From Myxococcota bacterium (lineage in GTDB: Bacteria > Myxococcota > Kuafuiibacteriia > Kuafuiibacteriales > Kuafuiibacteriaceae): a stretch of DNA of 64,000 nucleotides. The position numbers and the translations under genes are program-made. Location of the stretch: contig JBHJGZ010000009.1 of the NCBI GenBank assembly GCA_050331295.1, forward strand, positions 279,950 to 343,949. The letters are read 5' to 3'. Below the pieces are notes generated by a model. The model was not told the origin of the DNA and did no database searches. It saw only the letters and a list, made by a program, of their open reading frames with translations. Positions 1 through 64,000 of the stretch are shown here, in pieces. Position 1 is the stretch's first letter. The number at the start of each line of letters is the position of its first letter.

Positions 1-123
1 GAGCACGTGTCCATCCAGGAACAGCTGGGTGATGAGCTTGGACAAGTTCAGTCCGGAATCCTCCGTCTGCACGTGGAACACCCGCGCCTGATGGCGGACG
101 TTGTGATTGAAACCCGGGAGCAT
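1..123 (-). CDS. hypothetical protein, N-terminal fragment (gene runs off the left edge)
   Basis: Too short for the ORF track. The reverse complement of 1-123 reads ATG (123-121) MLPGFNHNVRHQARVFHVQTEDSGLNLSKLITQLFLDGHVL with no stop up to the window edge and mostly G/C third positions. It is divergent from the next gene. No family recognised. Confidence 0.3.
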   Translation of the reverse strand, partial: MLPGFNHNVRHQARVFHVQTEDSGLNLSKLITQLFLDGHVL

Positions 124-292
124 GGGGCTCCCCAGCAGGTTAGCGGCAAACATTTGTAGTTGCCAGAACCCCAAGCCGATGCGACCGTATGAAAGGACTG
201 CGGGGGTTTTCTGGGTGTCTAGGCACAGCTTGAGACGGCCATTTCCAGGTACAGAGCCCGCCCCGGAACACCGAGAGCTCCCGGCCCATCCC

Positions 293-865
293 ATGCCGGC
301 CGAGGCCCTCGAGGCTTCGGAGCGCGACCCCGCCGCGCCCATTGTATTGCTCCCGGTAGGACGTATCGACACGAGTCATTTCGAGTGCGTGAGGCGTCCG
401 CTCGCCGAGGTGTTCGGACGAAGCGTGGTAGTCGGACTTCGGCTCCCGGTCCCGAAGTATGCCTTCAATCCGACCCGGGGCCAGTATCACTCCGCCGCCA
501 TCATGAAGAGGGTCGAGGGAGCTCGGCAGGAGGATTGGGACGCCGCCATCGGGGTGTCCCGCGAGGACCTGTTCGTCCCGGAGGTTCCATTCGTGTTTGG
601 TGAGGCCGACCGTTCCACGCGCACGGCTCTGCTCAGTTTGGCCCGTCTGAAACCTGACTCCGGTTCACTCGAGGCCCGTGAAGAACTCTTGGAGCGACGC
701 TTGATCTCTGAGGCCATCCATCAGGTGGGGCTGCTCCGCGGACTGGCCCATTGTCCCAACAATCGATGCGTCATGTTTTACGCGGCGTCGGTGGCCGAGA
801 TCGACAAACGGGGCGCATCACTATGCGCAAACTGCAAGAAACGGCTGGTTGCGGTTTCGGGCTGA
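293..865 (+). CDS. archaemetzincin-like protein with degenerate HExxH (Cys4 site retained)
   Basis: Part of track ORF 107-865. ATG 293 is preferred because a start at 107 would overlap the divergent ORF starting at 123. The C-terminus SEAIHQVGLLRGLAHCPNNRCVMFYAASVAEIDKRGASLCANCKK fits the archaemetzincin signature HExxHxxGxxxCxxxxCxM...CxxC, except that HExxH reads HQVGL. Confidence 0.7.
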   Translation: MPAEALEASERDPAAPIVLLPVGRIDTSHFECVRRPLAEVFGRSVVVGLRLPVPKYAFNPTRGQYHSAAIMKRVEGARQEDWDAAIGVSREDLFVPEVPFVFGEADRSTRTALLSLARLKPDSGSLEAREELLERRLISEAIHQVGLLRGLAHCPNNRCVMFYAASVAEIDKRGASLCANCKKRLVAVSG

Positions 866-960
866 AGTTGTCCGTCCGCGCGGTTCGTCACCTGACTTTC
901 ACGCTTTCCTCTGCGATCCAACTGTCCTCGTGGTGAACAATCTGGTTAGGCTCCACGGTC

Positions 961-1854
961 ATGGCCGCGCCGGGACCGAAGAGACAGGCACTCGGTAAAG
1001 GGCTCGGCGCGCTGATTCCTCAAAAAAAGCCCGAGAGCCACGACTCGATTCCGAGGACCGGCGTCGTCGAGGTTTCCATCGAGGACGTCAAGCCCAACCA
1101 GTCTCAGCCGCGGAAGAGCTTCGACGATGATGCCCTCGACGAGCTCGCGGAAAGCGTCAGGCAGCACGGGCTGATGCAGCCCATTCTGGTTCGAAAGCAA
1201 GGAGCCATTTTCGAGATTATCGCGGGTGAGCGTCGATGGCGGGCGTGTCAGCGGGCGGGGCTGAAGCGTGTCGACGTGGTGGTCAAAGACCTCACCGATG
1301 ACGCATCTTTCGAGTGGGCCCTGATCGAGAACATCCAACGCGAAGATCTCAATCCGATCGAGGAGGCCGAAGCCTTCCGGCGTCTGCTCGACAGTGGGGG
1401 ACTCACGCAGGAGCAGTTGGCGATCAAGCTGAGCAAGGACCGGTCCACGATCGCCAACGCGCTCCGGCTGCTGAAGCTCCCCGACGAGGTGCGTCGGCAG
1501 GTGGTATCGGGTGCCTTGTCCATGGGCCATGCGAGGGCCTTGTTGGCGCTGGAATCGGAGGACGCCATGGTGCGCATGGGTCGCGAGGCGGTCAGCAAGG
1601 GGCTGTCGGTCAGGGAGGTGGAAAAGCGGGTCCGAGGGACAAAATCTGCAAAGGTCAGCGGTACAACCGACTTCGACCCGTTCGAAGCCCTTCCTGGCGG
1701 GGCGGCGGCGGTCAAGCGGACCCAGGAATCGCTTCGGCGTACTCTGGGGACGAAGGTGCGCATTACCGCAAACGGACGGCGCGGCAAGATTGAGATCGAC
1801 TTCGCGAGCCCAGACGAGCTGAACCGCTTGATCGAGTTTCTCATGGAGCACTAA
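961..1854 (+). CDS. parB: chromosome partitioning protein ParB
   Basis: 297 aa. GLGALIP, VKPNQSQPRKSFDDDALDELAESVRQHGLMQPILVRK and IIAGERRWRACQRAGL (ParB box/GERRxR), followed by an HTH region (TQEQLAIKLSKDRSTIANALRLLKLP). Confidence 0.95.
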   Translation: MAAPGPKRQALGKGLGALIPQKKPESHDSIPRTGVVEVSIEDVKPNQSQPRKSFDDDALDELAESVRQHGLMQPILVRKQGAIFEIIAGERRWRACQRAGLKRVDVVVKDLTDDASFEWALIENIQREDLNPIEEAEAFRRLLDSGGLTQEQLAIKLSKDRSTIANALRLLKLPDEVRRQVVSGALSMGHARALLALESEDAMVRMGREAVSKGLSVREVEKRVRGTKSAKVSGTTDFDPFEALPGGAAAVKRTQESLRRTLGTKVRITANGRRGKIEIDFASPDELNRLIEFLMEH

Positions 1855-1903
1855 CGTTTTGGGGGTGTTACCCAGGTCCGTCCCACATTAGGCTGGCAGC
1901 CAC

Positions 1904-2344
1904 ATGGCAGTACTCGGAAAGCGCGAAGAAGCGCCGGTTGCCCGCATCAACCCTGCAGACGCTCACACCATTCTCGGCCGCGAAGCTCGTTTCAATGGCA
2001 AACTGACCTTCTCTGGAGCCGTGAGGATCGACGGCCGATTCGATGGAGAGATCGAGACCGATGACCTCTTGTTGGTCGGACCGGGGGCCGAAGTCAAAGC
2101 AACCCTGGTGGTGGGAAGTGTCGTGATCAACGGAACCGTCGAAGGCGATGTGATCGCGAAGTCTTCCGTCGAGATAAAGGCGCCCGGTCGCCTGAAGGGA
2201 AATGTCACGACGCCCACGCTGATCATCGAGAAGGGCGTGACCTTCGACGGTTCATGCAAGATGAGCGACGTGGGACCTCAGCCGGGAAACGGAAAGAAGG
2301 GTCCAGCTCCCCTTCCATCGCCGGGTTCGAATCCCGGGGGATGA
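1904..2344 (+). CDS. bactofilin (DUF583 polymer-forming cytoskeletal protein)
   Basis: 146 aa. Beta-helical repeat core ILGREARFNGKLTFSGAVRIDGRFDGEIETDDLLLVGPGAEVKATLVVGSVVINGTVEGDVIAKSSVEIKAPGRLKGNVTTPTLIIEKGVTFDGSCKM with a Pro/Gly-rich tail. Starts 49 nt after parB. Confidence 0.9.
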   Translation: MAVLGKREEAPVARINPADAHTILGREARFNGKLTFSGAVRIDGRFDGEIETDDLLLVGPGAEVKATLVVGSVVINGTVEGDVIAKSSVEIKAPGRLKGNVTTPTLIIEKGVTFDGSCKMSDVGPQPGNGKKGPAPLPSPGSNPGG

Positions 2345-3108
2345 GCCGGCGCAAGGACGCCAATCCTTTCAGCGCGGTTGCCGATGCTTATCGGTCTTCG
2401 AGACCAGAGTACCCATCGGCCCTGTTCGAAGACCTCGCCGAGCGGTGTGCCCGCCGGGAACTCGCCTGGGAAGCTGGATGCGGTAGCGGACAGGCAACGA
2501 TCTCGCTCGCTCGACGTTTCCAGGAGGTCTACGCGAACGATGTCAGTGACGAGGCGGTGAGCCGTGCTCCCCGACATCCTCGGGTTCGATATGTCGTCGG
2601 AGCCGCCGAGAAGACGCGGCTGAAGCCACATACGGTCGACTGTGTTCTCGCGGCGCAGGCCGCCCACTGGTTCGACCGAGCGGCTTTCTATTCGGAAGTC
2701 AGGAGGGTCGGCCGACCCGGTGCCGTCATTGCGTTGGTCGGATACGGTCTGTTGAGGATTGAGCCATCCGTGGACCAGGTGGTGGACTGGTTCTACAGCG
2801 ACCTCTTGGGCGCGTATTGGCCGACAGGTCGGCTCTCGGTGGATGCAGAGTATGGCGACTTCGAGTTTCCATTCGAAGAGATGACCGGACCTGAGCTGGT
2901 CATCGTGCGGGTTTGGGAACGCCAACAGCTCGTCGATTTCTTGTCCACCTGGTCAGCCGTGGTCCGCTATGGCGAGCTTACGGGTACCAGCGCTCTCGAG
3001 CCTCTCTTACCGCGCCTCGCGGTCACATGGCCGGATCCGGAGGAGTGCCGGACGGTCACGTGGCGAGTCTTCGGTCGCTACGGGCGGCTTTCCAACCAGG
3101 CTCGGTGA
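2341..3108 (+). CDS. class I SAM-dependent methyltransferase (type 11-like)
   Basis: Track ORF 2254-3108. ATG 2341 overlaps the bactofilin stop (ATGA). SAM motif I LAWEAGCGSGQATISLA. Post-motif region VDCVLAAQAAHWFD and GAVIALVGYG. Confidence 0.8.
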   Translation: MSRRKDANPFSAVADAYRSSRPEYPSALFEDLAERCARRELAWEAGCGSGQATISLARRFQEVYANDVSDEAVSRAPRHPRVRYVVGAAEKTRLKPHTVDCVLAAQAAHWFDRAAFYSEVRRVGRPGAVIALVGYGLLRIEPSVDQVVDWFYSDLLGAYWPTGRLSVDAEYGDFEFPFEEMTGPELVIVRVWERQQLVDFLSTWSAVVRYGELTGTSALEPLLPRLAVTWPDPEECRTVTWRVFGRYGRLSNQAR

Positions 3109-3160
3109 CGGAGGATCCGGAGCCAGCCGAAAGACCCTTGGCACCCAGGCGCGCGTTGCG

Positions 3161-3928
3161 GTGTGGTATCACGTGGTGCAAGCTCTCGACCGGACGGCCC
3201 TCGAAAGGCTCGAGACCGACGGCTACGTTGTGTTGCCGGGTGCGGTGCCTCGTCACCTGCGGGAGCCGGCGGTGCGTCGCATCGACAGATGGATCGCGCA
3301 CGATATGGAGCCGTCGCACATGCCGACTTATCTGGCCCAGTCGGCGTGCCCGGAGGAACGCGAGCACCCGGACTTCCTCCGGGTGTTCGACCAGTCGCGG
3401 CTTCGAACCGTGGTTTCGAACCTGCTCGGGCCCATCGGTCCCGTCCGTCGATGTCAGATCGCGCTTCGATTTCCCGAGTCGGACCGGATGGATGACCGGA
3501 ACGCCGTCGCGTCGTCGCTCACGCCTCATCTGGACGGACTGCCCACTCCACTCAATGGTGTCTCGGATGGAAGCATTCACCATTTTGCACTGCTCGTCGG
3601 CATTTATCTCGAAGACGTGCCCAAACCGTGGTGTGGAAACCTCGCCGTATGGCCCGGCTCGCACTGGAAGTATGCCGATTGTCTTCGCCGACGGGGACCG
3701 AAGAGTCTTTTGCTCGGTCTTCCGTCGATTCAGCTGGGGCCGCCCCGCCAGCTGAAAGGCGCGGCGGGGGATGCTTTCCTTTGTCACTATCTGCTGGGCC
3801 ACTCGGCAGCCCCGAACCTGTCACCGCGGATTCGGTACGCCCTGTACTTTCGGATCCGCCACCCTCAGCATCAACGACTGGGCTTGGGTCCACTCGTTGA
3901 TCCGTGGATGGCATGGAATTTCGCTTAG
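3161..3928 (+). CDS. phytanoyl-CoA dioxygenase (PhyH)-family Fe(II)/2-oxoglutarate oxygenase
   Basis: Track ORF 2969-3928. GTG 3161 is the first usable start after the upstream stop. N-terminus LETDGYVVLPGAV, HxD triad element TPHLDG, distal His in LLGHSAAPN, and RIRYALYFRI. Start uncertain. Confidence 0.65.
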   Translation: MWYHVVQALDRTALERLETDGYVVLPGAVPRHLREPAVRRIDRWIAHDMEPSHMPTYLAQSACPEEREHPDFLRVFDQSRLRTVVSNLLGPIGPVRRCQIALRFPESDRMDDRNAVASSLTPHLDGLPTPLNGVSDGSIHHFALLVGIYLEDVPKPWCGNLAVWPGSHWKYADCLRRRGPKSLLLGLPSIQLGPPRQLKGAAGDAFLCHYLLGHSAAPNLSPRIRYALYFRIRHPQHQRLGLGPLVDPWMAWNFA

Positions 3929-4034
3929 AGATGTCTCGAACCAGGGGCGCGTACTTCTGGGGACGTCCTGACCATTCCGTACCACCCGCTGACCGCCGGC
4001 TGACGCATGCCTCGAGGTTCGCTAGACAGCGGGC

Positions 4035-5891
4035 ATGAGGGTCACAGGAAGAGTTCGGGTCCATGCGCGCGGCTTTGGGTTCGTGGAGTACGAGACGGAT
4101 GAGGGCACCCGATCTGCCTTCATCGATCCGCCGTCACTCAACGCGTTCTTGCATGGAGACCGCGTTGAAGCCGATATCGTTCGCACCGGGAAGAATCGCT
4201 TCAACGCAAAGGACATCGAATTCGTAGGGAGGAATCGTCAGACCCTGTTCGGTCGGGTGGTGGAACGGGACGGCAACATCTATCTTCGCCCCGACCGTCT
4301 GATCGCCAATACCGACTGGCCGTTCAGAGATTCTGGCGGTCTATCGGCCCGGGACGCGGTGGGGCGGCAAGCCATAGGGAGCATCGATGGCCGACGGCTC
4401 GTTCTGCTCCGCGTGGTTACGGAAGCAGAAGCTGCGCTCGAGCGTGTCCGCGCTCGGTATGGGATCCGGTCCGAGTTTCCGGATGACCTCCTGGACCCAC
4501 TTCCAGAGGTCGACCTTCTCGGTGAGGGAGACCGACGGGATCTCAGGGATCTCGTGACAGTGACCATCGACGCTCCGAGTTCCATGGACCTGGACGACGC
4601 CTTGTCCGCGCTTGCGGCCGACCACACCGGGGCGATACGGCTGTTCGTTTCCATCGCGGACGTGGACGCCCATGTTCCGCTCGGCAGCGCCCTCGACCAG
4701 GAAGCCCGACGGAGAGGGACCAGCGTTTATCTTGCGGGCGGCATGACTCCGATGCTTCCGCGGGCCCTGAGCGAGGACCGCTGTTCTCTGCTTCCGGGCC
4801 GAGAGCGGGCAGCCTTGACCGTCGAGTTGCGGGTCGATGTCGAAGGGAGGATTCGTTCGACCGACATCTACAAGAGCGTCATCCGTTCCGATCAGCGCCT
4901 TTCTTATGAAGAGGTGGCGGCTTCCTTCAACTCCGAAGGACATTGTGAACTGCAGCCCCAGATCACCGAAACCCTCGCCTGGCTGAGGGCGGCTGCGAGC
5001 CGCATTGGCGCGACTCGGGTTGCCCGCGGTGGGGTCAAGATTCTGCGGCACGAAGCATACATCTCCGTGGATGACGCGGGCGAACCTACGGAAATTCGAG
5101 AGCGCACCGAGAACCACGCCCATGAACTGGTCGAGCGGTTGATGGTGGCCGCCAATGAAGCGGTGGCCCAATGGCTCGAAGGACGCGGGACGCCCGCGGT
5201 CTTTCGAGTGCACCCAGCGCCCTCGGAGCGCCAGATTTCCTCTCTCGAGCAGTCCGCAGAACGACTCGGGCTTCGTCCTGGCTTCGGTACCGCCTTGACG
5301 CCGAAGGCCCTCGCAGCCTTCGAACATCAATATGTTGGGCTCCCCTCGGCCCGCGCCATGGATTCCATTCTGACCAAGATCCTCGGTCCGGCCGTCTATC
5401 AGACTGAGGTGGACCAGCATTTTGGCTTGGGTTCTTCCATGTACCTGCACTTCACGTCGCCGATCCGAAGATACGCAGACCTGGCCGTGCATCGAACCGT
5501 GAAGATGTACCTGGAAGGGCAGCGCTCGTTCGGTGCTCGCGAGCAGGATCTCGCTCAGCTATCGGAGGCGCTCAACGACCTCACCCGTCGGGCCAGCAAG
5601 GCGGAGACGGAATGGCAACGCATGCTGGCCGCGCGGCACTTCAAGGACCGAGCTGGTGAGCGGTTCGAAGGACGCGTCGTAGCGGTGAAGACGTTTGGAT
5701 TGGTGGTCTATCTGTTCGGGACGGGGGTCACGGGAACCGTCCCGTCGGACACCCTACCGGACGGAGCGGAATACAAGGGCAATCGATTCGAATGGCCGGA
5801 TGGTCGGGTCCGGATTGGTGAGCGCCTTCAAGTTCGAGTCGAAAGGGCGGACGAAGAGCTGGGTCGTATCGAACTCTCTACCGCCTTCTAA
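4035..5891 (+). CDS. rnr: ribonuclease R / RNase II family 3'-5' exoribonuclease
   Basis: 618 aa. Cold-shock-like N-terminus VTGRVRVHARGFGFVEYE, RNB catalytic region VTIDAPSSMDLDDALS and FTSPIRRYADLAVHR, and a C-terminal S1 domain FEGRVVAVKTFGLVVYL. Shorter than E. coli RNase R. Confidence 0.9.
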   Translation: MRVTGRVRVHARGFGFVEYETDEGTRSAFIDPPSLNAFLHGDRVEADIVRTGKNRFNAKDIEFVGRNRQTLFGRVVERDGNIYLRPDRLIANTDWPFRDSGGLSARDAVGRQAIGSIDGRRLVLLRVVTEAEAALERVRARYGIRSEFPDDLLDPLPEVDLLGEGDRRDLRDLVTVTIDAPSSMDLDDALSALAADHTGAIRLFVSIADVDAHVPLGSALDQEARRRGTSVYLAGGMTPMLPRALSEDRCSLLPGRERAALTVELRVDVEGRIRSTDIYKSVIRSDQRLSYEEVAASFNSEGHCELQPQITETLAWLRAAASRIGATRVARGGVKILRHEAYISVDDAGEPTEIRERTENHAHELVERLMVAANEAVAQWLEGRGTPAVFRVHPAPSERQISSLEQSAERLGLRPGFGTALTPKALAAFEHQYVGLPSARAMDSILTKILGPAVYQTEVDQHFGLGSSMYLHFTSPIRRYADLAVHRTVKMYLEGQRSFGAREQDLAQLSEALNDLTRRASKAETEWQRMLAARHFKDRAGERFEGRVVAVKTFGLVVYLFGTGVTGTVPSDTLPDGAEYKGNRFEWPDGRVRIGERLQVRVERADEELGRIELSTAF

Positions 5892-6031
5892 ACTCCGGTC
5901 CGGTGGCTCAGGCGTCGGAAAGCGTCATCCGGCTGGGTGTGTCCGCTTGGCGCTGGGGACACCACTGGTCGCTGGAAACCTCTCGCCGCACGAAGGCCGC
6001 GTGTTCGACCGACAGATTCGGTGGATGGGTA

Positions 6032-6652
6032 CTAGGTGAGGGTGGTCGGAGCTTGGGGCCATAGGCGTCGAAGTTCGGTTCGAGCGAGACCATGGGCGTT
6101 GGGCAGCTCGGCCGGGGCAGGAAGTTGGAGACACCATTCCGGCGCTGGCCCGAGCACCAGCTGGCGCATCCACAATTCGCCTCCCGCTCGATCGATAATC
6201 GGCCGGAGTGCGGTGATGAAGGCTTCGGCGTCGAGACCTCTCGGTTTGTGAAACCAGTGGGCAAACCTTGCCTCGGTCGACCTGCTTCCGTGCCGAAGAC
6301 GATAGAGTCCGCCCGCGCCGGCAGCCATCGCTGCGGCGGCCTGGTCATGGTGTACTCTTCTGCCTCGGGTGACGGCACCGACGTTGAGAGCGCCAAGGGC
6401 GGTGAAGTCTTCGATCAGGTACCAGTCTTCATAGCAGGTGATCGGTCGAGACCATGGACGAGGCGTAGCCGCATAAGACCGGGATCCGATGAACCCTGAT
6501 GGCGGGTCAGATCGTAAGGCCTGATGAAAGCTTACTTGCGCTTCTTCGTAGGAGTCACGGTCCGTATCCTCCGACGGCCAATGCCAAAACACATAGGCCA
6601 GAGGGCGGAGGCGGCCGTCCCAAGACGGGTTCTCGGGGATGGGAGAGCTCAA
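6032..6652 (-). CDS. hypothetical protein (possible tandem dimeric alpha/beta-barrel-like halves)
   Basis: 206 aa with a TTG start at 6652 (alternative GTG near 6592). Same strand as the photolyase and 93 nt downstream of it. Two similar segments: AYVFWHWPSEDTDRDSYEEAQVSFHQAL and FAHWFHKPRGLDAEAFITALRPII. No family recognised. Confidence 0.5.
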   Translation of the reverse strand: MSSPIPENPSWDGRLRPLAYVFWHWPSEDTDRDSYEEAQVSFHQALRSDPPSGFIGSRSYAATPRPWSRPITCYEDWYLIEDFTALGALNVGAVTRGRRVHHDQAAAAMAAGAGGLYRLRHGSRSTEARFAHWFHKPRGLDAEAFITALRPIIDRAGGELWMRQLVLGPAPEWCLQLPAPAELPNAHGLARTELRRLWPQAPTTLT

Positions 6653-6745
6653 ACCGTCATTCCCTCTTCAAACACGCATCACCGAGAGTGGCTGATCGCT
6701 CCGGTCGGGCACCGGGTCAAGGCATCGTTTGGGGATGAGGTCGGT

Positions 6746-8338
6746 CTAGGCGCGACCACGTCGGTGTCCGCGGGCCGCGCCGGGGCGCCCGCGACCGAAG
6801 GGGCTCGGGCGTCGGCTCCCGTGCCGCTCCACCACCGCGGCGGTCCTTCCTTCCCGATGCGCCTCTTGCTTCATCCTTTCCAGTCTGGTGCGGGCTTGAA
6901 GATAAGCCCGGCGAGGGTCGACCAAGGGGGCCGGGTAGTCGCGACCTATTAGGCAGCCCGTCTTGCACTGCAGGTCATGGCTCATATTGTGCGGCTCTGC
7001 GAGATGCTCGGGTGGGACGCCGGAGAGTTCCGGGACGTAGCGGTGGATGAAACTCCCGTCCGGATCTTGTTCTCGGGCTTGTTTGGCCGGAGAATAAATT
7101 CGGGTCGTGTTCATGCCCGTTGTCCCGGACTGCATTTGAAACTGGGAGTAATGAATCCCGGGCTCGTAGTCCAAGAAGTGTTGGGCCAGGAATGCGGCCG
7201 CTGGCCGCCAGTGCAGCCACAGCTGGTGGCTCACGAAGCTCACCAGCATCGCCCTCATTCTGAAGTTCATCCAACCGGTTTGATGGAGACACCGCATGGC
7301 GGCGTCCACCATCGGAAATCCCGTTCGTCCCGCACACCAGGCGTCGAAATGGCGCTTCTGGTCGGGTGTCCATGACTCGGGGTCCTCGACGCGAAGACCG
7401 TCGTAGCTTCGATTCATGTTTTCGGATTCGATGGTGGGTTCATCCTCCAACTTTTGAATGAAGTGGCAGTGCCACCGAAGTCGGCTTTCGAAACTCTCCA
7501 GGGCGTCGGTCCAGTTCGAAGACCGACGGCGCACCCGTTCTTTCCGGAGTCGAAGCTGAGTCTCTTGATACACGTGCCTCATGCTCACGTTGCCGAAGGC
7601 CAGATATGGGCTCAGTCGGGAACATCCCTCCCAGGCTGTGACCGGACTCGACATATTCGCCGGGTAATGGGCCCCCCGCTCCGACAAGAAGGAATCGAGC
7701 ACGCTCAAGGCTTGTGATTCTCCGCCTGTCTGCGCCTCCTTGCGGGACGGGCCACAACCCAGGTCGTGCAGCGTCGGCACCGCATGGCCGCATCGGTGAA
7801 CCCCATTTCGATCCCTGGCATCTGGGGAGGTGAAGGCGAAGCGGGACGGCGGCGGCACGCGTTCGGGAGCGCCTCGAATGGGCCTCGTCATCCGCTCGGT
7901 CCAGGTCTGCGCCCATCGTTTTCGATGGTCACGTTGACCTCGGATCACGCCAAACTGCGGGAGCTCAATCCATTCGACGCCGCGCAGACGGCACCACTCC
8001 CGCACGCGAAGATCCCGCGCGTAGCTTCGGGCGTCCCCGGTCTCCTCGTGGCTCCAAAGGCGCTCGAAGCGGTGTTGCTCATGGAGTCGGTCGAGAAGAT
8101 CAGGGAACTCGCCTACGGCGACCACCAGGATCCCGCCGGCGGCCTCGAAGCCGCTTCGGAGTTCCGAAAGGGATTCGACCAGAAAGCGGACGTGCGACGC
8201 ATCGGTGGTCGGGGCATGAAGCCAACTCGGTTCGATGACGAAGAAGCCCAGGGTCGGCCCCGCCTGAATCGCACGGGTGAGGGGTTCGTGGTCCCGGAGG
8301 CGAAGGTCGCGCTTGAACCAGACAACCTGGGTGCCCAT
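6746..8338 (-). CDS. cryptochrome/photolyase family protein (FAD-binding)
   Basis: Track ORF 6746-8587. ATG 8338 (MGTQVVWFKRDLRLRDHEPL) matches the usual photolyase N-terminus. FAD domain RTGFPMVDAAMRCLHQTGWMNFRMRAMLVSF and IYSPAKQAREQDPDGSFIHRYVPEL. Subclass not resolved. Confidence 0.85.
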   Translation of the reverse strand: MGTQVVWFKRDLRLRDHEPLTRAIQAGPTLGFFVIEPSWLHAPTTDASHVRFLVESLSELRSGFEAAGGILVVAVGEFPDLLDRLHEQHRFERLWSHEETGDARSYARDLRVREWCRLRGVEWIELPQFGVIRGQRDHRKRWAQTWTERMTRPIRGAPERVPPPSRFAFTSPDARDRNGVHRCGHAVPTLHDLGCGPSRKEAQTGGESQALSVLDSFLSERGAHYPANMSSPVTAWEGCSRLSPYLAFGNVSMRHVYQETQLRLRKERVRRRSSNWTDALESFESRLRWHCHFIQKLEDEPTIESENMNRSYDGLRVEDPESWTPDQKRHFDAWCAGRTGFPMVDAAMRCLHQTGWMNFRMRAMLVSFVSHQLWLHWRPAAAFLAQHFLDYEPGIHYSQFQMQSGTTGMNTTRIYSPAKQAREQDPDGSFIHRYVPELSGVPPEHLAEPHNMSHDLQCKTGCLIGRDYPAPLVDPRRAYLQARTRLERMKQEAHREGRTAAVVERHGSRRPSPFGRGRPGAARGHRRGRA

Positions 8339-8483
8339 GAACCCAGCGAACCGGTCTTGGTGCCGCTCCTGAAGCAAAAGCGAGCGATCGACGGCCAGAA
8401 TTCGGCCGTCAACGGGGCAGAGGGGAGTTCTTGGGCGAAGCGCCCCTTTTCTCGCGCTCGAAGCCCGTGGTAGCCCTTGGCGC

Positions 8484-9401
8484 ATGACGGATCGAGTACG
8501 AGAGATTTTGGGCTGGTACGCGGGCGAGAACCCCGGCGTGCTGAACAACCTCGCCCGGCTGATGAACACCGGACGCCTGGCGGGCACGGGGAAAATGGTG
8601 ATCTTGCCGGTGGACCAGGGCTTCGAGCATGGCCCGGCCCGGTCCTTCGCGCCGAATCCGCCAGGTTACGACCCTCGCTATCACTTTCAGTTGGCGGTGG
8701 ATGCAGGATGCAATGCATATGCTGCCCCGCTCGGCTTCCTTCGGGCCGGAGCGGTGGAGTTCGCCGGCCGGATTCCGACCCTGTTGAAGCTCAACAACTC
8801 GGACAGCCTTTTCAAAGGCGAGGCTCCATGTCCTGCCGTCACGGGGAGCGTTCAGGACGCTCTGGAGCTGGGTTGCTCCGCGATTGGTTTCACCATCTAC
8901 CCCGGTTCCGCCGCTCGAAACGAAATGTACCAACAGATAGCTGAGCTCATTCAGGAAGCGCGAGCCGTTGGGCTGCCCACCGTGATTTGGTCCTACCCTC
9001 GGGGAACGGGGATTTCCAAAGATGGAGAGACGGCCATCGACGTGGTTGCGTACGGGGCTCAGATCGCTTGCCAGTTGGGCGCGCACATCGTGAAGGTCAA
9101 GCCGCCCACCGACCACATCGAGCAGAAGGAAGCGAAGAAGGTATACGACGCGCAGAACATCGACATTTCCAGCCTGAAAGCCCGTGTTGCACACGTGGTT
9201 CAGTCGTGCTTCGAAGGCCGCCGGATCGTGATTTTCTCCGGCGGCGGTACACGAGACACGGCAGGTCTGATCGCCGACGTCAAAGAGATCGCGGCGGGAG
9301 GCGCATTCGGATCCATCATGGGCCGGAACGCGTTTCAACGTCCCCGCGCCGAGGCCCTCGACCTGTTGAAGCAGGTCATTGACGCCTTCTTGGACGCCTG
9401 A
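8484..9401 (+). CDS. fbaB: class I fructose-bisphosphate aldolase (FbaB/DhnA type)
   Basis: 305 aa. [37 protein letters not shown] closely parallels E. coli FbaB ([22 protein letters not shown], from memory). Schiff-base Lys region AHIVKVKPP. Confidence 0.88.
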   Translation: [305 protein letters not shown]

Positions 9402-9454
9402 GCATTCTTGACCCTACAGCGTTGACCCCAGTCGTCTCCGAGACTGCAGCATCG

Positions 9455-10609
9455 ATGCGGCCCGCGGTGGAGGTAGGCTGGGTTCTCATCAAGCCGATGC
9501 ATCGGACCGACCGTGAGGCGGTGGCCGATGGACTCGAGAAGCTGAATGAGAGTCTGCAGCGGTGCTTCCCCCGCTTCGCTTTTCGCTTCAAGAAGGTTGG
9601 AGAATACTCGGTCTCGGACAGCGGCATCACCATCATCGAAGCCATGGAGCGCGGTGCTCGCGAGCGGGAATCGAAACGGCTGGATTTCGTCTTCCTCTTG
9701 ACGGGGTTGGACCTCAGAGCGGTCTACGGGCCATCCGCCATGGCGGCGACCTCTCAGACCATGGCGTGTGCCATCCTCTCCACGTACCGAATCGATCCCG
9801 AATACAGCGAGGGCATCTCCGGTTCGCCTGCGCGCACCGAGAGTTTGGTGCGACGACTCCAACACATGGGTCTTCACGCTTTCGCCCTCTTGAACGGCGT
9901 CCGTCTTCCGTCCGAAACGACGCCGGCCGACCCGCAAGCACTCGATGAGCCGGTGTCATGGACCGATGTGGAGCAAGACAAGCTGGCGTCCAATCTCGCT
10001 TTGGTGGCGGACCCTCGGGTCGAAGAGCAGGAACAGGTGACGGCGCTCGGATTCTATCTGCGGGCGCTTTGGGCACATCCCGGACAGGTCCTGAGCACTC
10101 TGGGGCAGTTCAGACCCTGGCTCTTGCCGTTCCGGATGTCCAGGCTGACGGCTGCGGCGTTTTCCGCCCTCCTCATCTTCATGGCGACAGCCGAGGTCTG
10201 GCAGCTGGGGCTGCGCCAACGCCTGCCTTCCGTATTCGCCATGTCGGCGACGGTCTGGCTCGGTACTTCGGCCTTCATCATCGTGCGCAACGACCTGTTC
10301 TCGATCCGCAGGATGCGTCGAAGTGAGCATTCCGTTCAACTTCAGACCAGTGTCACGCTGTTGATAACATTGGGCATGTTTACTTTGTACCTCTCGCTCT
10401 TCATCGTCTCGTTTACGGTCGGGCAGCTCCTGTACGCTCGTGCTCTTCTCGAGTCGTGGGCGCCATCCATCGGAGAGGTGACCTGGGTGCATCGGGTCCA
10501 GGTTTCAGGAATCGTGGCGTCGCTTGGGCTGTTGGTGGGGGCGCTCGGCGCGACCTTTGAAGCGCAGACCTACTTTCGCCACGTCGCAAAGGTTGATGCC
10601 GAGTTCTGA
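9455..10609 (+). CDS. membrane protein: N-terminal archaemetzincin-like (HMGLH) domain plus about 4 TM helices
   Basis: Track ORF 9422 (TTG)-10609; ATG 9455 is an alternative start. The C-terminal half contains hydrophobic helices (AAAFSALLIFMATAEVW, FAMSATVWLGTSAFIIV, VTLLITLGMFTLYLSLFIVSF, IVASLGLLVGALGATF). The N-terminal domain aligns by eye to the 293-865 product. Confidence 0.6.
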   Translation: MRPAVEVGWVLIKPMHRTDREAVADGLEKLNESLQRCFPRFAFRFKKVGEYSVSDSGITIIEAMERGARERESKRLDFVFLLTGLDLRAVYGPSAMAATSQTMACAILSTYRIDPEYSEGISGSPARTESLVRRLQHMGLHAFALLNGVRLPSETTPADPQALDEPVSWTDVEQDKLASNLALVADPRVEEQEQVTALGFYLRALWAHPGQVLSTLGQFRPWLLPFRMSRLTAAAFSALLIFMATAEVWQLGLRQRLPSVFAMSATVWLGTSAFIIVRNDLFSIRRMRRSEHSVQLQTSVTLLITLGMFTLYLSLFIVSFTVGQLLYARALLESWAPSIGEVTWVHRVQVSGIVASLGLLVGALGATFEAQTYFRHVAKVDAEF

Positions 10610-10635
10610 TCGGGGAAGGGAGGCGGTCGATTGAG

Positions 10636-11397
10636 CTATTGTTCCGCCTCTGGTTCCACCGCACCCGTCACCGGGTTCGCCTCGTAGACGCGCTCACCGT
10701 TGATGGTGATCAAGGGCGGGCCGTCGGCTTGAAAGGCCACCTCCGCGGTAGCGTCGAAGCTGGCAACCACGTCCCTGAAGTCGGTTGTGCGAGTGCGATC
10801 TGCGGCGACGGCATGGGTAAAGGTACCGCCCGTGAAGCGGTCGATGGATGCATCGAACACGGCGTCGTTCGCTTGCGTGTCGTGGACCATGATGTAGGTA
10901 CGCATGTCATTCCGATTGAGCGCCTCGAACTCGGTATTGAAAGTGCCATTGGCCTGGCCATTGATGACGAACAAGTCCTCTCCGTCCCAGTCGACCGACC
11001 ATTGACCTTCGCGTTCGAGGTCAGCTGACCGTCGCGGGGAGGCCCAGCTCCCGACTACCGCGAGAGCCACCTCGGCACTTCGGGCCGACGGGCCGCACGT
11101 TTCGAGGACCTCGCCGTCGGCGTCGAAGCAAGTGATCGCGTACTCGTAGGAGAGCGTGCCTCGGGTTCGGGTGAAGACTCCGCTCCCATCTTCTGAGAAC
11201 GAGGATGGAAGCGCTCCCTCCATCAGGGCAGCGATGTCGGTTGCGGCGTCGGATTCGCCTCCATCCTCGAACGTCAGCGCGCTCACGGTCTGTGCGACGT
11301 CGTCGGACTCGGCTTCGGAGAGTTCCTCGGAGCCGCAGGCGATGAGGGCTACGGCCAAAAAGGGGGTGCAAGAAAGAGTGATGTGTTGGGTCTTCAT
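10636..11397 (-). CDS. hypothetical lipoprotein
   Basis: Track ORF 10636-11469. ATG 11397 gives MKTQHITLSCTPFLAVALIACGSEE with a lipobox (LIAC). Acidic mature protein. No family recognised. Confidence 0.6.
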   Translation of the reverse strand: MKTQHITLSCTPFLAVALIACGSEELSEAESDDVAQTVSALTFEDGGESDAATDIAALMEGALPSSFSEDGSGVFTRTRGTLSYEYAITCFDADGEVLETCGPSARSAEVALAVVGSWASPRRSADLEREGQWSVDWDGEDLFVINGQANGTFNTEFEALNRNDMRTYIMVHDTQANDAVFDASIDRFTGGTFTHAVAADRTRTTDFRDVVASFDATAEVAFQADGPPLITINGERVYEANPVTGAVEPEAEQ

Positions 11398-11452
11398 GGT
11401 GCTTCGAGCAACCCAAAATGGACCGAAAGGTTTCGAAGAGGACCGAAAAAAG

Positions 11453-12265
11453 TCAGCGGCCCGAGCCACGACGCCGATACCACTGCAGGAATCCGACGAA
11501 TCGAGGTCCCAAGGCTCGTTTCAGACGGTAGATGGCTCGTGCATCCGGCTGTGGGATGACGTAGAGCCGACCACTCTCCAAACCGGAGAGGGCGTCCATC
11601 GCGACGCGTTCTGCCGTCCATTGCGCGCCATCGATGAGCTTCTTGGACATGCGCTGCAAACGGTCTGAGGTCACCCGTGTGCGCTGACTCAACTGGGAGC
11701 GGAAAAAGGTCGGACAGAGAACGGTGGCGGTGATGCCTTCGGTTTTCAGCTCGGCGCCCATTGTTTCCGTGAGTGAGATGACAGCCGCCTTGCTCACACT
11801 GTAGGGACCCATCTCCGGCGCCGACGCGAAGCCCGCGGCTGAAGCCACGTTCAGGATGAATCCGCTGCGCTGCCGGCGCATTCCAGGAACGAAGAGATGG
11901 CATCCGTAGATGACCCCCCGTAGGTTGACGTCCAGCTGCCAGAGCCAGTCTTCGATGGGGACCTCACCGATCCGTCCCAGCACCGCCACGCCCGCGTTGT
12001 TGACCAGAATGTCGAGGCCGCCCATTCGGTCTGACACCGACGACTCCAGTCGCTTCCAGTCTGCCCAGCGACCGACGTCGGCCACGGTTCCGTACCAGAC
12101 GCCGCCTGCGCTTCGCACCTGACCGCCGGTTTCCTCCAGAAGGCTCTCGTCTAGATCGGTGCCCACCACTCGGGCACCTCGCCGAGCCAGGCTCACGGAG
12201 ATCGCCCGACCCAGGCCTGACCCTGCCCCGGTGACCAAGACCCGGGGTGCTTTGGGGAATGGCAT
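11453..12265 (-). CDS. SDR family oxidoreductase
   Basis: Track ORF 11453-12367. ATG 12265 gives MPFPKAPRVLVTGAGSGLGRAISV (TGxxxGxG). Also NNAG and catalytic YSVSKAAV (YxxxK). Confidence 0.85.
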   Translation of the reverse strand: MPFPKAPRVLVTGAGSGLGRAISVSLARRGARVVGTDLDESLLEETGGQVRSAGGVWYGTVADVGRWADWKRLESSVSDRMGGLDILVNNAGVAVLGRIGEVPIEDWLWQLDVNLRGVIYGCHLFVPGMRRQRSGFILNVASAAGFASAPEMGPYSVSKAAVISLTETMGAELKTEGITATVLCPTFFRSQLSQRTRVTSDRLQRMSKKLIDGAQWTAERVAMDALSGLESGRLYVIPQPDARAIYRLKRALGPRFVGFLQWYRRRGSGR

Positions 12266-12396
12266 GGAACGGCCCCTACTCGAGGTGGGGCGCGACGTCG
12301 AACCGCATCGACGCCGGGGATCACTGGACATCGGTCTGCGCGCTGCATCCAGAATCCAGGGGTGCATCGAAACGGTGAGGGACCCTCCATTAACCC

Positions 12397-14655
12397 ATGA
12401 GCGCTGACCGATTTGTTTTCCTTTCGCTCTTCGCCTCGCTGAGTCTGGCTGTGAGCTGTTCGGTCGTCACGACGGGGCTCCCGGAGCCCACGTCGGTGGC
12501 GGAACGGGTGGGTCAGTTTCCGACGACCGGTTTACCGCTTCGTGCCTCCGCCACGGTTCGTTTCGACGAACACTTGATCCCGTTCGTCAGTGCTCAAAAT
12601 GAAGATGATCTCGCGTTCCTGATCGGACTGACCCACGCCCACCTTCGCGCCGGGCAGATCGAGCTGGTGCGTCAGATCTCTCAAGGCCGGATCGCTCGTT
12701 TGGCCGGACCCTTTGCGGCTGACATCGACCACACCATCCGCTTGCTCGGCTTCGACCGAGCCGTGGACCAGATCTGGGAAGACCTGCCGGCCGCGACTCG
12801 AGCGTGGCTCGAGAGGTATGTCGAGGGTCTCAACTTTGGGTTGGCTCACCTGAAAGTTCGGCCTCACGAGTTCGAACTATTGGGCCTCGAACCGGAGCCG
12901 TTCGACGTTAAGGACATTTTGATTATCGGACGTCTCGCGGCTGCTGACGTCAACTGGCTTCGCTTGCCGGCATTGATGGCCCTGAAGGATGCGCCGCAGT
13001 GGTCTCGGATCTTCGCGGCCCTCGGTGACGGAGAGGGGCTGACGTCTCATCCATCGTTTCGGGCCGATGTTCTGGAGCGGACGTTGTTGCCGTACGGCAA
13101 GGCGGGCAGCAACGCCTTCGTGCTGTCTGGACGTCGAACGAGCTCGGGCAAGCCCCTTCTGGCCAACGATCCGCACCTCGGCCTTCAGCTGCCGAATTTT
13201 TGGGTCATCATGGGCTGGTCGATGCCTGGCGTTCGGGCGGTCGGCCTTTCAATCCCCGGACTACCGGTGCTGGCCGTAGGTCGCACCGAACACATCGCTT
13301 GGGGAGGCACGAACATGCAGTCGGCCAGCAGCGACCTGGTGGAGGTTTCAACCGACGAAATCGTCACCCGACGGGAGCCCCTGTCGGTCCGATGGTGGTT
13401 CGACCGCACCCTCGAACTCCGAGAGGGACCGGAAGGTCCGATCATCTCGGATGCGCCCCTCTTTCAGTTGGGAGAGAAGCCTCTGCAACTCCGCTGGATG
13501 GGACATCGCGCCAGCGATGAGATCACGCCTCTCCTGAGGGTTCTCCGGGTGCGAACATTCGACGAGTTCCGGGCCGCCTTTTCCAGTTGGTCAGTATCCG
13601 GCCAGAACTTCCTCTACGCCGATGCCGATGGGACCATCGGTCAGGTGATGGCGGTTCGGGTGCCGGTCCGGGAGCAAGCTCTCTTGTCATCGGTCACCCG
13701 ACGCGATCCGTGGACCGATACGGTCACGGCCACGGACCTTCCGGCGATTCAAAATCCAGAGGCAGGATACATCGCATCGTCGAACAATCGACCCGCTTCG
13801 GGGGGAGTTCCGGTCGGATATGCGTTCGCGGCCAACGACCGGATTCGACGTCTGCACGAGATACTGGGCGAAGATGTCGTGTTTGGGCCATCCGATGCCA
13901 TGCTCATCCAACGGGACACCGTCATTCCCAGCTCTCGGGATTTCGCCCGCTGGGTGTGTACTCGAGTTCAGGAGCCGTCTGACCCCGTTCTCGTCGCGAT
14001 TTGTGCTTGGGATGGTTCGTACCGGCGAGATTCGGAAGGCGCTCTCGCTTTCGAGCTCCTCCTCTTTCATTTGGTGGAGGCCGTTCTCGATCCCGACCTC
14101 GCCCCTCTCAAGCGATTGGCCGTGTTTCGCTCCTTTGCCATTCGATCCGTCAAGGCGAGTGCCGACCCGGCGACGGCCTTGCGGGATGCGGCCCAGCACG
14201 CAGGTCGAGCCTTCTCGAAATTCGGGAGGTGGGGGCAGATGCACCGCCTCCAGGTTGCCCATCTGTTTGGTCCGGTCCCTGTGTTGGGCGGTCGGTACCA
14301 GATCGGAAACTTTCCCGCCGATGGAGGTGCACACTCGCTGTTGAAGTCCGCTCACGTCCTCACCGACGAGAAGCACAATACGACCTACGGGGCGCAATCT
14401 CGATTCATCGCGGACCTCTCGGATGAAGACGCCAACTGGTTCGTGTTGCTGGGAGGTCAGGACGGACATCTGAGGAGCGACGCTTTCGCTGACCAGTTGC
14501 CGTTATGGCGGGAGGGACGCTACATCAAGATTCCGCTTCGGCCGGAGTCGGTGCAGGCTCACTTTACAAGGGTCTTGAGGCTGCAAGGGGACCCGTCCGC
14601 TCCGGACAGGACGGTGCCTCACCACGATGCCGAGCCAGCGGCAGGATCACCTTGA
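12397..14655 (+). CDS. penicillin acylase family Ntn-hydrolase (possible acyl-homoserine-lactone acylase), lipoprotein
   Basis: 752 aa. Signal/lipobox SLSLAVSC. Autoprocessing nucleophile context GKAGSNAFVLSGRRTSSGKPLLANDPHL. GGTNMQSASSDL. Confidence 0.88.
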   Translation: MSADRFVFLSLFASLSLAVSCSVVTTGLPEPTSVAERVGQFPTTGLPLRASATVRFDEHLIPFVSAQNEDDLAFLIGLTHAHLRAGQIELVRQISQGRIARLAGPFAADIDHTIRLLGFDRAVDQIWEDLPAATRAWLERYVEGLNFGLAHLKVRPHEFELLGLEPEPFDVKDILIIGRLAAADVNWLRLPALMALKDAPQWSRIFAALGDGEGLTSHPSFRADVLERTLLPYGKAGSNAFVLSGRRTSSGKPLLANDPHLGLQLPNFWVIMGWSMPGVRAVGLSIPGLPVLAVGRTEHIAWGGTNMQSASSDLVEVSTDEIVTRREPLSVRWWFDRTLELREGPEGPIISDAPLFQLGEKPLQLRWMGHRASDEITPLLRVLRVRTFDEFRAAFSSWSVSGQNFLYADADGTIGQVMAVRVPVREQALLSSVTRRDPWTDTVTATDLPAIQNPEAGYIASSNNRPASGGVPVGYAFAANDRIRRLHEILGEDVVFGPSDAMLIQRDTVIPSSRDFARWVCTRVQEPSDPVLVAICAWDGSYRRDSEGALAFELLLFHLVEAVLDPDLAPLKRLAVFRSFAIRSVKASADPATALRDAAQHAGRAFSKFGRWGQMHRLQVAHLFGPVPVLGGRYQIGNFPADGGAHSLLKSAHVLTDEKHNTTYGAQSRFIADLSDEDANWFVLLGGQDGHLRSDAFADQLPLWREGRYIKIPLRPESVQAHFTRVLRLQGDPSAPDRTVPHHDAEPAAGSP

Positions 14656-14687
14656 CCTCACAGCTTCGAAGCGCGTTCGTCGCATCC

Positions 14688-16232
14688 GTGTTGAGCGGTT
14701 TTGTCCTCACCCGAGAAGAGATGCAGGCTGCCGACCGCTGGACCATCGACGAGCTGGGGCTTCCTTCTCTGGTATTGATGGAGGTCGCGGGTCGTGCGGT
14801 CTCGGACGCGGCGCTGCGACTTGGTGCCGGTCGACCGGTGTTGGCCGTGGCAGGCACCGGCAACAACGGAGCGGATGCCTTGGTCGCCGCCCGTCATCTC
14901 GCGGAAGCAGGCCAGACTGTGCATGCCCTCGTCATCGGCTCCGATGATCGCATGACCCGAGATTCCATCCAGCAGCAAGCATTCCTCCGCCGGCTCGGGA
15001 TACGGATGGATCGTGTGGAGACTCGGATGGCCGAAGCCGAGGTGTGCCGTGCCTTGGCCTCGACACCGCTGGTCGTGGATGGGGTCTTTGGGACGGGGCT
15101 GTCGAGGCCTCCGGAGGGCCCGCTGGCCGCGGTCCTTCACCGATTGGCTCGTGCATCGGTCCCGCTCGTCTCGGTCGATATTCCCTCTGGCGTGGATGCC
15201 AACACCGGCCAGGCTCATGGACCCGCGGTGGCCGCCGACGTGACAGTGACCTTTCAGTTTCCCAAGCTGGGACACGTTCTGCATCCGGGGCGTGACCTTG
15301 CAGGAAGGCTTCATGTCGCGGACATCGGCATACCCGGTCGGGTGCTTCGTCGGATTCGGCCCCTGGCCGACGTGATCGCCCCTGTACACCCGCAAGCTCG
15401 CGCTTCGACCGCCCACAAGGGCACCTTCGGTCATGTCCTCGTGGTGGCCGGGGCGCCGGACAAGCCCGGTTCTGCGCTCCTGATGGCGCGAGGTGCCCAG
15501 TGCGTGGGTGCTGGACTGGTGACCGTGGGCGGGGTGGAGGAAACGGTCCGGCGGCTCGCCCCAAACTTCGGTTCACTGATGGGCGTCCGTCTGGGGCGAG
15601 GATGGGTGGCGGTCGAACGACTGGCCCGAGAGGCGGTCGAGCGCACCGTGACGGTGATCGGTCCTTCGCTTCCCGGAGACGCTCGAACCGAGAAGCTGTT
15701 GCGGGAGGCCTTCGGACCGGAAGCTCCCGCGGAAGGGGTTCGATTGGTCCTGGATGCAGGCGCTCTACGCGGCCTGGAAGATGGAAAGCGCCCCGACGGA
15801 TGGGTGCGGCGTCGTTCTGGGCCGACCATTCTCACGCCGCACCCTGGCGAAATGGCGGCCCTGCTGGACGCGTCGGTGGCCGAGGTTCAAGGCGACCGAG
15901 TCGGGGCGGCCCGTCGGTTCAGTTCCGCGTGCGGTTCGACGGTGGTCCTCAAAGGCGCGTCGACCCTGGTCGCGGAGCCCAGCGGAAGGGTCGGAGTTTG
16001 CCTGGGAGGAAATCCAGGCATGGGCACGGCCGGCGCGGGGGATGTTCTGGCCGGCATGGTGGCCGGGATCTGGGCCCAAGGTTGCACCCCTGGCGAAGCC
16101 GCGCGAGCCGGAGTGTGGCTACACGCCGCGGCCGGAGATGAGAGCGCGGCACGGTTCGGTCAAAGCGCGACCTCGGCGGAGTCGATCCTCGAAGCGCTGC
16201 GGCAAGGAGAGCCCGCCCATGGCCAGCCCTGA
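14688..16232 (+). CDS. nnr: bifunctional NAD(P)H-hydrate repair enzyme Nnr (epimerase/ADP-dependent dehydratase)
   Basis: Track ORF 14505-16232. Candidate starts are GTG 14688 or TTG 14652, which overlaps the upstream stop. YjeF-N: LTREEMQAADRWTIDELGLPSLVLMEVAG and GTGNNGADALVAARHL. Dehydratase: HKGTFGHVLVVAG and GMGTAGAGDVLAG. Confidence 0.9.
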   Translation: MLSGFVLTREEMQAADRWTIDELGLPSLVLMEVAGRAVSDAALRLGAGRPVLAVAGTGNNGADALVAARHLAEAGQTVHALVIGSDDRMTRDSIQQQAFLRRLGIRMDRVETRMAEAEVCRALASTPLVVDGVFGTGLSRPPEGPLAAVLHRLARASVPLVSVDIPSGVDANTGQAHGPAVAADVTVTFQFPKLGHVLHPGRDLAGRLHVADIGIPGRVLRRIRPLADVIAPVHPQARASTAHKGTFGHVLVVAGAPDKPGSALLMARGAQCVGAGLVTVGGVEETVRRLAPNFGSLMGVRLGRGWVAVERLAREAVERTVTVIGPSLPGDARTEKLLREAFGPEAPAEGVRLVLDAGALRGLEDGKRPDGWVRRRSGPTILTPHPGEMAALLDASVAEVQGDRVGAARRFSSACGSTVVLKGASTLVAEPSGRVGVCLGGNPGMGTAGAGDVLAGMVAGIWAQGCTPGEAARAGVWLHAAAGDESAARFGQSATSAESILEALRQGEPAHGQP

Positions 16233-16713
16233 TTCCATCTCTTTGGATGAGCCCGGCTTGGTTCATTTGGCCGGCGCGATGGCCCGTCATTTCGCCCATC
16301 GAATGGCGCCGAACGATACGGTCTTCATCGGACTGTCAGGGGATTTAGGTGTAGGGAAAACTACGTTCGTCCGCGGATTCGTGTCCGGTCTTTCGGCCGA
16401 GGCAGGTCTCGACGTGACGTCGCCGACTTTCGCCCTCGTGCATCGATATGAGTGTTCTCCGCCGGTGTGGCACTTGGACCTGTATCGGCTCGCCCCCGAC
16501 GACCTGATGGAACTCGGTCCGGACGAGCTGTTTTACCAGCCGGGCTTCGTTCTGGTGGAGTGGGCCGAGCGCGCTGCTGCCGTCTGTCCGCGTGACCGGG
16601 TCGAGCTCGACCTGACGGTGGAATCGGATGAGAGACGGACCCTGAAGTGGGGTGTTCCGGAAGGGTGGAGGAGCGAGGCTCTGCTGGCCGCCTTACGGAC
16701 TGCGTCGGATTGA
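16219..16713 (+). CDS. tsaE: tRNA t6A37 biosynthesis ATPase TsaE
   Basis: In track ORF 15754-16713. ATG 16219 overlaps the nnr end by 14 nt. P-loop GLSGDLGVGKTTFVRG, TSPTFALVHRY, HLDLYRL. Confidence 0.9.
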   Translation: MASPDSISLDEPGLVHLAGAMARHFAHRMAPNDTVFIGLSGDLGVGKTTFVRGFVSGLSAEAGLDVTSPTFALVHRYECSPPVWHLDLYRLAPDDLMELGPDELFYQPGFVLVEWAERAAAVCPRDRVELDLTVESDERRTLKWGVPEGWRSEALLAALRTASD

Positions 16714-16909
16714 AGCGTCGGCTTCCCGAGGAATCGAAGGGGCGACCGCGGGGTCGCAACCTGCGCTCGACCGACCACAAACCGGCGGGACGAACGCCCG
16801 ACGGGACGTTTGGTGCGATCCGTTCGCGCCGCGAGACGGCTTGCGGATCAGGTCGACAGGCTGGGCTGAATCTAGTAGGGACCGCATTCCCAATCAAAGC
16901 AGGGCCTTC

Positions 16910-19141
16910 ATGAACAACAGCAACGACATCAGCGTCGGGCAGCAGTCGCCGTACACTGCTGCGTCTTCGACGGGCAGAGACGGCGACGACGCCAACCATC
17001 ACAACGGGCACCGAGAACCGGTGGCCCACGAAGCGTCCGCCGAAGCCGCCCGACCGACGACCGACGCAGAGGCCGAGGGTGCACAGCCCGAGCCCGAAGG
17101 CCGGAGCGCGGAACCGGAGGCTGGCACGGTCGAACAGAAGCCGGAAACGGAGGAGCAAGTCCTGACGACCGAGGCCGGCTCAGCGCCTTCTGGCGCCCAC
17201 ACCGCATCCGCCCAAGAGGAAACATCCGCGGCGCCGGCCGAAGTCCCGGAAACCACCTCGAGTCAGGCTGCCGCCGCTTCGAGGCCGGCCCCGGAGGCCG
17301 CTTCGAGCCCGGCCCCGGAGGCCGCTTCGAGCCCGGCCACGGAGGCCGCTTCGAGCCCGGCCACGGAGGCCGCTTCGAGCTCGGCCACGGAGGCCGCTTC
17401 GAGTTCGGCCCCGGAGGCCGTTTCGAGCCCGGCCCCGGAGGCGGCTTCGCGCCCGGCGGCGGAGGCCGCTTCGAGCCCGGCCCAGGAGGCCGCTTCGAGC
17501 CCGGCCACGGAGGCCGCTTCGAGCTCGGCCCCGGAGGCCGCTTCGAGCTCGGCTGCCGAGGTCGAAACACCGCTTGCAGCGTCCGAAACGCGCGGCGACC
17601 AAATGGAAGCGGCGCTCGACCTGAAGGTGGGCAAGCCAGAGCTCCCAGCGGAAGGCGAAATGAGCTTCGCGGAGATGTTTGAGCTTGCCGAAAAACAGTC
17701 TCAAGAAAAGCGGCGCAAACTGAAAGCCGCCATCGGTAGCGATCTCAGGCCCGGTCAGATCATCTTCGCGAAGGTCGTGAGCATCAGCCACGATTCCGTC
17801 TTCGTCGACATCGGCGCGAAGGCGGAAGGCGTCATCCCAAAGTCAGAGCTGGAGGAAGAAGGGCAGGAGCTCCAGCTCAAGGAGGGTGACAAGGTCGAAG
17901 CGCGGATCCGCAAGATCGAGGGAGGTTCGGTCCAACTTGGACGGGTTCCCGCGCACCTCAGCCTACGAAAGCGGGAGGAGCTCAAAGAAGCCCACAGAAC
18001 CAAGATTCCCGTCGATGGTGTGGTGCAGGCGACCAACAAGGGCGGCTTCGACGTGGACGTATCGGGAGTCCGGGTGTTCTGTCCGGCCAGCCAGATGGAC
18101 GTGCGTCCCGCGAAGGCTGAAGCCTACATCGGGAAGAAGTTTCCCTTCGTCATCGTCGAATTCAAGGATGGCGGCCGCAATATCGTCGTGTCCCGGCGGC
18201 AGCTTCTCGAAGAAGAGAATCGACGAAAGGCAGAGCAGGTCCTCTCGGAGATCACCGAGGGTTCGGTCCGGACCGGGACCGTGACCACGTTGAAAGACTA
18301 CGGTGCATTCGTCGACCTGGGAGGACTCGAAGGTCTCGTCCACGTGACCGAGATATGCCACGGGCACATCAACAAGCCCAATCAGGTCCTCAAGCTCGGT
18401 CAAGAGGTCCAGGTTCAAGTGCTGAAGATCGAGGAGCCCAAGGATGAGAAGAAGAAGGGCCAGCCCGACCAACAGAAGATAAGTTTGAGCATCAAGGCCC
18501 TGCAGGAAGATCCGTGGGCACGGGCCAAGGATGAAATCCGAGAAGGAACGCGGGTGTCAGGGAAGGTGGCCAGGTTGACCAAATTTGGTGCGTTCGTGGA
18601 GCTCTATCCCGGTGTCGACGGCCTCATCCACATCTCCAACATGACCCTCGACCGCCGCGTTCACAATCCCGGAGACGTGGTGAAGGTCGGAGAAGAAGTC
18701 GAGGCCCGCGTGATGAGCGTGGATTGGGACAAACAGCGAATCGGCCTTTCGCTCGTCAAGACCCCTCAGGAGCTCGCGGATGAGCTGAAACAGGGGAAGG
18801 TCGTGGAAGGCAAGGTCGACCGCATCGAGGACTTTGGGGTGTTCGTGAGATTGCCCAACGGTGCCCGGGGCTTGGTGCCGGCGCGCGAAACGGGAACCGG
18901 TCAAGGCTCCGACCTCAAGAAGGTGTTCAATTCCGGCGAGCAGGTCAAAGTGCTCGTTCAAGACGTGGACAGGAAGAGCGGTCGCATTCGGATGTCCATT
19001 CGCGCCGCCCGCGAAGCGGAAGAGCGGGCCGAGTATGCTGGATTCATCAACAAGGACCCGTCTGATGGGAAGGGATTGGGTACGTTGGGGGACCTGCTGA
19101 AAGGCAAGCTGAGTCACCTTCGAAACAACATCGGCGAGTGA
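16910..19141 (+). CDS. rpsA: 30S ribosomal protein S1-like protein with about 300-aa low-complexity N-terminal extension
   Basis: Track ORF 16652-19141; ATG 16910 (MNNSNDISV). Five S1 domains are readable: GQIIFAKVVSISHDSVFVDIG, VDGVVQATNKGGFDVDV, GSVRTGTVTTLKDYGAFVDLG, GTRVSGKVARLTKFGAFVELY, GKVVEGKVDRIEDFGVFVRL. The symbol is tentative. It may be an S1-domain paralog rather than the ribosomal S1. Confidence 0.8.
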   Translation: MNNSNDISVGQQSPYTAASSTGRDGDDANHHNGHREPVAHEASAEAARPTTDAEAEGAQPEPEGRSAEPEAGTVEQKPETEEQVLTTEAGSAPSGAHTASAQEETSAAPAEVPETTSSQAAAASRPAPEAASSPAPEAASSPATEAASSPATEAASSSATEAASSSAPEAVSSPAPEAASRPAAEAASSPAQEAASSPATEAASSSAPEAASSSAAEVETPLAASETRGDQMEAALDLKVGKPELPAEGEMSFAEMFELAEKQSQEKRRKLKAAIGSDLRPGQIIFAKVVSISHDSVFVDIGAKAEGVIPKSELEEEGQELQLKEGDKVEARIRKIEGGSVQLGRVPAHLSLRKREELKEAHRTKIPVDGVVQATNKGGFDVDVSGVRVFCPASQMDVRPAKAEAYIGKKFPFVIVEFKDGGRNIVVSRRQLLEEENRRKAEQVLSEITEGSVRTGTVTTLKDYGAFVDLGGLEGLVHVTEICHGHINKPNQVLKLGQEVQVQVLKIEEPKDEKKKGQPDQQKISLSIKALQEDPWARAKDEIREGTRVSGKVARLTKFGAFVELYPGVDGLIHISNMTLDRRVHNPGDVVKVGEEVEARVMSVDWDKQRIGLSLVKTPQELADELKQGKVVEGKVDRIEDFGVFVRLPNGARGLVPARETGTGQGSDLKKVFNSGEQVKVLVQDVDRKSGRIRMSIRAAREAEERAEYAGFINKDPSDGKGLGTLGDLLKGKLSHLRNNIGE
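17270..17557 (+). repeat. 12 tandem in-frame 24-bp repeats (consensus gaggccgcttcgagcccggccccg; peptide EAASSPAP)
   Basis: Read directly. Units start at 17270, 17294, 17318 ... 17534 and encode AAASRPAP EAASSPAP EAASSPAT EAASSPAT EAASSSAT EAASSSAP EAVSSPAP EAASRPAA EAASSPAQ EAASSPAT EAASSSAP EAASSSAA. Contiguous, with no spacers. Confidence 0.95.
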
Positions 19142-20691
19142 CCGACCCCGGTTCCCGCCATTCTCGAGAATCACGCACTCCCGAAGATTTCGTCTCTGCC
19201 TCTCCAGAGGGGTCCAACCCGTCGGGTCCGGCAGCAGGGCGATTGGCCGGCCTTGCCGTTGGGGCGGTCGCGATCCTCTCCTCTTATCTTCCCGTAGCTC
19301 TGCCGGCCGGGCTCGAGCCTGCTGCGGTTCGGTTGATCGGTATCACCCTGACGATGGGCATCTGGTGGGTGACTGAAGCCTTGCCGATTGGTGCGACCGC
19401 TCTCGTGCCTGCGGCCACCTTCCCGCTCCTCTCCATCGCGCCCGCCCGTCCGACCACTCAGGCCTACATGAGTCCCATCATCATGCTCTTGTTTGGCGGC
19501 TTTCTGATGGCCCTGGCCGTGGAGCGGTCCAATGCCCATCGACGCCTTGCGCTTCACGTCTTGCTTGGGCTCGGAACCTCGCCGCGACGCTTGGTGCTGG
19601 GCTTCGGCGTGGCAGCTGGTCTGATGTCGATGTGGATATCCAACACCGCCACCTCGCTTCTCATGATGCCGATTGCGGTAGCGGTGGTGAATCAAGCCGA
19701 ACGAGAGGGAGGCGATGGTGCTCGAGCGGTCCACCGATTCGGAATCGCGATCCTGTTGGCGGTCGCATATGGCGCATCGGTCGGCGGGATGGCGACTCCG
19801 GTCGGCACGCCCCCCAATCTCATCGCCATGGCGGCTTTGGAACGGACCCAGGCGTCGACCTTGACGTTTGCGACTTGGTCGCTCCGGGCGTTGCCGGCGG
19901 TGGTCATCATTCTCCTGCTGGTGTGTTGGGTTCTGGTGAAGGTGTCACCCGGAGTTTCGGCGCGCCTCGCACTCGGTGCAGAGGAGTCGCTGCGAAGGCA
20001 GCTCGGTACGCTCGGGCCATGGAGGCCTTCCGAATGGCGCTCCCTTGCGGTGTTTGCGTGTGTGGCGGTCCTGTGGATCACTCGACCGGATCTCCAGTGG
20101 GGAGCGGACACGACGGTGCTCGGTTGGGCCAGTCGTCTCGGTTTGCAAGGCACCCACGATGGTACCATCGCCATGCTCGGGGCTCTATTGGTCTTCCTTC
20201 TCCCGGATGGAGAGACAGGTGAACGTCTGCTCCCTTGGTCGACTGCGCAGAGGGCACCGTGGGGTCTGTTGCTCCTGTTCGGGGGTGGTGTGTCTCTGTC
20301 GGTAGGCTTTCAAGCCACGGGCCTGAGCGAGTACCTCGGGAGCTCGATGGCCGCCTGGATCGGCGCATCGTGGCCCCTTTTCGTCGCCCTAGTCTGCCTC
20401 GGGTGTACGTTTGGCACCGAAATCATCAGCAATACTGCCCTCGCCAACATCGCCATGCCCATCCTTGTGGCCACCGCTGTGGCCGCCGACCGGGACCCAC
20501 GCGGTCTTCTTCTCGCGTCCGCGATGTCCTGTTCCTGTGCGTTCATGATGCCCATGGCCACCGGGCCGAATGCCATCGTATTCGGGTCGGGTCGCCTCCG
20601 GGTCGCCGATATGGTCAGGGCAGGACTGCTCTGCAACCTGCTGGCCTGGGCCGTGATCGTGGCTGCGGCGATGATATCCTACCCAAATTGA
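19138..20691 (+). CDS. DASS/SLC13 family anion:sodium symporter
   Basis: 517 aa polytopic membrane protein. The GTG start overlaps the S1 stop (GTGA). GIWWVTEALPIGATALVP, SNTATSLLMMPI, SNTALANIAMPI (duplicated SNT hairpin motifs). Confidence 0.85.
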   Translation: MTDPGSRHSRESRTPEDFVSASPEGSNPSGPAAGRLAGLAVGAVAILSSYLPVALPAGLEPAAVRLIGITLTMGIWWVTEALPIGATALVPAATFPLLSIAPARPTTQAYMSPIIMLLFGGFLMALAVERSNAHRRLALHVLLGLGTSPRRLVLGFGVAAGLMSMWISNTATSLLMMPIAVAVVNQAEREGGDGARAVHRFGIAILLAVAYGASVGGMATPVGTPPNLIAMAALERTQASTLTFATWSLRALPAVVIILLLVCWVLVKVSPGVSARLALGAEESLRRQLGTLGPWRPSEWRSLAVFACVAVLWITRPDLQWGADTTVLGWASRLGLQGTHDGTIAMLGALLVFLLPDGETGERLLPWSTAQRAPWGLLLLFGGGVSLSVGFQATGLSEYLGSSMAAWIGASWPLFVALVCLGCTFGTEIISNTALANIAMPILVATAVAADRDPRGLLLASAMSCSCAFMMPMATGPNAIVFGSGRLRVADMVRAGLLCNLLAWAVIVAAAMISYPN

Positions 20692-20752
20692 GACGGTCCT
20701 GGTGACGAGGGCGACCTTGCGGATCCACCGGACCGCACACTAAAAGCTTCGT

Positions 20753-21352
20753 ATGCGCTCCCTGCTCTCGCTCGCATCGCTGACGTTGATGGCGTTCTTG
20801 TTTTCGGCCTGTGGGTCCATCAAGTCCGATTTCGATGAGACGATCGACTTCACTGCGGAAATCGTCGATGACGAAGCACTCTACAATGATTTCGAGTTGT
20901 TCGACCCGAACGACAACGAAGACTTTCGCGACAACAAAGACGACATCGAAGACGGCCAGATTCGTCGCATCACGATCACCATCCTCGAAACCTTTCCGTT
21001 CGACCCAGTGCTTCCGCACCAGGCCGATGTGGGAGTTGGACAAATCGATATACGGGCGGCACCGGAAGACGCAGAGGTGCCTCCGGCCGAAGGATTCGAG
21101 CCGAACCAACTGGATGAGATTCCGGGAGACCCTTTCATCCAAGCGGTTGGAAGATTTGACCCGGTCACCTTGGTGCCGGGGGAAAGCTTCGACCTGGATC
21201 TGAATGAAGAAGTATTGGCCGAGGTTCACGAGCTGTTGTTCGACCGGGCTGGTCCGATGGAGGTGCGCTTCTTTGGCCTGGCCAATGATGGGCCCGTCAA
21301 CTTCACCTTTGAGGTCGAGATTCTCGTGACGTTCAAGGCGGTCGTCTTCTAG
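20753..21352 (+). CDS. hypothetical acidic lipoprotein
   Basis: 199 aa. MRSLLSLASLTLMAFLFSACGS (lipobox FSAC). Asp/Glu-rich. No family recognised. The antisense ORF 20615-21421 was rejected. Confidence 0.6.
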   Translation: MRSLLSLASLTLMAFLFSACGSIKSDFDETIDFTAEIVDDEALYNDFELFDPNDNEDFRDNKDDIEDGQIRRITITILETFPFDPVLPHQADVGVGQIDIRAAPEDAEVPPAEGFEPNQLDEIPGDPFIQAVGRFDPVTLVPGESFDLDLNEEVLAEVHELLFDRAGPMEVRFFGLANDGPVNFTFEVEILVTFKAVVF

Positions 21353-21377
21353 GAATCGCAGTTTCTGACCCATTCGG

Positions 21378-22685
21378 ATGGCGTACGACCCCGTCTCCCG
21401 AAAAGGCCTTGCGTTCATCAAGGATGCACTCCTTGATGAGCGGGTGTCCGCAGCTGAGGACGGTGCAGGGCCCGCGAGCCCTGCGGTGGACGAAGACGGC
21501 GAGAACGGGGCCCAAACGCCCGAGCCGAAGCCGCCTCGTCAGAAGAAGAAGCCGGGCAAGAAGTCCGCGCGTGCCCGGTCATCCTCGGGGTCGAAGGGGC
21601 GGACCTCCAAGTCCAAGACGACCGCTGAAGATGCATCCAAAGCAGAAGACGCCCCCGAACCGGAGCTGATTGCCGAACCCTCCAAGGAACTGGACGACGA
21701 AGTTTCGGACACAGAAGACGATGAACCAGAGGTGCTGGACGTCCCGACCGGAGCGACACTCCCGTCGCTTCCGTCGATTCCAAGCACATCCAGCAAGAGT
21801 GTGGGCTTGTCTGCGCCGGCCGCTCGAGCCACCGGGCTGGAGCGCTTTCTCGCGGAGGTCGGGCGTTATCCGGTACTCACTCCAGAGGAAGAGCGCGAAT
21901 TGACCCTCGCCTACTACCAGCGGCAAGACCCCATCGCTGCACGAAAATTGGTCGTTCACAACCTGAGACTCGTGGTCAAGTTGGCCTACAAGTACCGACG
22001 AGCTTGGACGAGTATCCTGGATCTCGTTCAGGAGGGAAACGTAGGGCTGGTTGAAGCGGTCGGACGCTTCGATCCTTTCAAAGGGGCCAAATTCTCGACC
22101 TACGCTACATTCTGGATACGAGCTTACATCCTGCGTTTTCTGCTCGAACACAGTCGTACGGTTCGTCTTTCCCGAACGCGCGTGGGTCGAAAGCTCTTCT
22201 TTCAGCTGTCGCGTGAAAGGGCGAAACTGAGGGCGCAGGGCATCGAGCCGGGACCGAGGCTTTTGGCGGAGAGACTGGGTGTCGACCAGGGCGAACTCGA
22301 GGAGGTGGTTCGGCACATGGACCAGCCGGAGGTGAGGCTCGACGCCCCGATGAGCGAGGAGGGAAGCGGCGCAACGCTCCTCGACAGCATGACGGCTGAA
22401 GGCCACTCTCCCGAAGCAGAGACCTTCCGAAGAGAGCTGACCGAAGATGTGTCCGAAGCGCTCAATGCATTCGCAGAGACCTTGCAAGATGAACGCGAAG
22501 TTGCAGCCTGGGAAGAACACCTGCTGAGCGAGGACCCTGTCAGCCTGTCCGAACTCGGAGCTCGATTCGGAGTGACCAAGCAGCGGATGGGTCAGATCGT
22601 GGCCGGGATCCGCAAACGTCTCAAAGGGCATCTGGTTGAACGACTCGGTCCTGACGTCGAGCTCGGCTTTCAATTCGACGAATAG
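21378..22685 (+). CDS. RpoH-like (sigma-32 family) RNA polymerase sigma factor with about 155-aa charged N-terminal extension
   Basis: 435 aa. Region 2: VVHNLRLVVKLAYKYRR, DLVQEGNVGLVEAVGRFDPFKGAKFSTYATFWIRAYI. RpoH-box-like VGRKLFFQLSRERAKL. Region 4.2 HTH LSELGARFGVTKQRMGQI. The N-terminus is Lys/Ser then Asp/Glu rich. Confidence 0.88.
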   Translation: MAYDPVSRKGLAFIKDALLDERVSAAEDGAGPASPAVDEDGENGAQTPEPKPPRQKKKPGKKSARARSSSGSKGRTSKSKTTAEDASKAEDAPEPELIAEPSKELDDEVSDTEDDEPEVLDVPTGATLPSLPSIPSTSSKSVGLSAPAARATGLERFLAEVGRYPVLTPEEERELTLAYYQRQDPIAARKLVVHNLRLVVKLAYKYRRAWTSILDLVQEGNVGLVEAVGRFDPFKGAKFSTYATFWIRAYILRFLLEHSRTVRLSRTRVGRKLFFQLSRERAKLRAQGIEPGPRLLAERLGVDQGELEEVVRHMDQPEVRLDAPMSEEGSGATLLDSMTAEGHSPEAETFRRELTEDVSEALNAFAETLQDEREVAAWEEHLLSEDPVSLSELGARFGVTKQRMGQIVAGIRKRLKGHLVERLGPDVELGFQFDE

Positions 22686-22738
22686 CGGCGCGAAGTCTCG
22701 AGTGACAAGCGGCTTCCCATGGCCGAGGATGCCGCGCC

Positions 22739-24484
22739 GTGACCGGACTCCTCGGCGTTTTTACATTGGACCCGGCTCGACCCAGTTCGAACCGGCGCCT
22801 TGAATTTCGCTCGTCCGGAGAAGTACGTCGGTTTTCGGGGGGGTGTATCGCTCTTTCCATGGCTGGCGAAGATCGGACGTCAGGCATCGCTGGCGACAGT
22901 GCCGGGGATGTGACGGTGGCTTTCGTCGGCGAACTGTTCAAGCCTGACGCTCTTCGAAGCGAGCTGTCTACGGCGGAGCAGCCCTACGATTCAGCCTCAC
23001 TCCCTTCCATGGTCGCCGCAGCATATCGGCAGTGGGGCTCCGAATGTGTTCACCATCTAGACGGTGCATACAGCCTTGCGCTGGTCGACCATGTACAGCA
23101 CGCTTTGTTCCTCGCGCGAGACCGCTTCGGTCATGTTCCGCTGTTTCTGGGCGGGGCGGCGAAGGAGGACCTGGCAGAAGTCTGCTTTGGAACGCATCTC
23201 CATGAAATGATTGGATCCGGACTGGCCTCCAGTGTGCTCGAGCCAGACGCAGTGGTCTTGTTCTTTCAGTATGGCTTTGTGCCGAGTCCCTGGACCTTGC
23301 TTCAGGATGTCGAAGCTCTTCCGCCGGGCGGAGCGTTCATCATAGACCGGAACGGCGTACATCGTGGAGTTCGTCCGGTGCAATGGGCGGAGCCCGATGA
23401 CATCGCTCCTTGGCAAGAACAGCTCACCGCCACTGCCCATGCACTGAGTGAATCCATCCAAACCCGCGTCGCGCCCGGGACTTCTTGCGGTGCGTTCTTC
23501 TCGCCCAATCTCGTGGAGCAAGCTCTGGCTGGCTCGTTCGTTCGGGATGTTGGGGCGGACCTTCGGGTCTATGGCCCCTCTCGTCCCGAGGGGGATGCGG
23601 CATCGCGTGCCGCAGAATCATTGGGTTTGACGTACACTGCGATTCCCCTCGAACCCTCGGCCGATCGGTGCAAGCAAATCGCATCCACGTTGGCCTCTCC
23701 GCGAGCTGGACCCGAGATTGTCATCCTGGATACGCTCCTCGATGCCTGTCGCTCCGAGAGACGGACATGGTTCGACGCCGTCGCGGGCGACATCTTGTTC
23801 GGAGCGGGACGCCCCTACGCCGAAGCACTGCTTCGGAACGCGATACGACGAACCATGCCGCTCTTGTTCAACTCTTCGCGTCTCGCACCGGTGCGGCGCA
23901 TGCTTGGGCTCACCGCCAAGGATTCGGTCGAGGTTCTCTTCAGGCGAGATCTGACCACCCTTCTGCACGAGGATTTTGGAGGAACAGATCGCTGGGATAT
24001 CGAGTTGGGTTCGGGCGGCACGGTGGCCGAACTTCAGAAAGTGGACCTGCGCTATGGATTGGGAGACGACCGGTTGCCGGCCGCTTGGGCCCTCGCCCGA
24101 ATCCACGGGGCTCAGGCTGTGTTTCCCTTCGCCGACGCGGCTGTTGTCGAGAGCATTTCACGATGGCCGTTGCGAATGCGGTTCCAGGAACACGACGAAG
24201 CACCGGGACTTCGAGCCCTGGCACGTCGTGTGCTGCCCGGCCGAGCGTTCGAGCCGTCGCGTACATCGGCGGTTGCGGTCGATCATTGGTTCCGCGGTCC
24301 CCTCCGTGACCTGACCCAGAGCGCCCTTTTCGACCGCGACGGTGGATGGAGCGGGGTTCTCGATTCGCGGCGAGTCCGAGCACTTTGGTACGCCCACCAG
24401 CTCGGGCTCAAAGACCATGGGCGATCCCTATTCGCGCTGCTGAGCTTCGAACTTTGGTGTCAGCATGGGCTTTATCGAGGATAG
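22739..24484 (+). CDS. asparagine synthase (AsnB)-like protein lacking Cys nucleophile and PP-loop (probable pseudoenzyme)
   Basis: 581 aa, GTG start. The N-terminus MTGLLGVF replaces the AsnB MCGI(A/L)G. LDGAYSLALVDHVQHALFLARDRFGHVPLF is typical of the GATase-7 domain. The synthetase PP-loop position reads CGAFFSPNLVEQ instead of SGGLDS. Confidence 0.72.
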   Translation: MTGLLGVFTLDPARPSSNRRLEFRSSGEVRRFSGGCIALSMAGEDRTSGIAGDSAGDVTVAFVGELFKPDALRSELSTAEQPYDSASLPSMVAAAYRQWGSECVHHLDGAYSLALVDHVQHALFLARDRFGHVPLFLGGAAKEDLAEVCFGTHLHEMIGSGLASSVLEPDAVVLFFQYGFVPSPWTLLQDVEALPPGGAFIIDRNGVHRGVRPVQWAEPDDIAPWQEQLTATAHALSESIQTRVAPGTSCGAFFSPNLVEQALAGSFVRDVGADLRVYGPSRPEGDAASRAAESLGLTYTAIPLEPSADRCKQIASTLASPRAGPEIVILDTLLDACRSERRTWFDAVAGDILFGAGRPYAEALLRNAIRRTMPLLFNSSRLAPVRRMLGLTAKDSVEVLFRRDLTTLLHEDFGGTDRWDIELGSGGTVAELQKVDLRYGLGDDRLPAAWALARIHGAQAVFPFADAAVVESISRWPLRMRFQEHDEAPGLRALARRVLPGRAFEPSRTSAVAVDHWFRGPLRDLTQSALFDRDGGWSGVLDSRRVRALWYAHQLGLKDHGRSLFALLSFELWCQHGLYRG

Positions 24485-24511
24485 AGCCACCACAGAGCGG
24501 ACGTTGACGCC

Positions 24512-26692
24512 ATGTCCGTCGAGGGTCACTCTCCCGAGGTGAACGAATCGCCCAAGGAGGGAGCGGCGGTTCCATCCGTCGCCGACGACCTTCGTCGTTG
24601 GCTTCGGGACTTCGTCAAAGGCATCAAAGGTCTGAGAGTCTATGCGTCCAACAACGAGACGCTGCATCGCTATCTTCAGGATGTCTACTCTGGTCTGAAC
24701 CATCTGCTCGAGGAGCAGGGCGAGTTCACGTTGATGGTGCGCGAGGATCGGTTGATGCACCAAGGCGTCGATGTCTTGGTAGAGCCTGACCGACTCGAAG
24801 GACTGCCCTTTCTGCTCTTTCGAAACGCGTTCCGGCGTCTCACTTTCATCCGGGGAATGCAGCCCGAAGAGATCGTAAGTTTGATGCGAGCAATCACCAC
24901 GGATTACGCAGTGTACGACGGAGCTGGGGAGGATTTGGTGACCGCATTGTGGCGTCTGCAGCTGCCCCATCTTCGTTACGTAACCATTGATACCCTGACC
25001 GCAGAAGCCGGAATCGTACGGTCCTCCGACGAGCGGGCCGAGATCGAACGACTCCAGGGCGACATTGAAAATATAGTCGCAGCTGTCTATAGAAACAGTC
25101 TCACCGGAAGCGACATCGTGTCGGGCTTGTCCATCTCCAAGGAGGACTTGCACGCGCTCCGAGAGGTCCAAGAAGAACCTGAAGAAGAACTCGAACGTCT
25201 CGACCAGATGAGCGCGCGGGCTGTCCTGGACATCGATCCTGGAGAGCTGAACCTCTTCAAACAAGACTTGATGCAGGAAGGGCGCGACCGAATCATTCAG
25301 CGCACCATGGACGTTCTAGTCCGCATCCTCTTCAACGAACGTTCAGGACGAGAGGCTTTCGGCGCTGTCTCTCTGCTGCAACAGTTGCTCGACGCTTTGC
25401 TTCTCGGACAGCGTTTCGTTCATGCAACCGAGCTGGTGCGGCGTCTGCATCGCTCCGCCCAGGATGGTGACAACCTCCAAGAGCTCCATGTATCTCGCCA
25501 GCTACTGCTGCTCTTCGCGAACAAGAGTCGGATCATTCCCTTGCTGGCAGGTCTCAATGACCGGGTCGTTTCTCGATCGGTTTCGGAGCTCTTGGGCTTC
25601 CTTCGGGCGTTGGGTCCTAACACCGTGCCGGGTCTGTTGGCGGTGCTGCCGGACATTGAATCCCCGGTGCATCGTCGGGTGATCAAGGATTTGATCATCG
25701 AGCTGGGCGTTCCCAGCATGCCTGAACTTCTACAGGCCTCGCGAGACGCAGAGTGGTTCGTGCTTCGGGATATATTGGCGATGGCAGAGCATCACCCGCC
25801 AGAAGACGCAGCCATCATCGTGGAGCATGCGATCGAGCACCCTCACCCGCGTGTTCGGGAGGCAGGAACGAAGATGCTGAGGAACTATGGCTTTGGCGCG
25901 GCTGACGATCGTCTTGCGATCATGCTTCGTGACACAGACCACGACGTGAGGAAGGCGGCTCAACGTCTCGCCGTGGTGCGTGCTGCGCCCGTACTGGTGG
26001 AGGAGCTCCGCCGGCAGGTCGAAGAAGCTGAGGTAGGCAAGGATCCTCGGGAACTTCGTCATCTGTATCGAGCCTTTGCTGCGACGGCCCAAGGCGATGC
26101 GGTCGAGGTTCTGGTCAAGATCCTGAACCAGAACGTGTTCTCGTCCCTGAAGAATGCGGATGCGCCGGTGGCGGCAGCGATGGCCCTAGGAAACATCGAA
26201 GACGATGCGGCCCGCGCCGGTCTTCAGCGTGGGACGCGGTCGTTGGTGGCTCGGATCCGTGAGGCCTGCCGCAGAGCGCTCGAGCGCCGTCGTGGAAGCG
26301 AGACCGTGACGCTGGATCTGGATGAGTCTTCGGGGGATTTGATGGCATTCGATATCGATGGGAGACCCGATTTCGTGCCTGCTCCGCCTTCTTTCCCTGA
26401 GTCTGCCCCGATTCCCTCCGTGAACCCGGAGCCCCCCCAGCTATCGACTCTCTTTCATCGTCGGGTCGATCTCCCCGGTGACCACATCCCGGATCCGTAT
26501 CCAGAACCCACGGTCGTGCCGAGCGCCCTCACCGACGACCTCGTCCTGACGGACGAGCTGCCTCTTTTGGCCGATTTCGCCTCGAAGCCTTTGAAAGAAA
26601 GGGAGACCAAGCCGTCCTCTCCTCCCATCGAGCAGGAGGTCCTTTTGGACATCGAGTTCTTGTTGCCGACACCCAAGCCGGAGGATTCATGA
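24512..26692 (+). CDS. HEAT-repeat protein, function unknown
   Basis: 726 aa. HEAT/PBS-lyase-like repeats around HPHPRVREAGTKMLRNYG and LRDTDHDVRKAAQRLAV. Pro-rich acidic tail. The stop overlaps the next gene's start (ATGA). Confidence 0.6.
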   Translation: MSVEGHSPEVNESPKEGAAVPSVADDLRRWLRDFVKGIKGLRVYASNNETLHRYLQDVYSGLNHLLEEQGEFTLMVREDRLMHQGVDVLVEPDRLEGLPFLLFRNAFRRLTFIRGMQPEEIVSLMRAITTDYAVYDGAGEDLVTALWRLQLPHLRYVTIDTLTAEAGIVRSSDERAEIERLQGDIENIVAAVYRNSLTGSDIVSGLSISKEDLHALREVQEEPEEELERLDQMSARAVLDIDPGELNLFKQDLMQEGRDRIIQRTMDVLVRILFNERSGREAFGAVSLLQQLLDALLLGQRFVHATELVRRLHRSAQDGDNLQELHVSRQLLLLFANKSRIIPLLAGLNDRVVSRSVSELLGFLRALGPNTVPGLLAVLPDIESPVHRRVIKDLIIELGVPSMPELLQASRDAEWFVLRDILAMAEHHPPEDAAIIVEHAIEHPHPRVREAGTKMLRNYGFGAADDRLAIMLRDTDHDVRKAAQRLAVVRAAPVLVEELRRQVEEAEVGKDPRELRHLYRAFAATAQGDAVEVLVKILNQNVFSSLKNADAPVAAAMALGNIEDDAARAGLQRGTRSLVARIREACRRALERRRGSETVTLDLDESSGDLMAFDIDGRPDFVPAPPSFPESAPIPSVNPEPPQLSTLFHRRVDLPGDHIPDPYPEPTVVPSALTDDLVLTDELPLLADFASKPLKERETKPSSPPIEQEVLLDIEFLLPTPKPEDS

Positions 26693-28116
26693 GTCCGCCG
26701 CCTTCGAGTTCGAAGCTCCAAAACCTCGCTCGATTGTTGATCATGCAGCTCCATATGGTGCTGCGGACGTTTCGAATCCACGAGCCGGGAAATCGGGCGC
26801 TGCTGATCGCCACCGAGAATCTTCGGGATACCATCAACACACTTTGGGCCTCGTTGGATGGCGCAGTCCGCCTTCAGATGGTGGAGGGCGTCGCCTATCT
26901 GAATGATGTGCGCGTCCGCTTGGATCCGACCCTGAAGACACAAGTCGATTATCTGCAGGATCAGTTTGCTCAACGCCGTATGGGGGGCATCGGCTTTTCA
27001 CGACCGGTGGACGCCGAGGCTCTTCGCGCCTTCTTGGTCACCCTCACCCGACCGGTAGAGGGGGATGAGGATGTAGCGCAACTCAAGGAGTCGCTCCTCA
27101 GGTTCCGAGAGCTGGCATTGGAGCTTCTCGACCCAAGGACCTTTGTGGAGGAACACCAAAGCAGCGATGACGATCTTCGGGTCGACCGGAGGACGTTCGC
27201 TTTGCAGGCTTACGCCAAAGGAGTGGTGGCCTTCCGGGAAGCTGTCGAGGCGCTCCGAAAGAAGGATGGTCACCCCGCTCGTCTTAATGCCACCCGCATC
27301 GTCCAGGATCTGGTCGACGTGGGTACCGAACGCGTCAATTTCTTGCTGCGCCTGGGCGCGATCAAGAGGGCCGACCAGTATGCCTACAATCACGCCGTCA
27401 ACGTCTGCATCTTGTCGGTGGTCATCGGTCGCGCCCTAGGGGTTGAACGCGTTCATCTCGTGGACCTCGGGGTTTCGGGCCTCTTCTCCGACATCGGCTT
27501 TGCGCTGATGCCGCCTAGTCTGATCGAGCAGAGCAGAGATCTCAGCCATGAAGAGAAGGCCGCCGTCTTGACCGACATGCTCCGTGAGGTTCGCGCAACC
27601 TTCGCCGGTCATCGTGTGACCGACGCCATGATGATGCGGGTCGTGGTCGCGTACGAGCATCACCTGCCCTACCGGGATCCCCTCCGGACGAGACCGCTTC
27701 ATCCCTACTCTCGCATTGTTGCGGTCGCGGATGCGTTTGACGCACTTACCACCTCACGGCCCTGGCGGGACGCGTATGCCGCGGACGAGGCTCTGCGTAT
27801 CTTGAGCCAAGAGTCAGGGGATCGATTCGATCCGCTCGTGGTCCGCGTTTTGGTCAATCTGATGGGCGTATATCCCTTGGGGTGTCCCGTGCAGCTCGAG
27901 TCAGGCGAGGTGGCCGTGGTGTACCACAGTTCCCACGAACCACAGTTCTTTGATAGACCGTGGGTAAAGGTCGTCCAGACAAGCCATGGTGATCGAGTCC
28001 GTCGTACGTTGATCAGGAATCTGGCCGCGACCGACGGTCCGGCCGGTCGCGTCAAACGAATCTTGCGTCCTCAGGAAGTCGAGGATTTCGACCCTGCCAT
28101 GACGATCGTTTTCTGA
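26689..28116 (+). CDS. HD-GYP-related domain protein with degenerate metal-binding/GYP motifs
   Basis: 475 aa. YNHAVNVCILSVVIGRALG (first His). LFSDIGF where LHDIGK is expected. EHHLPYRDP where HHExxDGxGYP is expected. Conserved IVAVADAFDALTTSRPWRDAY. Confidence 0.78.
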   Translation: MSPPPSSSKLQNLARLLIMQLHMVLRTFRIHEPGNRALLIATENLRDTINTLWASLDGAVRLQMVEGVAYLNDVRVRLDPTLKTQVDYLQDQFAQRRMGGIGFSRPVDAEALRAFLVTLTRPVEGDEDVAQLKESLLRFRELALELLDPRTFVEEHQSSDDDLRVDRRTFALQAYAKGVVAFREAVEALRKKDGHPARLNATRIVQDLVDVGTERVNFLLRLGAIKRADQYAYNHAVNVCILSVVIGRALGVERVHLVDLGVSGLFSDIGFALMPPSLIEQSRDLSHEEKAAVLTDMLREVRATFAGHRVTDAMMMRVVVAYEHHLPYRDPLRTRPLHPYSRIVAVADAFDALTTSRPWRDAYAADEALRILSQESGDRFDPLVVRVLVNLMGVYPLGCPVQLESGEVAVVYHSSHEPQFFDRPWVKVVQTSHGDRVRRTLIRNLAATDGPAGRVKRILRPQEVEDFDPAMTIVF

Positions 28117-28167
28117 GGCCGTCGATTCGCACTTGATTCGGTGTGTCTCTCGTTTCACACGGCGCGT

Positions 28168-28806
28168 ATGCCACTTCACCTCGGAAAACCAGTTCCAAAC
28201 TTCCAACAGGATAGCACCGAAGGTCGCATCGATTTCTTCGAGTTCCTGGGCAACAGCTGGGGCGTGCTGTTCTCGCACCCGGCGGACTTCACTCCGGTTT
28301 GCACCACCGAACTCGGTGCGGTCGCCAAGCTCAAGTCTGAGTTCGAGAAGCGAAATACGAAGGTCATTGGTCTGTCGGTCGATCCCGTTGATTCCCACCA
28401 CGAATGGGTAAAGGACATCAACGACACGCAACGGACGACCGTGAACTTTCCGCTCATCGCGGACCATGACCGCAGCGTGGCGAAGCTCTATGACATGCTC
28501 CCGGACGACGCACCGGATACGATGACGGTGCGCAGCGTCTTCATCGTGGATCCAAAAAAAGTTCTCCGTCTCACGCTGACCTATCCAGCGTCCACCGGTC
28601 GCAATTTTCAGGAGATCCTACGGGTCATCGACTCGCTTCAACTCACCGATCATCATAAGGTGGCAACCCCTGCCGACTGGCAGCACGGTGATCGAGTCGT
28701 GATCGTTCCGTCGCTTCGGGATCCAGATGAATTGGCGAAGCGTTTTCCGCAAGGCTTCGACGAGCAGCGTCCCTATCTGCGGCTCACCGACCAGCCCAAG
28801 GACTGA
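28168..28806 (+). CDS. 1-Cys peroxiredoxin (Prx6 type)
   Basis: Track ORF 28141-28806; ATG 28168 (MPLHLGKPVPNF). WGVLFSHPADFTPVCTTELG with peroxidatic Cys. Length about 212 aa. Confidence 0.93.
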   Translation: MPLHLGKPVPNFQQDSTEGRIDFFEFLGNSWGVLFSHPADFTPVCTTELGAVAKLKSEFEKRNTKVIGLSVDPVDSHHEWVKDINDTQRTTVNFPLIADHDRSVAKLYDMLPDDAPDTMTVRSVFIVDPKKVLRLTLTYPASTGRNFQEILRVIDSLQLTDHHKVATPADWQHGDRVVIVPSLRDPDELAKRFPQGFDEQRPYLRLTDQPKD

Positions 28807-28807
28807 A

Positions 28808-31024
28808 CTATTCCAGAATGAGGTCGGTAGTCCGATAAGCCGCTGTCGGAAACTCATCCTCATCCAACCTTCGCATCGCCTCCATCAGCAGGTAGGTGTT
28901 CGACGCGTACAGATTCGCCGGGACGTCGACGGCCCGGTAGACGATGCGGAATCGACCGGTCCCCGGCATCGCCATACGAAAGAATTGTTCCTCCGCGGAC
29001 GGCTCAGCCGGCTCGACGCGATGAAGTCGTCCTTGGGCGATGAATATCCGGCCCTTCCTGCCATCGTCGTACTGCAGCTGCAGCTCGGCGTTCTTCCCGC
29101 CGACTTCCAGATTTTGCACCAAGTCCACGAGGGGCATCGCGGAGATGTCCCCGGAAACAACCGCTGGGACCGGTTCTGCCGGGAGGCGAGACGTCCCCAT
29201 CGCGCGTTGGGCCGCGCGACGGAGCTTCGAGACGGTCGGCTCCAGGGCCAACGGCTTCAAGAGGACATCCTCGGCTCCGAGCTCCAGAGCTCGCGCCTGA
29301 TGCGCATCGTCACGACGCCGGGAGCTGATGAACACGATGGTGTCCGGACTCTTGCGACGGGCCTCCAGAAGAAGATTCAAGCCATCCAGCCGAGGGAGTG
29401 CCGCATCGAACATGGCGACGACGACATGATGGTCGCCGAGGACCGAAAGCGCTTTCCGACCATCGTCTACTACCTGCACATCGAGATCCTCGGCCATCAG
29501 TCTTCGAACCACCTGCTGACAAGCCTCGGGGTCGGCATCGGCCAAGAGCACGATTCGCCGTGAGGACGATGCCTTAGGTTCGTGTATCGGATACCATCGG
29601 CTGAGGAGCTGCTGAAAACCTGACCGACTGGTGACCGCAGGCAACACGGACTTCACCCCGAGAACCACCATGAGTTCTAGCCTCCTTTGGGATTGCGCCG
29701 GATCGGCGGTAACCACGTGGGCCACTCCATTCGGTTCGATCAGGAAAGGGATCGATAGCGTCAGCTCGGCCGCGTCTCGAGGAAAGCGTCGTTGAAGGTT
29801 TGGGGGTGGTTCGAGTTCGCTCAGCTCGGCGGGCGCCAACCACCGATAGCCGAGCTGGTTGGCCACCGCTCGTGCGATGACGTCCTCGTCAACCATCTCC
29901 ATCTGAATCAGCACGTCTCCCAGCCGGCCTCCGCGAGCCCTCTGTTCGGCCAATCCCAACTGGAGGTCGTCCGAGCTGATGTGTCCGGAGTCGCGGAGGA
30001 CCTTGCCAAGCAGTGGACGAGGGGGTGGCTCGACGCCTCCGAGACCGGTGTACGCCGAAACCGAGGGGACCCTCGAGTTCAGCTGCCGGTCGACCGGGCT
30101 AACGAAGTGCCGCTGCATATACACCGCAAGGTCTCGTGGGGAGGCTTTCCGTGGCATCCGCTGTGATGCTCGCGTCAGCTCTCCCAGGAATGCCCCGACC
30201 GTTTGAAAGCGCAAGTTGCGGTCTCGTTCCAGAGCCCGACCGCAGATTTCATCCACTGCGTCCGTCACCTCCGAATTGATGGAGGAGGGCCGGGGAATGG
30301 ATTTGTGAACGACTTGCTCGACCGTCTCTTCTGGGTGACTGCCTCGGAACAATCGCTGACCTGTCAGCATCTCCCAGAGTACGACTCCCGCACTGAAGAT
30401 GTCCGACCGCTGGTCGATCGCAAGCCCTTGTACCTGCTCCGGGGACATGTATCCAAACTTCCCATGCAGGTTCCCTGGCAACGCATCGTTCTTCTCGGTC
30501 ACGACCCGAGCGATGCCGAAGTCGGTAACCTTCACTTCGCCTTCGTACGAAATGAGAATGTTCTGAGGTGAGATGTCGCGGTGAATGATCCCGAGCGGCA
30601 CGCCCTCGTCGCTTCGCTTTCGGTGGGCGTAGTCGAGACCAGAGAGAAACTCGGTAGCGATGCATAGAGAAATGTCGGCTGGAATCAGGTCTTTCTGGCG
30701 ATAGGCCCGAGAAAGTACCGCCGCGACGTCTCGACCTCGAACGTACTCCATCGCCAAGAAGACTTGGCCATCGATGGCTCCGAGATCGTGCACCTGAACG
30801 ATGTTGAAGTGCTGCAGATGAGCGGCAAGTTTAGCTTCGTTGATCAGCATGCGAACGAAAGTCTCGTTGCCGCTGTAGCGAGGCAGGATGCGTTTGAGGG
30901 CGAGCTGCTTCTCGAAGCCCGAGTATCCATGTCGCTTTGCTCGAAAGATCTCGGCCATGCCTCCATCGCCGATGCGCTCCAAGAGGACGTAGGGACCGAA
31001 GCGCAGTGCGTCGGACGAGGACAC
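28808..31024 (-). CDS. Ser/Thr protein kinase fused to T2SSE_N/MshEN-like domain, receiver (REC) domain and DUF4388-like domain
   Basis: 738 aa. Kinase: GDGGMAEIFRAK, LALKRI, IIHRDISPQNIL, VTDFGIA, GYMSPEQ. aa 338-390: LLGKVLRDSGHISSDDLQLGLAEQ-RARGG-RLGDVLIQMEMVDEDVIARAVANQ. REC: IVLLADAD, AMFDAALP, VFISS, LLKP. C-terminus: SGDISAMPLVDLVQNLEVGGKNAELQL...GRIFIAQGRL. Confidence 0.9.
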   Translation of the reverse strand: MSSSDALRFGPYVLLERIGDGGMAEIFRAKRHGYSGFEKQLALKRILPRYSGNETFVRMLINEAKLAAHLQHFNIVQVHDLGAIDGQVFLAMEYVRGRDVAAVLSRAYRQKDLIPADISLCIATEFLSGLDYAHRKRSDEGVPLGIIHRDISPQNILISYEGEVKVTDFGIARVVTEKNDALPGNLHGKFGYMSPEQVQGLAIDQRSDIFSAGVVLWEMLTGQRLFRGSHPEETVEQVVHKSIPRPSSINSEVTDAVDEICGRALERDRNLRFQTVGAFLGELTRASQRMPRKASPRDLAVYMQRHFVSPVDRQLNSRVPSVSAYTGLGGVEPPPRPLLGKVLRDSGHISSDDLQLGLAEQRARGGRLGDVLIQMEMVDEDVIARAVANQLGYRWLAPAELSELEPPPNLQRRFPRDAAELTLSIPFLIEPNGVAHVVTADPAQSQRRLELMVVLGVKSVLPAVTSRSGFQQLLSRWYPIHEPKASSSRRIVLLADADPEACQQVVRRLMAEDLDVQVVDDGRKALSVLGDHHVVVAMFDAALPRLDGLNLLLEARRKSPDTIVFISSRRRDDAHQARALELGAEDVLLKPLALEPTVSKLRRAAQRAMGTSRLPAEPVPAVVSGDISAMPLVDLVQNLEVGGKNAELQLQYDDGRKGRIFIAQGRLHRVEPAEPSAEEQFFRMAMPGTGRFRIVYRAVDVPANLYASNTYLLMEAMRRLDEDEFPTAAYRTTDLILE

Positions 31025-31056
31025 CGACCCATTTTGTACTGTACGCTTCGACTCCT

Positions 31057-31070
31057 GGCCAGATCTGGCC
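31057..31070. repeat. perfect 14-bp palindrome GGCCAGATCTGGCC in the divergent kinase/polA intergenic region
   Basis: Read directly at 31057-31070. It lies between the kinase start (31024, minus) and the polA start (31151, plus). Function unknown; operator-like. Confidence 0.4.
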
Positions 31071-31150
31071 CTTCAAATACGGAGCGGATCCTGGAGGCGT
31101 GAGATGGCATTTCAGTTGAACCTGAAAGCGGTTCCCGTCACACATGGGCC

Positions 31151-33844
31151 ATGGCCCGAGTTCACGTGGTCGATGGCTCCGGCTACATCTTCCGGGCCTA
31201 TTGGGCGATTCGGTCCCTGACCAATTCGGCGGGCGAAGCCACGAACGCGGTCTACGGCTTCGCCAACATGCTGGAGAAGCTGCTCCGGGAAGAAGCGCCG
31301 GACCACCTTTGCGTCGTGTTCGATGCAGGTACCGAGACTTTCCGGAACGAGCTCTATCCCCCTTACAAGGCCACCCGGCCTCCGCCCCCCGAGGACCTGC
31401 AGGCGCAGATACCCGAGATCCACAATCTTGTGGCGGCGATGGGGATTCGGTCCTTCGCCGTCGAAGGCGTCGAAGCCGACGACGTAATCGCGACGCTGGT
31501 GCAGCAAGGACGAGCGGAAAACTATGAGGTGCGATTGATATCAGGCGACAAGGACTTGATGCAATTGGTCACAGCGGGCGTCATGCTGTTCGAGCCCATG
31601 AAGGGCGAGACGTTCGACGCAGCCGGGGTGGAAGACAAGCTCGGCGTGCCGCCGGAGCTGGTAGCGGATGCTCTAGCGCTGGCAGGGGACAGTGCTGACA
31701 ATGTGCCAGGCGTCAAAGGTGTCGGCTTGAAAACCGCTGCAAAGTTGCTCCTGACCCATGGCTCGTTGGAGGCCGTGCTCGAAGCGGCGCAGCAAGGACA
31801 GGTGAAGGGCAAGGTAGGCGCCACGCTCGCCGATTCAGTCGAGCAGGCCCGCTTGTCGCGACGGCTCGTCGGTCTCAAGCCTGACGTCGAGCTCGGTCTC
31901 ACGTCGATGGCAGATCTGGCTTTTGCGGGGCCGGAACGTTCGACGCTCATCTCCTTCTATCGTTCAATGGAGTTCGACCGGCTGATCGAACGATGGGAGA
32001 CGTCGACAGCCTCACGGCCAGAGGACCGTGGAGGCGCGCAATCGCGCATTGAGCTTTCCGCGGATGTGCCCATTTTGTCGGCCGCGGAATTCGAAGGGTG
32101 GGCCGACGCGGCCTCGAAGGCTGGGTTTCTCGCCGTGGAGTTGGAGCTCACGACTGAGCGTATCGTCGACGCCGAGCTTGTCGGAATGGCGATCTCGATC
32201 GGTGATGATGCCGGGTACATTCCAGTTCGTCACGACGAGATAGCCAACGTCGATGAAGATGGCGTTGCTTCCTTTCTGACGACCATGCTCGGTTCGAATG
32301 TCAGAATCGTTTGCAGCCAATCAAAGCTCCTCTGGGGTTGGTTGATGATGCGAGGCTTGCCCGGGCCAGACGCCTTCTTCGACACAACCATTGCAAGTTA
32401 CCTTCTCGACCCCGACCAGGCCGACCACGACCCAGAGGGAGTTGCGAAACGACTCTTCGATGCGGAACCCGAACCGAAGGCGCCGGCCCTCCGAAAGGAT
32501 CGGAAACGACGGCCTTTCAGCTCGGTCGAGCCGAACCGAGCGGCTCGGATAGTTGGGCACGCAGCCCAGGTTTCATTTCATGCCGAAGACCCATTGCGGC
32601 AGGCCATCGAAGAGGAAGGGCTTACGGGTGTCTACAACGATATCGAGCTACCGCTCGTTCGGGTCCTGGCGAGAATGGAGCAGACTGGGATCAAGGTCGA
32701 CCTTTCACGACTCGCGGAGATGAAGCATGTGCTCCGAGCGGAACTCGAACGCCTGGAGGTGGATTGTTACGAGGCTGCCGGACGCGAGTTCAACGTGGGT
32801 TCCCCCAAACAACTCGAACAGATTCTTTTTGATGAATTGGAGCTGAAAATCGTGAAGCGAACGGCGACGGGTCGACCGTCGACGGACCATTCCGTGCTGG
32901 AAGCTCTGGCCGATTCGCACCCTCTCCCGCAGGCCGTCTTGGAGCATCGACTCGTCTCCAAGTTGAAGAGCACGTACGTCGATGCCTTGCCGCGGATGGT
33001 CTCGTCGAACACGGGGCGGGTCCATACTCACTTCAACCAGACGATGGCTGCGACGGGTCGACTGTCCTCTACGGACCCCAATCTCCAGAATATTCCGATT
33101 CGGACAGAACTGGGCCGGCAGCTCCGAACGGTTTTCGTGGCGGACTCTGGAATGCGCCTGATCTCGGTGGACTATTCTCAGGTCGAGCTCCGCGTCTTGG
33201 CGCACTTCACGAAGGAACCGGTGCTCGTGGAAGCCTTCATGGAAGGTGCGGATGTTCATACTCGAACCGCAGCACTGCTGTTCGAGGTTCCTGACGATCA
33301 GGTGACACGCGAGATGCGTACCCAGGCCAAGGCGGTGAACTTCGGTGTGTTGTACGGCATGGGGCCAATGAGATTGGCCCGAGACCTGAAGATTCCCCGG
33401 CGACAGGCTTCGACGTTCATCGACGATTACTTCGCCCGGCAGCCCGCCGTGAAAACGTTCATCGACGAGGTGATGGAAAGAGCGAGATCCGAAGGCATGG
33501 TTCGAACGCTCATGGGGCGCCTCCGTCGGATCCAGGATCTCGACGCCAAAAGCCGAGCGGCGCGAGCAGCGGCGGAACGGATCGCGCGGAACACGCCCAT
33601 TCAAGGCAGCGCGGCGGACCTCATCAAACTCGCGATGCTCCGGGTCGATGCCGACCTTCGGGAAAGGTTCCCCACCGCTCGTCTCGTCCTGCAGGTTCAC
33701 GATGAGCTGTTGGTGGAGGCGGAAGCAGATCAGGCCCAGGACGCGGCGGAATTGGTTCAGCGTCAGATGCAGAACGCCTTTCCGTTGGAAGTGCCGCTGG
33801 TGGCCGAGCCGCATATCGGGGAGACGTGGGATGAGGCCCATTGA
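31151..33844 (+). CDS. polA: DNA polymerase I
   Basis: 897 aa. 5'-nuclease N-terminus VHVVDGSGYIFRAYWA. Polymerase motif A DYSQVELRVLAH, motif B RTQAKAVNFGVLYGM, motif C LQVHDELLVEA. Confidence 0.97.
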   Translation: MARVHVVDGSGYIFRAYWAIRSLTNSAGEATNAVYGFANMLEKLLREEAPDHLCVVFDAGTETFRNELYPPYKATRPPPPEDLQAQIPEIHNLVAAMGIRSFAVEGVEADDVIATLVQQGRAENYEVRLISGDKDLMQLVTAGVMLFEPMKGETFDAAGVEDKLGVPPELVADALALAGDSADNVPGVKGVGLKTAAKLLLTHGSLEAVLEAAQQGQVKGKVGATLADSVEQARLSRRLVGLKPDVELGLTSMADLAFAGPERSTLISFYRSMEFDRLIERWETSTASRPEDRGGAQSRIELSADVPILSAAEFEGWADAASKAGFLAVELELTTERIVDAELVGMAISIGDDAGYIPVRHDEIANVDEDGVASFLTTMLGSNVRIVCSQSKLLWGWLMMRGLPGPDAFFDTTIASYLLDPDQADHDPEGVAKRLFDAEPEPKAPALRKDRKRRPFSSVEPNRAARIVGHAAQVSFHAEDPLRQAIEEEGLTGVYNDIELPLVRVLARMEQTGIKVDLSRLAEMKHVLRAELERLEVDCYEAAGREFNVGSPKQLEQILFDELELKIVKRTATGRPSTDHSVLEALADSHPLPQAVLEHRLVSKLKSTYVDALPRMVSSNTGRVHTHFNQTMAATGRLSSTDPNLQNIPIRTELGRQLRTVFVADSGMRLISVDYSQVELRVLAHFTKEPVLVEAFMEGADVHTRTAALLFEVPDDQVTREMRTQAKAVNFGVLYGMGPMRLARDLKIPRRQASTFIDDYFARQPAVKTFIDEVMERARSEGMVRTLMGRLRRIQDLDAKSRAARAAAERIARNTPIQGSAADLIKLAMLRVDADLRERFPTARLVLQVHDELLVEAEADQAQDAAELVQRQMQNAFPLEVPLVAEPHIGETWDEAH

Positions 33845-33888
33845 GGCCTCTCGACTTCACATCTTCCCGGGGGTGACGCGGGACGCTT

Positions 33889-34290
33889 TCAGGAGCCTTC
33901 GCCCAGGAGGGCATCTACGGTTTGCTGGTCCGCACCTGGGAATTCATAGTCATCCAGCTCGCTCGGGTGGACCCAACGCACATCGTGTACACCGATCGTC
34001 TGGATCCGTTCGGGTGACGTGAGAAGGCGGCAGCGATAGACGCGAAAGTCGATGATGTAGGCAGCGTACTCGTGGGTGACGGCGACCGATGGCTCCTCCA
34101 CGTCGACCTCGATACCCATCTCTTCCCGGAGCTCTCGAGCCAAAGCCTCTTGGTCGGACTCGCCAGTTTCGACGCGGCCTCCAGGAAACTCCCAAAGCAG
34201 GGGCAGGGAACTCGTCGGCTTGCGCTGAGTGATGAGATATCGACCGCGCTGTTCGATCTGAGCGGCCACGACACGGATTTTCTTCTTCAC
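33889..34290 (-). CDS. mutT: NUDIX hydrolase (MutT-like nucleoside triphosphate pyrophosphohydrolase)
   Basis: 133 aa. Nudix box WEFPGGRVETGESDQEALARELREEMGI. The symbol is tentative. Confidence 0.82.
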   Translation of the reverse strand: MKKKIRVVAAQIEQRGRYLITQRKPTSSLPLLWEFPGGRVETGESDQEALARELREEMGIEVDVEEPSVAVTHEYAAYIIDFRVYRCRLLTSPERIQTIGVHDVRWVHPSELDDYEFPGADQQTVDALLGEGS

Positions 34291-34291
34291 G

Positions 34292-35530
34292 TCAAGACTC
34301 GTAGAAGTGTCTCAAGGCCAAACGCATGCCGCGGATGGCGTGACACCCGTCTCCGATGAGGTCGTAGTACGTTTGTGGCGCCTGTTTGCGTAGCTGTTTT
34401 TGCCTTGCGTAGACGGTCTCGAGGTCGACCAGGGTGTCCACCAGGTCCGCGGCCACCTGTCGCACCCGGGTTTCAGCGAGATCCTCTGGTCCGATGAGGC
34501 CCCACTCGGCCGCGAGGCCGAGGGTCTCGAGCAGGTGTCCGTAGAACTTCAGCTCTTGGACCTTGATCGGCAGGCGGTAATCGGGGTGGCTGGCCCGGGC
34601 TCGACGGTAAATGGCGCGTTCAGCATCGAAACGAAACAAGAGGAGCTCGAGCTGGCCTCGAAGGGTTGGTCGGAGGTCCTCATTGCCCTTCAAGGCCGCC
34701 GCGCGTGCCACCGCCTGAATGAAGTGCAGGCCGCCACAGGTGTGGGCAAAAATGTCTTGTCTCCGCTTTTCGACGTCTTGGGGTCGCCCCGCCGAAGCAG
34801 GCCCTTCGAGAAACGCTTGGAGGCGAAGCAGTGCCTCGCTCGCCCGCCGGCTGAGCTGACGAAGGGCCACACTCCCGCTCTCAGACGATCCGTCGCGGTT
34901 TGCGCGGGCCTGCGCCATGACGAACACGTCCAGCGTCCAAGCCTGACGGGCCCAGGCATGGGCAGACGGGGGCTCCGAAAACGATTGCTCCGCCGACCGG
35001 ATGAGCTCCGCCAAAACAACGGTTTGTCCATCGACTTCGAATCGGTGATCCATCGACAGACCGGAATCCAGGAGGGTCTTGAGTATCAGATTCTCGTGGG
35101 GCTCCACCGGAGTCCCCCGCTTGGTTCGGGTAGGAAAGGCCCAGCCGTTGGGCTCGTCGATCTTCCGCAGGTGGTCGGCGACGATGACATCTGCGGCCAG
35201 GCGGCCGTCGGATGCCCGGAGTTCCGGACCAAAGGCCAACAGACCGTGGGCCAGGGCCCACGGTTCATCGGCCCGGCTCGCCCCTTCGCGAACCCATGAC
35301 TGCAGGCGGGCCGAAGCGGCTCGGAGCTCCTTGGCGCTGGCCTCGCGAAAGGGCAGAGGGGGGGAGCCGGGACGAGAGATGAGTGACCGGTGAGGAGTCG
35401 GCCCGGTCCTTTCTTCCGCTTGCTCTGAAGCTGGACTCGCCGCATCTGGGCGACAACCCGATCCCGCCAACGCGATGCCCATCATCGCGCCTGTCACCAG
35501 GGTAGAGCGCAGCACCGCTTTCGTCACCAA
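34292..35530 (-). CDS. hypothetical lipoprotein
   Basis: 412 aa. MVTKAVLRSTLVTGAMMGIALAGSGC (lipobox). Its stop is 1 nt from the mutT-like start, suggesting an operon. No family recognised. Confidence 0.6.
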   Translation of the reverse strand: MVTKAVLRSTLVTGAMMGIALAGSGCRPDAASPASEQAEERTGPTPHRSLISRPGSPPLPFREASAKELRAASARLQSWVREGASRADEPWALAHGLLAFGPELRASDGRLAADVIVADHLRKIDEPNGWAFPTRTKRGTPVEPHENLILKTLLDSGLSMDHRFEVDGQTVVLAELIRSAEQSFSEPPSAHAWARQAWTLDVFVMAQARANRDGSSESGSVALRQLSRRASEALLRLQAFLEGPASAGRPQDVEKRRQDIFAHTCGGLHFIQAVARAAALKGNEDLRPTLRGQLELLLFRFDAERAIYRRARASHPDYRLPIKVQELKFYGHLLETLGLAAEWGLIGPEDLAETRVRQVAADLVDTLVDLETVYARQKQLRKQAPQTYYDLIGDGCHAIRGMRLALRHFYES

Positions 35531-35633
35531 CGGCTCCCGGGCAAAGGATTCGGTCTTGGCGATTCGCTGGCCAGCAAAAAAAGGTCCGCCTTCCGGTCTT
35601 GCGACCCGGTCACCGGCCGTGCGCGCCTATTCC

Positions 35634-35662
35634 TTGACCGCGACGGTGGCCCTCAATACGAC
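35634..35662 (+). promoter_or_regulatory. candidate sigma-70-type promoter of tRNA-Lys
   Basis: TTGACC at 35634-35639, 17-nt spacer, weak -10 TACGAC at 35657-35662, about 10 nt before the mature tRNA 5' end. Motif match only. Confidence 0.3.
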
Positions 35663-35672
35663 ATCCGGCCCG

Positions 35673-35745
35673 GGGCCTTTAGCTCAGTCGGTAGAGCAGG
35701 GGATTTTTAATCCCAAGGTCGGGGGTTCGCGCCCCCCAGGGCCCA
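35673..35745 (+). tRNA. tRNA-Lys (anticodon UUU)
   Basis: Folded by hand. Acceptor GGGCCTT/AGGGCCC. D arm GCTC-AGTCGGTA-GAGC. Anticodon arm GGGGA-TTTTTAA-TCCCA (one 27:43 mismatch) with TTT at positions 34-36. Variable loop AGGTC. T arm GGGGG-TTCGCGC-CCCCC. Discriminator A. CCA is not encoded. Confidence 0.9.
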
Positions 35746-35780
35746 ACCGCTTGAACCGGTTGGCTTGAATCGGATTGAAC

Positions 35781-35800
35781 GGGTTGGCGGCCGCCAACCC
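35781..35800 (+). terminator. perfect 20-bp palindrome GGGTTGGCGGCCGCCAACCC 36 nt downstream of tRNA-Lys (terminator/processing hairpin candidate)
   Basis: Read directly. Preceded by three imperfect direct copies of TTGAAyCGG(TTGG) at 35751-35788. No U-tract follows. Confidence 0.4.
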
Positions 35801-35934
35801 GCGACGGTTCCTCGTCCATCCGCCAGCGGCTTCCATTCCTCGTTTTGGACTTCATTTAGACTTGCCCGGTGCGTCTCGCCCGGAGAAGGGGCCTTCGCCC
35901 GCATCTGGGCAAAGGACATCACCAGGAGAATCCC

Positions 35935-36399
35935 ATGACACATCGATTTGCTCTCGTCGCTGCTCTCACCCTCGCCGGCTGCGCGTCTGGAGGCTCGCCC
36001 TCCGGACCGACCAGCGCACCCGGCAGTCAAGCTGCCAACGTCGCCCTCGACGGCTATTGCCCCGTGGCCTACATCGAGGCCGGAAAGGCCGTCAAAGGTG
36101 ATCCTGCCCACCAAACCGCGCATGATGGAAAGACCTACTATTTCGCCAGCGCCGACGCGAAAGGCCTCTATGACGCTGATCCTGGAAAGTACCAGGTCGG
36201 CTACGAAGGCTGGTGCGCAACCGCAGTTGCATACAACAAAAAGGTTCCGGGCGACCCCACCATCTTCAGTGTGTTCGAAGGAGAAACATATCTTTTCGCC
36301 AACGAAGGCGCCAAGAAGACGTGGGACAAGAATCCCGCCGAGCTGAAAGCTAAGGCCGACTCGAATTGGCCGAGCCTTTCGGGTTACGCCTCCCGATAG
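35935..36399 (+). CDS. YHS-domain lipoprotein
   Basis: Track ORF 35869-36399. ATG 35935 is preceded by AGGAGA (35924-35929). MTHRFALVAALTLAGC lipobox. LDGYCPVAYIEAGKAVKGDP...GKTYYFASADAKGLYDADPGKY and GWCATAVAYNKKVPGDP...GETYLFANEGAKKTWDKNP match the duplicated YHS-type pattern as I remember it. Confidence 0.72.
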   Translation: MTHRFALVAALTLAGCASGGSPSGPTSAPGSQAANVALDGYCPVAYIEAGKAVKGDPAHQTAHDGKTYYFASADAKGLYDADPGKYQVGYEGWCATAVAYNKKVPGDPTIFSVFEGETYLFANEGAKKTWDKNPAELKAKADSNWPSLSGYASR

Positions 36400-36412
36400 A
36401 CGTGTCATCAGG

Positions 36413-36445
36413 GCATTCGAGCCCTGAATCTTTGGGCTCGAATGC
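36413..36445. terminator. perfect 12-bp stem / 9-nt loop hairpin between convergent genes
   Basis: GCATTCGAGCCC (36413-36424), loop tgaatcttt, GGGCTCGAATGC (36434-36445). It lies between the stops at 36399 (plus) and 36466 (minus). No clear U-tract on either side. Confidence 0.5.
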
Positions 36446-36465
36446 TCGCTCGCGTCGGGGCGAAG

Positions 36466-37206
36466 TCAAGGCAGCCTGAGGCCCGTGCTGACCGCAACTC
36501 CGATTCGGTCCAGGTCCAAGTCGGACGGATTGAGGACCTCCGGCACCGATGTTTCGAGGCTACCCCAAAAATAGTGGGTGTACCGGCCCTCGACCGCAAT
36601 GGTCCACGCTCCGTTGAACCATCCTTGGAAGGGTACTTCAGTTCTCAGACCCATGCTTCCGCCGAGAGCGAAGGCTTCGCGGGCGGTGCGGGTCGGAGGC
36701 GTGACGGGCGGGGCTCCGGGTGCCGGTGGCGCCAGGGAAGGATTGGCCACGTTGACGACAGACAGCGCGTACGCTCCGTGGAGACCGATGGTGGGCCGGA
36801 CGCCGAAGAACTCGAACGGATGGAAGCGGATGCCAAGCCCCACGTCATAGTCGAATGAGCTCGAGATCTCTTCCTCATCGGTCAAGGCGCTCTCGACCAA
36901 ATCTTCGTTGATGCCGCCCGCGAAGCGAAACGAAAGAAAGGGCGCGAGCTCGATGGACCGGAGGTACTCAAAGACGAAAGGTTCCACGAAAAATGAGAGG
37001 TTGGGGTCGTATTCCGTCTCTCCTCCAGGAGCGGTGACGCCGCTCCCCACCACACCTTGACCCAGCAGACCAATCTGGACCCCCCAACGAATTCGGCTCG
37101 GCACGGAGCGCGAGACGGAGAGCGCCGGTTCTCGCGCTTGGTCCACGCTGGGGGGTGTTGCCGGCACACCCAGCGTGAAGAACAAGACGGTGAGCCCGGT
37201 CCACAT
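36466..37206 (-). CDS. hypothetical secreted protein, possible outer-membrane beta-barrel
   Basis: 246 aa. N-terminal signal-like MWTGLTVLFFTLGVPA. Gly/aromatic-rich alternating segments. No family recognised. Confidence 0.45.
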   Translation of the reverse strand: MWTGLTVLFFTLGVPATPPSVDQAREPALSVSRSVPSRIRWGVQIGLLGQGVVGSGVTAPGGETEYDPNLSFFVEPFVFEYLRSIELAPFLSFRFAGGINEDLVESALTDEEEISSSFDYDVGLGIRFHPFEFFGVRPTIGLHGAYALSVVNVANPSLAPPAPGAPPVTPPTRTAREAFALGGSMGLRTEVPFQGWFNGAWTIAVEGRYTHYFWGSLETSVPEVLNPSDLDLDRIGVAVSTGLRLP

Positions 37207-37293
37207 GCGTGACTTCCTGCCTAAACACTTCTCCGGCCGGAAGGAAGCGTGAAATCCGATGGGTGAGGCCGACCGGAAAGAGCCGGGGCAGAG

Positions 37294-38328
37294 CTAGCGG
37301 CGGCGGACCCGGTCTCTCCATCGTGCGATGTCCAAGAGCTCTTTGGGCAGGCTGACTTTCAGGATCTTGGGGACGACTGTGGGCGTGGCCACGCGGTGAA
37401 GGTCCGACAGTTCGACCATTCTGGCGCCTGAAGGAACGTTCATACTTCCGTATCGAACCCGCAAGCTGAGGGTTCGGTGCGTGAGGCGATGCTCGACCCG
37501 GGCCACGAAGTCGTTCGAGGATAGATCATGGTTCGGGCGCTCGAGGGGGACACACCACATTTCGGGAAAGAGTCCGTTGGCGCTGCCCTTCACCAGGGCG
37601 ATCCGCGTCTTCTCGAGGAATATTACGGCATCGAACTCGAGCAGTTGGGCTGGTTTGCGGGTTTTCGGAGGAGGGATCGAGTCCTGGATACCTTGTCGAC
37701 GTGCCTCACAGTCTTCGTGGAGCGGGCAGACCAGACAACGTGGATTGCGCGGTATACACACCGTCGCTCCCAGCTCCATCAGCGCTTCGTTGGTTCGGCC
37801 CGGGCTCGGTCCATCGACCCAGGAGTTCGCTTCTTCCCGGATCCTCCGAGATCGAGCTCTGCCTTTGATGTCGCCCTCGAGGGCCAGCAGCCGACTGACG
37901 ACGCGTTCGACGTTTCCATCTACGGCCGCCACCGGGAGCCCGAAGGCGAGGCTGGCGACGGCCCCCACGGTGTATGGACCGAATCCGGGAAGCTCCGCCA
38001 GCTGCGTCGGATCGGTCGGAAAGCGTCCCCCGTGACGTTCACCGATAACTTTGGCGCACCGGAGCATGAGCTGGGCCCGCCGATAGTAGCCCAAGCCGCT
38101 CCAAAAAGAGCGCACCTCATCGGGCTCTGCATCGGCCAAACTCTTCAGGTCGGGAAATCGGTCGACGAATCTTTGGTAGTACGGGATCACCGTTTCCGCA
38201 CGGGTCTGCTGCAGCATGATTTCCGATACCCAGATGCGGTAGGGATCGTCGGTTTGGCGCCAGGGAAGACGGCGGCGCACCCTGACGAACCATTCGTGGA
38301 GACGGCGACGCCCCTCCGCTCGTCCCAT
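37294..38328 (-). CDS. mutY: A/G-specific adenine DNA glycosylase MutY
   Basis: Track ORF 37294-38466. ATG 38328 gives about 20 aa before LPWRQT, as in E. coli MutY. WVSEIMLQQTRAETVIPYYQRF, GLGYYRRA, and the 4Fe-4S cluster CIPRNPRCLVCPLHEDC (Cx6Cx2Cx5C). C-terminal NUDIX-like domain. Confidence 0.9.
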   Translation of the reverse strand: MGRAEGRRRLHEWFVRVRRRLPWRQTDDPYRIWVSEIMLQQTRAETVIPYYQRFVDRFPDLKSLADAEPDEVRSFWSGLGYYRRAQLMLRCAKVIGERHGGRFPTDPTQLAELPGFGPYTVGAVASLAFGLPVAAVDGNVERVVSRLLALEGDIKGRARSRRIREEANSWVDGPSPGRTNEALMELGATVCIPRNPRCLVCPLHEDCEARRQGIQDSIPPPKTRKPAQLLEFDAVIFLEKTRIALVKGSANGLFPEMWCVPLERPNHDLSSNDFVARVEHRLTHRTLSLRVRYGSMNVPSGARMVELSDLHRVATPTVVPKILKVSLPKELLDIARWRDRVRRR

Positions 38329-38502
38329 TCCATGCCCTTGCGCCACAGCGACGGGTTGGAGGCAAGTCATGGACCGTCGATGGGCCGCGAGATGCTCGTG
38401 GGCCTCAGATAGTTGCGCGGGTCTCGGCCCATGGTACATTCCGCAGCGTCGGGGGCAGCCCCGCATGAAGCGCAGCCGGCGCGACCAGGAGGTTCACCCG
38501 AA

Positions 38503-38982
38503 ATGATGTCGCAGATGGTGATGTACGACGAGGAAGCGCGTCGCATCACGGCGGTCTGCGATAAGCTGTGTCGAGATGCGAACGCGCGTGTTGTATTCGT
38601 CATCGATAAGAACGGCCAGCTCATCGCGTCGAGCGGCGAAGCCGACAAACTGGACGGCACGTCCCTCGCGTCCCTCGTCGCCGGGGAGATCGCAGCTACT
38701 GGAGGCCTCGCCAAACTCATGGGCGAGAAGGAGTTCAGCACCCTTTTTCACGAGGGCGAAAAGGACCACCTTCACATATCCCTGGTCGCAGGGCGCGTGA
38801 TCCTGGTGGTGATCTTTGACAGTCGTTCGAGCTTGGGGCTCGTCCGTCTTCGAGTGAAGAAGGGTTCAGAGGAACTCAACAAGGTCTTCGACGCAGTGCT
38901 GGAGAAGAGCCAGACACGAGGTCAAGAATCTCCTTTCGCCGAAATCACCGATGATGACATCGACAAGCTCTTTTCAACCTGA
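38503..38982 (+). CDS. mglB: MglB, Roadblock/LC7-family GTPase-activating protein of MglA
   Basis: Track ORF 38413-38982. ATG 38503 is preceded by AGGAGG (38487-38492). Immediately upstream of mglA (11-nt gap). Roadblock-like core [20 protein letters not shown]...[20 protein letters not shown]. Confidence 0.85.
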
Positions 38983-38993
38983 GGGTCCGGACC

Positions 38994-39581
38994 GTGCCGT
39001 TTATCAACTACTCATCAAGAGAGATTAACTGCAAAATAGTGTACTACGGACCTGGCTTATGTGGAAAGACCACGAATCTTCAATATATTTACAATAAGAC
39101 CAGTCCTCAAGCGAAAGGGAAGATGATTTCTCTGGCAACCGAGACCGAGCGCACCTTGTTCTTTGACTTCCTCCCTCTTTCCTTGGGCGAGATCCGAGGC
39201 TTTCGAACACGATTCCACCTCTATACGGTGCCTGGACAGGTCTTCTACAACGCGAGCCGGAAGCTCATATTGAAAGGAGTCGACGGTGTGGTGTTCGTAG
39301 CCGACAGTCAGATGGAGCGTATGGAGGCCAATCAAGAGTCGATTGAGAATCTACGAGAGAACCTTAAAGAACAGGCTTATGACATCGAGAAGATTCCGTT
39401 GGTCATGCAGTACAACAAGCGAGACCTGCCCAACGCGGCTTCGATCGAAGAACTATCGGCGTCCATCAACGCCCTTCGTAGACCTGAGTTTGAAGCCACG
39501 GCGACCCGGGGCATCGGTGTCTTCGACAGCTTGAAGGAGGTCGCCAAGCTCGTCCTGCAGGAGCTCAAGAAGGGGAAGTAG
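38994..39581 (+). CDS. mglA: MglA, Ras-like small GTPase controlling cell polarity/motility
   Basis: 195 aa, GTG start. [58 protein letters not shown]. Near-identical to M. xanthus MglA as I remember it. Confidence 0.95.
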
Positions 39582-39587
39582 CGCCCC

Positions 39588-39854
39588 TCAGGACCCAGGC
39601 CACTGACTGGGATGTACGATCACGGTTGAATCCTGTCGAAATGGTGTCACGTAGTACGTTTCCGTGTCTTGAGACGGATGCTGCACCAGCCGGCAGGCGC
39701 GGAAACGACCTTCGGAATCGTCCTCGCGCTTGAATCGAGTGAAGTACACTCGGTGCGAAGCCTCTTCGATTCGTTCGACGCGCATCAGCGTACATGCCTC
39801 GGAAACGGACGGCATGGCCCAAAACGTCAGCGCCCAGATCGCAGTCCAGAACAT
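39588..39854 (-). CDS. hypothetical small secreted protein
   Basis: 88 aa. Signal-like MFWTAIWALTFWAMPSVSEA. Supported only by ORF length and the signal peptide. Confidence 0.35.
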   Translation of the reverse strand: MFWTAIWALTFWAMPSVSEACTLMRVERIEEASHRVYFTRFKREDDSEGRFRACRLVQHPSQDTETYYVTPFRQDSTVIVHPSQWPGS

Positions 39855-39956
39855 GAATGAACAGCTACCATGGGCGTTTCATAATGAAGCAAGCAGCCTA
39901 TGTATGACAGGCGCGCAGGCCGCGTTGACGAGAATCACGAAGCAGGTTCCGCCTGC

Positions 39957-40388
39957 TCATCGAGACTCCCAGAAGTCCATCACGATGAACTTGGGCGGCC
40001 GCACCTTTTCGATCGAACCCCGAATGACGTAGCGCTTCCCAGGAACGAACGGGTGACACACGATCTGGTTGAGAGGCCCCTCACACGCGATCGGTCTTCC
40101 GTTTTGGACTCCACCCAAGATCAGAGGCCAATCGTCGGCTCCCGAGTCCTTCTGGTCGGACACGACGACCAAGGGGCCGCGGCAGTATTGACAGTCTCGG
40201 CAGTAGGTCTTGAAGACCCCATCCTGAACGGCTCGACAGCGCGCTCCCGACTTGAGTTCGACCTCCATCACGAGCTTCCGACCAAGATATTCATCCAGCT
40301 TGCTCAGAACTTCCTCGGTCGTGTGGACCTTCGGGGAACATGCCAAGAGCGTGCAACACAACACCCAAGACAGACCATCGCGTCTCAT
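39957..40388 (-). CDS. hypothetical Cys-rich lipoprotein (CxxCxxC)
   Basis: 143 aa. MRRDGLSWVLCCTLLAC lipobox. The mature part has six Cys, including YCRDCQYC (nt 40182-40202). Confidence 0.5.
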   Translation of the reverse strand: MRRDGLSWVLCCTLLACSPKVHTTEEVLSKLDEYLGRKLVMEVELKSGARCRAVQDGVFKTYCRDCQYCRGPLVVVSDQKDSGADDWPLILGGVQNGRPIACEGPLNQIVCHPFVPGKRYVIRGSIEKVRPPKFIVMDFWESR

Positions 40389-40412
40389 CCGAAGCCAAAC
40401 GTGGACGAGACT

Positions 40413-41597
40413 TCAGTTTTTTCCAACAAAGGGAGGGCCGAAAATGAGATGTCCAAACCGACCGACGGTGTGAAAGTCGCCCACCAAGGGCGGGGACCAT
40501 GCAAGATAGGCATCAGGAAGTCCGGACGACCGATCGATCCGAAAGAAGTTTGCGCGCCAAACGTCGCCCGACCGGGGCAGCTCCCCGGGAACGAGGGAGG
40601 ACCACTGAATCGCCCACTCGCTTACCCACTTGCTGTCTGGTTTTTGGTCGTTCAGGCTCCCATCAACCGTCGTTCCCACCTGAACGTCCGCGTCGAAGCG
40701 AAGGTTCATCCCGCGTCTCGCGCCACTGAATGCAGCGTCGAAGAGCGCACCGGCCGGCGAAGCCTGGAGTTCGAAGTAGGGCCCGATGGCGTGACCGCGC
40801 CGACCGGGCATGAGGAAGGCTTCTACGGCCTCCACACGATAGATGGGCCTGTCTCGGCCCCGATACCGGTTCCTGATGTCGGGGTCGTCGCATTCGAAAG
40901 CAAGATAGAGGGCACGGTGGTCATACGCGGCTCGCACTCGGGTGGCCCTGTCTGACGGGACCTCGCCTCTCAAGCTGGTGAACAACCGAGCGGCCCGCGC
41001 GCGGGTCCATACGGACTCGTCGAGCTTTCCGTTGACGCGAATGCTCGACGTCGCGGTCACGACCTCCAAGACGGGCAGGGACCGCCGAAGAAGATCGTCT
41101 TCGAGGACGACGACTCGCCATCGAGTGGCGCCCCGTCTCTCGGCGGGTGGCGCTTCGACTGCGAATGCTCGGCCGGAGGGGTCGGAGAGTTCTAGAAGGG
41201 CATCCGTTGGGCTCTCTGTAAGCTGGAAGGTGAATCGAACCTCCGTCGCCAAGGGCTGAACTCCCACCGCTCGAACTCCGAGCGTATCGTGCAGAAAGAG
41301 CTCTACGGTTCCCTCCTGCAGAGCCGCTTCAGCTTCACCCTCAAATCGTAACGAGATTCGAAAGTTTCGCCCGGGCCCCTGGAGACGGACGCCTTCGACC
41401 ATCCGGGTCCGGAGACGTCGACCATCGGGGGACACGAAGACTGTCGAATGCGACGAACCATCATTCATCGTCCGCCGTTCCGTATCTGGGCCCGGACACG
41501 CTACCCCGAGCGCGAGCAACCACCCTGTCAGGGCCAGTCGGATGACACGCACATCGTCCCCCTTTCGTTTCCCGATACGCCACGCCATCATGGACAT
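40413..41597 (-). CDS. secreted carbohydrate-binding family 9 (CBM9/DOMON)-like protein
   Basis: 394 aa. Signal/lipobox LLALGVAC. The C-terminal half VNGKLDESVWTRA...AAYDHRALYLAFECDD...VEAFL...YFELQASPAG...GDVWRANFFRIDR resembles CBM9-like domains (from memory). Confidence 0.55.
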   Translation of the reverse strand: MSMMAWRIGKRKGDDVRVIRLALTGWLLALGVACPGPDTERRTMNDGSSHSTVFVSPDGRRLRTRMVEGVRLQGPGRNFRISLRFEGEAEAALQEGTVELFLHDTLGVRAVGVQPLATEVRFTFQLTESPTDALLELSDPSGRAFAVEAPPAERRGATRWRVVVLEDDLLRRSLPVLEVVTATSSIRVNGKLDESVWTRARAARLFTSLRGEVPSDRATRVRAAYDHRALYLAFECDDPDIRNRYRGRDRPIYRVEAVEAFLMPGRRGHAIGPYFELQASPAGALFDAAFSGARRGMNLRFDADVQVGTTVDGSLNDQKPDSKWVSEWAIQWSSLVPGELPRSGDVWRANFFRIDRSSGLPDAYLAWSPPLVGDFHTVGRFGHLIFGPPFVGKN

Positions 41598-41638
41598 CCG
41601 CGGGTCTTGCGGATTGTGCGCCGAAGCTCGTCCCAGAA

Positions 41639-44600
41639 ATGATGAGACTGTCCATGCCCCTGCTCCCGCGAATGTGGCCCGCTTTCTTCGTGGTCCTTTG
41701 GGCCGCCGTGGTCCAGGTGCAATGTGATGTCCCTCGAGCTGACGACATCGACCGAGTCCAGCCAGGTTTCGTGTCCAAAGCCATCTTTCAAACCGGAGAC
41801 GCCTGGCACTACCGAAGGACCATCGCCGATGCGACCACCACGAACTCGTGGATCATCCGAGGTTCGGGGGACATTCAGATCGACCGCATCGTCTTTGAGA
41901 TCCAAGAGTCTCTTCTCCTCGCGCGAAAGCCGTACAACGCGATCCCTGGAGCCGGCCTTGACGCCCTGCCAGGTGCTCTCGAGTTCAATGGCCCAGTGCT
42001 CGCTGCTTGGCCCATCGACTCTCATTTCGATATCATTCGCAACTACGACGAGCTCACCGGACGCGAGACCAACGAGATCGTCGAGAATACGGCCGACCGA
42101 CCATGGTACGAGCGGCAGTACATGCGCGTCGATTTCTCGACCAACCTGGTCGAGGATAGCTTCCTCGGTGCTTACTCTCAATATTGGACTCCGGTGCAGT
42201 TCGCGAGCACGGGAAGTTTCTGGCAACACATCACCGAGAATCCCACCAACCCATTCGCGAGCCGCTTCTCCGAAGATTACATCGAGATAACCGACAACGT
42301 CCTCCTGTCCATGGACGTGTTCGCGTGTAGTGCCTTCTTTGGGCAGTACCGAGGCCTCTCGGGTGAGACGTGTGGCTTTGGCGAGGCAAAGGTTCGCCAC
42401 AGCTTCCGGCGGGTTCGGCAACCCAACGACTTCGAACCTCGATTCCTGCCCGATTCCGTCGTGGTTCGAGACGAAAATGGAGAACCCGTTCAGGACCCCG
42501 ATACGAATGAGGTCGTAAGGGAGTCGCTGGATGACCGATTTGGAATCTTCCGAAACCGCACGCCCACCTACGACCGGGGTTATGGGTTCACTGAAGACGG
42601 GCGTTTGTTCCGGGCCCAGATATTCGATATCTGGGAGGAAAGTGTCGATGACGCCGGAGCAGCTCTTTCGTATGCCGACCGAGACGAAAAGCCTATCATC
42701 TACTATTTGAATGCAGAGTATCCGGAGCGCTATCGCGACGTCGCCCGCGAGGTCGCCGAAGAATACAATCGTGTCTTCAAGAACATGGTCGCGAATCTCA
42801 AAGGTGTATCACCCGCAGAGGTTCGAGACATGTTCGAGATCCGCGACAATCATTGCCGCGAAGACAGGATCATCGAGACGGTCCTTTCGAGACCAGAGCT
42901 ATTGCGAGCGATTGAAAGAGCGGTATGCAGCCAGGATGACGACGGATGCGCCTTTACGGCGGATGACCCTGCGGCGCTGCGTTCGGAGCTCGAGGATCAA
43001 ATCGGCATCGGGAATCTCGAGGTTGTCTGCACATCTCTCGAAGAAGCAACCATGGATCCCGAGACCGGGATCTCGGGTTTCGAATGGCAGAGGATCGGGG
43101 ACCTCCGCCATAACATGGTGGTCTGGCTCAGCGAACCACAGCCGGCTGGCTGGTTGGGATTTGGTCCGGCCCACAGCGATGCGCTGACGGGCGAAGTCAT
43201 CTCTGCAACCGCCTATATTCAGGGTGCGCCTCTCGAAGTCGATGCGGCCGAAGTCGCGGACTACATATGTTTCATGAATGACGAGCCGGGCTGTGGTGTG
43301 GCGGACATCATTTATGGCCGGGACATTCGAAGACAGATCGGTCGAGTCGAGCGACGAGTGATCGAAATGGCGACTCAGCGACCCGGAAAGAGCGCAGTCT
43401 CCGAGCTGGCGCGCCGTCTCAACGGTGGCGTCGGACCGGGCCATTCGACAACACGGCTACCGACTGCTCCGACTGCTGACGCAACGACGCTGCGTCTTCA
43501 GCGCCTCGCGGGCCACCCACTGGAACAACGCTTCATCACCGACGAGTTCAAGATCGCGCTTTCAAATGGCACATGGCTTCCGGGACGGCCCGAGCCTCCG
43601 TGGCTCCAAGACCTGGCTCACCTCGGTGATGCGTGGGAGGCCATGAATCCGTACTCGCGAACGCGAACGCAGCAACGACAGGTACTGAACGCGGGAGGCT
43701 TTTGCTTTTTGGAGGCAGACTTCGACCCCCATTTTGCAGGTCTTGCGCTGGACCTTCGAGACCTCTCTCGCGAGGAACGCTTTGCCGTCATCGCCGGACG
43801 ATTGGCCAAGTACATCATGCTTCACGAGATCGGTCACAATCTCGGTTTATCTCACAATTTTCAGGGCACCTACGATGCTCTCAACTATGACGCAAATTTC
43901 TGGATGAGTCTCGACCAGGCCCCCGAGCAACAAATCGAGAATAGCCTCGATGAATATCGGCACACCACGGTCATGGAGTACATGTCGAGTAAGGGACTGT
44001 TCGCGGATTTTTTGGGCTCCTACGACGAGGCCGCGATTCGATTTGCCTACGCAAACCAGGTTCAAGTTTTCACCAGTGAGAATTTCCGAACCGAAGGTGG
44101 TGACGCCCTCGAAGGGTGGACGCTTTACAACGACTACCGAAAGATTCCCGACCATCTCTGCGGCGGTTCCTGTGCAACACCTGCCGCACGCACGGAGGTG
44201 CTCACGAGCCGAGACTGGGTCACTTTCGATCCCGCAGATCCTCCGCCGAACGAAGTCCCATACATGTTCTGCGACAGTCTCTTTGATCGAAGGACGCCTT
44301 TCTGCGCGACGTTCGACTACGGCTCGAGCCTGAGTGAGATACAGGCAAATTACTACAATATGTGGAAGCTCTATTTCCCCTTCAACAACTTTTCGCGAGG
44401 GCGGCTTTCGCCGCTGGGCTGGAACATCTCGAGTGCGTTTCGTCCCATGAGCCTGATGTGGAACTTCATGGATGTGACAAGCCAGTATTATCAGATTCTT
44501 CAGTCAACGGACCCAGCCTTCGAAGGTACGGATCTGCAGGCTGATATGGTGGGAACTTTGTTGAACTCGATGAACATCATGACCGAAGTTCTGACGATTC

Positions 44601-45586
44601 CGGCGCCGGGACGTTACTGCCCCAATCTGCCCGGGGACGGCACGTCCATTGGTCAGGAAATCGATCGACCCGTGTATCTACCTGGGATCACGAACGGCTG
44701 CGACCCCGAAGTCGATATCGCCTCGCTTCGGTCTCGAAGCGCAATCGACTTGGCGATGGGTGACGGCCGACCGGAATTCCTCGATTTCACAAACGAGTTC
44801 GAAGAACAGCAGATTTGGTACATCGGTTCTGCATTCGATAAGCTAGACGCTTTGATTTTGTGGGGATGGACGATTCCTCGACAGTACCGATTCAATTACG
44901 ATCTCGATGAACGAAATTTTTATCTCAGTACCTATCGCTTGTTCGAGCCCGAGATGCGTGAGTTTTACGGCCAGCTGTTGGACCTCGACTTCCTCATTTC
45001 CATCGATTTCGCCCTCGAGCTCGGATCGTTTTGGTGTCGTAATCCAGAACATCCGATACATGCGGACCTCGGCTATTTGGAGGCTCGCCGCATGTTCGAA
45101 GTTTCCGCTGAGTCCTTCGAATCGTTTCCGGAGAGTTCCGACGACTGCCTCGACCCGGGTGTCATTTATCCTTCCTACTTCATCAACCTGACTGACCAGG
45201 CACTCTTGGTGGCCCACGCTGTACTGTCTTCGGATCTGGACCAAAGACTGGACCTCGGCAAGAACCTCAAGATCTGGGGTGTAGGAGCCTACGACGAGCC
45301 GAGCTCACTCTCTGATGAGAGCGTTCCTTTGTGCACTGAGTTGGCGGCCCGAGATGTCGACTGTTTGTGTTCCTACACGGATCCGCTCACCGGTGTCGAG
45401 TACCGAGGTTTGAATTTGAGCTTTGAAGGTCGTTCGAGTCTGGCTTGCAACCTGATCGCATTGGCCGAGAATCGCGGGTCTCGCTACGCGGACGACCCAG
45501 ATTTTTCGAGCTTCGACATCTGGAGGATCGCGGTGGAAAGGCTCGAAGCGAACCGTACCCTATACCGGATCTTTCAGGACCGATGA
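41639..45586 (+). CDS. giant secreted/lipoprotein zinc metalloprotease (metzincin HExxHxxGxxH), paralog A
   Basis: 1315 aa. Signal peptide ending VQVQC. HEIGHNLGLSHNFQGTYD at nt 43823-43855 onward. Met-turn-like HTTVMEY. Shares DRPWYERQYMRVDFS with paralog B. Confidence 0.8.
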   Translation: MMRLSMPLLPRMWPAFFVVLWAAVVQVQCDVPRADDIDRVQPGFVSKAIFQTGDAWHYRRTIADATTTNSWIIRGSGDIQIDRIVFEIQESLLLARKPYNAIPGAGLDALPGALEFNGPVLAAWPIDSHFDIIRNYDELTGRETNEIVENTADRPWYERQYMRVDFSTNLVEDSFLGAYSQYWTPVQFASTGSFWQHITENPTNPFASRFSEDYIEITDNVLLSMDVFACSAFFGQYRGLSGETCGFGEAKVRHSFRRVRQPNDFEPRFLPDSVVVRDENGEPVQDPDTNEVVRESLDDRFGIFRNRTPTYDRGYGFTEDGRLFRAQIFDIWEESVDDAGAALSYADRDEKPIIYYLNAEYPERYRDVAREVAEEYNRVFKNMVANLKGVSPAEVRDMFEIRDNHCREDRIIETVLSRPELLRAIERAVCSQDDDGCAFTADDPAALRSELEDQIGIGNLEVVCTSLEEATMDPETGISGFEWQRIGDLRHNMVVWLSEPQPAGWLGFGPAHSDALTGEVISATAYIQGAPLEVDAAEVADYICFMNDEPGCGVADIIYGRDIRRQIGRVERRVIEMATQRPGKSAVSELARRLNGGVGPGHSTTRLPTAPTADATTLRLQRLAGHPLEQRFITDEFKIALSNGTWLPGRPEPPWLQDLAHLGDAWEAMNPYSRTRTQQRQVLNAGGFCFLEADFDPHFAGLALDLRDLSREERFAVIAGRLAKYIMLHEIGHNLGLSHNFQGTYDALNYDANFWMSLDQAPEQQIENSLDEYRHTTVMEYMSSKGLFADFLGSYDEAAIRFAYANQVQVFTSENFRTEGGDALEGWTLYNDYRKIPDHLCGGSCATPAARTEVLTSRDWVTFDPADPPPNEVPYMFCDSLFDRRTPFCATFDYGSSLSEIQANYYNMWKLYFPFNNFSRGRLSPLGWNISSAFRPMSLMWNFMDVTSQYYQILQSTDPAFEGTDLQADMVGTLLNSMNIMTEVLTIPAPGRYCPNLPGDGTSIGQEIDRPVYLPGITNGCDPEVDIASLRSRSAIDLAMGDGRPEFLDFTNEFEEQQIWYIGSAFDKLDALILWGWTIPRQYRFNYDLDERNFYLSTYRLFEPEMREFYGQLLDLDFLISIDFALELGSFWCRNPEHPIHADLGYLEARRMFEVSAESFESFPESSDDCLDPGVIYPSYFINLTDQALLVAHAVLSSDLDQRLDLGKNLKIWGVGAYDEPSSLSDESVPLCTELAARDVDCLCSYTDPLTGVEYRGLNLSFEGRSSLACNLIALAENRGSRYADDPDFSSFDIWRIAVERLEANRTLYRIFQDR

Positions 45587-45602
45587 TGAGAGGAGCCGGG
45601 TG

Positions 45603-48600
45603 ATGAAACGACTGAGCGGGCTGCTGTGGATGCTGTGGGCGCTGGGGTGCTCCAGCGACGTGAGCACGATAGACCGGACCCAGCCGAATGCGCTCGACAA
45701 GACGGCTTTTGAGGGGATTTGGATGTATCGGCCGACCATCATCGAGGCCGATCCGGAGTCGCCAGTCTTCGAAGGCATCGCTGGAATGATGGACAAGGTC
45801 CGTTGGGAAATCACGGAGGACCTTCTCATCGGATACCGGAGTTATGAACTGATACCATACGCAGAAGGATTGACCGATGACGGCCGAGACTTCTTCGGTT
45901 CACCGGCAGTAGCCTTCGAAATCACCAGTCACTTCGATATCCAACGAGAATATAATCCAACTACTGGCGTAGAAACGAACGTGATCTCGGAAAATACAGA
46001 CGACAGACCTTGGTATGAGCGAAGGTATATGCGAGTAGATTGGTCCGTCAATGTAGTTGGCCAAGCGACGCCTACGTCATTTGGGTTTGGTTCGCTCAAC
46101 GGGATCCTCAGTGGCGTCGCGACGCAGTCGTACTTTGTCCAAGGTCAGCAGGAAACCAATCCCGACCGCCCGTACATAACTCGGGACTACATGGATATCA
46201 CAAACGTATATTCGATAGAGCCGTCTTTTAATTATTGTGTATATCAACTTTTGTTCAATTCGGTTCCGAGATGCGGGACGGCGAATGTGAAAGTCCGTCT
46301 TTCGTTTTTGAAGGTGGACCCTTCTGATGACTACGAGCCGCTGTATTATCCGGACACGTTTGAGTACCGCGATGAAGAAGGTAATCCGCTCGTGCTCGAC
46401 GCGCGAGACAACGAGTGTGATGCGAATGACGACCCAGCAAGAGCGGGCTGCTTCATTCGTGGCTATCGCTTTTTCTCAAAGTTCGGAAACTTCCGAATCA
46501 ACCGGGTAGCATTCGACCGTGAGAGGTTTCAGACGCGTTCTGGCCGCGTGTTCCTCGCGGGACGTTACGACCTCTGGGAAGAAAGCTTTGACGACGACGG
46601 TACGCTTCTCCCCTACGAGACGAGGCGGCCACGCCCGGTCATCTTCTACAACAGTCCGTCGATGCCGGAGGCTCTTCAAGAAGCATCGGTCAATTGGAGT
46701 CCTCCGTCGGAAGGCGAGTCGTCGTCCGACCCCATCGGAGCGTGGTGGTCGGAGCCATTCGATCAGGCGGTTGCCTTCCGAATGGGTTTTCGTGCTCCAA
46801 GCGGGAATCACGCTGACGTCGCGGGATTCCGGTCCGCGATGGTGCAGCGATTCGGAGGGAGCACCCAAGACTGGCAGATGTTTCAGATCCGTCGTAACGA
46901 CTGCAATGCGGAGAATGTCCTGCAGTACGCCGAGGCCAATGAGCTCATGGACGTGGTCGATCGTGTCGTGGGAGGACCAGAATCGATCCAGGTAGGCAAC
47001 ATCGAGAACCTGTGCGCGGCGATTCAGTACCAGGAACTTCAGAACGGAAAGACCCTCGACCCATTCATCGCTCGGCGCGACGGTCGTGAGCTCGCCTTCA
47101 CCTGGCAGCGTCACGGTGATCTGCGTTTCAACTACAGCAACTATGTACATCAGCTCTCGAACGGACCTTGGGGCGTGGCCCAGTTTGGTCAGGACCCCGA
47201 GACAGGCGAATTCGTGGCCAACACCGCCAATTACTTCGGTGATGCTGGGGACCGCATCGCGACAGCAGGCGTCGACACGATTCAGTGGCTCAACGGAGAC
47301 GTTTCGACCGAAGATATCGTGACGGGCAACACCACGAGGACGTTCTCTCAGCGGGTGGCCAGAGACTTCAGCATTCGACGGGACGTGAAAGCGGCGATGA
47401 CGAGGGATCTTTCATCGATACTGCAGAGCGGGGTGGTCGGCGAATTGCCTCCGAATGTAGGAGCGGGAGCTTCAGGCCTTTCGAGAGGAGCGAGTGACCG
47501 GGATCGATACGAAGCCATCTTCGCGGGGACGCCTCTGGAGCGCGAATTCCTGGTGTCGGAGGACCTGCTTCGGGTCTTTGCAGGGCCCCATCTGTATCAG
47601 CCCGAGGATGGCCCGCTCCCTGCTCCAGCTGCTGATTTGGGCTTGCCAGGTGTGTTGCCGGGTCGAGTGACCGACGACGCGCTCGAGCAGGCGTCTCCCA
47701 TGACGTGGCTCTTCGACTTTGAAAACGGGCCATACATGCAAGCGGTCACAGAGCTGGGTTCGGCAGCCATCGACATGGCGGAGTTCTTCGATCCGAACGT
47801 GAGTGGCCTGGCGCAAGAGTTCAAAGGTAGAGAGAGAGAGGAGATCTTCGACTATCTTCGAGTTCGGCTTTTCAAGACGATTCAGGCCCACGAGATAGGT
47901 CATGCGGTGGGACTCCGTCACAACTTTCAAGGTTCGATGGATCCATTAAATTATCGTCGGGAGTTTTGGGAGCAGTTTTATGAAGAGGGAACCGACGGAC
48001 GCCCGACCCCCGGGAGCGGGAGTCGGGCCGAGGAATACAAGTACTCCTCGGTCATGGACTATGGTTTCGATTTCTCTAGTAATGTCTCTCCAGGTCTCGG
48101 CAGCTATGACCAAGCCGCCGTTCGTTTTATTTATGGTCAGCTTGTCGATGTGTGGGATAACTCACAGATAGCCATACCGGATCCGAGACGCTACGGAAGT
48201 TACGCATTTCGATGCGGTGCCGTGGATGACGCCTACATCGATAGTGGTTTCGATCTCAGCTCTCTCCTTTTCTTGAGTGACCCTGCCGACATTCCCCGGA
48301 TTCTGAGTCAGAGCCCCGTCGATCTTCCGCAGTGTAGGGGTGAAGTACCAGGCTACAATTATGACCGGAGCGAGGAATGTGACACAGAGCTCGACGGCTT
48401 GTTTCGGAACGTTGCCGAGGCTGCCGACCAGAACGCAGCGGCGGTCGAACTCTCCAATTTTTGCTTCATTCAGACGAATCCGGACCGCGTGGATGTCGTC
48501 AACGCGGTCCAGAACATCGTTCCGAATACCGATCTGATCTACGGAGCGAGAGCCTTGGCTACCGTGGAGGACATGATCGAGCAGGCTCAATCCGCCTTTG

Positions 48601-50132
48601 AGTCGGAACCGGAGGTGGATGACCCAACGACGCCATTCGTCAGAGTCGATCGCGGGGCCGACGGAATGCCTTGTTTCATCGGCATCGAGAATCAGGATTG
48701 TATCGATGATGATGAAGATGGGGTTGAGGATGACAAGGGCTTCGACTGGTCTCAGTGGAGGCATGAGATTCCCTATGGGTACTGTTCGGATCTCTTCGCG
48801 AACTATACGAATCCATTCTGTCAAAGATGGGATGCGGGCTGGGATTTCAGAGAGTCTGTAGAGAATGCCATCATTCGTTATGACCGAGACTACATATGGC
48901 GCTCGTTTCAACGGGACAGAAGTAATTTTGGCAGCCCGAACTCGCTGGTCAACCAACTGATTAATCGTCGATTCAAGGTCATGTCCGATGTCTATAGATA
49001 TTTTTTATTTACCAGGAGCTCGGATGTGGACTTTGGTCGAGTGGCGGACTATCAGGATGCGGCGTATATAGGGTTGAATTTTTTGGAACGTGTGCTTCAA
49101 TCACCAGAGCCCGGCATCTACTGCCTTGGCGAAGATAATGTATATCGTCTTCGAGCTTCCAGCGCCGATGGCTCGTGCGACGAGCCGTATGAAGTAGGGC
49201 TCGGTTTCGGAGCGGGAGCGTTTCATGAGAACTCTTGGAACGACGAGTACTACTTCAATACCACGGTCCTCGGGTCGTTCTGGGACAAGCTCGTTGCAGC
49301 GTTCATGCTCACGAGGTCGACGGGTTCGTTCGCATTCGAGGTATCGGATCTCTTTGATCAGCGCGCCTTTTCCTATCCCTACCTCCGCACCTTCCAGGAC
49401 CCGATGCTCCAGAGGATGAATTCGATGATATCAGGCGATTTCGAAGGCTATCGCTCACGGGTTGTGCCGGTCGATCCGGACGAACCGAACGGTGAACGCA
49501 TGGTTCGGTACATGCCATTGTTCGACGAGGAATTCGATAACGGGCGACCCGATGGGCTATCCGGGACTTCGGTTCGAGGATGGATGCGAGACAACGACTT
49601 TCCGGAGATCGAACCGGCATGGTCGTATCAGCTTCGGCTTTGGTCGCTCGCTTTTTCGCTGACTGGTTGGGGGAACCTGGCTGATACGTCGCTCGAGTAC
49701 TACCGTCTTGCAAAGGTTTCAATCCCTGGGACACCCGATCACACCGAGTACAACGGAGTGGAGACGGTCCGCTTCGTGGATCCTGAGACCGGTATCGAGT
49801 ACGTGGCTCCACGGGTGGAGCCCTTTCTGCAGCGTGAAACGGTCGGTGTCTTTCGAGCATATTATGGGGATCGAAACGACCGCTTAAGGGGCGACTTCCG
49901 CGAGTGGAGCGTCGGAGCTGAACTCGTACAAACGGCGGACCGCTTCAAGGACGATGTCTATCTGCCGGCCTTGGAAGCGTGCGAAGAGTCGGCCCCCGAC
50001 GTCTCGCCGGAGCTGGCGACAACCGAGGAATGCACCTCATTTCAACGAGCCAGAGATGAACTCGCGGACCAGGTAGGTTTCCTGAACATGCTGCGCCGCT
50101 TTTCGGTCAGCGCCGAGCGCATCTATCGGTGA
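45603..50132 (+). CDS. giant lipoprotein zinc metalloprotease (metzincin HExxHxxGxxH), paralog B
   Basis: Track ORF from GTG 45600; ATG 45603 lies 7 nt after GAGAGGAG. MKRLSGLLWMLWALGC lipobox. HEIGHAVGLRHNFQGSMD at nt 47889-47921 onward. YSSVMDY. DRPWYERRYMRVDWS. Confidence 0.8.
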   Translation: MKRLSGLLWMLWALGCSSDVSTIDRTQPNALDKTAFEGIWMYRPTIIEADPESPVFEGIAGMMDKVRWEITEDLLIGYRSYELIPYAEGLTDDGRDFFGSPAVAFEITSHFDIQREYNPTTGVETNVISENTDDRPWYERRYMRVDWSVNVVGQATPTSFGFGSLNGILSGVATQSYFVQGQQETNPDRPYITRDYMDITNVYSIEPSFNYCVYQLLFNSVPRCGTANVKVRLSFLKVDPSDDYEPLYYPDTFEYRDEEGNPLVLDARDNECDANDDPARAGCFIRGYRFFSKFGNFRINRVAFDRERFQTRSGRVFLAGRYDLWEESFDDDGTLLPYETRRPRPVIFYNSPSMPEALQEASVNWSPPSEGESSSDPIGAWWSEPFDQAVAFRMGFRAPSGNHADVAGFRSAMVQRFGGSTQDWQMFQIRRNDCNAENVLQYAEANELMDVVDRVVGGPESIQVGNIENLCAAIQYQELQNGKTLDPFIARRDGRELAFTWQRHGDLRFNYSNYVHQLSNGPWGVAQFGQDPETGEFVANTANYFGDAGDRIATAGVDTIQWLNGDVSTEDIVTGNTTRTFSQRVARDFSIRRDVKAAMTRDLSSILQSGVVGELPPNVGAGASGLSRGASDRDRYEAIFAGTPLEREFLVSEDLLRVFAGPHLYQPEDGPLPAPAADLGLPGVLPGRVTDDALEQASPMTWLFDFENGPYMQAVTELGSAAIDMAEFFDPNVSGLAQEFKGREREEIFDYLRVRLFKTIQAHEIGHAVGLRHNFQGSMDPLNYRREFWEQFYEEGTDGRPTPGSGSRAEEYKYSSVMDYGFDFSSNVSPGLGSYDQAAVRFIYGQLVDVWDNSQIAIPDPRRYGSYAFRCGAVDDAYIDSGFDLSSLLFLSDPADIPRILSQSPVDLPQCRGEVPGYNYDRSEECDTELDGLFRNVAEAADQNAAAVELSNFCFIQTNPDRVDVVNAVQNIVPNTDLIYGARALATVEDMIEQAQSAFESEPEVDDPTTPFVRVDRGADGMPCFIGIENQDCIDDDEDGVEDDKGFDWSQWRHEIPYGYCSDLFANYTNPFCQRWDAGWDFRESVENAIIRYDRDYIWRSFQRDRSNFGSPNSLVNQLINRRFKVMSDVYRYFLFTRSSDVDFGRVADYQDAAYIGLNFLERVLQSPEPGIYCLGEDNVYRLRASSADGSCDEPYEVGLGFGAGAFHENSWNDEYYFNTTVLGSFWDKLVAAFMLTRSTGSFAFEVSDLFDQRAFSYPYLRTFQDPMLQRMNSMISGDFEGYRSRVVPVDPDEPNGERMVRYMPLFDEEFDNGRPDGLSGTSVRGWMRDNDFPEIEPAWSYQLRLWSLAFSLTGWGNLADTSLEYYRLAKVSIPGTPDHTEYNGVETVRFVDPETGIEYVAPRVEPFLQRETVGVFRAYYGDRNDRLRGDFREWSVGAELVQTADRFKDDVYLPALEACEESAPDVSPELATTEECTSFQRARDELADQVGFLNMLRRFSVSAERIYR

Positions 50133-50140
50133 GCCGCCCT

Positions 50141-51082
50141 TCATGGTGAGAGGTGAATCGTCGTCACCACCATGGTGAGGTAGGGGCCAAAATCCGCTCC
50201 ATTGGTTGGGAAGTCGAAGTCGCTGTCCAGTCGGCGCATCGTACCTCGGCGGTCCAGGTCTCGCATCGCTTTGGTGAGGACGGCTTCGATGTGGGCAGGA
50301 CCTGACGTCGGGTCGTGGGTGGCGAAGGCCAAATGTCCTCCCGGGCGAGTGACCCGCACCAGATGCTTCATGAGGACGTGGAGGTCATGCCGAAGGTGAA
50401 AGCGTTTTGAGCCCGAGGAGCCGGTGGCCGGCGGGTCGGCGATGACCGTTTGGTATCGAGCGTCGGGGACGCGCCGTAGAAATGTCATGACATCGTCCCG
50501 GAACCATCGATGCCGATCGGGGTCCTGCCCGGAAACCTGCATGTTCTGCCGAGCCCACCGGAGCGCTCGACGAGAAGCGTCGACGCTCGTGACCCGGCGG
50601 CTACCGGCCATGGCGGCCCGTACGGAAAGGCTTCCGGTATACGCGAAGAGGTTCAATGTTTCGCCGGTACCCGACGTTTCGCTCAACCAGTCCCTCAACG
50701 GCCGCAGATCCAAAAACAGACCGGTCTGAAAGCCTTCGTCGAGTCGCACGATGTATCGACTCGGTCCCTCACGGACGAGAACGTCGGGCTCCACGTCACC
50801 GAAGACGACCTTGCTGGCGGAACGTCGAGGGTCGACCGACCGGGTCTTCGCAATGAGAGCGCTTGGTCTGAATCGGTCCCGCAGAGCTCGATACCAGGTG
50901 TCTCGGAGCGGGTTTGGTGTCTCCTCCCGGAAGGTTACGACGAGGTTCGATCCGAATTGATCCACGCTTCCTCCGAAGGGCATCCCGTCCGCCACCCCGT
51001 GAAGAAGCCGGAAGCATTCGAGGTCGCGTCGTCGAGCCTCTTGCATTCGCCTTTCGACCGCCTGCGGATCGATTTGTGGCAT
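50141..51082 (-). CDS. class I SAM-dependent rRNA methyltransferase (RlmI/RlmK-like, PF10672-type)
   Basis: Track ORF 50141-51298. ATG 51082 avoids overlap with the divergent gene. QTGLFLDLRPLRDWL, LNLFAYTGSLSVRAA, VTSVDASRRAL, VIADPPA. Confidence 0.72.
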   Translation of the reverse strand: MPQIDPQAVERRMQEARRRDLECFRLLHGVADGMPFGGSVDQFGSNLVVTFREETPNPLRDTWYRALRDRFRPSALIAKTRSVDPRRSASKVVFGDVEPDVLVREGPSRYIVRLDEGFQTGLFLDLRPLRDWLSETSGTGETLNLFAYTGSLSVRAAMAGSRRVTSVDASRRALRWARQNMQVSGQDPDRHRWFRDDVMTFLRRVPDARYQTVIADPPATGSSGSKRFHLRHDLHVLMKHLVRVTRPGGHLAFATHDPTSGPAHIEAVLTKAMRDLDRRGTMRRLDSDFDFPTNGADFGPYLTMVVTTIHLSP

Positions 51083-51215
51083 GAGCGAAGGGTGCGTCGA
51101 GAAGAGCCATCGTAGCCAGTGCTTCGGCTCGAAACGCTCAGCCAAAGGGTCTCTAGGCCGGCTTCGAGCCGAAAGGTCGTTTGCGCCGTGCCCATTGTAC
51201 CGTAGTGTGAAGTCA

Positions 51216-52010
51216 ATGAGCGACGCAGCGCAGCTCGAGCGCGAAGCCCTCGACCTCATCCGGGAGGGTGACCTCGAGGGCGCCCGAGACGCGCTCACGA
51301 TGTTGCTTCAGAAGCGGCCCGATGACCGAAAACTGCGCCAACGTATCGCCCAGATCGATGCCCACTTGGCCAAACGCGGAGAGGTCGAACGGAAGGTGAG
51401 GGATGAGCCGGAGCGGTTCGCCAAAGCCTACATCATGGCCGGGCGATGGGGCGAAGCACTGCAGCTTCTTCGGCAGGCCATGACTCTTGACCCCAAAAAC
51501 GAGCGCCTCCGAGACCTCGCCCTGTCCTTGGCGCGTCGCATTCGGGCGCAGCAGGCGTCGTCGACCGACAGCCAACCAGAGCGGGCGGCCGCACCGCTGA
51601 CACCGAGTGCTTCATCGAAGAGCCGGGCAGCGTCACGTCGTGGAACGTCTGGGCTGCCACCGTCGGCGGCGGGTCCGGACGCGGAGCCGAGCGCGGGTCC
51701 CCAACCGGCCCGCCCTGAGGCATCACCGAGCGGCCACCGAAACCGTCCCGCCCCTACAGAGCATCCCTCGCGCAGCCTCGGTTCGCCCGAGGCTCCAGCC
51801 CGAATCCATCGACCGGCAGACTCCGTTTCGGACTCGAACCTTCGGAGCGGGCCTGGGTCGGAAAGCCGCCCGGCCGACGTTTCCACCAGAGCACCATCGA
51901 GGGCGCGCATCATCGAAATGTCGGTTCGCGTTCCGCCCGCCGAGCGTCGTCGGCGTCGGCTCGAAGGGCTGCTCTGCCGGATACGCGAGCGGAGGCGAGA
52001 CTCGGCTTGA
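51216..52010 (+). CDS. hypothetical protein: TPR-like N-terminus, Pro/Ser/Ala-rich centre, Arg-rich C-terminus
   Basis: Track ORF 51081-52010; ATG 51216 (MSDAAQLEREALDLIREGDLEGARDALTMLLQKRPDD). Helical-repeat N-terminus, then low complexity. Confidence 0.5.
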   Translation: MSDAAQLEREALDLIREGDLEGARDALTMLLQKRPDDRKLRQRIAQIDAHLAKRGEVERKVRDEPERFAKAYIMAGRWGEALQLLRQAMTLDPKNERLRDLALSLARRIRAQQASSTDSQPERAAAPLTPSASSKSRAASRRGTSGLPPSAAGPDAEPSAGPQPARPEASPSGHRNRPAPTEHPSRSLGSPEAPARIHRPADSVSDSNLRSGPGSESRPADVSTRAPSRARIIEMSVRVPPAERRRRRLEGLLCRIRERRRDSA

Positions 52011-52041
52011 GGCTCGCTCCTCGACTCGGTAGGACCGAACC

Positions 52042-52173
52042 ATGAGCTCAAAGAGCAAGCACAAGCGCCTGCGAATGAAGCGACGCATCAAGCACCGTCA
52101 GAAGAAGAAGGCACTCAGGGCCCAGGTGGCCGAGGGTCGAACGCAAAACGCGGCGCCCGACGCGGAGGGGTAG
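52042..52173 (+). CDS. candidate small, extremely basic protein (43 aa)
   Basis: Not in the ORF track. ATG 52042 to TAG 52171-52173 encodes MSSKSKHKRLRMKRRIKHRQKKKALRAQVAEGRTQNAAPDAEG. AGGA lies 8 nt upstream. ORF evidence only. Confidence 0.3.
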   Translation: MSSKSKHKRLRMKRRIKHRQKKKALRAQVAEGRTQNAAPDAEG

Positions 52174-52188
52174 CCCAAAACCGTTTTG

Positions 52189-53958
52189 CTAACCTTCGGG
52201 CCCTCGAGGCGTCGCGATTGATGGGGTTATGGGCCGGCGTTTCCGCCGGCGACGGGCTTTGCCGTCGGGCTTCGATTCGGATTCTCGGCGCTGGCCCGCT
52301 TCCTCGGCGCTCAAAGCATGACGATCCGTCGAACCCTCTGTGCTGTCGAGCACATTAGCCGTTCCAGGAGATGCTCGACCATTGAGACGCGACCGATGAT
52401 CCCTGGGAGGACCGCCGCGGCGCCCTGACGACGTCCGGGAGGCGCTTCCCTCGGTACTGAGGACGGTCTGCATCTCTCCATGTACGGAGTCCACGACGGG
52501 CGGGGGACCCAGATCCGCGCCCTCTTGAAGACCTCGCTTGTACCATGCCAGGACCTCGTCAAGGGGAAGGCCTAGGGCCCGGCATCGGATCTCGTACACC
52601 ACGAGCGCATCGTGAAAGAAGGGACGCTGCATGAGTGTGCTCGGAGAACCGCGTCGACGTCGTCGCGCTCCGCCGCCGGCCCTTCCCAGGTGCCGTTGCG
52701 CCTGAAAGACCTGGCGTACCTGTTCCTGCAATCGTCTGGTGAGACTGATCCGGCGTCCGAAGTCGTCCAGAAACTGGGCTTGTACCGCCAGCCGATCCGC
52801 CCCGTGCAGTTCGGCGTGGTCCAAGAGCACGGAAAGCGGAGCCATGACCAGGGCAGCGATAACCGCCGCATCACCCACCGGGCCTCGTCGGACCACGGTA
52901 TCCAGGGCACGAAGATGGTCGAACAAGCGGGCCACATTCTCGGCCGGGTCCGACCCATCGCCCCCCGCCGCCTCGGTTGATGACTCCAAGAATGATGCGA
53001 TCTCCGGCATCAGGACGGGGAGCACGTCCCACTCGACCAGCTTCTTGACGGTCGCTTCCGAGAACCCCGCCCGCAAAAGCTTCAGCAACTCCTCGAGCAG
53101 CCTCGCTGGGGCACAGCGGACCAGGTCGTGTCGATGTGACCGGATCCCTTCCTCCAGCGCCGGGTCCACGGCGAGACCGCTTCGGGCAGCGAATCGAACC
53201 GCCCGAAGTACACGAACTGGGTCTTCGCGCAATCGAATGTCGGGATCGCCGATCATTCGCAGGTAACGGGCCTGAATGTCCGGGAGCCCGCCGACGTGAT
53301 CGATGATTTTCTCCCTCGCGACGTCGTAGAAGAGTCCGTTGATTGTGAAGTCGCGACGTCTCGCATCCTCTTCTTCGGTTCCGAAGACGTTGTCTCGTCG
53401 GATGAGGAGGTCTTCTTCTTCTTCATCTCCGTTTTGGGCATTGGCGCGGAACGTTGCGACCTCGATGATCTTTCCGCCCCGATAGTAAAGGTGCACCAGG
53501 CGGAACCTTCGACCGATGATTCGACTGTTGCGAAAGACCGCTTTCACCTCTTCAGGTTTCGCATCGGTGCTCACGTCGAAGTCTTTGGGGGTGAGGCCCA
53601 GCAGCAGGTCTCGCACACATCCGCCGACCAGATAGGCCGTGTAGCCTGCCTTGCGCAGACGGCGGATGGCGGACACTGCGTGTGGGTCGAGTTTGTCCAT
53701 GGGAAACGCAGCCCGGCTTCGCCGGTCTTCCTCGGATGTGGAGGGCTCGGCCGTTTGGGGGGGCCCGAGAGGCGCGAGCTGGGCCACCCCGCTGGGCTCG
53801 CCGGAGTCGGCCTTGGCTCTTGCGGCGGCCTCTAAACTCGAGACGGCCTGGTCTAGAGCGAGCCGGGTTTGCTCGGCTGCAGGGGTTTTCCGGCTACGAG
53901 CATTCGCCCAATCTTTCACTTCGCGGGCGATCCGGAGGGTCTCGACCAGAAGGTCCAT
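52189..53958 (-). CDS. pcnB: poly(A) polymerase I (PcnB) with N- and C-terminal extensions
   Basis: 589 aa. YLVGGCVRDLLLGLTPKDFDVSTDAKPEEV, NSRIIGRRFRLVHLYY, RRDFTINGLFYD. Arg/Ser-rich tail. Confidence 0.9.
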   Translation of the reverse strand: MDLLVETLRIAREVKDWANARSRKTPAAEQTRLALDQAVSSLEAAARAKADSGEPSGVAQLAPLGPPQTAEPSTSEEDRRSRAAFPMDKLDPHAVSAIRRLRKAGYTAYLVGGCVRDLLLGLTPKDFDVSTDAKPEEVKAVFRNSRIIGRRFRLVHLYYRGGKIIEVATFRANAQNGDEEEEDLLIRRDNVFGTEEEDARRRDFTINGLFYDVAREKIIDHVGGLPDIQARYLRMIGDPDIRLREDPVRVLRAVRFAARSGLAVDPALEEGIRSHRHDLVRCAPARLLEELLKLLRAGFSEATVKKLVEWDVLPVLMPEIASFLESSTEAAGGDGSDPAENVARLFDHLRALDTVVRRGPVGDAAVIAALVMAPLSVLLDHAELHGADRLAVQAQFLDDFGRRISLTRRLQEQVRQVFQAQRHLGRAGGGARRRRRGSPSTLMQRPFFHDALVVYEIRCRALGLPLDEVLAWYKRGLQEGADLGPPPVVDSVHGEMQTVLSTEGSASRTSSGRRGGPPRDHRSRLNGRASPGTANVLDSTEGSTDRHALSAEEAGQRRESESKPDGKARRRRKRRPITPSIATPRGPEG

Positions 53959-54052
53959 GCGGAAGCGGCGGCATCCCGACGGCGCGCCGCCATTTTCATA
54001 GCAGCGGCGGCGCTGCCAGACAATGGATAACTAGGTCAAGTCGGGATCGAAC

Positions 54053-56017
54053 CTATGCTTGGTCGGCGACCTTCAGTCGAGGACGCGGGACCAGAGAACT
54101 GAGAAGCTGCTCGAGAAGCTCCTGGCTTTCGAGGTAAGTGTATCCATCGAGCCCGGCTTCGTAGTGCTTCAACAGGCTGGCGCTCTGCTCGAAGCTGATC
54201 GTGCCTTTGTTGAGCGCGCTCTCGATGGCGCCCCGCAGCCGTTCCATCAGCATGCGGTGGTCATAAGAGACGTAGGACAGAACGTCTTTCACCCGGTCGC
54301 CTTCGACCACATGCTTCACGCGGTATCCGGTCTCCGGCTGGTACGCGATGTGAACCGCGTTGACGTCGCCGAACAGGTTGTGGAGGTCGCCGAGGATCTC
54401 TTGGTAGGCGCCTACGAGGAAGATGCCCAGAACGTACGGCTGGTCCGAGAGGGGATGGAGTTCGAGGGTGTCCTTCACGTCGTGAAGGCCGATGAACTGG
54501 TCCATCTTGCCATCACTGTCACAAGTCAAATCGGCCAGGATCGCCCGGCGCGTAGGCTCCTCCGTCAGTCGATGAAGGGGCATCACCGGGAACAAGGCCT
54601 TGACCGCCCAAGAATCTGGCACGCTCTGGAACAAAGAAAAGTTGCAGTAAAAGATGTCGGAGAGCTGGCGCTCCAGGGTCTCCACATCCTCGGGCACGTA
54701 ATCGAGTTCTCTGACGATGCGCCAAATCTTGCGCGCCGTCGCCCAAAACAACTGCTCAACCAGCGCACGGTCTTCGAGGTCGAGAATCCCGTGTCGATAG
54801 AGGGACATCGCGTCTTCTTTCAGTTGTACGGCGTCGTGATACGCCTCTTGGAAGTTCTTGCGACTCACGGTGCCTGCGACTTCACGCAGCTCTTCGATCA
54901 GCTGATGTTCCTCTCGGTCGTCGCTGGGAGCTGGCATCTGCGTCGTCTCCTCGGTGGCTCCCAGCACGTCGAAGACGAGCACGGATTGATGGGCCACGAG
55001 CGCTCGGCCGGATTCTGAAATGATGGTCGGATGGGGTACGCCGGCGTCGGTCAGCGCAACCTGAATGGCATAGACGACGTCGGCAGCATATTCATCGAGT
55101 GAGTAGTTCTTCGATGCATGGAAATTGGTTTGCGAACCGTCGTAGTCTACCGCGAGCCCTCCTCCGACATCGAAGTATTCCAGGGGCGCACCCATCTTGT
55201 AGAGGTCGATGAAGATGCGGGTACCTTCACCTAAGGCATCCTTGATGGCCCGGATCGCCGTGATTTGTGAGCCGATATGGAAGTGAAGGCACTTCAGGCG
55301 GTCGAGCATTCCTTCAGCCTCGAGCAGATGCACGGCTCGAACCATCTCGCTGGCCGTCAACCCGAATTTCGATCGATCGCCTCCCGATTCGGCCCATCGA
55401 CCGCTCCCTTTGGTGGACAGCTTGGCCCGGACGCCGATGTTGGCGGCTATCCCCATCCGCTTGGAGATCTCCACGATTCCCGATAATTCTGCGAATCGGT
55501 CCGCGATGATCAGCGTCTTCACACCCAGGCGCTGGGCCAAGAGGGCGGTTTCGACGTAAGCCGGGTCCTTGTAGCCGTTACAGACGATGACTCCATCACT
55601 GGAGCCCATCATGGCTATCGCGACCAAGAGTTCGGGCTTACTGCCGGCTTCGAGACCCACCCGAAAGGGATGACCGATCTCGAGGAGTTCCTCGACGACG
55701 TGCCGCTGCTGATTGACCTTGATGGGCATGACCAGCTGGTACTGGCCCTCGTACTCGTACTCGACGATTTTGCTCTGGAAGGCGTTGTGAATCTCCTCGA
55801 CTCGGCGACTCAAGATATCGGAGAACCGCAGCAAGAGGGGCAGCGACAGGCCTCGACGAACCAAGTCGTCGACGAGCCGTTTCACGTCTAGGGGCTGACC
55901 TCGGGTCGCGTTCGCGGTCAGCATCACATTACCTTCATCACTGATGTCGAAGTACCCGTTGCTCCACCCTGCGATGTTGTACAGTTCGGCCGAATCTCGG
56001 ATCGTCCACGGCTTCAT
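54053..56017 (-). CDS. speA: biosynthetic arginine decarboxylase
   Basis: 654 aa. MKPWTIRDSAELYNIAGWSNGYFDISDEGNV. PLP Lys region LVMPIKVNQQRHV. Full-length match to the SpeA architecture. Confidence 0.95.
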   Translation of the reverse strand: MKPWTIRDSAELYNIAGWSNGYFDISDEGNVMLTANATRGQPLDVKRLVDDLVRRGLSLPLLLRFSDILSRRVEEIHNAFQSKIVEYEYEGQYQLVMPIKVNQQRHVVEELLEIGHPFRVGLEAGSKPELLVAIAMMGSSDGVIVCNGYKDPAYVETALLAQRLGVKTLIIADRFAELSGIVEISKRMGIAANIGVRAKLSTKGSGRWAESGGDRSKFGLTASEMVRAVHLLEAEGMLDRLKCLHFHIGSQITAIRAIKDALGEGTRIFIDLYKMGAPLEYFDVGGGLAVDYDGSQTNFHASKNYSLDEYAADVVYAIQVALTDAGVPHPTIISESGRALVAHQSVLVFDVLGATEETTQMPAPSDDREEHQLIEELREVAGTVSRKNFQEAYHDAVQLKEDAMSLYRHGILDLEDRALVEQLFWATARKIWRIVRELDYVPEDVETLERQLSDIFYCNFSLFQSVPDSWAVKALFPVMPLHRLTEEPTRRAILADLTCDSDGKMDQFIGLHDVKDTLELHPLSDQPYVLGIFLVGAYQEILGDLHNLFGDVNAVHIAYQPETGYRVKHVVEGDRVKDVLSYVSYDHRMLMERLRGAIESALNKGTISFEQSASLLKHYEAGLDGYTYLESQELLEQLLSSLVPRPRLKVADQA

Positions 56018-56076
56018 TTCGTTGTAACTTCGCAGAACCCAGAGCGGCCGTCGAGATCTAACGAGGATGTGGCGCG

Positions 56077-56541
56077 ATGACCGTGGTATTCCAAAGAAGG
56101 CGTCGCGTCGGTGCGAAGGGCGGTGACGGGCGACGCTTGAAGACCGCTGCTCAGTTCGCCTTGGACTTCGAGGGTTCGGGACACCGGGAGATGGGCCTTC
56201 TGTTGACCGATGACCGCGAGGTCCGGGAACTCAACCGAAGCTATCGGGCGGTAGACCGACCGACGGATGTCCTGGCCTTCGCGATGGATGAAGGGGCCGC
56301 ACTCCCGGCCGGCCTTCCCCAAGTCGCATCCCTCGGCGACGTCATCGTCAGCGTGGAACGGGCGGCCCATCAAGCGATGAGCCGCAGGGTAAGTCTGGCG
56401 TCGGAGCTGGAACTGCTGGTTGTGCACGGGACGCTCCATCTCTTGGGCTACGATCATGGCACGCCCGCCGACTCGCGCCGCATGAGGGCGCGAACGCGGG
56501 CGATTCGATATCGATTGGGACGCGCGCTCGGGATTGACTGA
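56077..56541 (+). CDS. ybeY: rRNA maturation endoribonuclease YbeY
   Basis: 154 aa. LLLTDDREVRELNRSYR, PTDVLAF, zinc motif HGTLHLLGYDH. Confidence 0.9.
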   Translation: MTVVFQRRRRVGAKGGDGRRLKTAAQFALDFEGSGHREMGLLLTDDREVRELNRSYRAVDRPTDVLAFAMDEGAALPAGLPQVASLGDVIVSVERAAHQAMSRRVSLASELELLVVHGTLHLLGYDHGTPADSRRMRARTRAIRYRLGRALGID

Positions 56542-56567
56542 CCCGGTTCAGCTGCGAACATGCGCCC

Positions 56568-57830
56568 ATGGACGCGCCCGCCCAGAGAGGCATTCCAGTC
56601 CCCCGTGGAGAGAGGTCTCCCCTTCCGAAGCTCGGACCGGTCCCGGACGCACCCGAGGGTTCCAGCAAGATGACGCTGGATCTGGGGCCGTCTCACCCTG
56701 CGATGCACGGTACCATCAAGATGAGGGTACTGCTGGACGGTGAGACGATCGAACGAATGGACGTGGACCCCGGCTATCTCCACCGGGGATTCGAGAAGAG
56801 TTGCGAGGTCGCTACGTGGACGATGATTTTTCCCTACACCGACCGGCTCAACTATGTCTCTCCACTTATCAATAACAATGCTTATGCCGCAGCCGTAGAA
56901 AAGCTCTTTGATATCGAGATTCCGGAGCGGGCCAAGTATCTACGCACCATAGCAGCAGAGCTTAGCCGCATGTCGGACCATTGCACCTGTATCGGCGCGG
57001 GAACCATGGAGTTGGGCGCCTTCACGGGGATGCTCTACCTCATCGAGGCGCGCGACATTCTTTGGGATGCCGTAGAGGAGCTCACGGGTGCGCGGCTGAC
57101 CGTGAGCTACACTCGCATCGGAGGTGTGGTCGCTGATCTCCCGGATGGATACGCCGACAGCCTCCGATCCCGATTGGACCGGGTCGTCAAGCTCATGGAC
57201 GACGTCGAAACGCTGCTGAACCAGAATCAGATTTTCATTCAAAGAATGAAGGGGGTCGGCGCCATGAAGGCCGTCGACGCCATCGACTGGGGTTGGACCG
57301 GACCATGTTTGCGAAGCACCGGCGTCCCGTACGACGTGCGTCGGGCAGCGCCCTATGAAGTTTACGGCCGACTCGAATTCGACATCCCGATCGGCGAAAA
57401 CGGCGACAATTACGACCGGTACCTCGTTCGGATGCAAGAGATCCACGAGTCGCGCCGAATCATTCTTCAGTGCCTCGACCAAATTGGCGACACCGAGCCC
57501 GACCTGATCGTACGTGATTCGCGCATCATGCTCCCGGATAAGGGAAAGGTTCATACCGCCATCGAGGAGCTGATGAACCACTTCAAGATCATCATCGACG
57601 GAATTCAGGTGCCGGAGGGGGAGGCCTACGCCTATCAAGAAGGAGCGAACGGAGAGCTCGGGTTCTACATCGTCTCGGACGGCGGTGGGCGACCCTGGAA
57701 GATTCGCTGCCGACCGCCGTGCTGGCCCATCACATCGTCGCTGCCGGTCCTCGTCGAGGGCATCATGGTGGCGGATGTGGTCCCCACGTTCGGTTCGATC
57801 AACATGATCGGTGGCGAATGTGACCGATGA
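56568..57830 (+). CDS. nuoD: NADH-quinone oxidoreductase subunit D (NuoD/Nqo4 homolog), not flanked by other nuo genes
   Basis: 420 aa (alternative ATG 56670). LDLGPSHPAMHGTIKM, PGYLHRGFEK, DRLNY, SINMIGGECDR. No NiFe CxxC motifs. The His and Tyr corresponding to T. thermophilus Nqo4 H38/Y87 are present by my alignment. Confidence 0.88.
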   Translation: MDAPAQRGIPVPRGERSPLPKLGPVPDAPEGSSKMTLDLGPSHPAMHGTIKMRVLLDGETIERMDVDPGYLHRGFEKSCEVATWTMIFPYTDRLNYVSPLINNNAYAAAVEKLFDIEIPERAKYLRTIAAELSRMSDHCTCIGAGTMELGAFTGMLYLIEARDILWDAVEELTGARLTVSYTRIGGVVADLPDGYADSLRSRLDRVVKLMDDVETLLNQNQIFIQRMKGVGAMKAVDAIDWGWTGPCLRSTGVPYDVRRAAPYEVYGRLEFDIPIGENGDNYDRYLVRMQEIHESRRIILQCLDQIGDTEPDLIVRDSRIMLPDKGKVHTAIEELMNHFKIIIDGIQVPEGEAYAYQEGANGELGFYIVSDGGGRPWKIRCRPPCWPITSSLPVLVEGIMVADVVPTFGSINMIGGECDR

Positions 57831-58879
57831 CCGCAGTCGATGGGCCTAAACGGAGCTTGGTGGAGCGAATTGTTCAAGCCGGAGAACACGCCAACACGTA
57901 CCGGCAGGACGTGGCGTATCTGTTGGCTTTGATCTCTACGTGGAGCTATTCCGAGCCAGAAACCTTGGGCAAGGTGCTCCGGCGGCCATCGGTGGGAGGA
58001 CCTGATAGACTCTTGCGTCTCGAACAGCATTCGGTTCGCAACCCGGCACTACCGGTCGATGTGAACTGCTATGTGATCACCTTTGATGGTGGAGACCAGC
58101 CACCGCTCAATGTGGTCTGTTTCCGGGGTACGGAGCTGACGAACATCATCGATCTCTTGACCGATGCCTTGGTGGAACCGCACCCGTGGCCCGGTGGCTC
58201 GGGGGAGGAGGAATGGGTGCATCGAGGATTCTTTCTGAGCCTCGACGTACTCTGGCCCGAACTTCGAGATGTGATGTCGGAACTTCGTGGTCCGCTCTAC
58301 ATGACCGGCCATAGTCTTGGCGGTGCAGTTTCGGTGCTGGCCGCCCGTCGATTCTTCGACGACCGCGTATTCGGGCCAACTCTTCTTGGAATCTACACGT
58401 TCGGCCAGCCCATGGTGGGCGGTCGTGCCTTCGCCAGGTCGTGGCCGGGTGCTCCCCTTCATCGGCACGTCTACGACCAAGATGTCGTGGTGCGTCTTCC
58501 TCCTCTTCTTTCGGATTCGGACACCAATACCTACCACCACTTTGGCCGAACGTGGTTTCCGGCCCGACGTGATGGAGCGCCTGTTGTTTGGTCTGAACTC
58601 CGTCCAGAGACAGATGCCGAGACCATCAAGGACATCAATACCGCGTGCGAAGGGTTCGACATCCTCCCAGCCCTCCTTACCCTCATCACCACGCGCGCTC
58701 CTTCTTTACCAACCGAGATGCTGGAATTCGTCGCGCAGCTACCCACGGTCAATCGCTGGATCGGCCGGGCGCCCCTCCGATTGCTCCGAGGGGAACGGGT
58801 GATACCGAAGGCCCGATTCTCGCTGAATGACCATATCCCGACCTACTATGTCGACGTCTCACGCAACAGTCTCGTTTGA
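57827..58879 (+). CDS. class 3 lipase family alpha/beta hydrolase
   Basis: 350 aa. The ATG overlaps the nuoD stop (ATGA). VCFRGTE, VHRGFF, nucleophile elbow YMTGHSLGGAVSVLAA. Confidence 0.82.
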   Translation: MTAVDGPKRSLVERIVQAGEHANTYRQDVAYLLALISTWSYSEPETLGKVLRRPSVGGPDRLLRLEQHSVRNPALPVDVNCYVITFDGGDQPPLNVVCFRGTELTNIIDLLTDALVEPHPWPGGSGEEEWVHRGFFLSLDVLWPELRDVMSELRGPLYMTGHSLGGAVSVLAARRFFDDRVFGPTLLGIYTFGQPMVGGRAFARSWPGAPLHRHVYDQDVVVRLPPLLSDSDTNTYHHFGRTWFPARRDGAPVVWSELRPETDAETIKDINTACEGFDILPALLTLITTRAPSLPTEMLEFVAQLPTVNRWIGRAPLRLLRGERVIPKARFSLNDHIPTYYVDVSRNSLV

Positions 58880-59542
58880 ATGTCCGTCTGCGCCGGAACC
58901 GGTTGGATTTTCCGCAACCACGAAGACCTCACGACTGCCCTCACGCGTCGCTTCCGGCTTTATCAGTCTCACGATGCGGAAAGCACGCTTGCATCGCAGC
59001 AGGAAGTCGTCCGTCTCTCTGCCTTGGAAGAGCTTCGCCACGAATCGACCGTTGGGCTTGAGGACCCTGATGGCCAGCCCGAGCGCATGGTCCGCGAGGG
59101 CTATCTGGCGAACTTGGTCGGCGTCGCGAATGCCCGTCAGCTTCGGAGCCATGTCGGAGAGCAAAACGTCGGCGCCAAAACTCGGTGGGACTGGCGACGG
59201 CGCCGGAACGCCTTTTCGTTCAGCTGTCCAGTCCGACAGATCCTGTCGAACTCGATCAGGATTCAGGGCCTCTACCGGAGTTTCGAATGCCCGAACGTTG
59301 AGTCCCGGATTGATGCTGATCGCCGCGATATCGTATCCGACTACGATACCCTTCTTCCCAACCGCCTGAGATAGGTACTGAAGCCACGAACCGGGCGCTG
59401 ACCCGAGGTCTACGATTTTGTCGCCTTTCCGCACGACCCGAAATCGCCGGTCTAGTTCTTCCAACTTGTAAACGGAGCGGGCCGCAAAATGGTCTTGCTT
59501 GGCCTTTCGATGAAAGCGGTCTTGCTTGGTGTACCTCGGCAT
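58859..59542 (-). CDS. rlmE: 23S rRNA (uridine2552-2'-O)-methyltransferase RlmE (FtsJ)
   Basis: 227 aa. RSVYKLEELDRRF, VDLGSAPGSWLQY, VLLSDMAP, FVAKLFQG. The 3' end overlaps the convergent lipase gene by 21 nt. Confidence 0.9.
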   Translation of the reverse strand: MPRYTKQDRFHRKAKQDHFAARSVYKLEELDRRFRVVRKGDKIVDLGSAPGSWLQYLSQAVGKKGIVVGYDIAAISINPGLNVRAFETPVEALNPDRVRQDLSDWTAERKGVPAPSPVPPSFGADVLLSDMAPKLTGIRDADQVRQIALADHALGLAIRVLKPNGRFVAKLFQGRETDDFLLRCKRAFRIVRLIKPEATREGSREVFVVAENPTGSGADGHSNETVA

Positions 59543-59615
59543 CGTTGGGCCACAACCGATTGAGGCTCGGCGACTCGGGTCGCGGACTCGCCACTGGACC
59601 CGCGTGCACGCGCCT

Positions 59616-60284
59616 TTAAGCGGCCTGAACCAATTTCCCCGGGTTCTTGGCCGCCTTGCGCAGGATCACGTACCCGTTCTTCGGGCCCGGAACCGAACCC
59701 CTGACCAGGACGATGTTCTTGTCGAGGTCGATCTTGACGATCCTGACGTTCTGCGTAGTGACCCGACTGTTGCCCATGTGTCCGGGAAGACGCTTGCCTT
59801 TGTGCACTTCGCCGGGCGTTGTTCGACAGCCGATGGAACCCACGTGTCGGAATTGCTCGTGCGTTCCGTGGGTCGCCTGCTTAGCACCCTTCATGCCATG
59901 CCGTCGGATGACGCCCGCGAAGCCCTTGCCCTTGCTGGTACCCGTCACATCCACCAGCTCCTGCTCCTGAAAGATATCGGCCTTGATGAACTGGCCCACT
60001 TCGAAGCCCTGGACGACATCCTTATCCAGCCGAAACTCGCGAACGATTCGGACGGGTTTGACGTCGCAGCGCTTGAAGTGCCCCTGCATGGGTTTGTTGA
60101 CCTTGCGATGGTCGACTTCGTCGAACCCGAGCTGAAGCGCGTTGTAGCCGTCTTTCGTCTCTTCCGTCTTTTTTTGAAGCACCACGTTTGGCCCGAGGGC
60201 CACCGCGGTGACCGGAATGCGAGCACCGTCGTCAAAAATCTGGGTCATCCCCAGCTTCTTTCCAATGATTCCCATGCGATTCAT
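59616..60284 (-). CDS. rplC: 50S ribosomal protein L3
   Basis: 222 aa. GIIGKKLGMTQIFDDGARIPVTAV, VDVTGTSKGKGFAGVIRRHG, ATHGTHEQFRHVGSIG, PGHMGNSRVTTQN. Collinear with E. coli L3 (from memory). There is no rpsJ upstream and no rplD downstream. Confidence 0.93.
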   Translation of the reverse strand: MNRMGIIGKKLGMTQIFDDGARIPVTAVALGPNVVLQKKTEETKDGYNALQLGFDEVDHRKVNKPMQGHFKRCDVKPVRIVREFRLDKDVVQGFEVGQFIKADIFQEQELVDVTGTSKGKGFAGVIRRHGMKGAKQATHGTHEQFRHVGSIGCRTTPGEVHKGKRLPGHMGNSRVTTQNVRIVKIDLDKNIVLVRGSVPGPKNGYVILRKAAKNPGKLVQAA

Positions 60285-60578
60285 TTCGATCCCTCATGTC
60301 GAGCGGTGCGGAAGCGGCCATGCCAGCCTCCGTACCTCCACGACCAGTTGACCGGATTGGCCCCTGCACGGGCAGGGCATCTCGGTTTCGCGTTCCCGCG
60401 GAGCGCGGCACAGTATCTAGCGCCTGGGCGGAGTCAAGACATTGTGCTCTCGCCCCGCGCTCTCGCCGCCGTTCGTGCGGAGAAGGCCGGGTTTCCATTG
60501 TCCCGCTCAGGGGCCCGGGGACGCCGAGTTCCGTTGTCTCGGCGCGATCGCCGGTGATAGCTTCGCGAAATCCCTGGA

Positions 60579-61856
60579 ATGCGTCGGCGTCGACATCAAT
60601 GGGGCATGCGGGTCCTTCTCGGATCCTTCCTGGCTTCGGCGCTGGTTCACCTCATCCTTTATTTCCCGGTTGAACGGGCTTTGGTGTCGTATTTCCAGCA
60701 GGCAAAGCCTCCTTCGTCAGAGCCGGTGAAGGTGGTAACCTTGTCTCCCGAGGCATGGGCGCGGTCTATGACGACCGCGCGGCGGGCGAATCGAGATCGG
60801 CCGAGTCCAGCGGCCACGCCAACGCGGAAAAGGGAACCGGAACGGACCCCCGAGCCGGAGCCACCCAAGCCTGAGCCCAAGCGACCCAACGGCCAGATCG
60901 TGGATGTTCCACCCACGAAGGATGACAGTCCGAATCCCGACGCCAGGTTTCTCGGCGAACACAACTCCAACGTCGAGAAGGAGTCCGTTGCCCGGCTCGA
61001 CGCACGCGACCACACCAAGAAACGGCGCACCAATCGGTTGCAGGAGCGTCGGACGGCCCCGCGTCCGAAGAGCCAAAAGACTCTGGGTTTGACCGTTCAG
61101 GGCGAAGAAAAGGGCGTGGATGGCGAAGGCAAGAGTTCAGGTGAAGATGACGGTAGCGGAGAAGGAAAGAAGCAGTTTCAGCTTGAACTCCCCGACTTCA
61201 AGCGTCGAGATGAGGTGAAACTCAAGCTGTCGGACCTTCCGGGCTTCCGGCAATCGATCCAGAACCGAAGCGGGAGTGACGCCATGCAGGGCAATGGCAA
61301 GCGATTCCGGTTTCAGCCCGGAGATGTGCAGGGTGACGGCACCGGAGCGAAGAAAGGAGCCGGCGGAAAGAAGGGACTTCCGAGTCTGGAGGCTCTTCAG
61401 CCCAATCTCGGGACGGTCGCCCGAATCTCGGGGTCTCCTTCGCTCGACTATGTCGAGAACGTGCCGGAAGGCGAAGGCACGTTCCTCAACACTAAGGAGT
61501 TCAAGTACGCAACATTCTTCATTCGCGTTAAGGATAGCGTGCAGGATTATTGGATCGAGAACTTCCGACGTGAATACCGCCGCCGAGACCCGACTGGACG
61601 AATCTTCGGAGCTCGCGACCGGATTACGCTTCTTGCCATCGTGCTGGACGACGAAGGTCAGCTCAGCTCCGTACGTGTGGCCGAATCAAGTGGCCTCGAC
61701 TTTCTCGACGAAGCGGCTGTCCAGGCGTTTCGGCAAGCGCAGCCATTTCCGAACCCGCCCCAAGGTATCGTCGAGTCGGATGGGAGCATTCGCTTCAACT
61801 TTCAGTTCGTCGTGGTGCTGAGGTCGGGCGGGCCCTTCGACAACTTTGGCTTTTGA
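60579..61856 (+). CDS. TonB-family protein (N-terminal TM anchor, Pro/Lys/Glu-rich linker, TonB_C domain)
   Basis: 425 aa (alternative ATG 60606). LLGSFLASALVHLILYF. PEPEPPKPEPKRP linker. C-terminus GQLSSVRVAESSGLDFLDEAAVQAFRQAQPFPNPP. Confidence 0.7.
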   Translation: MRRRRHQWGMRVLLGSFLASALVHLILYFPVERALVSYFQQAKPPSSEPVKVVTLSPEAWARSMTTARRANRDRPSPAATPTRKREPERTPEPEPPKPEPKRPNGQIVDVPPTKDDSPNPDARFLGEHNSNVEKESVARLDARDHTKKRRTNRLQERRTAPRPKSQKTLGLTVQGEEKGVDGEGKSSGEDDGSGEGKKQFQLELPDFKRRDEVKLKLSDLPGFRQSIQNRSGSDAMQGNGKRFRFQPGDVQGDGTGAKKGAGGKKGLPSLEALQPNLGTVARISGSPSLDYVENVPEGEGTFLNTKEFKYATFFIRVKDSVQDYWIENFRREYRRRDPTGRIFGARDRITLLAIVLDDEGQLSSVRVAESSGLDFLDEAAVQAFRQAQPFPNPPQGIVESDGSIRFNFQFVVVLRSGGPFDNFGF

Positions 61857-61873
61857 ACCTCGAACCTGGCGAT

Positions 61874-62269
61874 TCAGTCGGCGTTCGACTCTAGGAACGC
61901 CTCGTAGTCCGCTTTCTTCATCAGCCCGTCGAGTTCGCTGGGGTCACTGAGCTTCACCCGGATCAGCCATCCATCGTCGTATGGATCCTCGTTGAGTCCT
62001 TCAGGCGACTCGATGACGCTGTCGTTGCGTTCCACGACCGTGCCGCTGACCGGGCTGTAGAGGTCGGACACGGCCTTTACGGACTCGACGACGCCGAGGG
62101 TCTGTCCGGCGTTGACGGCTTCATCAGGATTGGGCAGCTCACAATAGACGATGTCGCCCAAGGCATCTTGGGCGTGCCACGTGATGCCGATGGTGGCGAC
62201 GTCACCTTCGACGCGACACCATTCGTGTTCCTTCGTGTACAGGAGTTCCTCAGGATAGTGTTTGTCCAT
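61874..62269 (-). CDS. gcvH: glycine cleavage system H protein
   Basis: 131 aa. YTKEHEWCRVEGDVATIGIT. Lipoyl-Lys motif GVVESVKAVSDLYSPVSG. Confidence 0.95.
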   Translation of the reverse strand: MDKHYPEELLYTKEHEWCRVEGDVATIGITWHAQDALGDIVYCELPNPDEAVNAGQTLGVVESVKAVSDLYSPVSGTVVERNDSVIESPEGLNEDPYDDGWLIRVKLSDPSELDGLMKKADYEAFLESNAD

Positions 62270-62360
62270 GGCGCGACTTCAATGTCTTGGACCGTCGAAT
62301 TCGGGTCAAGTCAACCCGCATCCTGGTCTGCTCGAGATGGCAGATGAGCAAACGTGCCGA

Positions 62361-63458
62361 CTACCGCTGGAGGAACGGGCGCTTCACCACCCTCGCCGAA
62401 ACCAAAGTATTGCGGATCGCGACTGCGAGCTCGGTCCCTTCCTTCGCAAGATCTATCGGCACGAAGGCGAGGGCGATGGCTCGGTCGACGGATGGCCCTT
62501 TGGTGCCACTCGTGACCTTGCCGATCGCGCGTCCGTTCTCTAATACGTCGTATCCGGCTCGTGCGATCCCTCGGCCTTCAATCATTAGAGGTGTGAGTTT
62601 CCGCTTGGGACCTGCCCCCTTCAGCCCCTCAAGTGCAGCACGCCCGACGAAGTCGCTGGGTTTTTGCAGCTTCACGACCCACCCAAGTCCCGCCTCGTAG
62701 GGGTTCGTGGTTTCATCGATGTCTTGCCCGTAGAGTGGAAAACACATCTCGAGACGGAGCGAGTCTCTTGCGCCGAGGCCGGCTGGCGCGACACCCAGAT
62801 CGCCACCTTTGTCCATGAGGCGGTCCCAAACTTGTTCGGCCGACGCGGCAGGGACGTAGAGCTCGAAGCCATCCTCGCCGGTGTAGCCGGTCCGGGCGAT
62901 GATGGCGGAGGATTCGGCCGCGCGCCCCTCCAAGAAACGGTAGCTTACGAGGGTCGTCGGGTCCGGCTCGCAAATCCGTCGGATCAGTTCGGCGGCAGCA
63001 GGCCCTTGAACCGCGATTTGCGCCCACGCTGCGCTTTCATCCCGAACTTCGCAATCCGAGCCGGCCTGCGATTTCATCCATTCAACGTCTTTGGTGCGAG
63101 TGGCAGCATTGACGCAGATCATCAGCTTGCTCGAGTCGAACTTGTAGACCACCAAGTCGTCGAGGATCCCGCCGTCCGGCCTGCACATGACGGTATAGCA
63201 CGCCTGTCCGTCCGCGAGACGCCCCACGTGATTGGTCACGATTCGGTCCACCACTTCTGTGGCTCGAGAGCCTTCGAAGAATACTTCACCCATGTGGGAG
63301 ACGTCGAAGAGACCTACTCTCGAGCGGACATTGCGATGTTCTTCGATGACGCCCGCGTACTGAATCGGCATTTCGTATCCAGCGAAGGCCACGAGCCGAG
63401 CACCGGCCGCTCGATGAGCATCAAACAGCGGCGTTCGAAGAAGTTTGGGGTCAGCCAC
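62361..63458 (-). CDS. gcvT: glycine cleavage system aminomethyltransferase T
   Basis: Track ORF 62361-63509. GTG 63458 is preceded by [60 protein letters not shown]. Confidence 0.93.
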
Positions 63459-64000
63459 AATTCCTCCTTCGTTCGAATGCTTTGACTGCGTTGTCCAGAA
63501 GACAAGCAATGGTCATGGGACCGACGCCTCCTGGAACGGGCGTGATGGCCCGGGCGCGTTCGGCAGCCGGCACGAAGTCTACATCACCCACCAATTTGCC
63601 TCGTGTGTCTCGATTGATACCGACATCGATGACGGTCGCCCCAAACTTGATCCACCGGCCTTTGATCATGAGCGGCCGTCCAACGGCTCCCACCAACACA
63701 TCCGCTTCGGCGATGACCTCGTCGAGGTGCTGCGTTCGGGAATGACAGACGGTCACCGTTGCGGAGCGGTTCAGGAACAGGTCAGCCATCGGTCGGCCGA
63801 CCAGTCGAGAACGGCCGACCACCACCGCTCGGGCTCCCTGGAGCGTCGTCTCGACCTCCTCTAGCAACCGGATGCAGCCGCGAGGCGTACACGGTATGAG
63901 TGCCGACTCGTCTCCGCGACTGAGCCGACCCGCATTTTCCGGGTGCAGCCCGTCCACATCCTTGTGTGGCGCGATGGACCTGAGGACCGCTTCTGGATCG
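63451..64000 (-). CDS. folD: bifunctional methylenetetrahydrofolate dehydrogenase/cyclohydrolase FolD (C-terminal part; N-terminus beyond right edge)
   Basis: The frame stays open to the window edge (…[18 protein letters not shown]). [45 protein letters not shown]. The stop overlaps the gcvT start by 8 nt. Confidence 0.9.

Follow-up and report, generated by a model that had tools for sequence, protein, structure and literature searches.

A coupled HEAT and degenerate HD-GYP gene pair behind an RpoH-family sigma factor gene in an uncultured Myxococcota bacterium: a candidate composite locus

Introduction

Why should three scaffold-like or catalytically degenerate proteins be encoded directly behind a gene for an alternative sigma factor? 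The arrangement is found in a 64,000-nucleotide stretch of DNA (the window) from an uncultured Myxococcota bacterium of stromatolite and mat metagenomes. A sequence-only reading had described it as five plus strand genes for an acidic lipoprotein, an extended RpoH-family sigma factor, an AsnB homologue, a HEAT protein and an HD-GYP homologue (here the HD protein), and all five identities hold (Table 1). So does the spacing, the ORF coordinates giving gaps of 25, 53 and 27 nt and then a 4-nt ATGA overlap; public gene calls place the HEAT start 9 codons downstream, with which the protein has 717 aa and the gap between the AsnB-like and HEAT genes is 54 nt. The earlier reading could name no described system of this kind, and a literature search likewise found none with a lipoprotein/sigma/AsnB-like/HEAT/HD-like composition.

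Synteny was followed with tblastn maps of 47-54 related loci together with public gene calls. The earlier reading had offered gene neighborhood conservation as its check, and across the ~50 related loci parts of the cluster are conserved, but as a whole it splits into three layers. The explanation to which we incline, with modest confidence, is that the five genes are a composite locus, shrunken by gene loss from a larger pilus/envelope locus and not dedicated to the sigma factor.

Table 1. Positions of the five genes, the coupling junction and the adjacent genes in the window
Feature	Position	Strand	Basis
Acidic lipoprotein gene	20753-21352	+	199 aa ORF
RpoH-family sigma gene	21378-22685	+	435 aa ORF
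AsnB-like gene	22739-24484	+	581 aa ORF
HEAT gene	24512-26692	+	726 aa ORF
HD gene	26689-28116	+	475 aa ORF
HEAT/HD translational-coupling junction	26680-26692	+	Sequence read directly: Shine-Dalgarno GGAGGA 26680-26685 and ATGA stop/start overlap 26689-26692
1-Cys peroxiredoxin gene	28141-28806	+	Pfam
Ser/Thr kinase-MshEN-REC-PATAN(DUF4388) gene	28808-31024	-	Pfam domains; outside the coordinates of the sequence-only reading

The sigma factor and what lies behind it

The lipoprotein has a signal peptide, the lipobox LFSAC and a pI of 4.05, with 44 Asp and Glu residues vs 11 Lys and Arg. Orthologues with the conserved Cys are encoded upstream of sigma in L001, L004, L006, L013, L016, L018, L051, L052 and L053, with the adjacency broken by other genes in L051 and L052 and by a minus strand gene in L053, the closest relative. 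The lipoprotein is a conserved neighbor 5′ of sigma, and no obligate operon member. The sigma factor itself has the Pfam domains Sigma70_r2 and r1_2 and aligns over its full length to RpoH (TIGR02392), its best NCBIfam match, and an RpoH-box-like GRKLFFQL is present at residue 270. It differs from RpoH (sigma-32) in scoring 181 bits, under the cutoffs of 323 and 241, and in carrying a low-complexity N-terminal extension of ~150 aa ahead of a ~285 aa core. Its orthologues, named sigma-32 by JGI, are 300-470 aa long and 58-78% identical, and in the loci mapped yjeF-tsaE-rpsA is always upstream of the gene. Both this gene and that of the lipoprotein are shown to be conserved core genes 3′ of yjeF-tsaE-rpsA.

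Between sigma and HEAT, related Myxococcota have 1 to ~9 kb of variable genes. These are varying subsets of genes for type IV minor pilins (FimU/GspH-, PilV-, PilW- and PilX/GspK-like), a ~1050 aa protein in the PilY1 position (its PilY1 match is faint and seen for one homologue only), PEGA, a FemAB-family protein (TIGR03019, 375 bits, above cutoff) and intact AsnB. The relatives' genes resemble type IV minor-pilin/PilY1 clusters, such as clusters 1-3 of M. xanthus (PMC7541494) and P. aeruginosa fimU-pilVWXY1E, in having four prepilin-type genes with the GFTLIE motif in a FimU/PilV/PilW/PilX-like order, and a large protein encoded 3′ of them and ahead of HEAT. Unlike in those clusters, pilin, PilY1-position, PEGA and FemAB genes are missing from the entire 64-kb window, and even in the relatives the tie to the HEAT/HD pair is positional. 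It is the loss of these genes, and nothing else, that appears to have brought sigma against the AsnB-like gene. The type IV pilus link is confined to the nearer Myxococcota clade; around the Thermoanaerobaculia pair L028 and the distant Myxococcota pairs type IV pilus genes are absent.

These intervals bear directly on the earlier suggestion that the AsnB-like, HEAT and HD proteins form an anti-sigma, partner-switching or signal-sensing module for the RpoH-like sigma, with all five genes as one operon. The single strand and close spacing fit such a module, as does the lack of any detected terminator or sigma-70 promoter within it, and throughout the nearer Myxococcota clade sigma is 5′ of HEAT/HD and co-oriented with the pair, either adjacent or up to ~9 kb away, with HEAT immediately 3′ of it in L018. 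As sigma is upstream on the same strand wherever a flank or contig of this clade was examined, some regulatory link to sigma is possible. A dedicated module is nevertheless very improbable, as the sigma-HEAT interval is variable and includes whole pilin operons, and sigma is absent from the examined flanks (<=10 kb in long loci) of the HEAT/HD pair in the distant Myxococcota L002, L020 and L024 and in Thermoanaerobaculia. The HD protein's relatives are fused to HEAT and to kinases and never to sigma-related domains, the Pfam and NCBIfam results contain no anti-sigma, STAS, RsbW-type or PP2C domain, and the minus strand gene of the closest relative separates even lipoprotein and sigma. Furthermore, it is DnaK/J and FtsH that control RpoH-type sigmas and, to our knowledge, not dedicated anti-sigma factors.

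The AsnB-like protein

While the AsnB-like protein has the Pfam domains GATase_7 and Asn_synthase, the nucleophile and PP-loop are gone, just as the sequence-only reading had it: the start is MTGLLGVF in place of MCG, with Thr for Cys1, SPNLVEQ stands at the SGGxDSS site and a deletion has removed the HRRLSIID region. Intact orthologues carry MCG, HRRLSIID and SGGxDSS. The best match of the window protein is TIGR03108, with 139 bits where the cutoff is 816.9 and an intact orthologue reaches 770, and it is the orthologous AsnB of relatives, not the window copy, that is an intact XrtA/PEP-CTERM-type amidotransferase. Judged by its sequence, the window protein is a catalytically dead derivative of such a TIGR03108-like glutamine amidotransferase. 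The description of the enzyme-like genes as pseudoenzymes is apt for the AsnB-like and HD-like proteins, which are without their catalytic signatures, but does not extend to the intact AsnB orthologues of relatives. A dead AsnB is found in seven loci (the window, L053, L004, L005, L006, L010 and L049). FemAB is present in 8/8 loci with intact AsnB and in 0/7 with the dead form. In relatives the orthologue adjoins a TIGR03019 protein, as in the XrtA/PEP-CTERM FemAB (TIGR03019) and amidotransferase (TIGR03108) pair, whereas the window protein lacks Cys1, PP-loop and FemAB partner alike. The intact orthologue and its FemAB-like partner are encoded 3′ of the minor-pilin, PilY1-position and PEGA genes. 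The mapped loci showed neither XrtA nor PEP-CTERM genes.

The dead AsnB shell may have become an accessory subunit, or it may be in slow decay. That it is a functionless, slowly decaying relic whose place in the cluster is meaningless is a serious possibility, though one we hold to be somewhat less than even. It is the fastest-evolving gene of the region at 2-3 times its neighbors (dN 0.58 vs 0.15-0.27; identity 43% vs 66-80%), its FemAB enzymatic partner is gone and L018 and L023 have lost the AsnB gene altogether. Against this, a full-length ORF of 555-592 aa free of stops and frameshifts persists in at least seven diverged genomes, with at least two catalytic losses suggested by a rough NJ tree; dN/dS is ~0.3, with dS saturated, the C-terminal third is well conserved and the gene is always directly 5′ of HEAT.

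The HEAT and HD pair

The characterization of the HEAT protein as a scaffold is upheld by a Pfam HEAT_2 match above cutoff and by an AF2 model (mbf846a5a5235) that is an alpha-solenoid with Foldseek matches to alphaRep, ARM and importin structures. An N-terminal alpha/beta domain at ~14-160 precedes the solenoid at ~200-585 and a Pro-rich disordered tail at ~596-717 (numbering of the 717-aa model P0388, that is ORF residue minus 9). In the HD protein an N-terminal alpha/beta domain (~6-145) is followed by the HD-GYP fold (~225-395) and a beta-rich C-terminal region (~400-460). The two N-domains align with an hhalign E of 5.5e-5 over 163 columns (probability 66%), the AF2 models have the topology alpha-alpha-beta-beta-alpha-beta-alpha in common and many HD-like proteins are matched at their N-terminus by HEAT profile positions 12-85, at 1e-4 to 1e-8; profile and model comparison thus show the domains to be homologous.

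The HEAT gene is directly 5′ of HD in every informative locus, the pair ranging over Myxococcota and Thermoanaerobaculia, and the 4-nt overlap recurs in two phyla (L002, L004, L028, L030, L032, L034, L035, L039 and L049). Fusions are known both of HEAT to HD-like (P0297/P0446, P0361) and of HD-like to Pkinase (P0266, P0277, P0286, P0309, P0334, P0351, P0356, P0365). At the level of sequence the two genes are shown to be an ancient, translationally coupled pair, the conserved core of the cluster.

The HD protein matches Pfam HD_5, and its AF2 model (meec004e75022) finds PmGH, Bd1817, PA4781 and DvhD with Foldseek. The earlier observation of SD for HD and no GYP is confirmed: the motif is LFSDIGF, with both the His and the Lys of HDxGK lost, the equivalent of PmGH H250 is also missing and the GYP loop is deleted. 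Canonical HD-GYP phosphodiesterases, in contrast, have HDxGK, the further His, HHExxDGxGYP and a bi- or trinuclear metal site. The fold is common to Bd1817 of Bdellovibrio, PmGH (4mcw), PA4781 and V-cGAP3, Bd1817 being likewise an unconventional HD-GYP. Loss of two metal-binding histidines, the HDxGK Lys and the GYP loop suggests a nucleotide binder rather than a hydrolase, keeping in mind that the protein still has the first His, the dyad Asp, the HH and the last Asp, which makes residual metal binding or hydrolysis possible.

A precedent comes from Desulfovibrio vulgaris, whose DvhD (PDB 9rbz/9rc0) has an HD-GYP domain that is inactive and free of metal and serves as a c-di-GMP receptor (PMC13090378). 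It too has lost metal ligands from the fold (HD to SQ, HH to MN), and the Foldseek match of the HD model to it has E 2e-5 and TM 0.66 on target. DvhD differs in that it sits in the membrane, has periplasmic and PAS domains and governs a Lap-type protease and adhesin, while the HD protein, for which nucleotide binding is a prediction, is soluble, has another N-terminal domain, keeps HH and has a HEAT partner gene and kinase association or fusion.

Alternatively, the HD protein might still hydrolyze c-di-GMP, cGAMP or some other nucleotide, as a non-canonical HD-GYP-fold enzyme whose metal site is reduced and whose regulatory subunit, by analogy with trigger phosphodiesterases, would be HEAT. 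Conservation gives this some appeal: H235, D268, H324/H325, D351 and the RPWR motif vary little or not at all among orthologues, the protein is very strongly conserved (identity 49-75% within the nearer Myxococcota clade, with 42-48% for the distant group), Thermoanaerobaculia orthologues retain HD and GYP, and HDxGK and GYP are retained by many proteins of the broader N-domain family. We nevertheless regard an enzyme as unlikely, since Ala or Ser has taken the place of the dyad His in every one of the ~30 Myxococcota orthologues, the Lys, the H250 equivalent and the GYP loop are missing in the Myxococcota clade and DvhD, with comparable losses, is inactive.

The kinase neighbor

The kinase encoded beyond the pair has HRD at 148 and DFG at 168, and its MshEN part has two near-consensus 24-mer motifs (338-361 and 367-390). 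MshEN is a c-di-GMP receptor that occurs also in Ser/Thr kinases (PMC5013675). In both phyla most loci have such a protein (kinase, REC, MshEN or PATAN) beside HEAT/HD, in genomes that are very rich in kinase genes. In L028, from Thermoanaerobaculia, the start of a REC-kinase gene is 1 nt past the HD-like stop; in Myxococcota the kinase gene is convergent to the pair and not co-transcribed with it. By domain content and position the Ser/Thr kinase-MshEN-REC-PATAN protein is a likely third component of the module. The 1-Cys peroxiredoxin between HD and kinase, restricted to the window and to L004, L015 and L053, is a lineage-specific insertion and no module member.

A candidate signaling module

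The reading we lean to, as part of the composite-locus explanation and with the same modest confidence, is of HEAT and HD as a cyclic-dinucleotide-sensing scaffold that would control a Ser/Thr kinase, an undescribed signaling module. HEAT and HD would form a heteromeric scaffold, probably by way of their paralogous N-domains, in which HD, like DvhD, may bind c-di-GMP or a related nucleotide rather than hydrolyze it. The complex would then modulate the adjacent kinase, whose MshEN is of the c-di-GMP-binding type. A dead c-di-GMP-turnover domain reused as sensor for a surface-behavior machine is familiar from FimX-PilZ-PilB and LapD-type receptors, though these have GGDEF/EAL folds and other partners, with no HEAT protein or Ser/Thr kinase. 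The target of the cyanobacterial PATAN-REC module is the type IV pilus motor, and the PATAN-REC part of the kinase may be its counterpart. The ancestral output of the module would probably have been surface behavior, by type IV pili or exopolysaccharide.

The five-gene cluster and its conserved pair

Five open reading frames make up the plus-strand cluster. The first four are separated by 25, 53 and 27 nt; the last two overlap by 4 nt (ATGA), with a GGAGGA Shine-Dalgarno sequence ahead of the overlap. A sequence-only reading had described this spacing correctly, and the identities it gave the products also stand: an acidic lipoprotein, a sigma-32-family factor, an AsnB homologue without nucleophile and PP-loop (here AsnB*), a HEAT-repeat protein, and a degenerate HD-GYP protein (HD*) with SD for HD and no GYP. 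The source, an uncultured Myxococcota bacterium, occurs in metagenomes of stromatolites and microbial mats; the cluster sequence was found in DNA runs from these only, and no RNA run was found to hold it. A sigma-70 promoter scan of positions 16000-31500 gave 0 sites, and no sigma-32-type promoter pattern was found in the cluster, the single match in the window being outside it and at chance level. Terminator-like hairpins are not more frequent than in shuffled sequence.

Features of the window and of related loci (L numbers)
Feature	Sequence	Positions	Strand	Remarks
S1 homologue ORF	window	16652-19141		long N-extension
Repeat in S1 homologue ORF	window	17273-17553		24-nt unit x 11.7, 91% matches
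Lipoprotein	window	20753-21352	+	lipobox LFSAC, pI 4.05
Sigma factor	window	21378-22685	+	sigma-70 regions, RpoH best family
Sigma N-extension	window	21378-21830		basic and acidic patches
AsnB*	window	22739-24484	+	GATase_7 and Asn_synthase domains
HEAT protein	window	24512-26692	+	HEAT repeats, predicted (AF2) alpha-solenoid
HD*	window	26689-28116	+	HD-GYP fold, LFSDIGF, GYP loop absent
Weak hairpin	window	28128-28145		terminator-like, directly 3′ of HD*
1-Cys peroxiredoxin	window	28141-28806	+	between HD* and convergent kinase
Kinase	window	28808-31024	-	behind inserted peroxiredoxin; 738 aa
Tandem ORF 1	window	41639-45586	+	1315 aa, weak Met-zincin (DUF4953) match
Tandem ORF 2	window	45600-50132	+	1510 aa, weak Met-zincin (DUF4953) match
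Ferredoxin-like gene	L053	4522-4902	-	126 aa, weak 2Fe-2S ferredoxin match
Minor-pilin sets	L052	9356-15180		two tandem four-gene sets
PP-loop ATPase	L035	11462-12331	+	289 aa, directly 3′ of HD-like gene
HEAT::HD-like fusion	L054	8001-12203		1400 aa

In all, 54 loci were collected with the HD-like protein as anchor and all genes of the window were mapped onto them; the hits included no cultured member. The neighbourhood splits cleanly into three layers, namely lipoprotein and sigma factor, a variable block, and the HEAT gene with HD*, and it is this last pair that is the real unit of the cluster. HEAT adjoins HD* in every locus with enough upstream sequence, including those of distant Myxococcota, where identity is 42-44% and rnpA/dnaA lie alongside, and of Thermoanaerobaculia (~30% identity), and the 4-nt stop/start overlap recurs in both phyla. 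Conservation of a sigma/AsnB-like/HEAT/HD quartet, which had been raised as a possibility, holds for the HEAT/HD pair, across two phyla, but not for the quartet as a whole, sigma being absent from the distant flanks examined and AsnB from L018.

Profile alignment, profile search and AF2 models independently indicate that the HEAT protein and HD* have a homologous N-terminal alpha/beta domain of ~150-170 aa. BLASTP of the two N-terminal regions gave no match, the relation being visible by profile methods and structure models only, and Pfam and NCBIfam had no match over either domain at E<=0.01. Profile-profile alignment sets HEAT residues 25-198 against HD* residues 12-179 (E 5.5e-5, 66% probability), positions 12-85 of the HEAT profile match many HD-like proteins at their N-termini (1e-4 to 1e-8), and both modelled domains have the order helix-helix-strand-strand-helix-strand-helix. 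The HEAT protein further has a HEAT_2 match (29.9 bits, cutoff 27.7) and a predicted solenoid over residues ~200-585 with pLDDT >90, for which Foldseek matches are alphaRep, ARM and importin structures.

A profile search with the N-domain retrieved 811 clusters among 1.84 billion representatives. In a motif count of a 122-member alignment many members keep canonical HDxGK and GYP; hence the family taken together is not dead. Pfam was also run on its 10 longest proteins, and fusions of two kinds emerged: two independent clusters are fusions of the HEAT protein to an HD-like protein, one of them a 1400-aa gene on a 6.9-Mb contig, and at least eight fusions of HD-like proteins to Ser/Thr kinases are present among the long members. 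The 1400-aa fused paralogue of L054 has ~360 further C-terminal residues. Beside it lie genes of type VI secretion (Hcp, ClpV, VasJ and, faintly matched, VipB) and of a two-component system.

The components are each of a known kind, an RpoH-family sigma factor, an AsnB-family pseudoenzyme, a HEAT scaffold and a degenerate HD-GYP protein. That no described system of this composition could be named agrees with a literature search (HEAT with HD-GYP; PATAN, MshEN or DUF4388 in Myxococcus; degenerate HD-GYP receptors), which found no description of the HEAT/HD-GYP pair, the shared N-domain or the kinase fusions. The M. xanthus HEAT protein PomY was looked at too and dropped, having another genomic context and no HD partner.

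The sigma factor and the origin of its adjacency

The sigma factor aligns over its full length with TIGR02392, its best NCBIfam match (181 bits, below the 323.1 cutoff), and with NF005143 (173 bits, below the cutoff of 241). The RpoH box is Q(R/K)(K/R)LFFNLR, and a similar motif, GRKLFFQL, is present at residue 270 of the sigma factor and also in its orthologues. The N-terminus is a low-complexity extension of ~150 aa, in which a basic Lys/Ser/Arg-rich patch, PRQKKKPGKKSARARSSSGSKGRTSKSK, alternates with a strongly acidic one, DDEVSDTEDDEPEVLD, the acidic part being reminiscent of region 1.1. N-terminal extensions of variable length are found in all sigma orthologues (total 300-470 aa).

In the nearer Myxococcota clade lipoprotein and sigma are downstream of yjeF-tsaE-rpsA(-CitMHS) in every locus for which this part was retrieved. 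Their pairing is not obligatory: other genes interrupt them in L051 and L052, and in L053, the closest relative (HD* 75% identical), the ferredoxin-like gene on the minus strand lies between them and so any lipoprotein-sigma operon is broken there. The S1 homologue of the window carries in its N-extension a low-complexity (A-A-S-S-P-A-P/T-E)n stretch encoded by the 24-nt repeat; the S1 proteins of L001, L051, L052 and L053 are shorter (526-673 aa). Elsewhere in the window the two tandem ORFs with weak DUF4953 matches, in the stretch where GC is lowest (0.54-0.57 vs ~0.61), may represent either duplicated secreted proteases or DNA that was acquired.

Between sigma and HEAT, large-genome relatives (L051/L049, L052/L008, L048/L017 and L023) have prepilin-type genes in sets of four, one or two sets per locus, with a G|FTLIE motif and GspH/FimU-, PilV- and GspK/PilX-like matches. 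These are followed 3′, in order, by a ~1050-aa protein in the PilY1 position, a PEGA protein, a FemAB-family protein (375 bits to TIGR03019, above cutoff) and an intact AsnB-family amidotransferase. In L052 the two minor-pilin sets are directly downstream of the RpoH-like sigma gene on a 6.9-Mb MAG contig, and their products (197/195/375/174 aa and 212/197/365/173 aa) show 41-47% pairwise identity. Other loci have subsets of the block: pilins, FemAB and AsnB in L009 and L012, FemAB and AsnB in L001, L013 and L016, and none in L018. Within the 64-kb window no pilin, PilY1-position, PEGA or FemAB gene was found and the AsnB homologue alone remains; it is because of gene loss that sigma adjoins AsnB* and the pattern of a sigma factor plus pseudoenzymes results. 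An apparent operon of that kind can thus arise by gene loss, without such ancestry.

This bears on the proposal that HEAT, HD* and AsnB* form a dedicated anti-sigma or partner-switching module for the sigma factor upstream, which the comparison did not bear out. Pfam and NCBIfam recognise no STAS domain, RsbW/SpoIIAB-type kinase, PP2C or known anti-sigma domain in the five proteins, variable cargo genes separate sigma from HEAT/HD* in other loci, and the fusions of HD-like proteins point to kinases instead. Sigma is not a constant companion either: in L002, L020, L024 and Thermoanaerobaculia none is present in the stretches inspected around HEAT/HD, which in long loci extend to as much as 10 kb. 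Within the nearer clade, however, every flank or contig that was inspected has sigma upstream and on the strand of the pair, and since an internal promoter or terminator is neither shown nor excluded, a sigma-directed role keeps a small probability and is in our judgement quite unlikely. Anti-phage defence was also considered and rejected: PADLOC had no matches for AsnB*, HEAT or HD*, only generic kinase and sigma domains, and the locus is in a conserved core chromosomal region. The HEAT/HD* pair, with a kinase as its probable correspondent, is the reading followed here.

A pseudoenzyme derived from AsnB

The N-terminus of AsnB* is MTGLLGVF, without a Cys nucleophile, where intact orthologues have MCGIVG, and in place of the PP-loop SGGxDS the aligned position reads SPNLVEQ. 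Because its Pfam domain matches exceed their cutoffs, homology of the sequence to AsnB and class II glutamine amidotransferases is certain; membership of an enzyme family is not, as scores are 139 bits for TIGR03108 (cutoff 816.9) and 84 bits for TIGR01536 (cutoff 267). Placement in an active enzyme family holds for the intact orthologues, one of which scores 770 bits with TIGR03108, and not for AsnB*.

The intact orthologues (L001, L008, L009, L012, L013, L016, L017, L050; ~649 aa) have MCG, HRRLSIID, SDTE and SGGxDSS, and a FemAB gene precedes them in all eight loci. In the dead copies (window, L053, L004, L005, L006, L010, L049; 555-592 aa) position 2 is T, G, S or A and the PP-loop is either broken or gone, and FemAB is absent in seven of seven. 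The gene therefore forms a clean natural series from enzyme to pseudoenzyme, intact wherever the FemAB partner is present and dead wherever it is lost. AsnB* is a lineage-specific pseudoenzyme, and from a rough NJ tree of HD* it would seem that inactivation took place independently at least twice. Identity of AsnB* to its L053 counterpart is 43%, compared with 66-80% for the neighbours, and dN is 0.58 compared with 0.15-0.27; relative dN and amino-acid identity are used here, dN/dS being unreliable with dS saturated (1.2-2.3) even against the closest relative. By these measures AsnB* is under relaxed constraint, with some constraint left because the ORF is intact in seven diverged genomes, and either a new non-catalytic role or slow decay would fit.

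In L035, where another Myxococcota MAG carries a paralogous HEAT/HD-like pair, the PP-loop ATPase 3′ of the HD-like gene has weak Asn_synthase, QueC and NAD_synthase matches. This second, independent association of a PP-loop fold with a HEAT/HD pair might bear on the retention of dead AsnB.

HD* as a candidate receptor

HD* retains the HD-GYP fold, with 57 bits to Pfam HD_5 (cutoff 27.2), PDB profile matches to 5z7c and 4mcw, and Foldseek matches to 4mcw, 3tm8, 4r8z and 9rbz. At the HDxGK position, LFSDIGF, both His and Lys are absent, and all Myxococcota orthologues have A/S-D at the dyad and are missing two further residues, the HDxGK Lys and the counterpart of PmGH His250. Of HHExxDGxGYP the EHH is kept and the GYP loop deleted (HHLPYR----DPL), a loss seen in the window clade, distant orthologues keeping GGYP; the first His, dyad Asp, HH, last Asp and an invariant RPWR are retained among HD* orthologues. 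Thermoanaerobaculia HD-like orthologues keep both HD and GYP.

That degenerate GGDEF and EAL domains serve as c-di-GMP receptors is well established; among HD-GYP domains we know of no structurally proven receptor before DvhD (2026). This Desulfovibrio protein, with comparable ligand losses, contains no metal, has no activity and acts as a receptor that binds c-di-GMP (PMC13090378). DvhD is a structural match to the HD* model and the losses of metal ligands are alike, two His ligands and the Lys having gone from HD* with the fold retained.

The kinase neighbour and a possible signalling role

Where the genes are separate, the usual neighbour of HEAT/HD-like genes is a kinase, REC, MshEN or PATAN protein. 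In most nearer Myxococcota loci such a neighbour is convergent and directly downstream. In Thermoanaerobaculia (L028) it has the same direction as the HD-like gene and begins 1 nt past the stop of the latter, whereas L035, a paralogous locus, has an MshEN-REC-PATAN protein in divergent orientation. The kinase of the window, a Ser/Thr kinase-MshEN-REC-PATAN(DUF4388) protein, has intact HRD and DFG motifs and an MshEN Pfam match of 36.9 bits (cutoff 23.1). Its two MshEN 24-mers, 338-361 and 367-390, are near-consensus, each 1-2 positions off the published relaxed motif, with no strict match. The peroxiredoxin ahead of the kinase is found in the window, L004, L015 and L053 alone, all members of one clade; at the other loci HD* is followed directly by the kinase. 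MshEN is a known c-di-GMP receptor domain, reported also in Ser/Thr kinases (PMC5013675), and in cyanobacteria the PATAN-REC combination targets the type IV pilus motor, according to a preprint (bioRxiv 10.1101/2021.06.11.447907).

HEAT and HD* may form a scaffold by way of their paralogous N-domains; HD* would sense a cyclic (di)nucleotide without degrading it, and the complex would modulate the adjacent Ser/Thr kinase. As the module adjoins minor pilins and PEP-CTERM-type envelope enzymes in relatives, its position in that one clade suggests surface behaviour as the ancestral output. We offer tentatively, as possible rather than probable, that the heterodimer formed by the unnamed shared N-domain is a new and widespread cyclic-dinucleotide-sensing module signalling to a Ser/Thr kinase, with ~800 N-domain clusters at 50% identity, kinase fusions and a range of at least Myxococcota and Acidobacteriota; a dead AsnB shell would here be recruited as a non-enzymatic third subunit, and control of type IV pili or exopolysaccharide would be the ancestral output.

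The locus points to a second and much larger group of the HD-GYP fold beside DvhD, with an unannotated N-domain, an obligate HEAT partner bearing a paralogous domain, and recurrent kinase fusion or adjacency. Myxococcota and Acidobacteriota are very rich in Hanks-type kinases, and to our knowledge little has been learned of what these sense. Should the proposal be right for this group, signalling by cyclic dinucleotides would be tied directly to that by Hanks-type kinases in both phyla.

Follow-up and report, generated by a model that had tools for sequence, protein, structure and literature searches.

A Hanks-type kinase of Myxococcota with a receiver, a PATAN domain and an MshEN domain predicted to bind c-di-GMP

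As a second messenger, c-di-GMP acts via transcription factors, riboswitches, PilZ and MshEN proteins, degenerate GGDEF/EAL proteins and some histidine kinases, and the Myxococcota are unusually rich both in second-messenger signalling and in eukaryotic-like phosphorylation. No demonstrated response to c-di-GMP is known for any Hanks-type Ser/Thr kinase. One case for comparison is Myxococcus xanthus Pkn1, a myxobacterial protein kinase. Pkn1 is grouped by the cited papers with PilZ-domain proteins, and PilZ is known to sense c-di-GMP; the protein described here, encoded in a 64-kb stretch of Myxococcota DNA (64,000 nucleotides, "the window"), differs in carrying an MshEN domain with its contact residues intact.

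MshEN itself has been described in Thermus thermophilus PilF GSPII-B (PDB 8PDK and related) and in Vibrio cholerae MshE (PDB 5HTL), with a two-subdomain fold and a 24+5+24 motif, and the same arrangement is predicted in the window protein. GSPII-B is alike in a further respect, in that one of its motifs opens with a hydrophobic residue and not with Arg. However, in PilF and MshE the domain is the N-terminal one of a T2SS/T4P ATPase, whereas in the window protein it lies mid-protein, in a kinase. Individual residues also depart from PilF and MshE, with Glu (E376) in place of the second turn glycine, Arg and His (R344, H348) in the core, and Ala at the R268 equivalent.

Fusions of related kind were catalogued by Wang et al. 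2016. In their Supplementary Table 4, Stigmatella PKN11 is entered as "Pkinase-MshEN-UNK-REC" and MXAN_2809 as "MshEN-HD-GYP-REC-DUF4388". By that listing, Stigmatella aurantiaca PKN11 (STAUR_4477), also of the Myxococcota, resembles the window protein in having a Hanks kinase, then MshEN, then a receiver, but an unassigned region separates its MshEN and REC, and the DUF4388 found in the window protein is not listed for it. In the supplementary alignment, of which a garbled scan was available, motif 1 of PKN11 appears to begin with Arg, whereas the window protein has Leu. PKN11 was absent from the best 120 matches to the window protein, and nothing scored in a search with its MshEN_N fragment as rebuilt from the OCR text of the supplement. 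M. xanthus proteins of the MXAN_2809/MXAN_2807 type have MshEN and the C-terminal REC-PATAN cassette in common with the window protein, and are the next-best matches to its aa 333 - 738 (P0123-P0133; 27-32% identity over REC-PATAN). Their output, an HD-GYP phosphodiesterase between MshEN and REC, is replaced in the window protein by an N-terminal kinase, and the HD-GYP-like protein of the window is instead separately encoded next door, in degenerate form.

The PatA-type regulators (Synechocystis PixG, PixE and LsiR; Anabaena PatA) likewise pair a PATAN domain with a receiver, but they are cyanobacterial, have neither an enzymatic domain nor MshEN, and run in the order PATAN-REC. The window protein, with REC-PATAN placed behind a kinase and MshEN, falls outside this type, which has an N-terminal PATAN, then REC, and no catalytic domain. 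The first-pass annotation of this DNA did not know the four-domain combination as a characterised one. That much stands, since a literature search found no paper characterising it and none testing a kinase of the Pkinase-MshEN type; however, the entries of Wang et al. make the combination less of a novelty than was implied, the kinase-MshEN fusion class having been listed in 2016 and the present protein being a variant of it.

The gene and its kinase domain

The 738-aa open reading frame noted at first pass is present on the minus strand, both in the list of reading frames and in translation (Table 1). A nearby upstream ATG (31032-31030) was rejected as the start because it is out of frame; the GTG was therefore kept, and is consistent with the N-termini of homologues. 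Scanning around the gene gave no promoter or terminator exceeding shuffled expectation. Its product contains, in order, Pkinase, MshEN, Response_reg and DUF4388/PATAN; the HMM search proposed at first pass (T2SSE_N, Response_reg, Pkinase and DUF4388) thus returned every domain above its cut-off, all four exceeding the Pfam gathering scores. The highest 19-residue hydropathy is 1.34, within a strand of the receiver, and no segment is transmembrane-like. A membrane receptor kinase was rejected for want of a hydrophobic segment, and for the same reason the protein is taken to be soluble.

Table 1. Features of the kinase locus, in window coordinates
Feature	Position (nt)	Strand	Evidence or remark
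Kinase-MshEN-REC-PATAN gene	28808..31024	-	GTG start at 31024, stop codon 28808-28810; 738 aa
Hanks-type (PknB-like) kinase domain, aa 12-296	30137..30991	-	Pfam Pkinase, 145 bits
MshEN_N subdomain, aa 338-390, predicted four-helix bundle with 24+5+24 c-di-GMP motif	29855..30013	-	NF053729
MshEN_C (T2SSE_N1-like) subdomain, aa 391-480	29585..29854	-	Pfam MshEN PF05157
Receiver (REC) domain, aa 490-612	29189..29557	-	Pfam Response_reg, 57 bits, full domain
PATAN (DUF4388 / PatA_N) domain, aa 622-725	28850..29161	-	Pfam PF14332
Degenerate HD-GYP protein, 475 aa	26689..28116	+	Pfam HD_5, 57 bits; convergent to kinase
HEAT-repeat protein, 726 aa	24512..26692	+	Pfam HEAT_2
polA (DNA polymerase I)	31151..33844	+	Pfam DNA_pol_A and 5'-3' exonuclease domains; synteny marker

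The kinase domain is complete by several measures. An NCBIfam model of PknB/Stk1 type matches aa 12 - 296, and the catalytic positions can be assigned as K44, E63, H148-R149-D150, N155, D168-F169-G170 and S194-P195-E196, so that each residue quoted at first pass for an intact Hanks kinase (K44 in LALKRI, HRDISPQN, DFG, SPE) was found. In all 81 relatives K44, E63, HRD, N155, DFG and P195-E196 are invariant, and 79 of them retain S194. In a Foldseek search with the whole-protein model, kinase domains of M. tuberculosis PknB came out on top (E 8e-19, TM about 0.8 on the target), and the matches were to kinase domains only, with none for the other three domains. Catalytic residues and kinase fold together place the domain among the Hanks-type Ser/Thr kinases, and as judged from sequence the protein is probably a soluble, catalytically competent PknB-like kinase. 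The AF2 model of the full-length protein (pTM 0.47) is not confident in the arrangement of the domains relative to one another, and for this reason any mechanism coupling them is purely inferred.

Conservation of the MshEN ligand contacts

The motif had been read at aa 338 - 390 as LLGKVLRDSGHISSDDLQLGLAEQ / RARGG / RLGDVLIQMEMVDEDVIARAVANQ, and its spacing of 24+5+24 is exact; the nucleotides assigned to it at first pass (29855-30013) are right for the minus strand. NCBIfam model NF053729 ("c-di-GMP_motif") matches aa 339 - 390 over model positions 2 - 53 of 53, scoring 52.4 bits where the cut-off is 38 (E 3.3e-14), and Pfam MshEN PF05157 matches aa 399 - 479 with 36.9 bits against 23.1; matches of this strength are well outside what chance would give. 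Residues 336 - 478 align end to end with the MshEN/GSPII of Thermus PilF (E about 1e-10 for the stretch, 3.6e-28 for whole PilF); the alignment to V. cholerae MshE is weaker (E 0.008). In the PilF alignment, L338, Q361, Q390 and D441 correspond to K167, Q190, Q218 and D266, and D441-P442 to D266-P267. Each half of the 53-residue tandem motif has six key contact positions, (R/K/L)-L-G ... L ... L ... Q: in motif 1, L338, L339, G340, L354, L358 and Q361 all agree with the extended consensus, and in motif 2 four of R367, L368, G369, I383, V387 and Q390 are identical and two conservative. The tandem is followed by a T2SSE_N1-like C-terminal subdomain with D441 at the place of the guanine-contacting Asp. 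Of the turn glycines that separate helices 1-2 and 3-4 (G18 and G47 in MshE), the first is present (G347) and the second is replaced by E376. Helices are predicted by AF2 at 339 - 345, 351 - 364, 368 - 374 and 380 - 391 (pLDDT 82-94), giving a four-helix bundle despite E376.

The deviations pointed out earlier were correctly read, both in motif 1 (Leu for Arg at position 1, Arg at 7, His at 11) and in motif 2 (Glu for Gly at position 10, Ile for Leu at 17, Val for Leu at 21), but they are not of equal weight. The missing Arg is no weakness, because Leu falls within the extended consensus (R/K/L)LG of Neissner et al. 2024 (PMC11731258) and raised affinity in PilF GSPII-B, where the K167L protein has a KD of 2 nM as compared with 150 nM for Arg at the same position. 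In the same work Q190, Q218 and D266 are ligand contacts, D266 being the Asp that contacts guanine; Q190E with Q218E abolished binding and D266A weakened it (PMC11731258). L338 is therefore no defect, and the deviation of more weight is E376, at a position occupied by Gly in 64 of the 81 relatives. R344 and H348 occupy positions that normally belong to the hydrophobic core of MshEN_N. In motif 2 of the window protein, Ile and Val stand where Leu stacks on guanine, and an L58A substitution in MshE lowers affinity 10-fold.

These substitutions (Glu for the turn glycine at 376, Arg and His in the core at 344 and 348, I383 and V387 replacing Leu) speak for an alternative in which the domain no longer binds c-di-GMP and acts solely in protein interaction or oligomerisation, like PilF GSPII-A or the N1 domain of XpsE/GspE; the kinase would then be controlled by its receiver, have two docking domains and lack any nucleotide input. 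Across the family, moreover, no member has Arg at position 1 of motif 1, and most have Pro and not R, K or L; no motif but the relaxed search motif of Wang et al. admits Pro there. Some of the MshEN proteins in that paper's list, XpsE among them, no longer bind. GSPII-A has a near-consensus motif that fails to bind even with the consensus fully restored (PMC12002112). However, both Gln positions are changed in GSPII-A (H33, R62) and kept in the window family, and the proline-rich PPPRP immediately preceding L338 speaks against helix 1 being extended and capped like the one that blocks binding in GSPII-A (PMC12002112). G340, Q361 and Q390 are invariant in all 81 members, G369 and P442 are kept in 80 and D441 in 74; the MshEN_N segment is 53 residues long and free of indels in 80, its spacing being broken in a single member; hydrophobic residues fill positions 17 and 21 in the two motifs throughout (81/81); and NF053729 matches each of the 19 members tested, its score for the window protein standing well over the curated cut-off. 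If there were no ligand, it would be difficult to account for selection on just those positions that would contact it, and Leu at position 1 improves binding by PilF (PMC11731258). Loss of binding is judged an alternative of some substance but unlikely, and aa 338 - 480 are predicted to form a c-di-GMP-binding MshEN domain.

Receiver, PATAN domain and proposed working of the cassette

The phospho-acceptor positions described for the receiver (D496-A497-D498, D540, S567/S568 and K590-P591) were all located, and the acceptor Asp, the Thr/Ser and the Lys that characterise REC domains are thereby present in a region modelled by AF2 with a pLDDT of about 90 or above. In place of the acidic DD pair that serves Mg2+ binding at the end of strand 1, the sequence reads D-A-D, the Pfam register placing Ala at the second Asp. 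Position 540 is Asp in 68 of 76 aligned members and Glu in seven; position 567 is Thr or Ser in 70, and K590 is likewise kept in 70; D496 is conserved, and position 498 varies (Asp in 61, Asn in eight, Glu in four).

The D-A-D sequence, the seven relatives with Glu and the variability at 498 could indicate a pseudo-receiver that is never phosphorylated, with REC-PATAN serving constitutively to localise the protein and with no signal input other than c-di-GMP, if any. A non-phosphorylatable PATAN regulator is known in PixE (PMC11181946), and no histidine kinase domain was found among the larger open reading frames scanned in the 64-kb window. Against this, D540, T/S567, K590-P591 and D496 are conserved as in a working phospho-acceptor pocket, and the Response_reg match extends over the full domain. 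Orphan receivers are also common in Myxococcota. A receiver without phosphorylation is thus judged improbable, and a phosphorylatable one is preferred.

The C-terminus, earlier described as DUF4388-like, is borne out as such by PF14332 (52.1 bits against a cut-off of 25, aa 624 - 723, model positions 1 - 121 of 122), and its identity can be refined to PATAN (PatA_N). Modelled alone by AF2 it has a pLDDT of 93.2, although comparison with the PDB gave no relative by sequence and no neighbour by structure (best E 0.08, TM 0.37 or lower). In cyanobacteria PATAN is a protein-docking output domain, which in Synechocystis binds PilB1 and PilC and which, on a published proposal, is uncovered when REC is phosphorylated (PMC11181946). 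A fusion of PATAN to another c-di-NMP receptor, ComFB, is also known (PMC12448109).

The survey of the architecture suggested at first pass found it complete in about 80 protein clusters from many studies among the best 120 matches, at 38-68% identity, and in 14 species-representative genomes. Where an organism was stated among these matches, the full-architecture proteins all came from metagenome-assembled genomes of uncultured Myxococcota, and none of the best 120 was assigned to a cultured organism. The window is itself from a metagenome-assembled genome, but fusion of separate genes by faulty assembly or annotation is refuted for practical purposes by this uninterrupted recurrence, by an identical protein called on nine contigs of independent assemblies, and by short linkers with no internal stop. 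The MshEN-REC-PATAN or REC-PATAN cassette recurs behind HD-GYP, TPR and pseudokinase-like N-terminal modules, which suggests, and fits, a portable sensing and docking unit.

Taken together, the best-supported hypothesis, and one held as probable from the domains and residues present, is that the kinase integrates c-di-GMP and phosphorelay input, as the first-pass annotation had suggested; a soluble kinase would be gated by the ligand and by receiver phosphorylation, and docked to its partners via PATAN. The C-terminal half would then be a cassette of three parts that regulates and targets the kinase. L338 and R367 would provide stacking for the ligand, the L339/I383/V387 and L354/L358/L368 clusters would make packing contacts with it, and its hydrogen bonds would be with Q361, Q390, D441 and the backbone of G340 and G369; its binding may reorient the two MshEN subdomains, as in PilF GSPII-B. 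D540 would be phosphorylated by a histidine kinase encoded elsewhere, which could free a PATAN surface as proposed for PixG, allowing PATAN to dock the kinase onto partner proteins. The two inputs would jointly set whether and where substrates are phosphorylated, the likeliest site of action being the type IV pilus or polarity machinery. The analysis establishes which domains are present, that catalytic and ligand-contact residues are intact, and that family and synteny are conserved; that the ligand binds, that the receiver is phosphorylated, how these events act on the kinase, and which partners and substrates it has are all inferred.

A stronger form of this proposal is offered tentatively, as possible though doubtful: that the family represents the first case of c-di-GMP linked directly to phosphorylation of proteins on Ser/Thr, in which activity or location of the kinase would need both c-di-GMP (at MshEN) and phosphorelay (at REC), PATAN would carry the enzyme to the type IV pilus or the MglA/MglB polarity machinery to phosphorylate motility proteins, and the degenerate HD-GYP and HEAT neighbours would be partners or substrates. 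The family poses the question of whether second-messenger signalling is wired to eukaryotic-like phosphorylation in Myxococcota, and with an intact kinase, ligand-contact residues and a docking domain it provides a clean, soluble test case; the logic of a portable sense-and-dock cassette, once worked out, could apply widely. Its value lies in a well-defined experimental target and not in a new principle, the claim being based on sequence and the fusion class having a 2016 listing.

Genomic neighbourhood

The kinase gene is met by a conserved convergent operon of asnB-like, HEAT and degenerate HD-GYP genes. The degenerate HD-GYP gene reported about 0.7 kb away on the other strand was confirmed there, with 692 bp between its end and the kinase stop codon. 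Its product has SD in place of HD and PYRDP in place of GYP, and with seven orthologues it follows the patterns [SA][DN] for HD and P[YF]R/xDP for GYP. The HEAT stop codon overlaps the HD-GYP start by 4 bp, from which the two are assigned to one operon, and the HEAT gene is co-conserved with the HD-GYP gene in related loci wherever the DNA retrieved extends far enough. On the other side polA is divergent from the kinase gene across a 126-bp intergenic region, and is adjacent and divergent in 12 of 13 loci (L001-L013), the contig of L006 ending inside the kinase gene. The degenerate HD-GYP gene adjoins the kinase gene in eight of 13 related polA-linked loci and may be functionally linked to it, but the synteny with this gene and with polA may be no more than a result of common descent.

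Neither neighbouring protein, HEAT or HD-GYP, gave a c-di-GMP motif or MshEN match at E up to 0.01, and no similarity indicating a common N-terminal domain was found between them. A comparison case for the HEAT neighbour is M. xanthus FrgA, which is MshEN-UNK-HEAT. No GGDEF/EAL or pilus genes were found among the larger open reading frames scanned in the window. Otherwise, the window contains mostly housekeeping genes, together with a probable mglBA operon.

Architecture of the kinase protein

The open reading frame list and translation placed the kinase gene on the minus strand with a GTG start, which is consistent with the N-termini of homologues; a nearby ATG was rejected because it is out of frame. 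No hydrophobic segment occurs in the 738 residues, so the protein is expected to be soluble. Residues quoted in the first-pass annotation were all recovered, namely K44 in LALKRI, HRD 148-150 in HRDISPQN, DFG 168-170 and SPE 194-196 of the kinase, and D496-A-D498, D540, S567/S568 and K590-P591 of the receiver. The string LLGKVLRDSGHISSDDLQLGLAEQ / RARGG / RLGDVLIQMEMVDEDVIARAVANQ was likewise found at aa 338-390, and its span, nt 29855-30013, is correct for the minus strand.

Features of the kinase protein and its surroundings
Feature	Position	Strand	Remarks
Kinase gene	28808-31024	-	GTG start, 738 aa
Pkinase	aa 12-261		Pfam, 145 bits
MshEN_N (NF053729)	aa 339-390		NCBIfam, 52.4 bits (curated cut-off 38)
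Inter-motif spacer	aa 362-366; 29927-29941	-	5 residues
MshEN (PF05157)	aa 399-479		Pfam, 36.9 bits
Response_reg	aa 492-596		Pfam, 57 bits
DUF4388 (now PatA_N, the PATAN domain)	aa 624-723		Pfam, 52 bits
PATAN, modelled	aa 616-730; 28850-29161	-	pLDDT 93.2
polA	126 bp upstream of kinase		divergent
1-Cys peroxiredoxin gene	stop 28804-28806	+	convergent on kinase
HD-domain gene	26689-28116	+	behind peroxiredoxin gene
HEAT-repeat gene	behind peroxiredoxin gene	+	
asnB-like gene	behind peroxiredoxin gene	+	
mglB-mglA operon (probable)	38413-39581	+	~7.4 kb from kinase start
Two adjacent giant ORFs	41639-50132	+	1315 and 1510 aa

All four Pfam domains score above their gathering thresholds, the PATAN domain included. 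PF05157 describes the C-terminal subdomain of MshEN only; the ligand site lies in the N-terminal four-helix bundle, which the NCBIfam model NF053729 ("c-di-GMP_motif") detects. Because that model is matched above its curated cut-off over positions 2-53 of 53, the c-di-GMP motif pattern proposed at first pass is real and complete; the same model matches 19 of 19 family members tested. In a PDB sequence search, aa 336-478 aligned along their full length with the three MshEN/GSPII domains that PilF of Thermus thermophilus contains (E about 1e-10 for the stretch, 3.6e-28 for whole PilF), with V. cholerae MshE a weaker match.

An AlphaFold2 model built from a family alignment of 35 sequences shows four well-folded units, with pLDDT of ~82-96 across MshEN, REC and PATAN, and domain packing that is unreliable (pTM 0.47). 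Helices are predicted in MshEN_N at 339-345, 351-364, 368-374 and 380-391, and Foldseek gave M. tuberculosis PknB as a neighbour of the kinase domain. The PATAN model has the topology beta-alpha-beta3-alpha-beta-alpha. No PATAN relative was found in the PDB by sequence or structure (best Foldseek E 0.08), and the fold appears to lack a representative among solved structures.

The predicted c-di-GMP site and its conservation

According to Wang et al. 2016 (PMC5013675), each motif has six key positions (R, L, G ... L ... L ... Q), a turn glycine and hydrophobic residues in the core. Motif position 1 may be R, K or L according to Neissner et al. 2024 (PMC11731258), who found that PilF GSPII-B, without any Arg, binds c-di-GMP with a KD of 6 nM, that K167L improves this to 2 nM and K167R worsens it to 150 nM, that Q190E plus Q218E abolishes binding, and that D266 in the C-subdomain forms a hydrogen bond to a guanine. 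In the kinase, L338, Q361, Q390 and D441 align with PilF K167, Q190, Q218 and D266, respectively, and motif 1 thus fits the extended (R/K/L) consensus at 6/6 positions. Motif 2 keeps R-L-G ... Q and has Ile and Val in place of the two Leu residues. Among the deviations listed at first pass, the missing Arg (L338) is thus allowed; others remain, namely Glu (E376) for the second turn glycine, and R344 and H348 at two core positions.

As a caution, PilF GSPII-A does not bind even with the consensus restored, according to PMC12002112, where an elongated helix 1 with an N-terminal cap is given as part of the reason. The kinase motif is instead preceded by PPPRP, which should block such an extension of helix 1. 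Judged from sequence, the MshEN domain of the kinase probably does bind c-di-GMP.

The MshEN ligand-contact residues are under strong selection. Among 81 sequences, the 53-residue MshEN_N is free of indels in 80, G340, Q361 and Q390 are invariant, positions 17 and 21 are hydrophobic in both motifs throughout, and G369 and R367 are kept in 80 and 76; motif 1 opens with P in 59, L in 12 and A in 7, and never with R. The spacer, described as non-conserved in MshE, is nearly invariant in this family (R362, A363 and G365 in 81/81, G366 in 76, R364 in 64). The kinase is intact, its catalytic residues being invariant in 81/81 save S194 (79/81), and the phospho-acceptor pocket of the receiver is largely intact (Asp at position 540 in 68 and Glu in 7, Thr or Ser at 567 in 70, K590 in 70).

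Family distribution and proposed mode of action

The family is conserved: a search of 5.8 billion proteins returned ~80 clusters with the Pkinase-MshEN-REC-DUF4388 architecture at 38-68% identity. Named relatives are labelled only "protein kinase" and, where name and organism are given, come from Myxococcota, Myxococcales or "Deltaproteobacteria" MAGs; the identical protein occurs on 9 contigs, one a 643-kb MAG contig. Full-length relatives among the matches listed in a species-representative genome scan were confined to uncultured Myxococcota MAGs, and no cultured-organism protein visibly orthologous to the family was present among the best 120 matches. MAG D1-CHI-08 carries two copies, L005 next to polA and L019 unlinked, the latter with a further kinase-like match ~4 kb downstream.

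MshEN fusions to REC, HD-GYP, CheA, CheX, cyclases and Ser/Thr kinases were reported by Wang et al. 2016 (PMC5013675), whose Supplementary Table 4 has entries for "Pkinase-MshEN-UNK-REC" (Stigmatella PKN11) and for "MshEN-HD-GYP-REC-DUF4388" (MXAN_2809), and none for Pkinase-MshEN-REC-PATAN. The initial view that the combination was not known as a characterised one holds insofar as no experimental study of an MshEN-kinase turned up in the literature searched; the fusion class itself, however, was already published in that study. The family is a good experimental target and would not surprise specialists.

A profile of the MshEN-REC region (50% clustering) recovered roughly 20 kinase-family representatives, and also sibling groups whose MshEN-REC-PATAN cassette sits behind an N-terminal region with no more than weak similarity to kinases (P0153, P0155, P0156, P0158, P0236, P0251, P0262 and P0274). 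Pfam gave no kinase match in the N-terminal regions of these eight at E up to 1e-5, and BLAST similarity to the window kinase is mostly 21-32%, with none for P0156; P0155 has lost its catalytic motifs, with HGE for HRD and LGV for DFG. By their sequences, the sibling groups look like pseudokinase sister families. The REC-PATAN pair also occurs after MshEN-HD-GYP, after TPR modules, and alone. This placement behind pseudokinases and non-kinase modules suggests that the primary job of the cassette is sensing and docking, the N-terminal module supplying the output.

By analogy, c-di-GMP binding to MshEN_N would reorient the MshEN subdomains, as in PilF, and phosphorylation of D540 by an unlinked histidine kinase would expose PATAN, as proposed for PixG. 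PATAN would dock the kinase onto a partner, and by analogy with Synechocystis, whose PATAN binds PilB1 and PilC (PMC11181946), the leading candidate is the type IV pilus or polarity apparatus. The boldest reading, on which c-di-GMP itself controls Ser/Thr phosphorylation at the motility machinery by direct gating, is tentative and rather unlikely.

Genomic surroundings

The neighbourhood is conserved, with polA adjacent and divergent in 12 of 13 related loci (the contig of the other, L006, ends inside the kinase gene) and a degenerate HD-GYP gene adjacent and convergent in 8 of 13. A degenerate HD-GYP neighbour had been noted at first pass, and is borne out by motif losses here (SD for HD, PYRDP for GYP) and in 7 orthologues (L001, L002, L003, L006, L009, L011, L012); in all 8 sequences HD becomes [SA][DN] and GYP becomes P[YF]R/xDP, while HH and ADAFDALT are kept. 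Since the degeneracy is common to the orthologues, the protein is, to judge from its motifs, a conserved pseudo-enzyme. Its gene is in an operon with the HEAT-repeat gene, whose stop codon shares 4 bp with the start of the HD gene; the two occur together in 7 loci, and in the eighth the examined DNA ends first. Only 2 of the 13 loci have the peroxiredoxin gene, which suggests that it was inserted locally between the kinase and HD-GYP genes. One base separates its stop from that of the kinase (28808-28810), too little for each gene to have its own terminator.

A Pfam scan of the larger ORFs in the 64-kb window detected no gene for a histidine kinase, a GGDEF/EAL protein or the pilus. The probable mglB-mglA operon encodes an MglB-like protein of 189 aa (82.8 bits, NCBIfam MglB model) followed by a 195-aa Ras-like GTPase, which closely resembles M. 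xanthus MglA in sequence. The giant ORFs each show a weak Met-zincin (DUF4953) match, and their stretch has a G+C of 0.54-0.57, against ~0.60-0.62 elsewhere.
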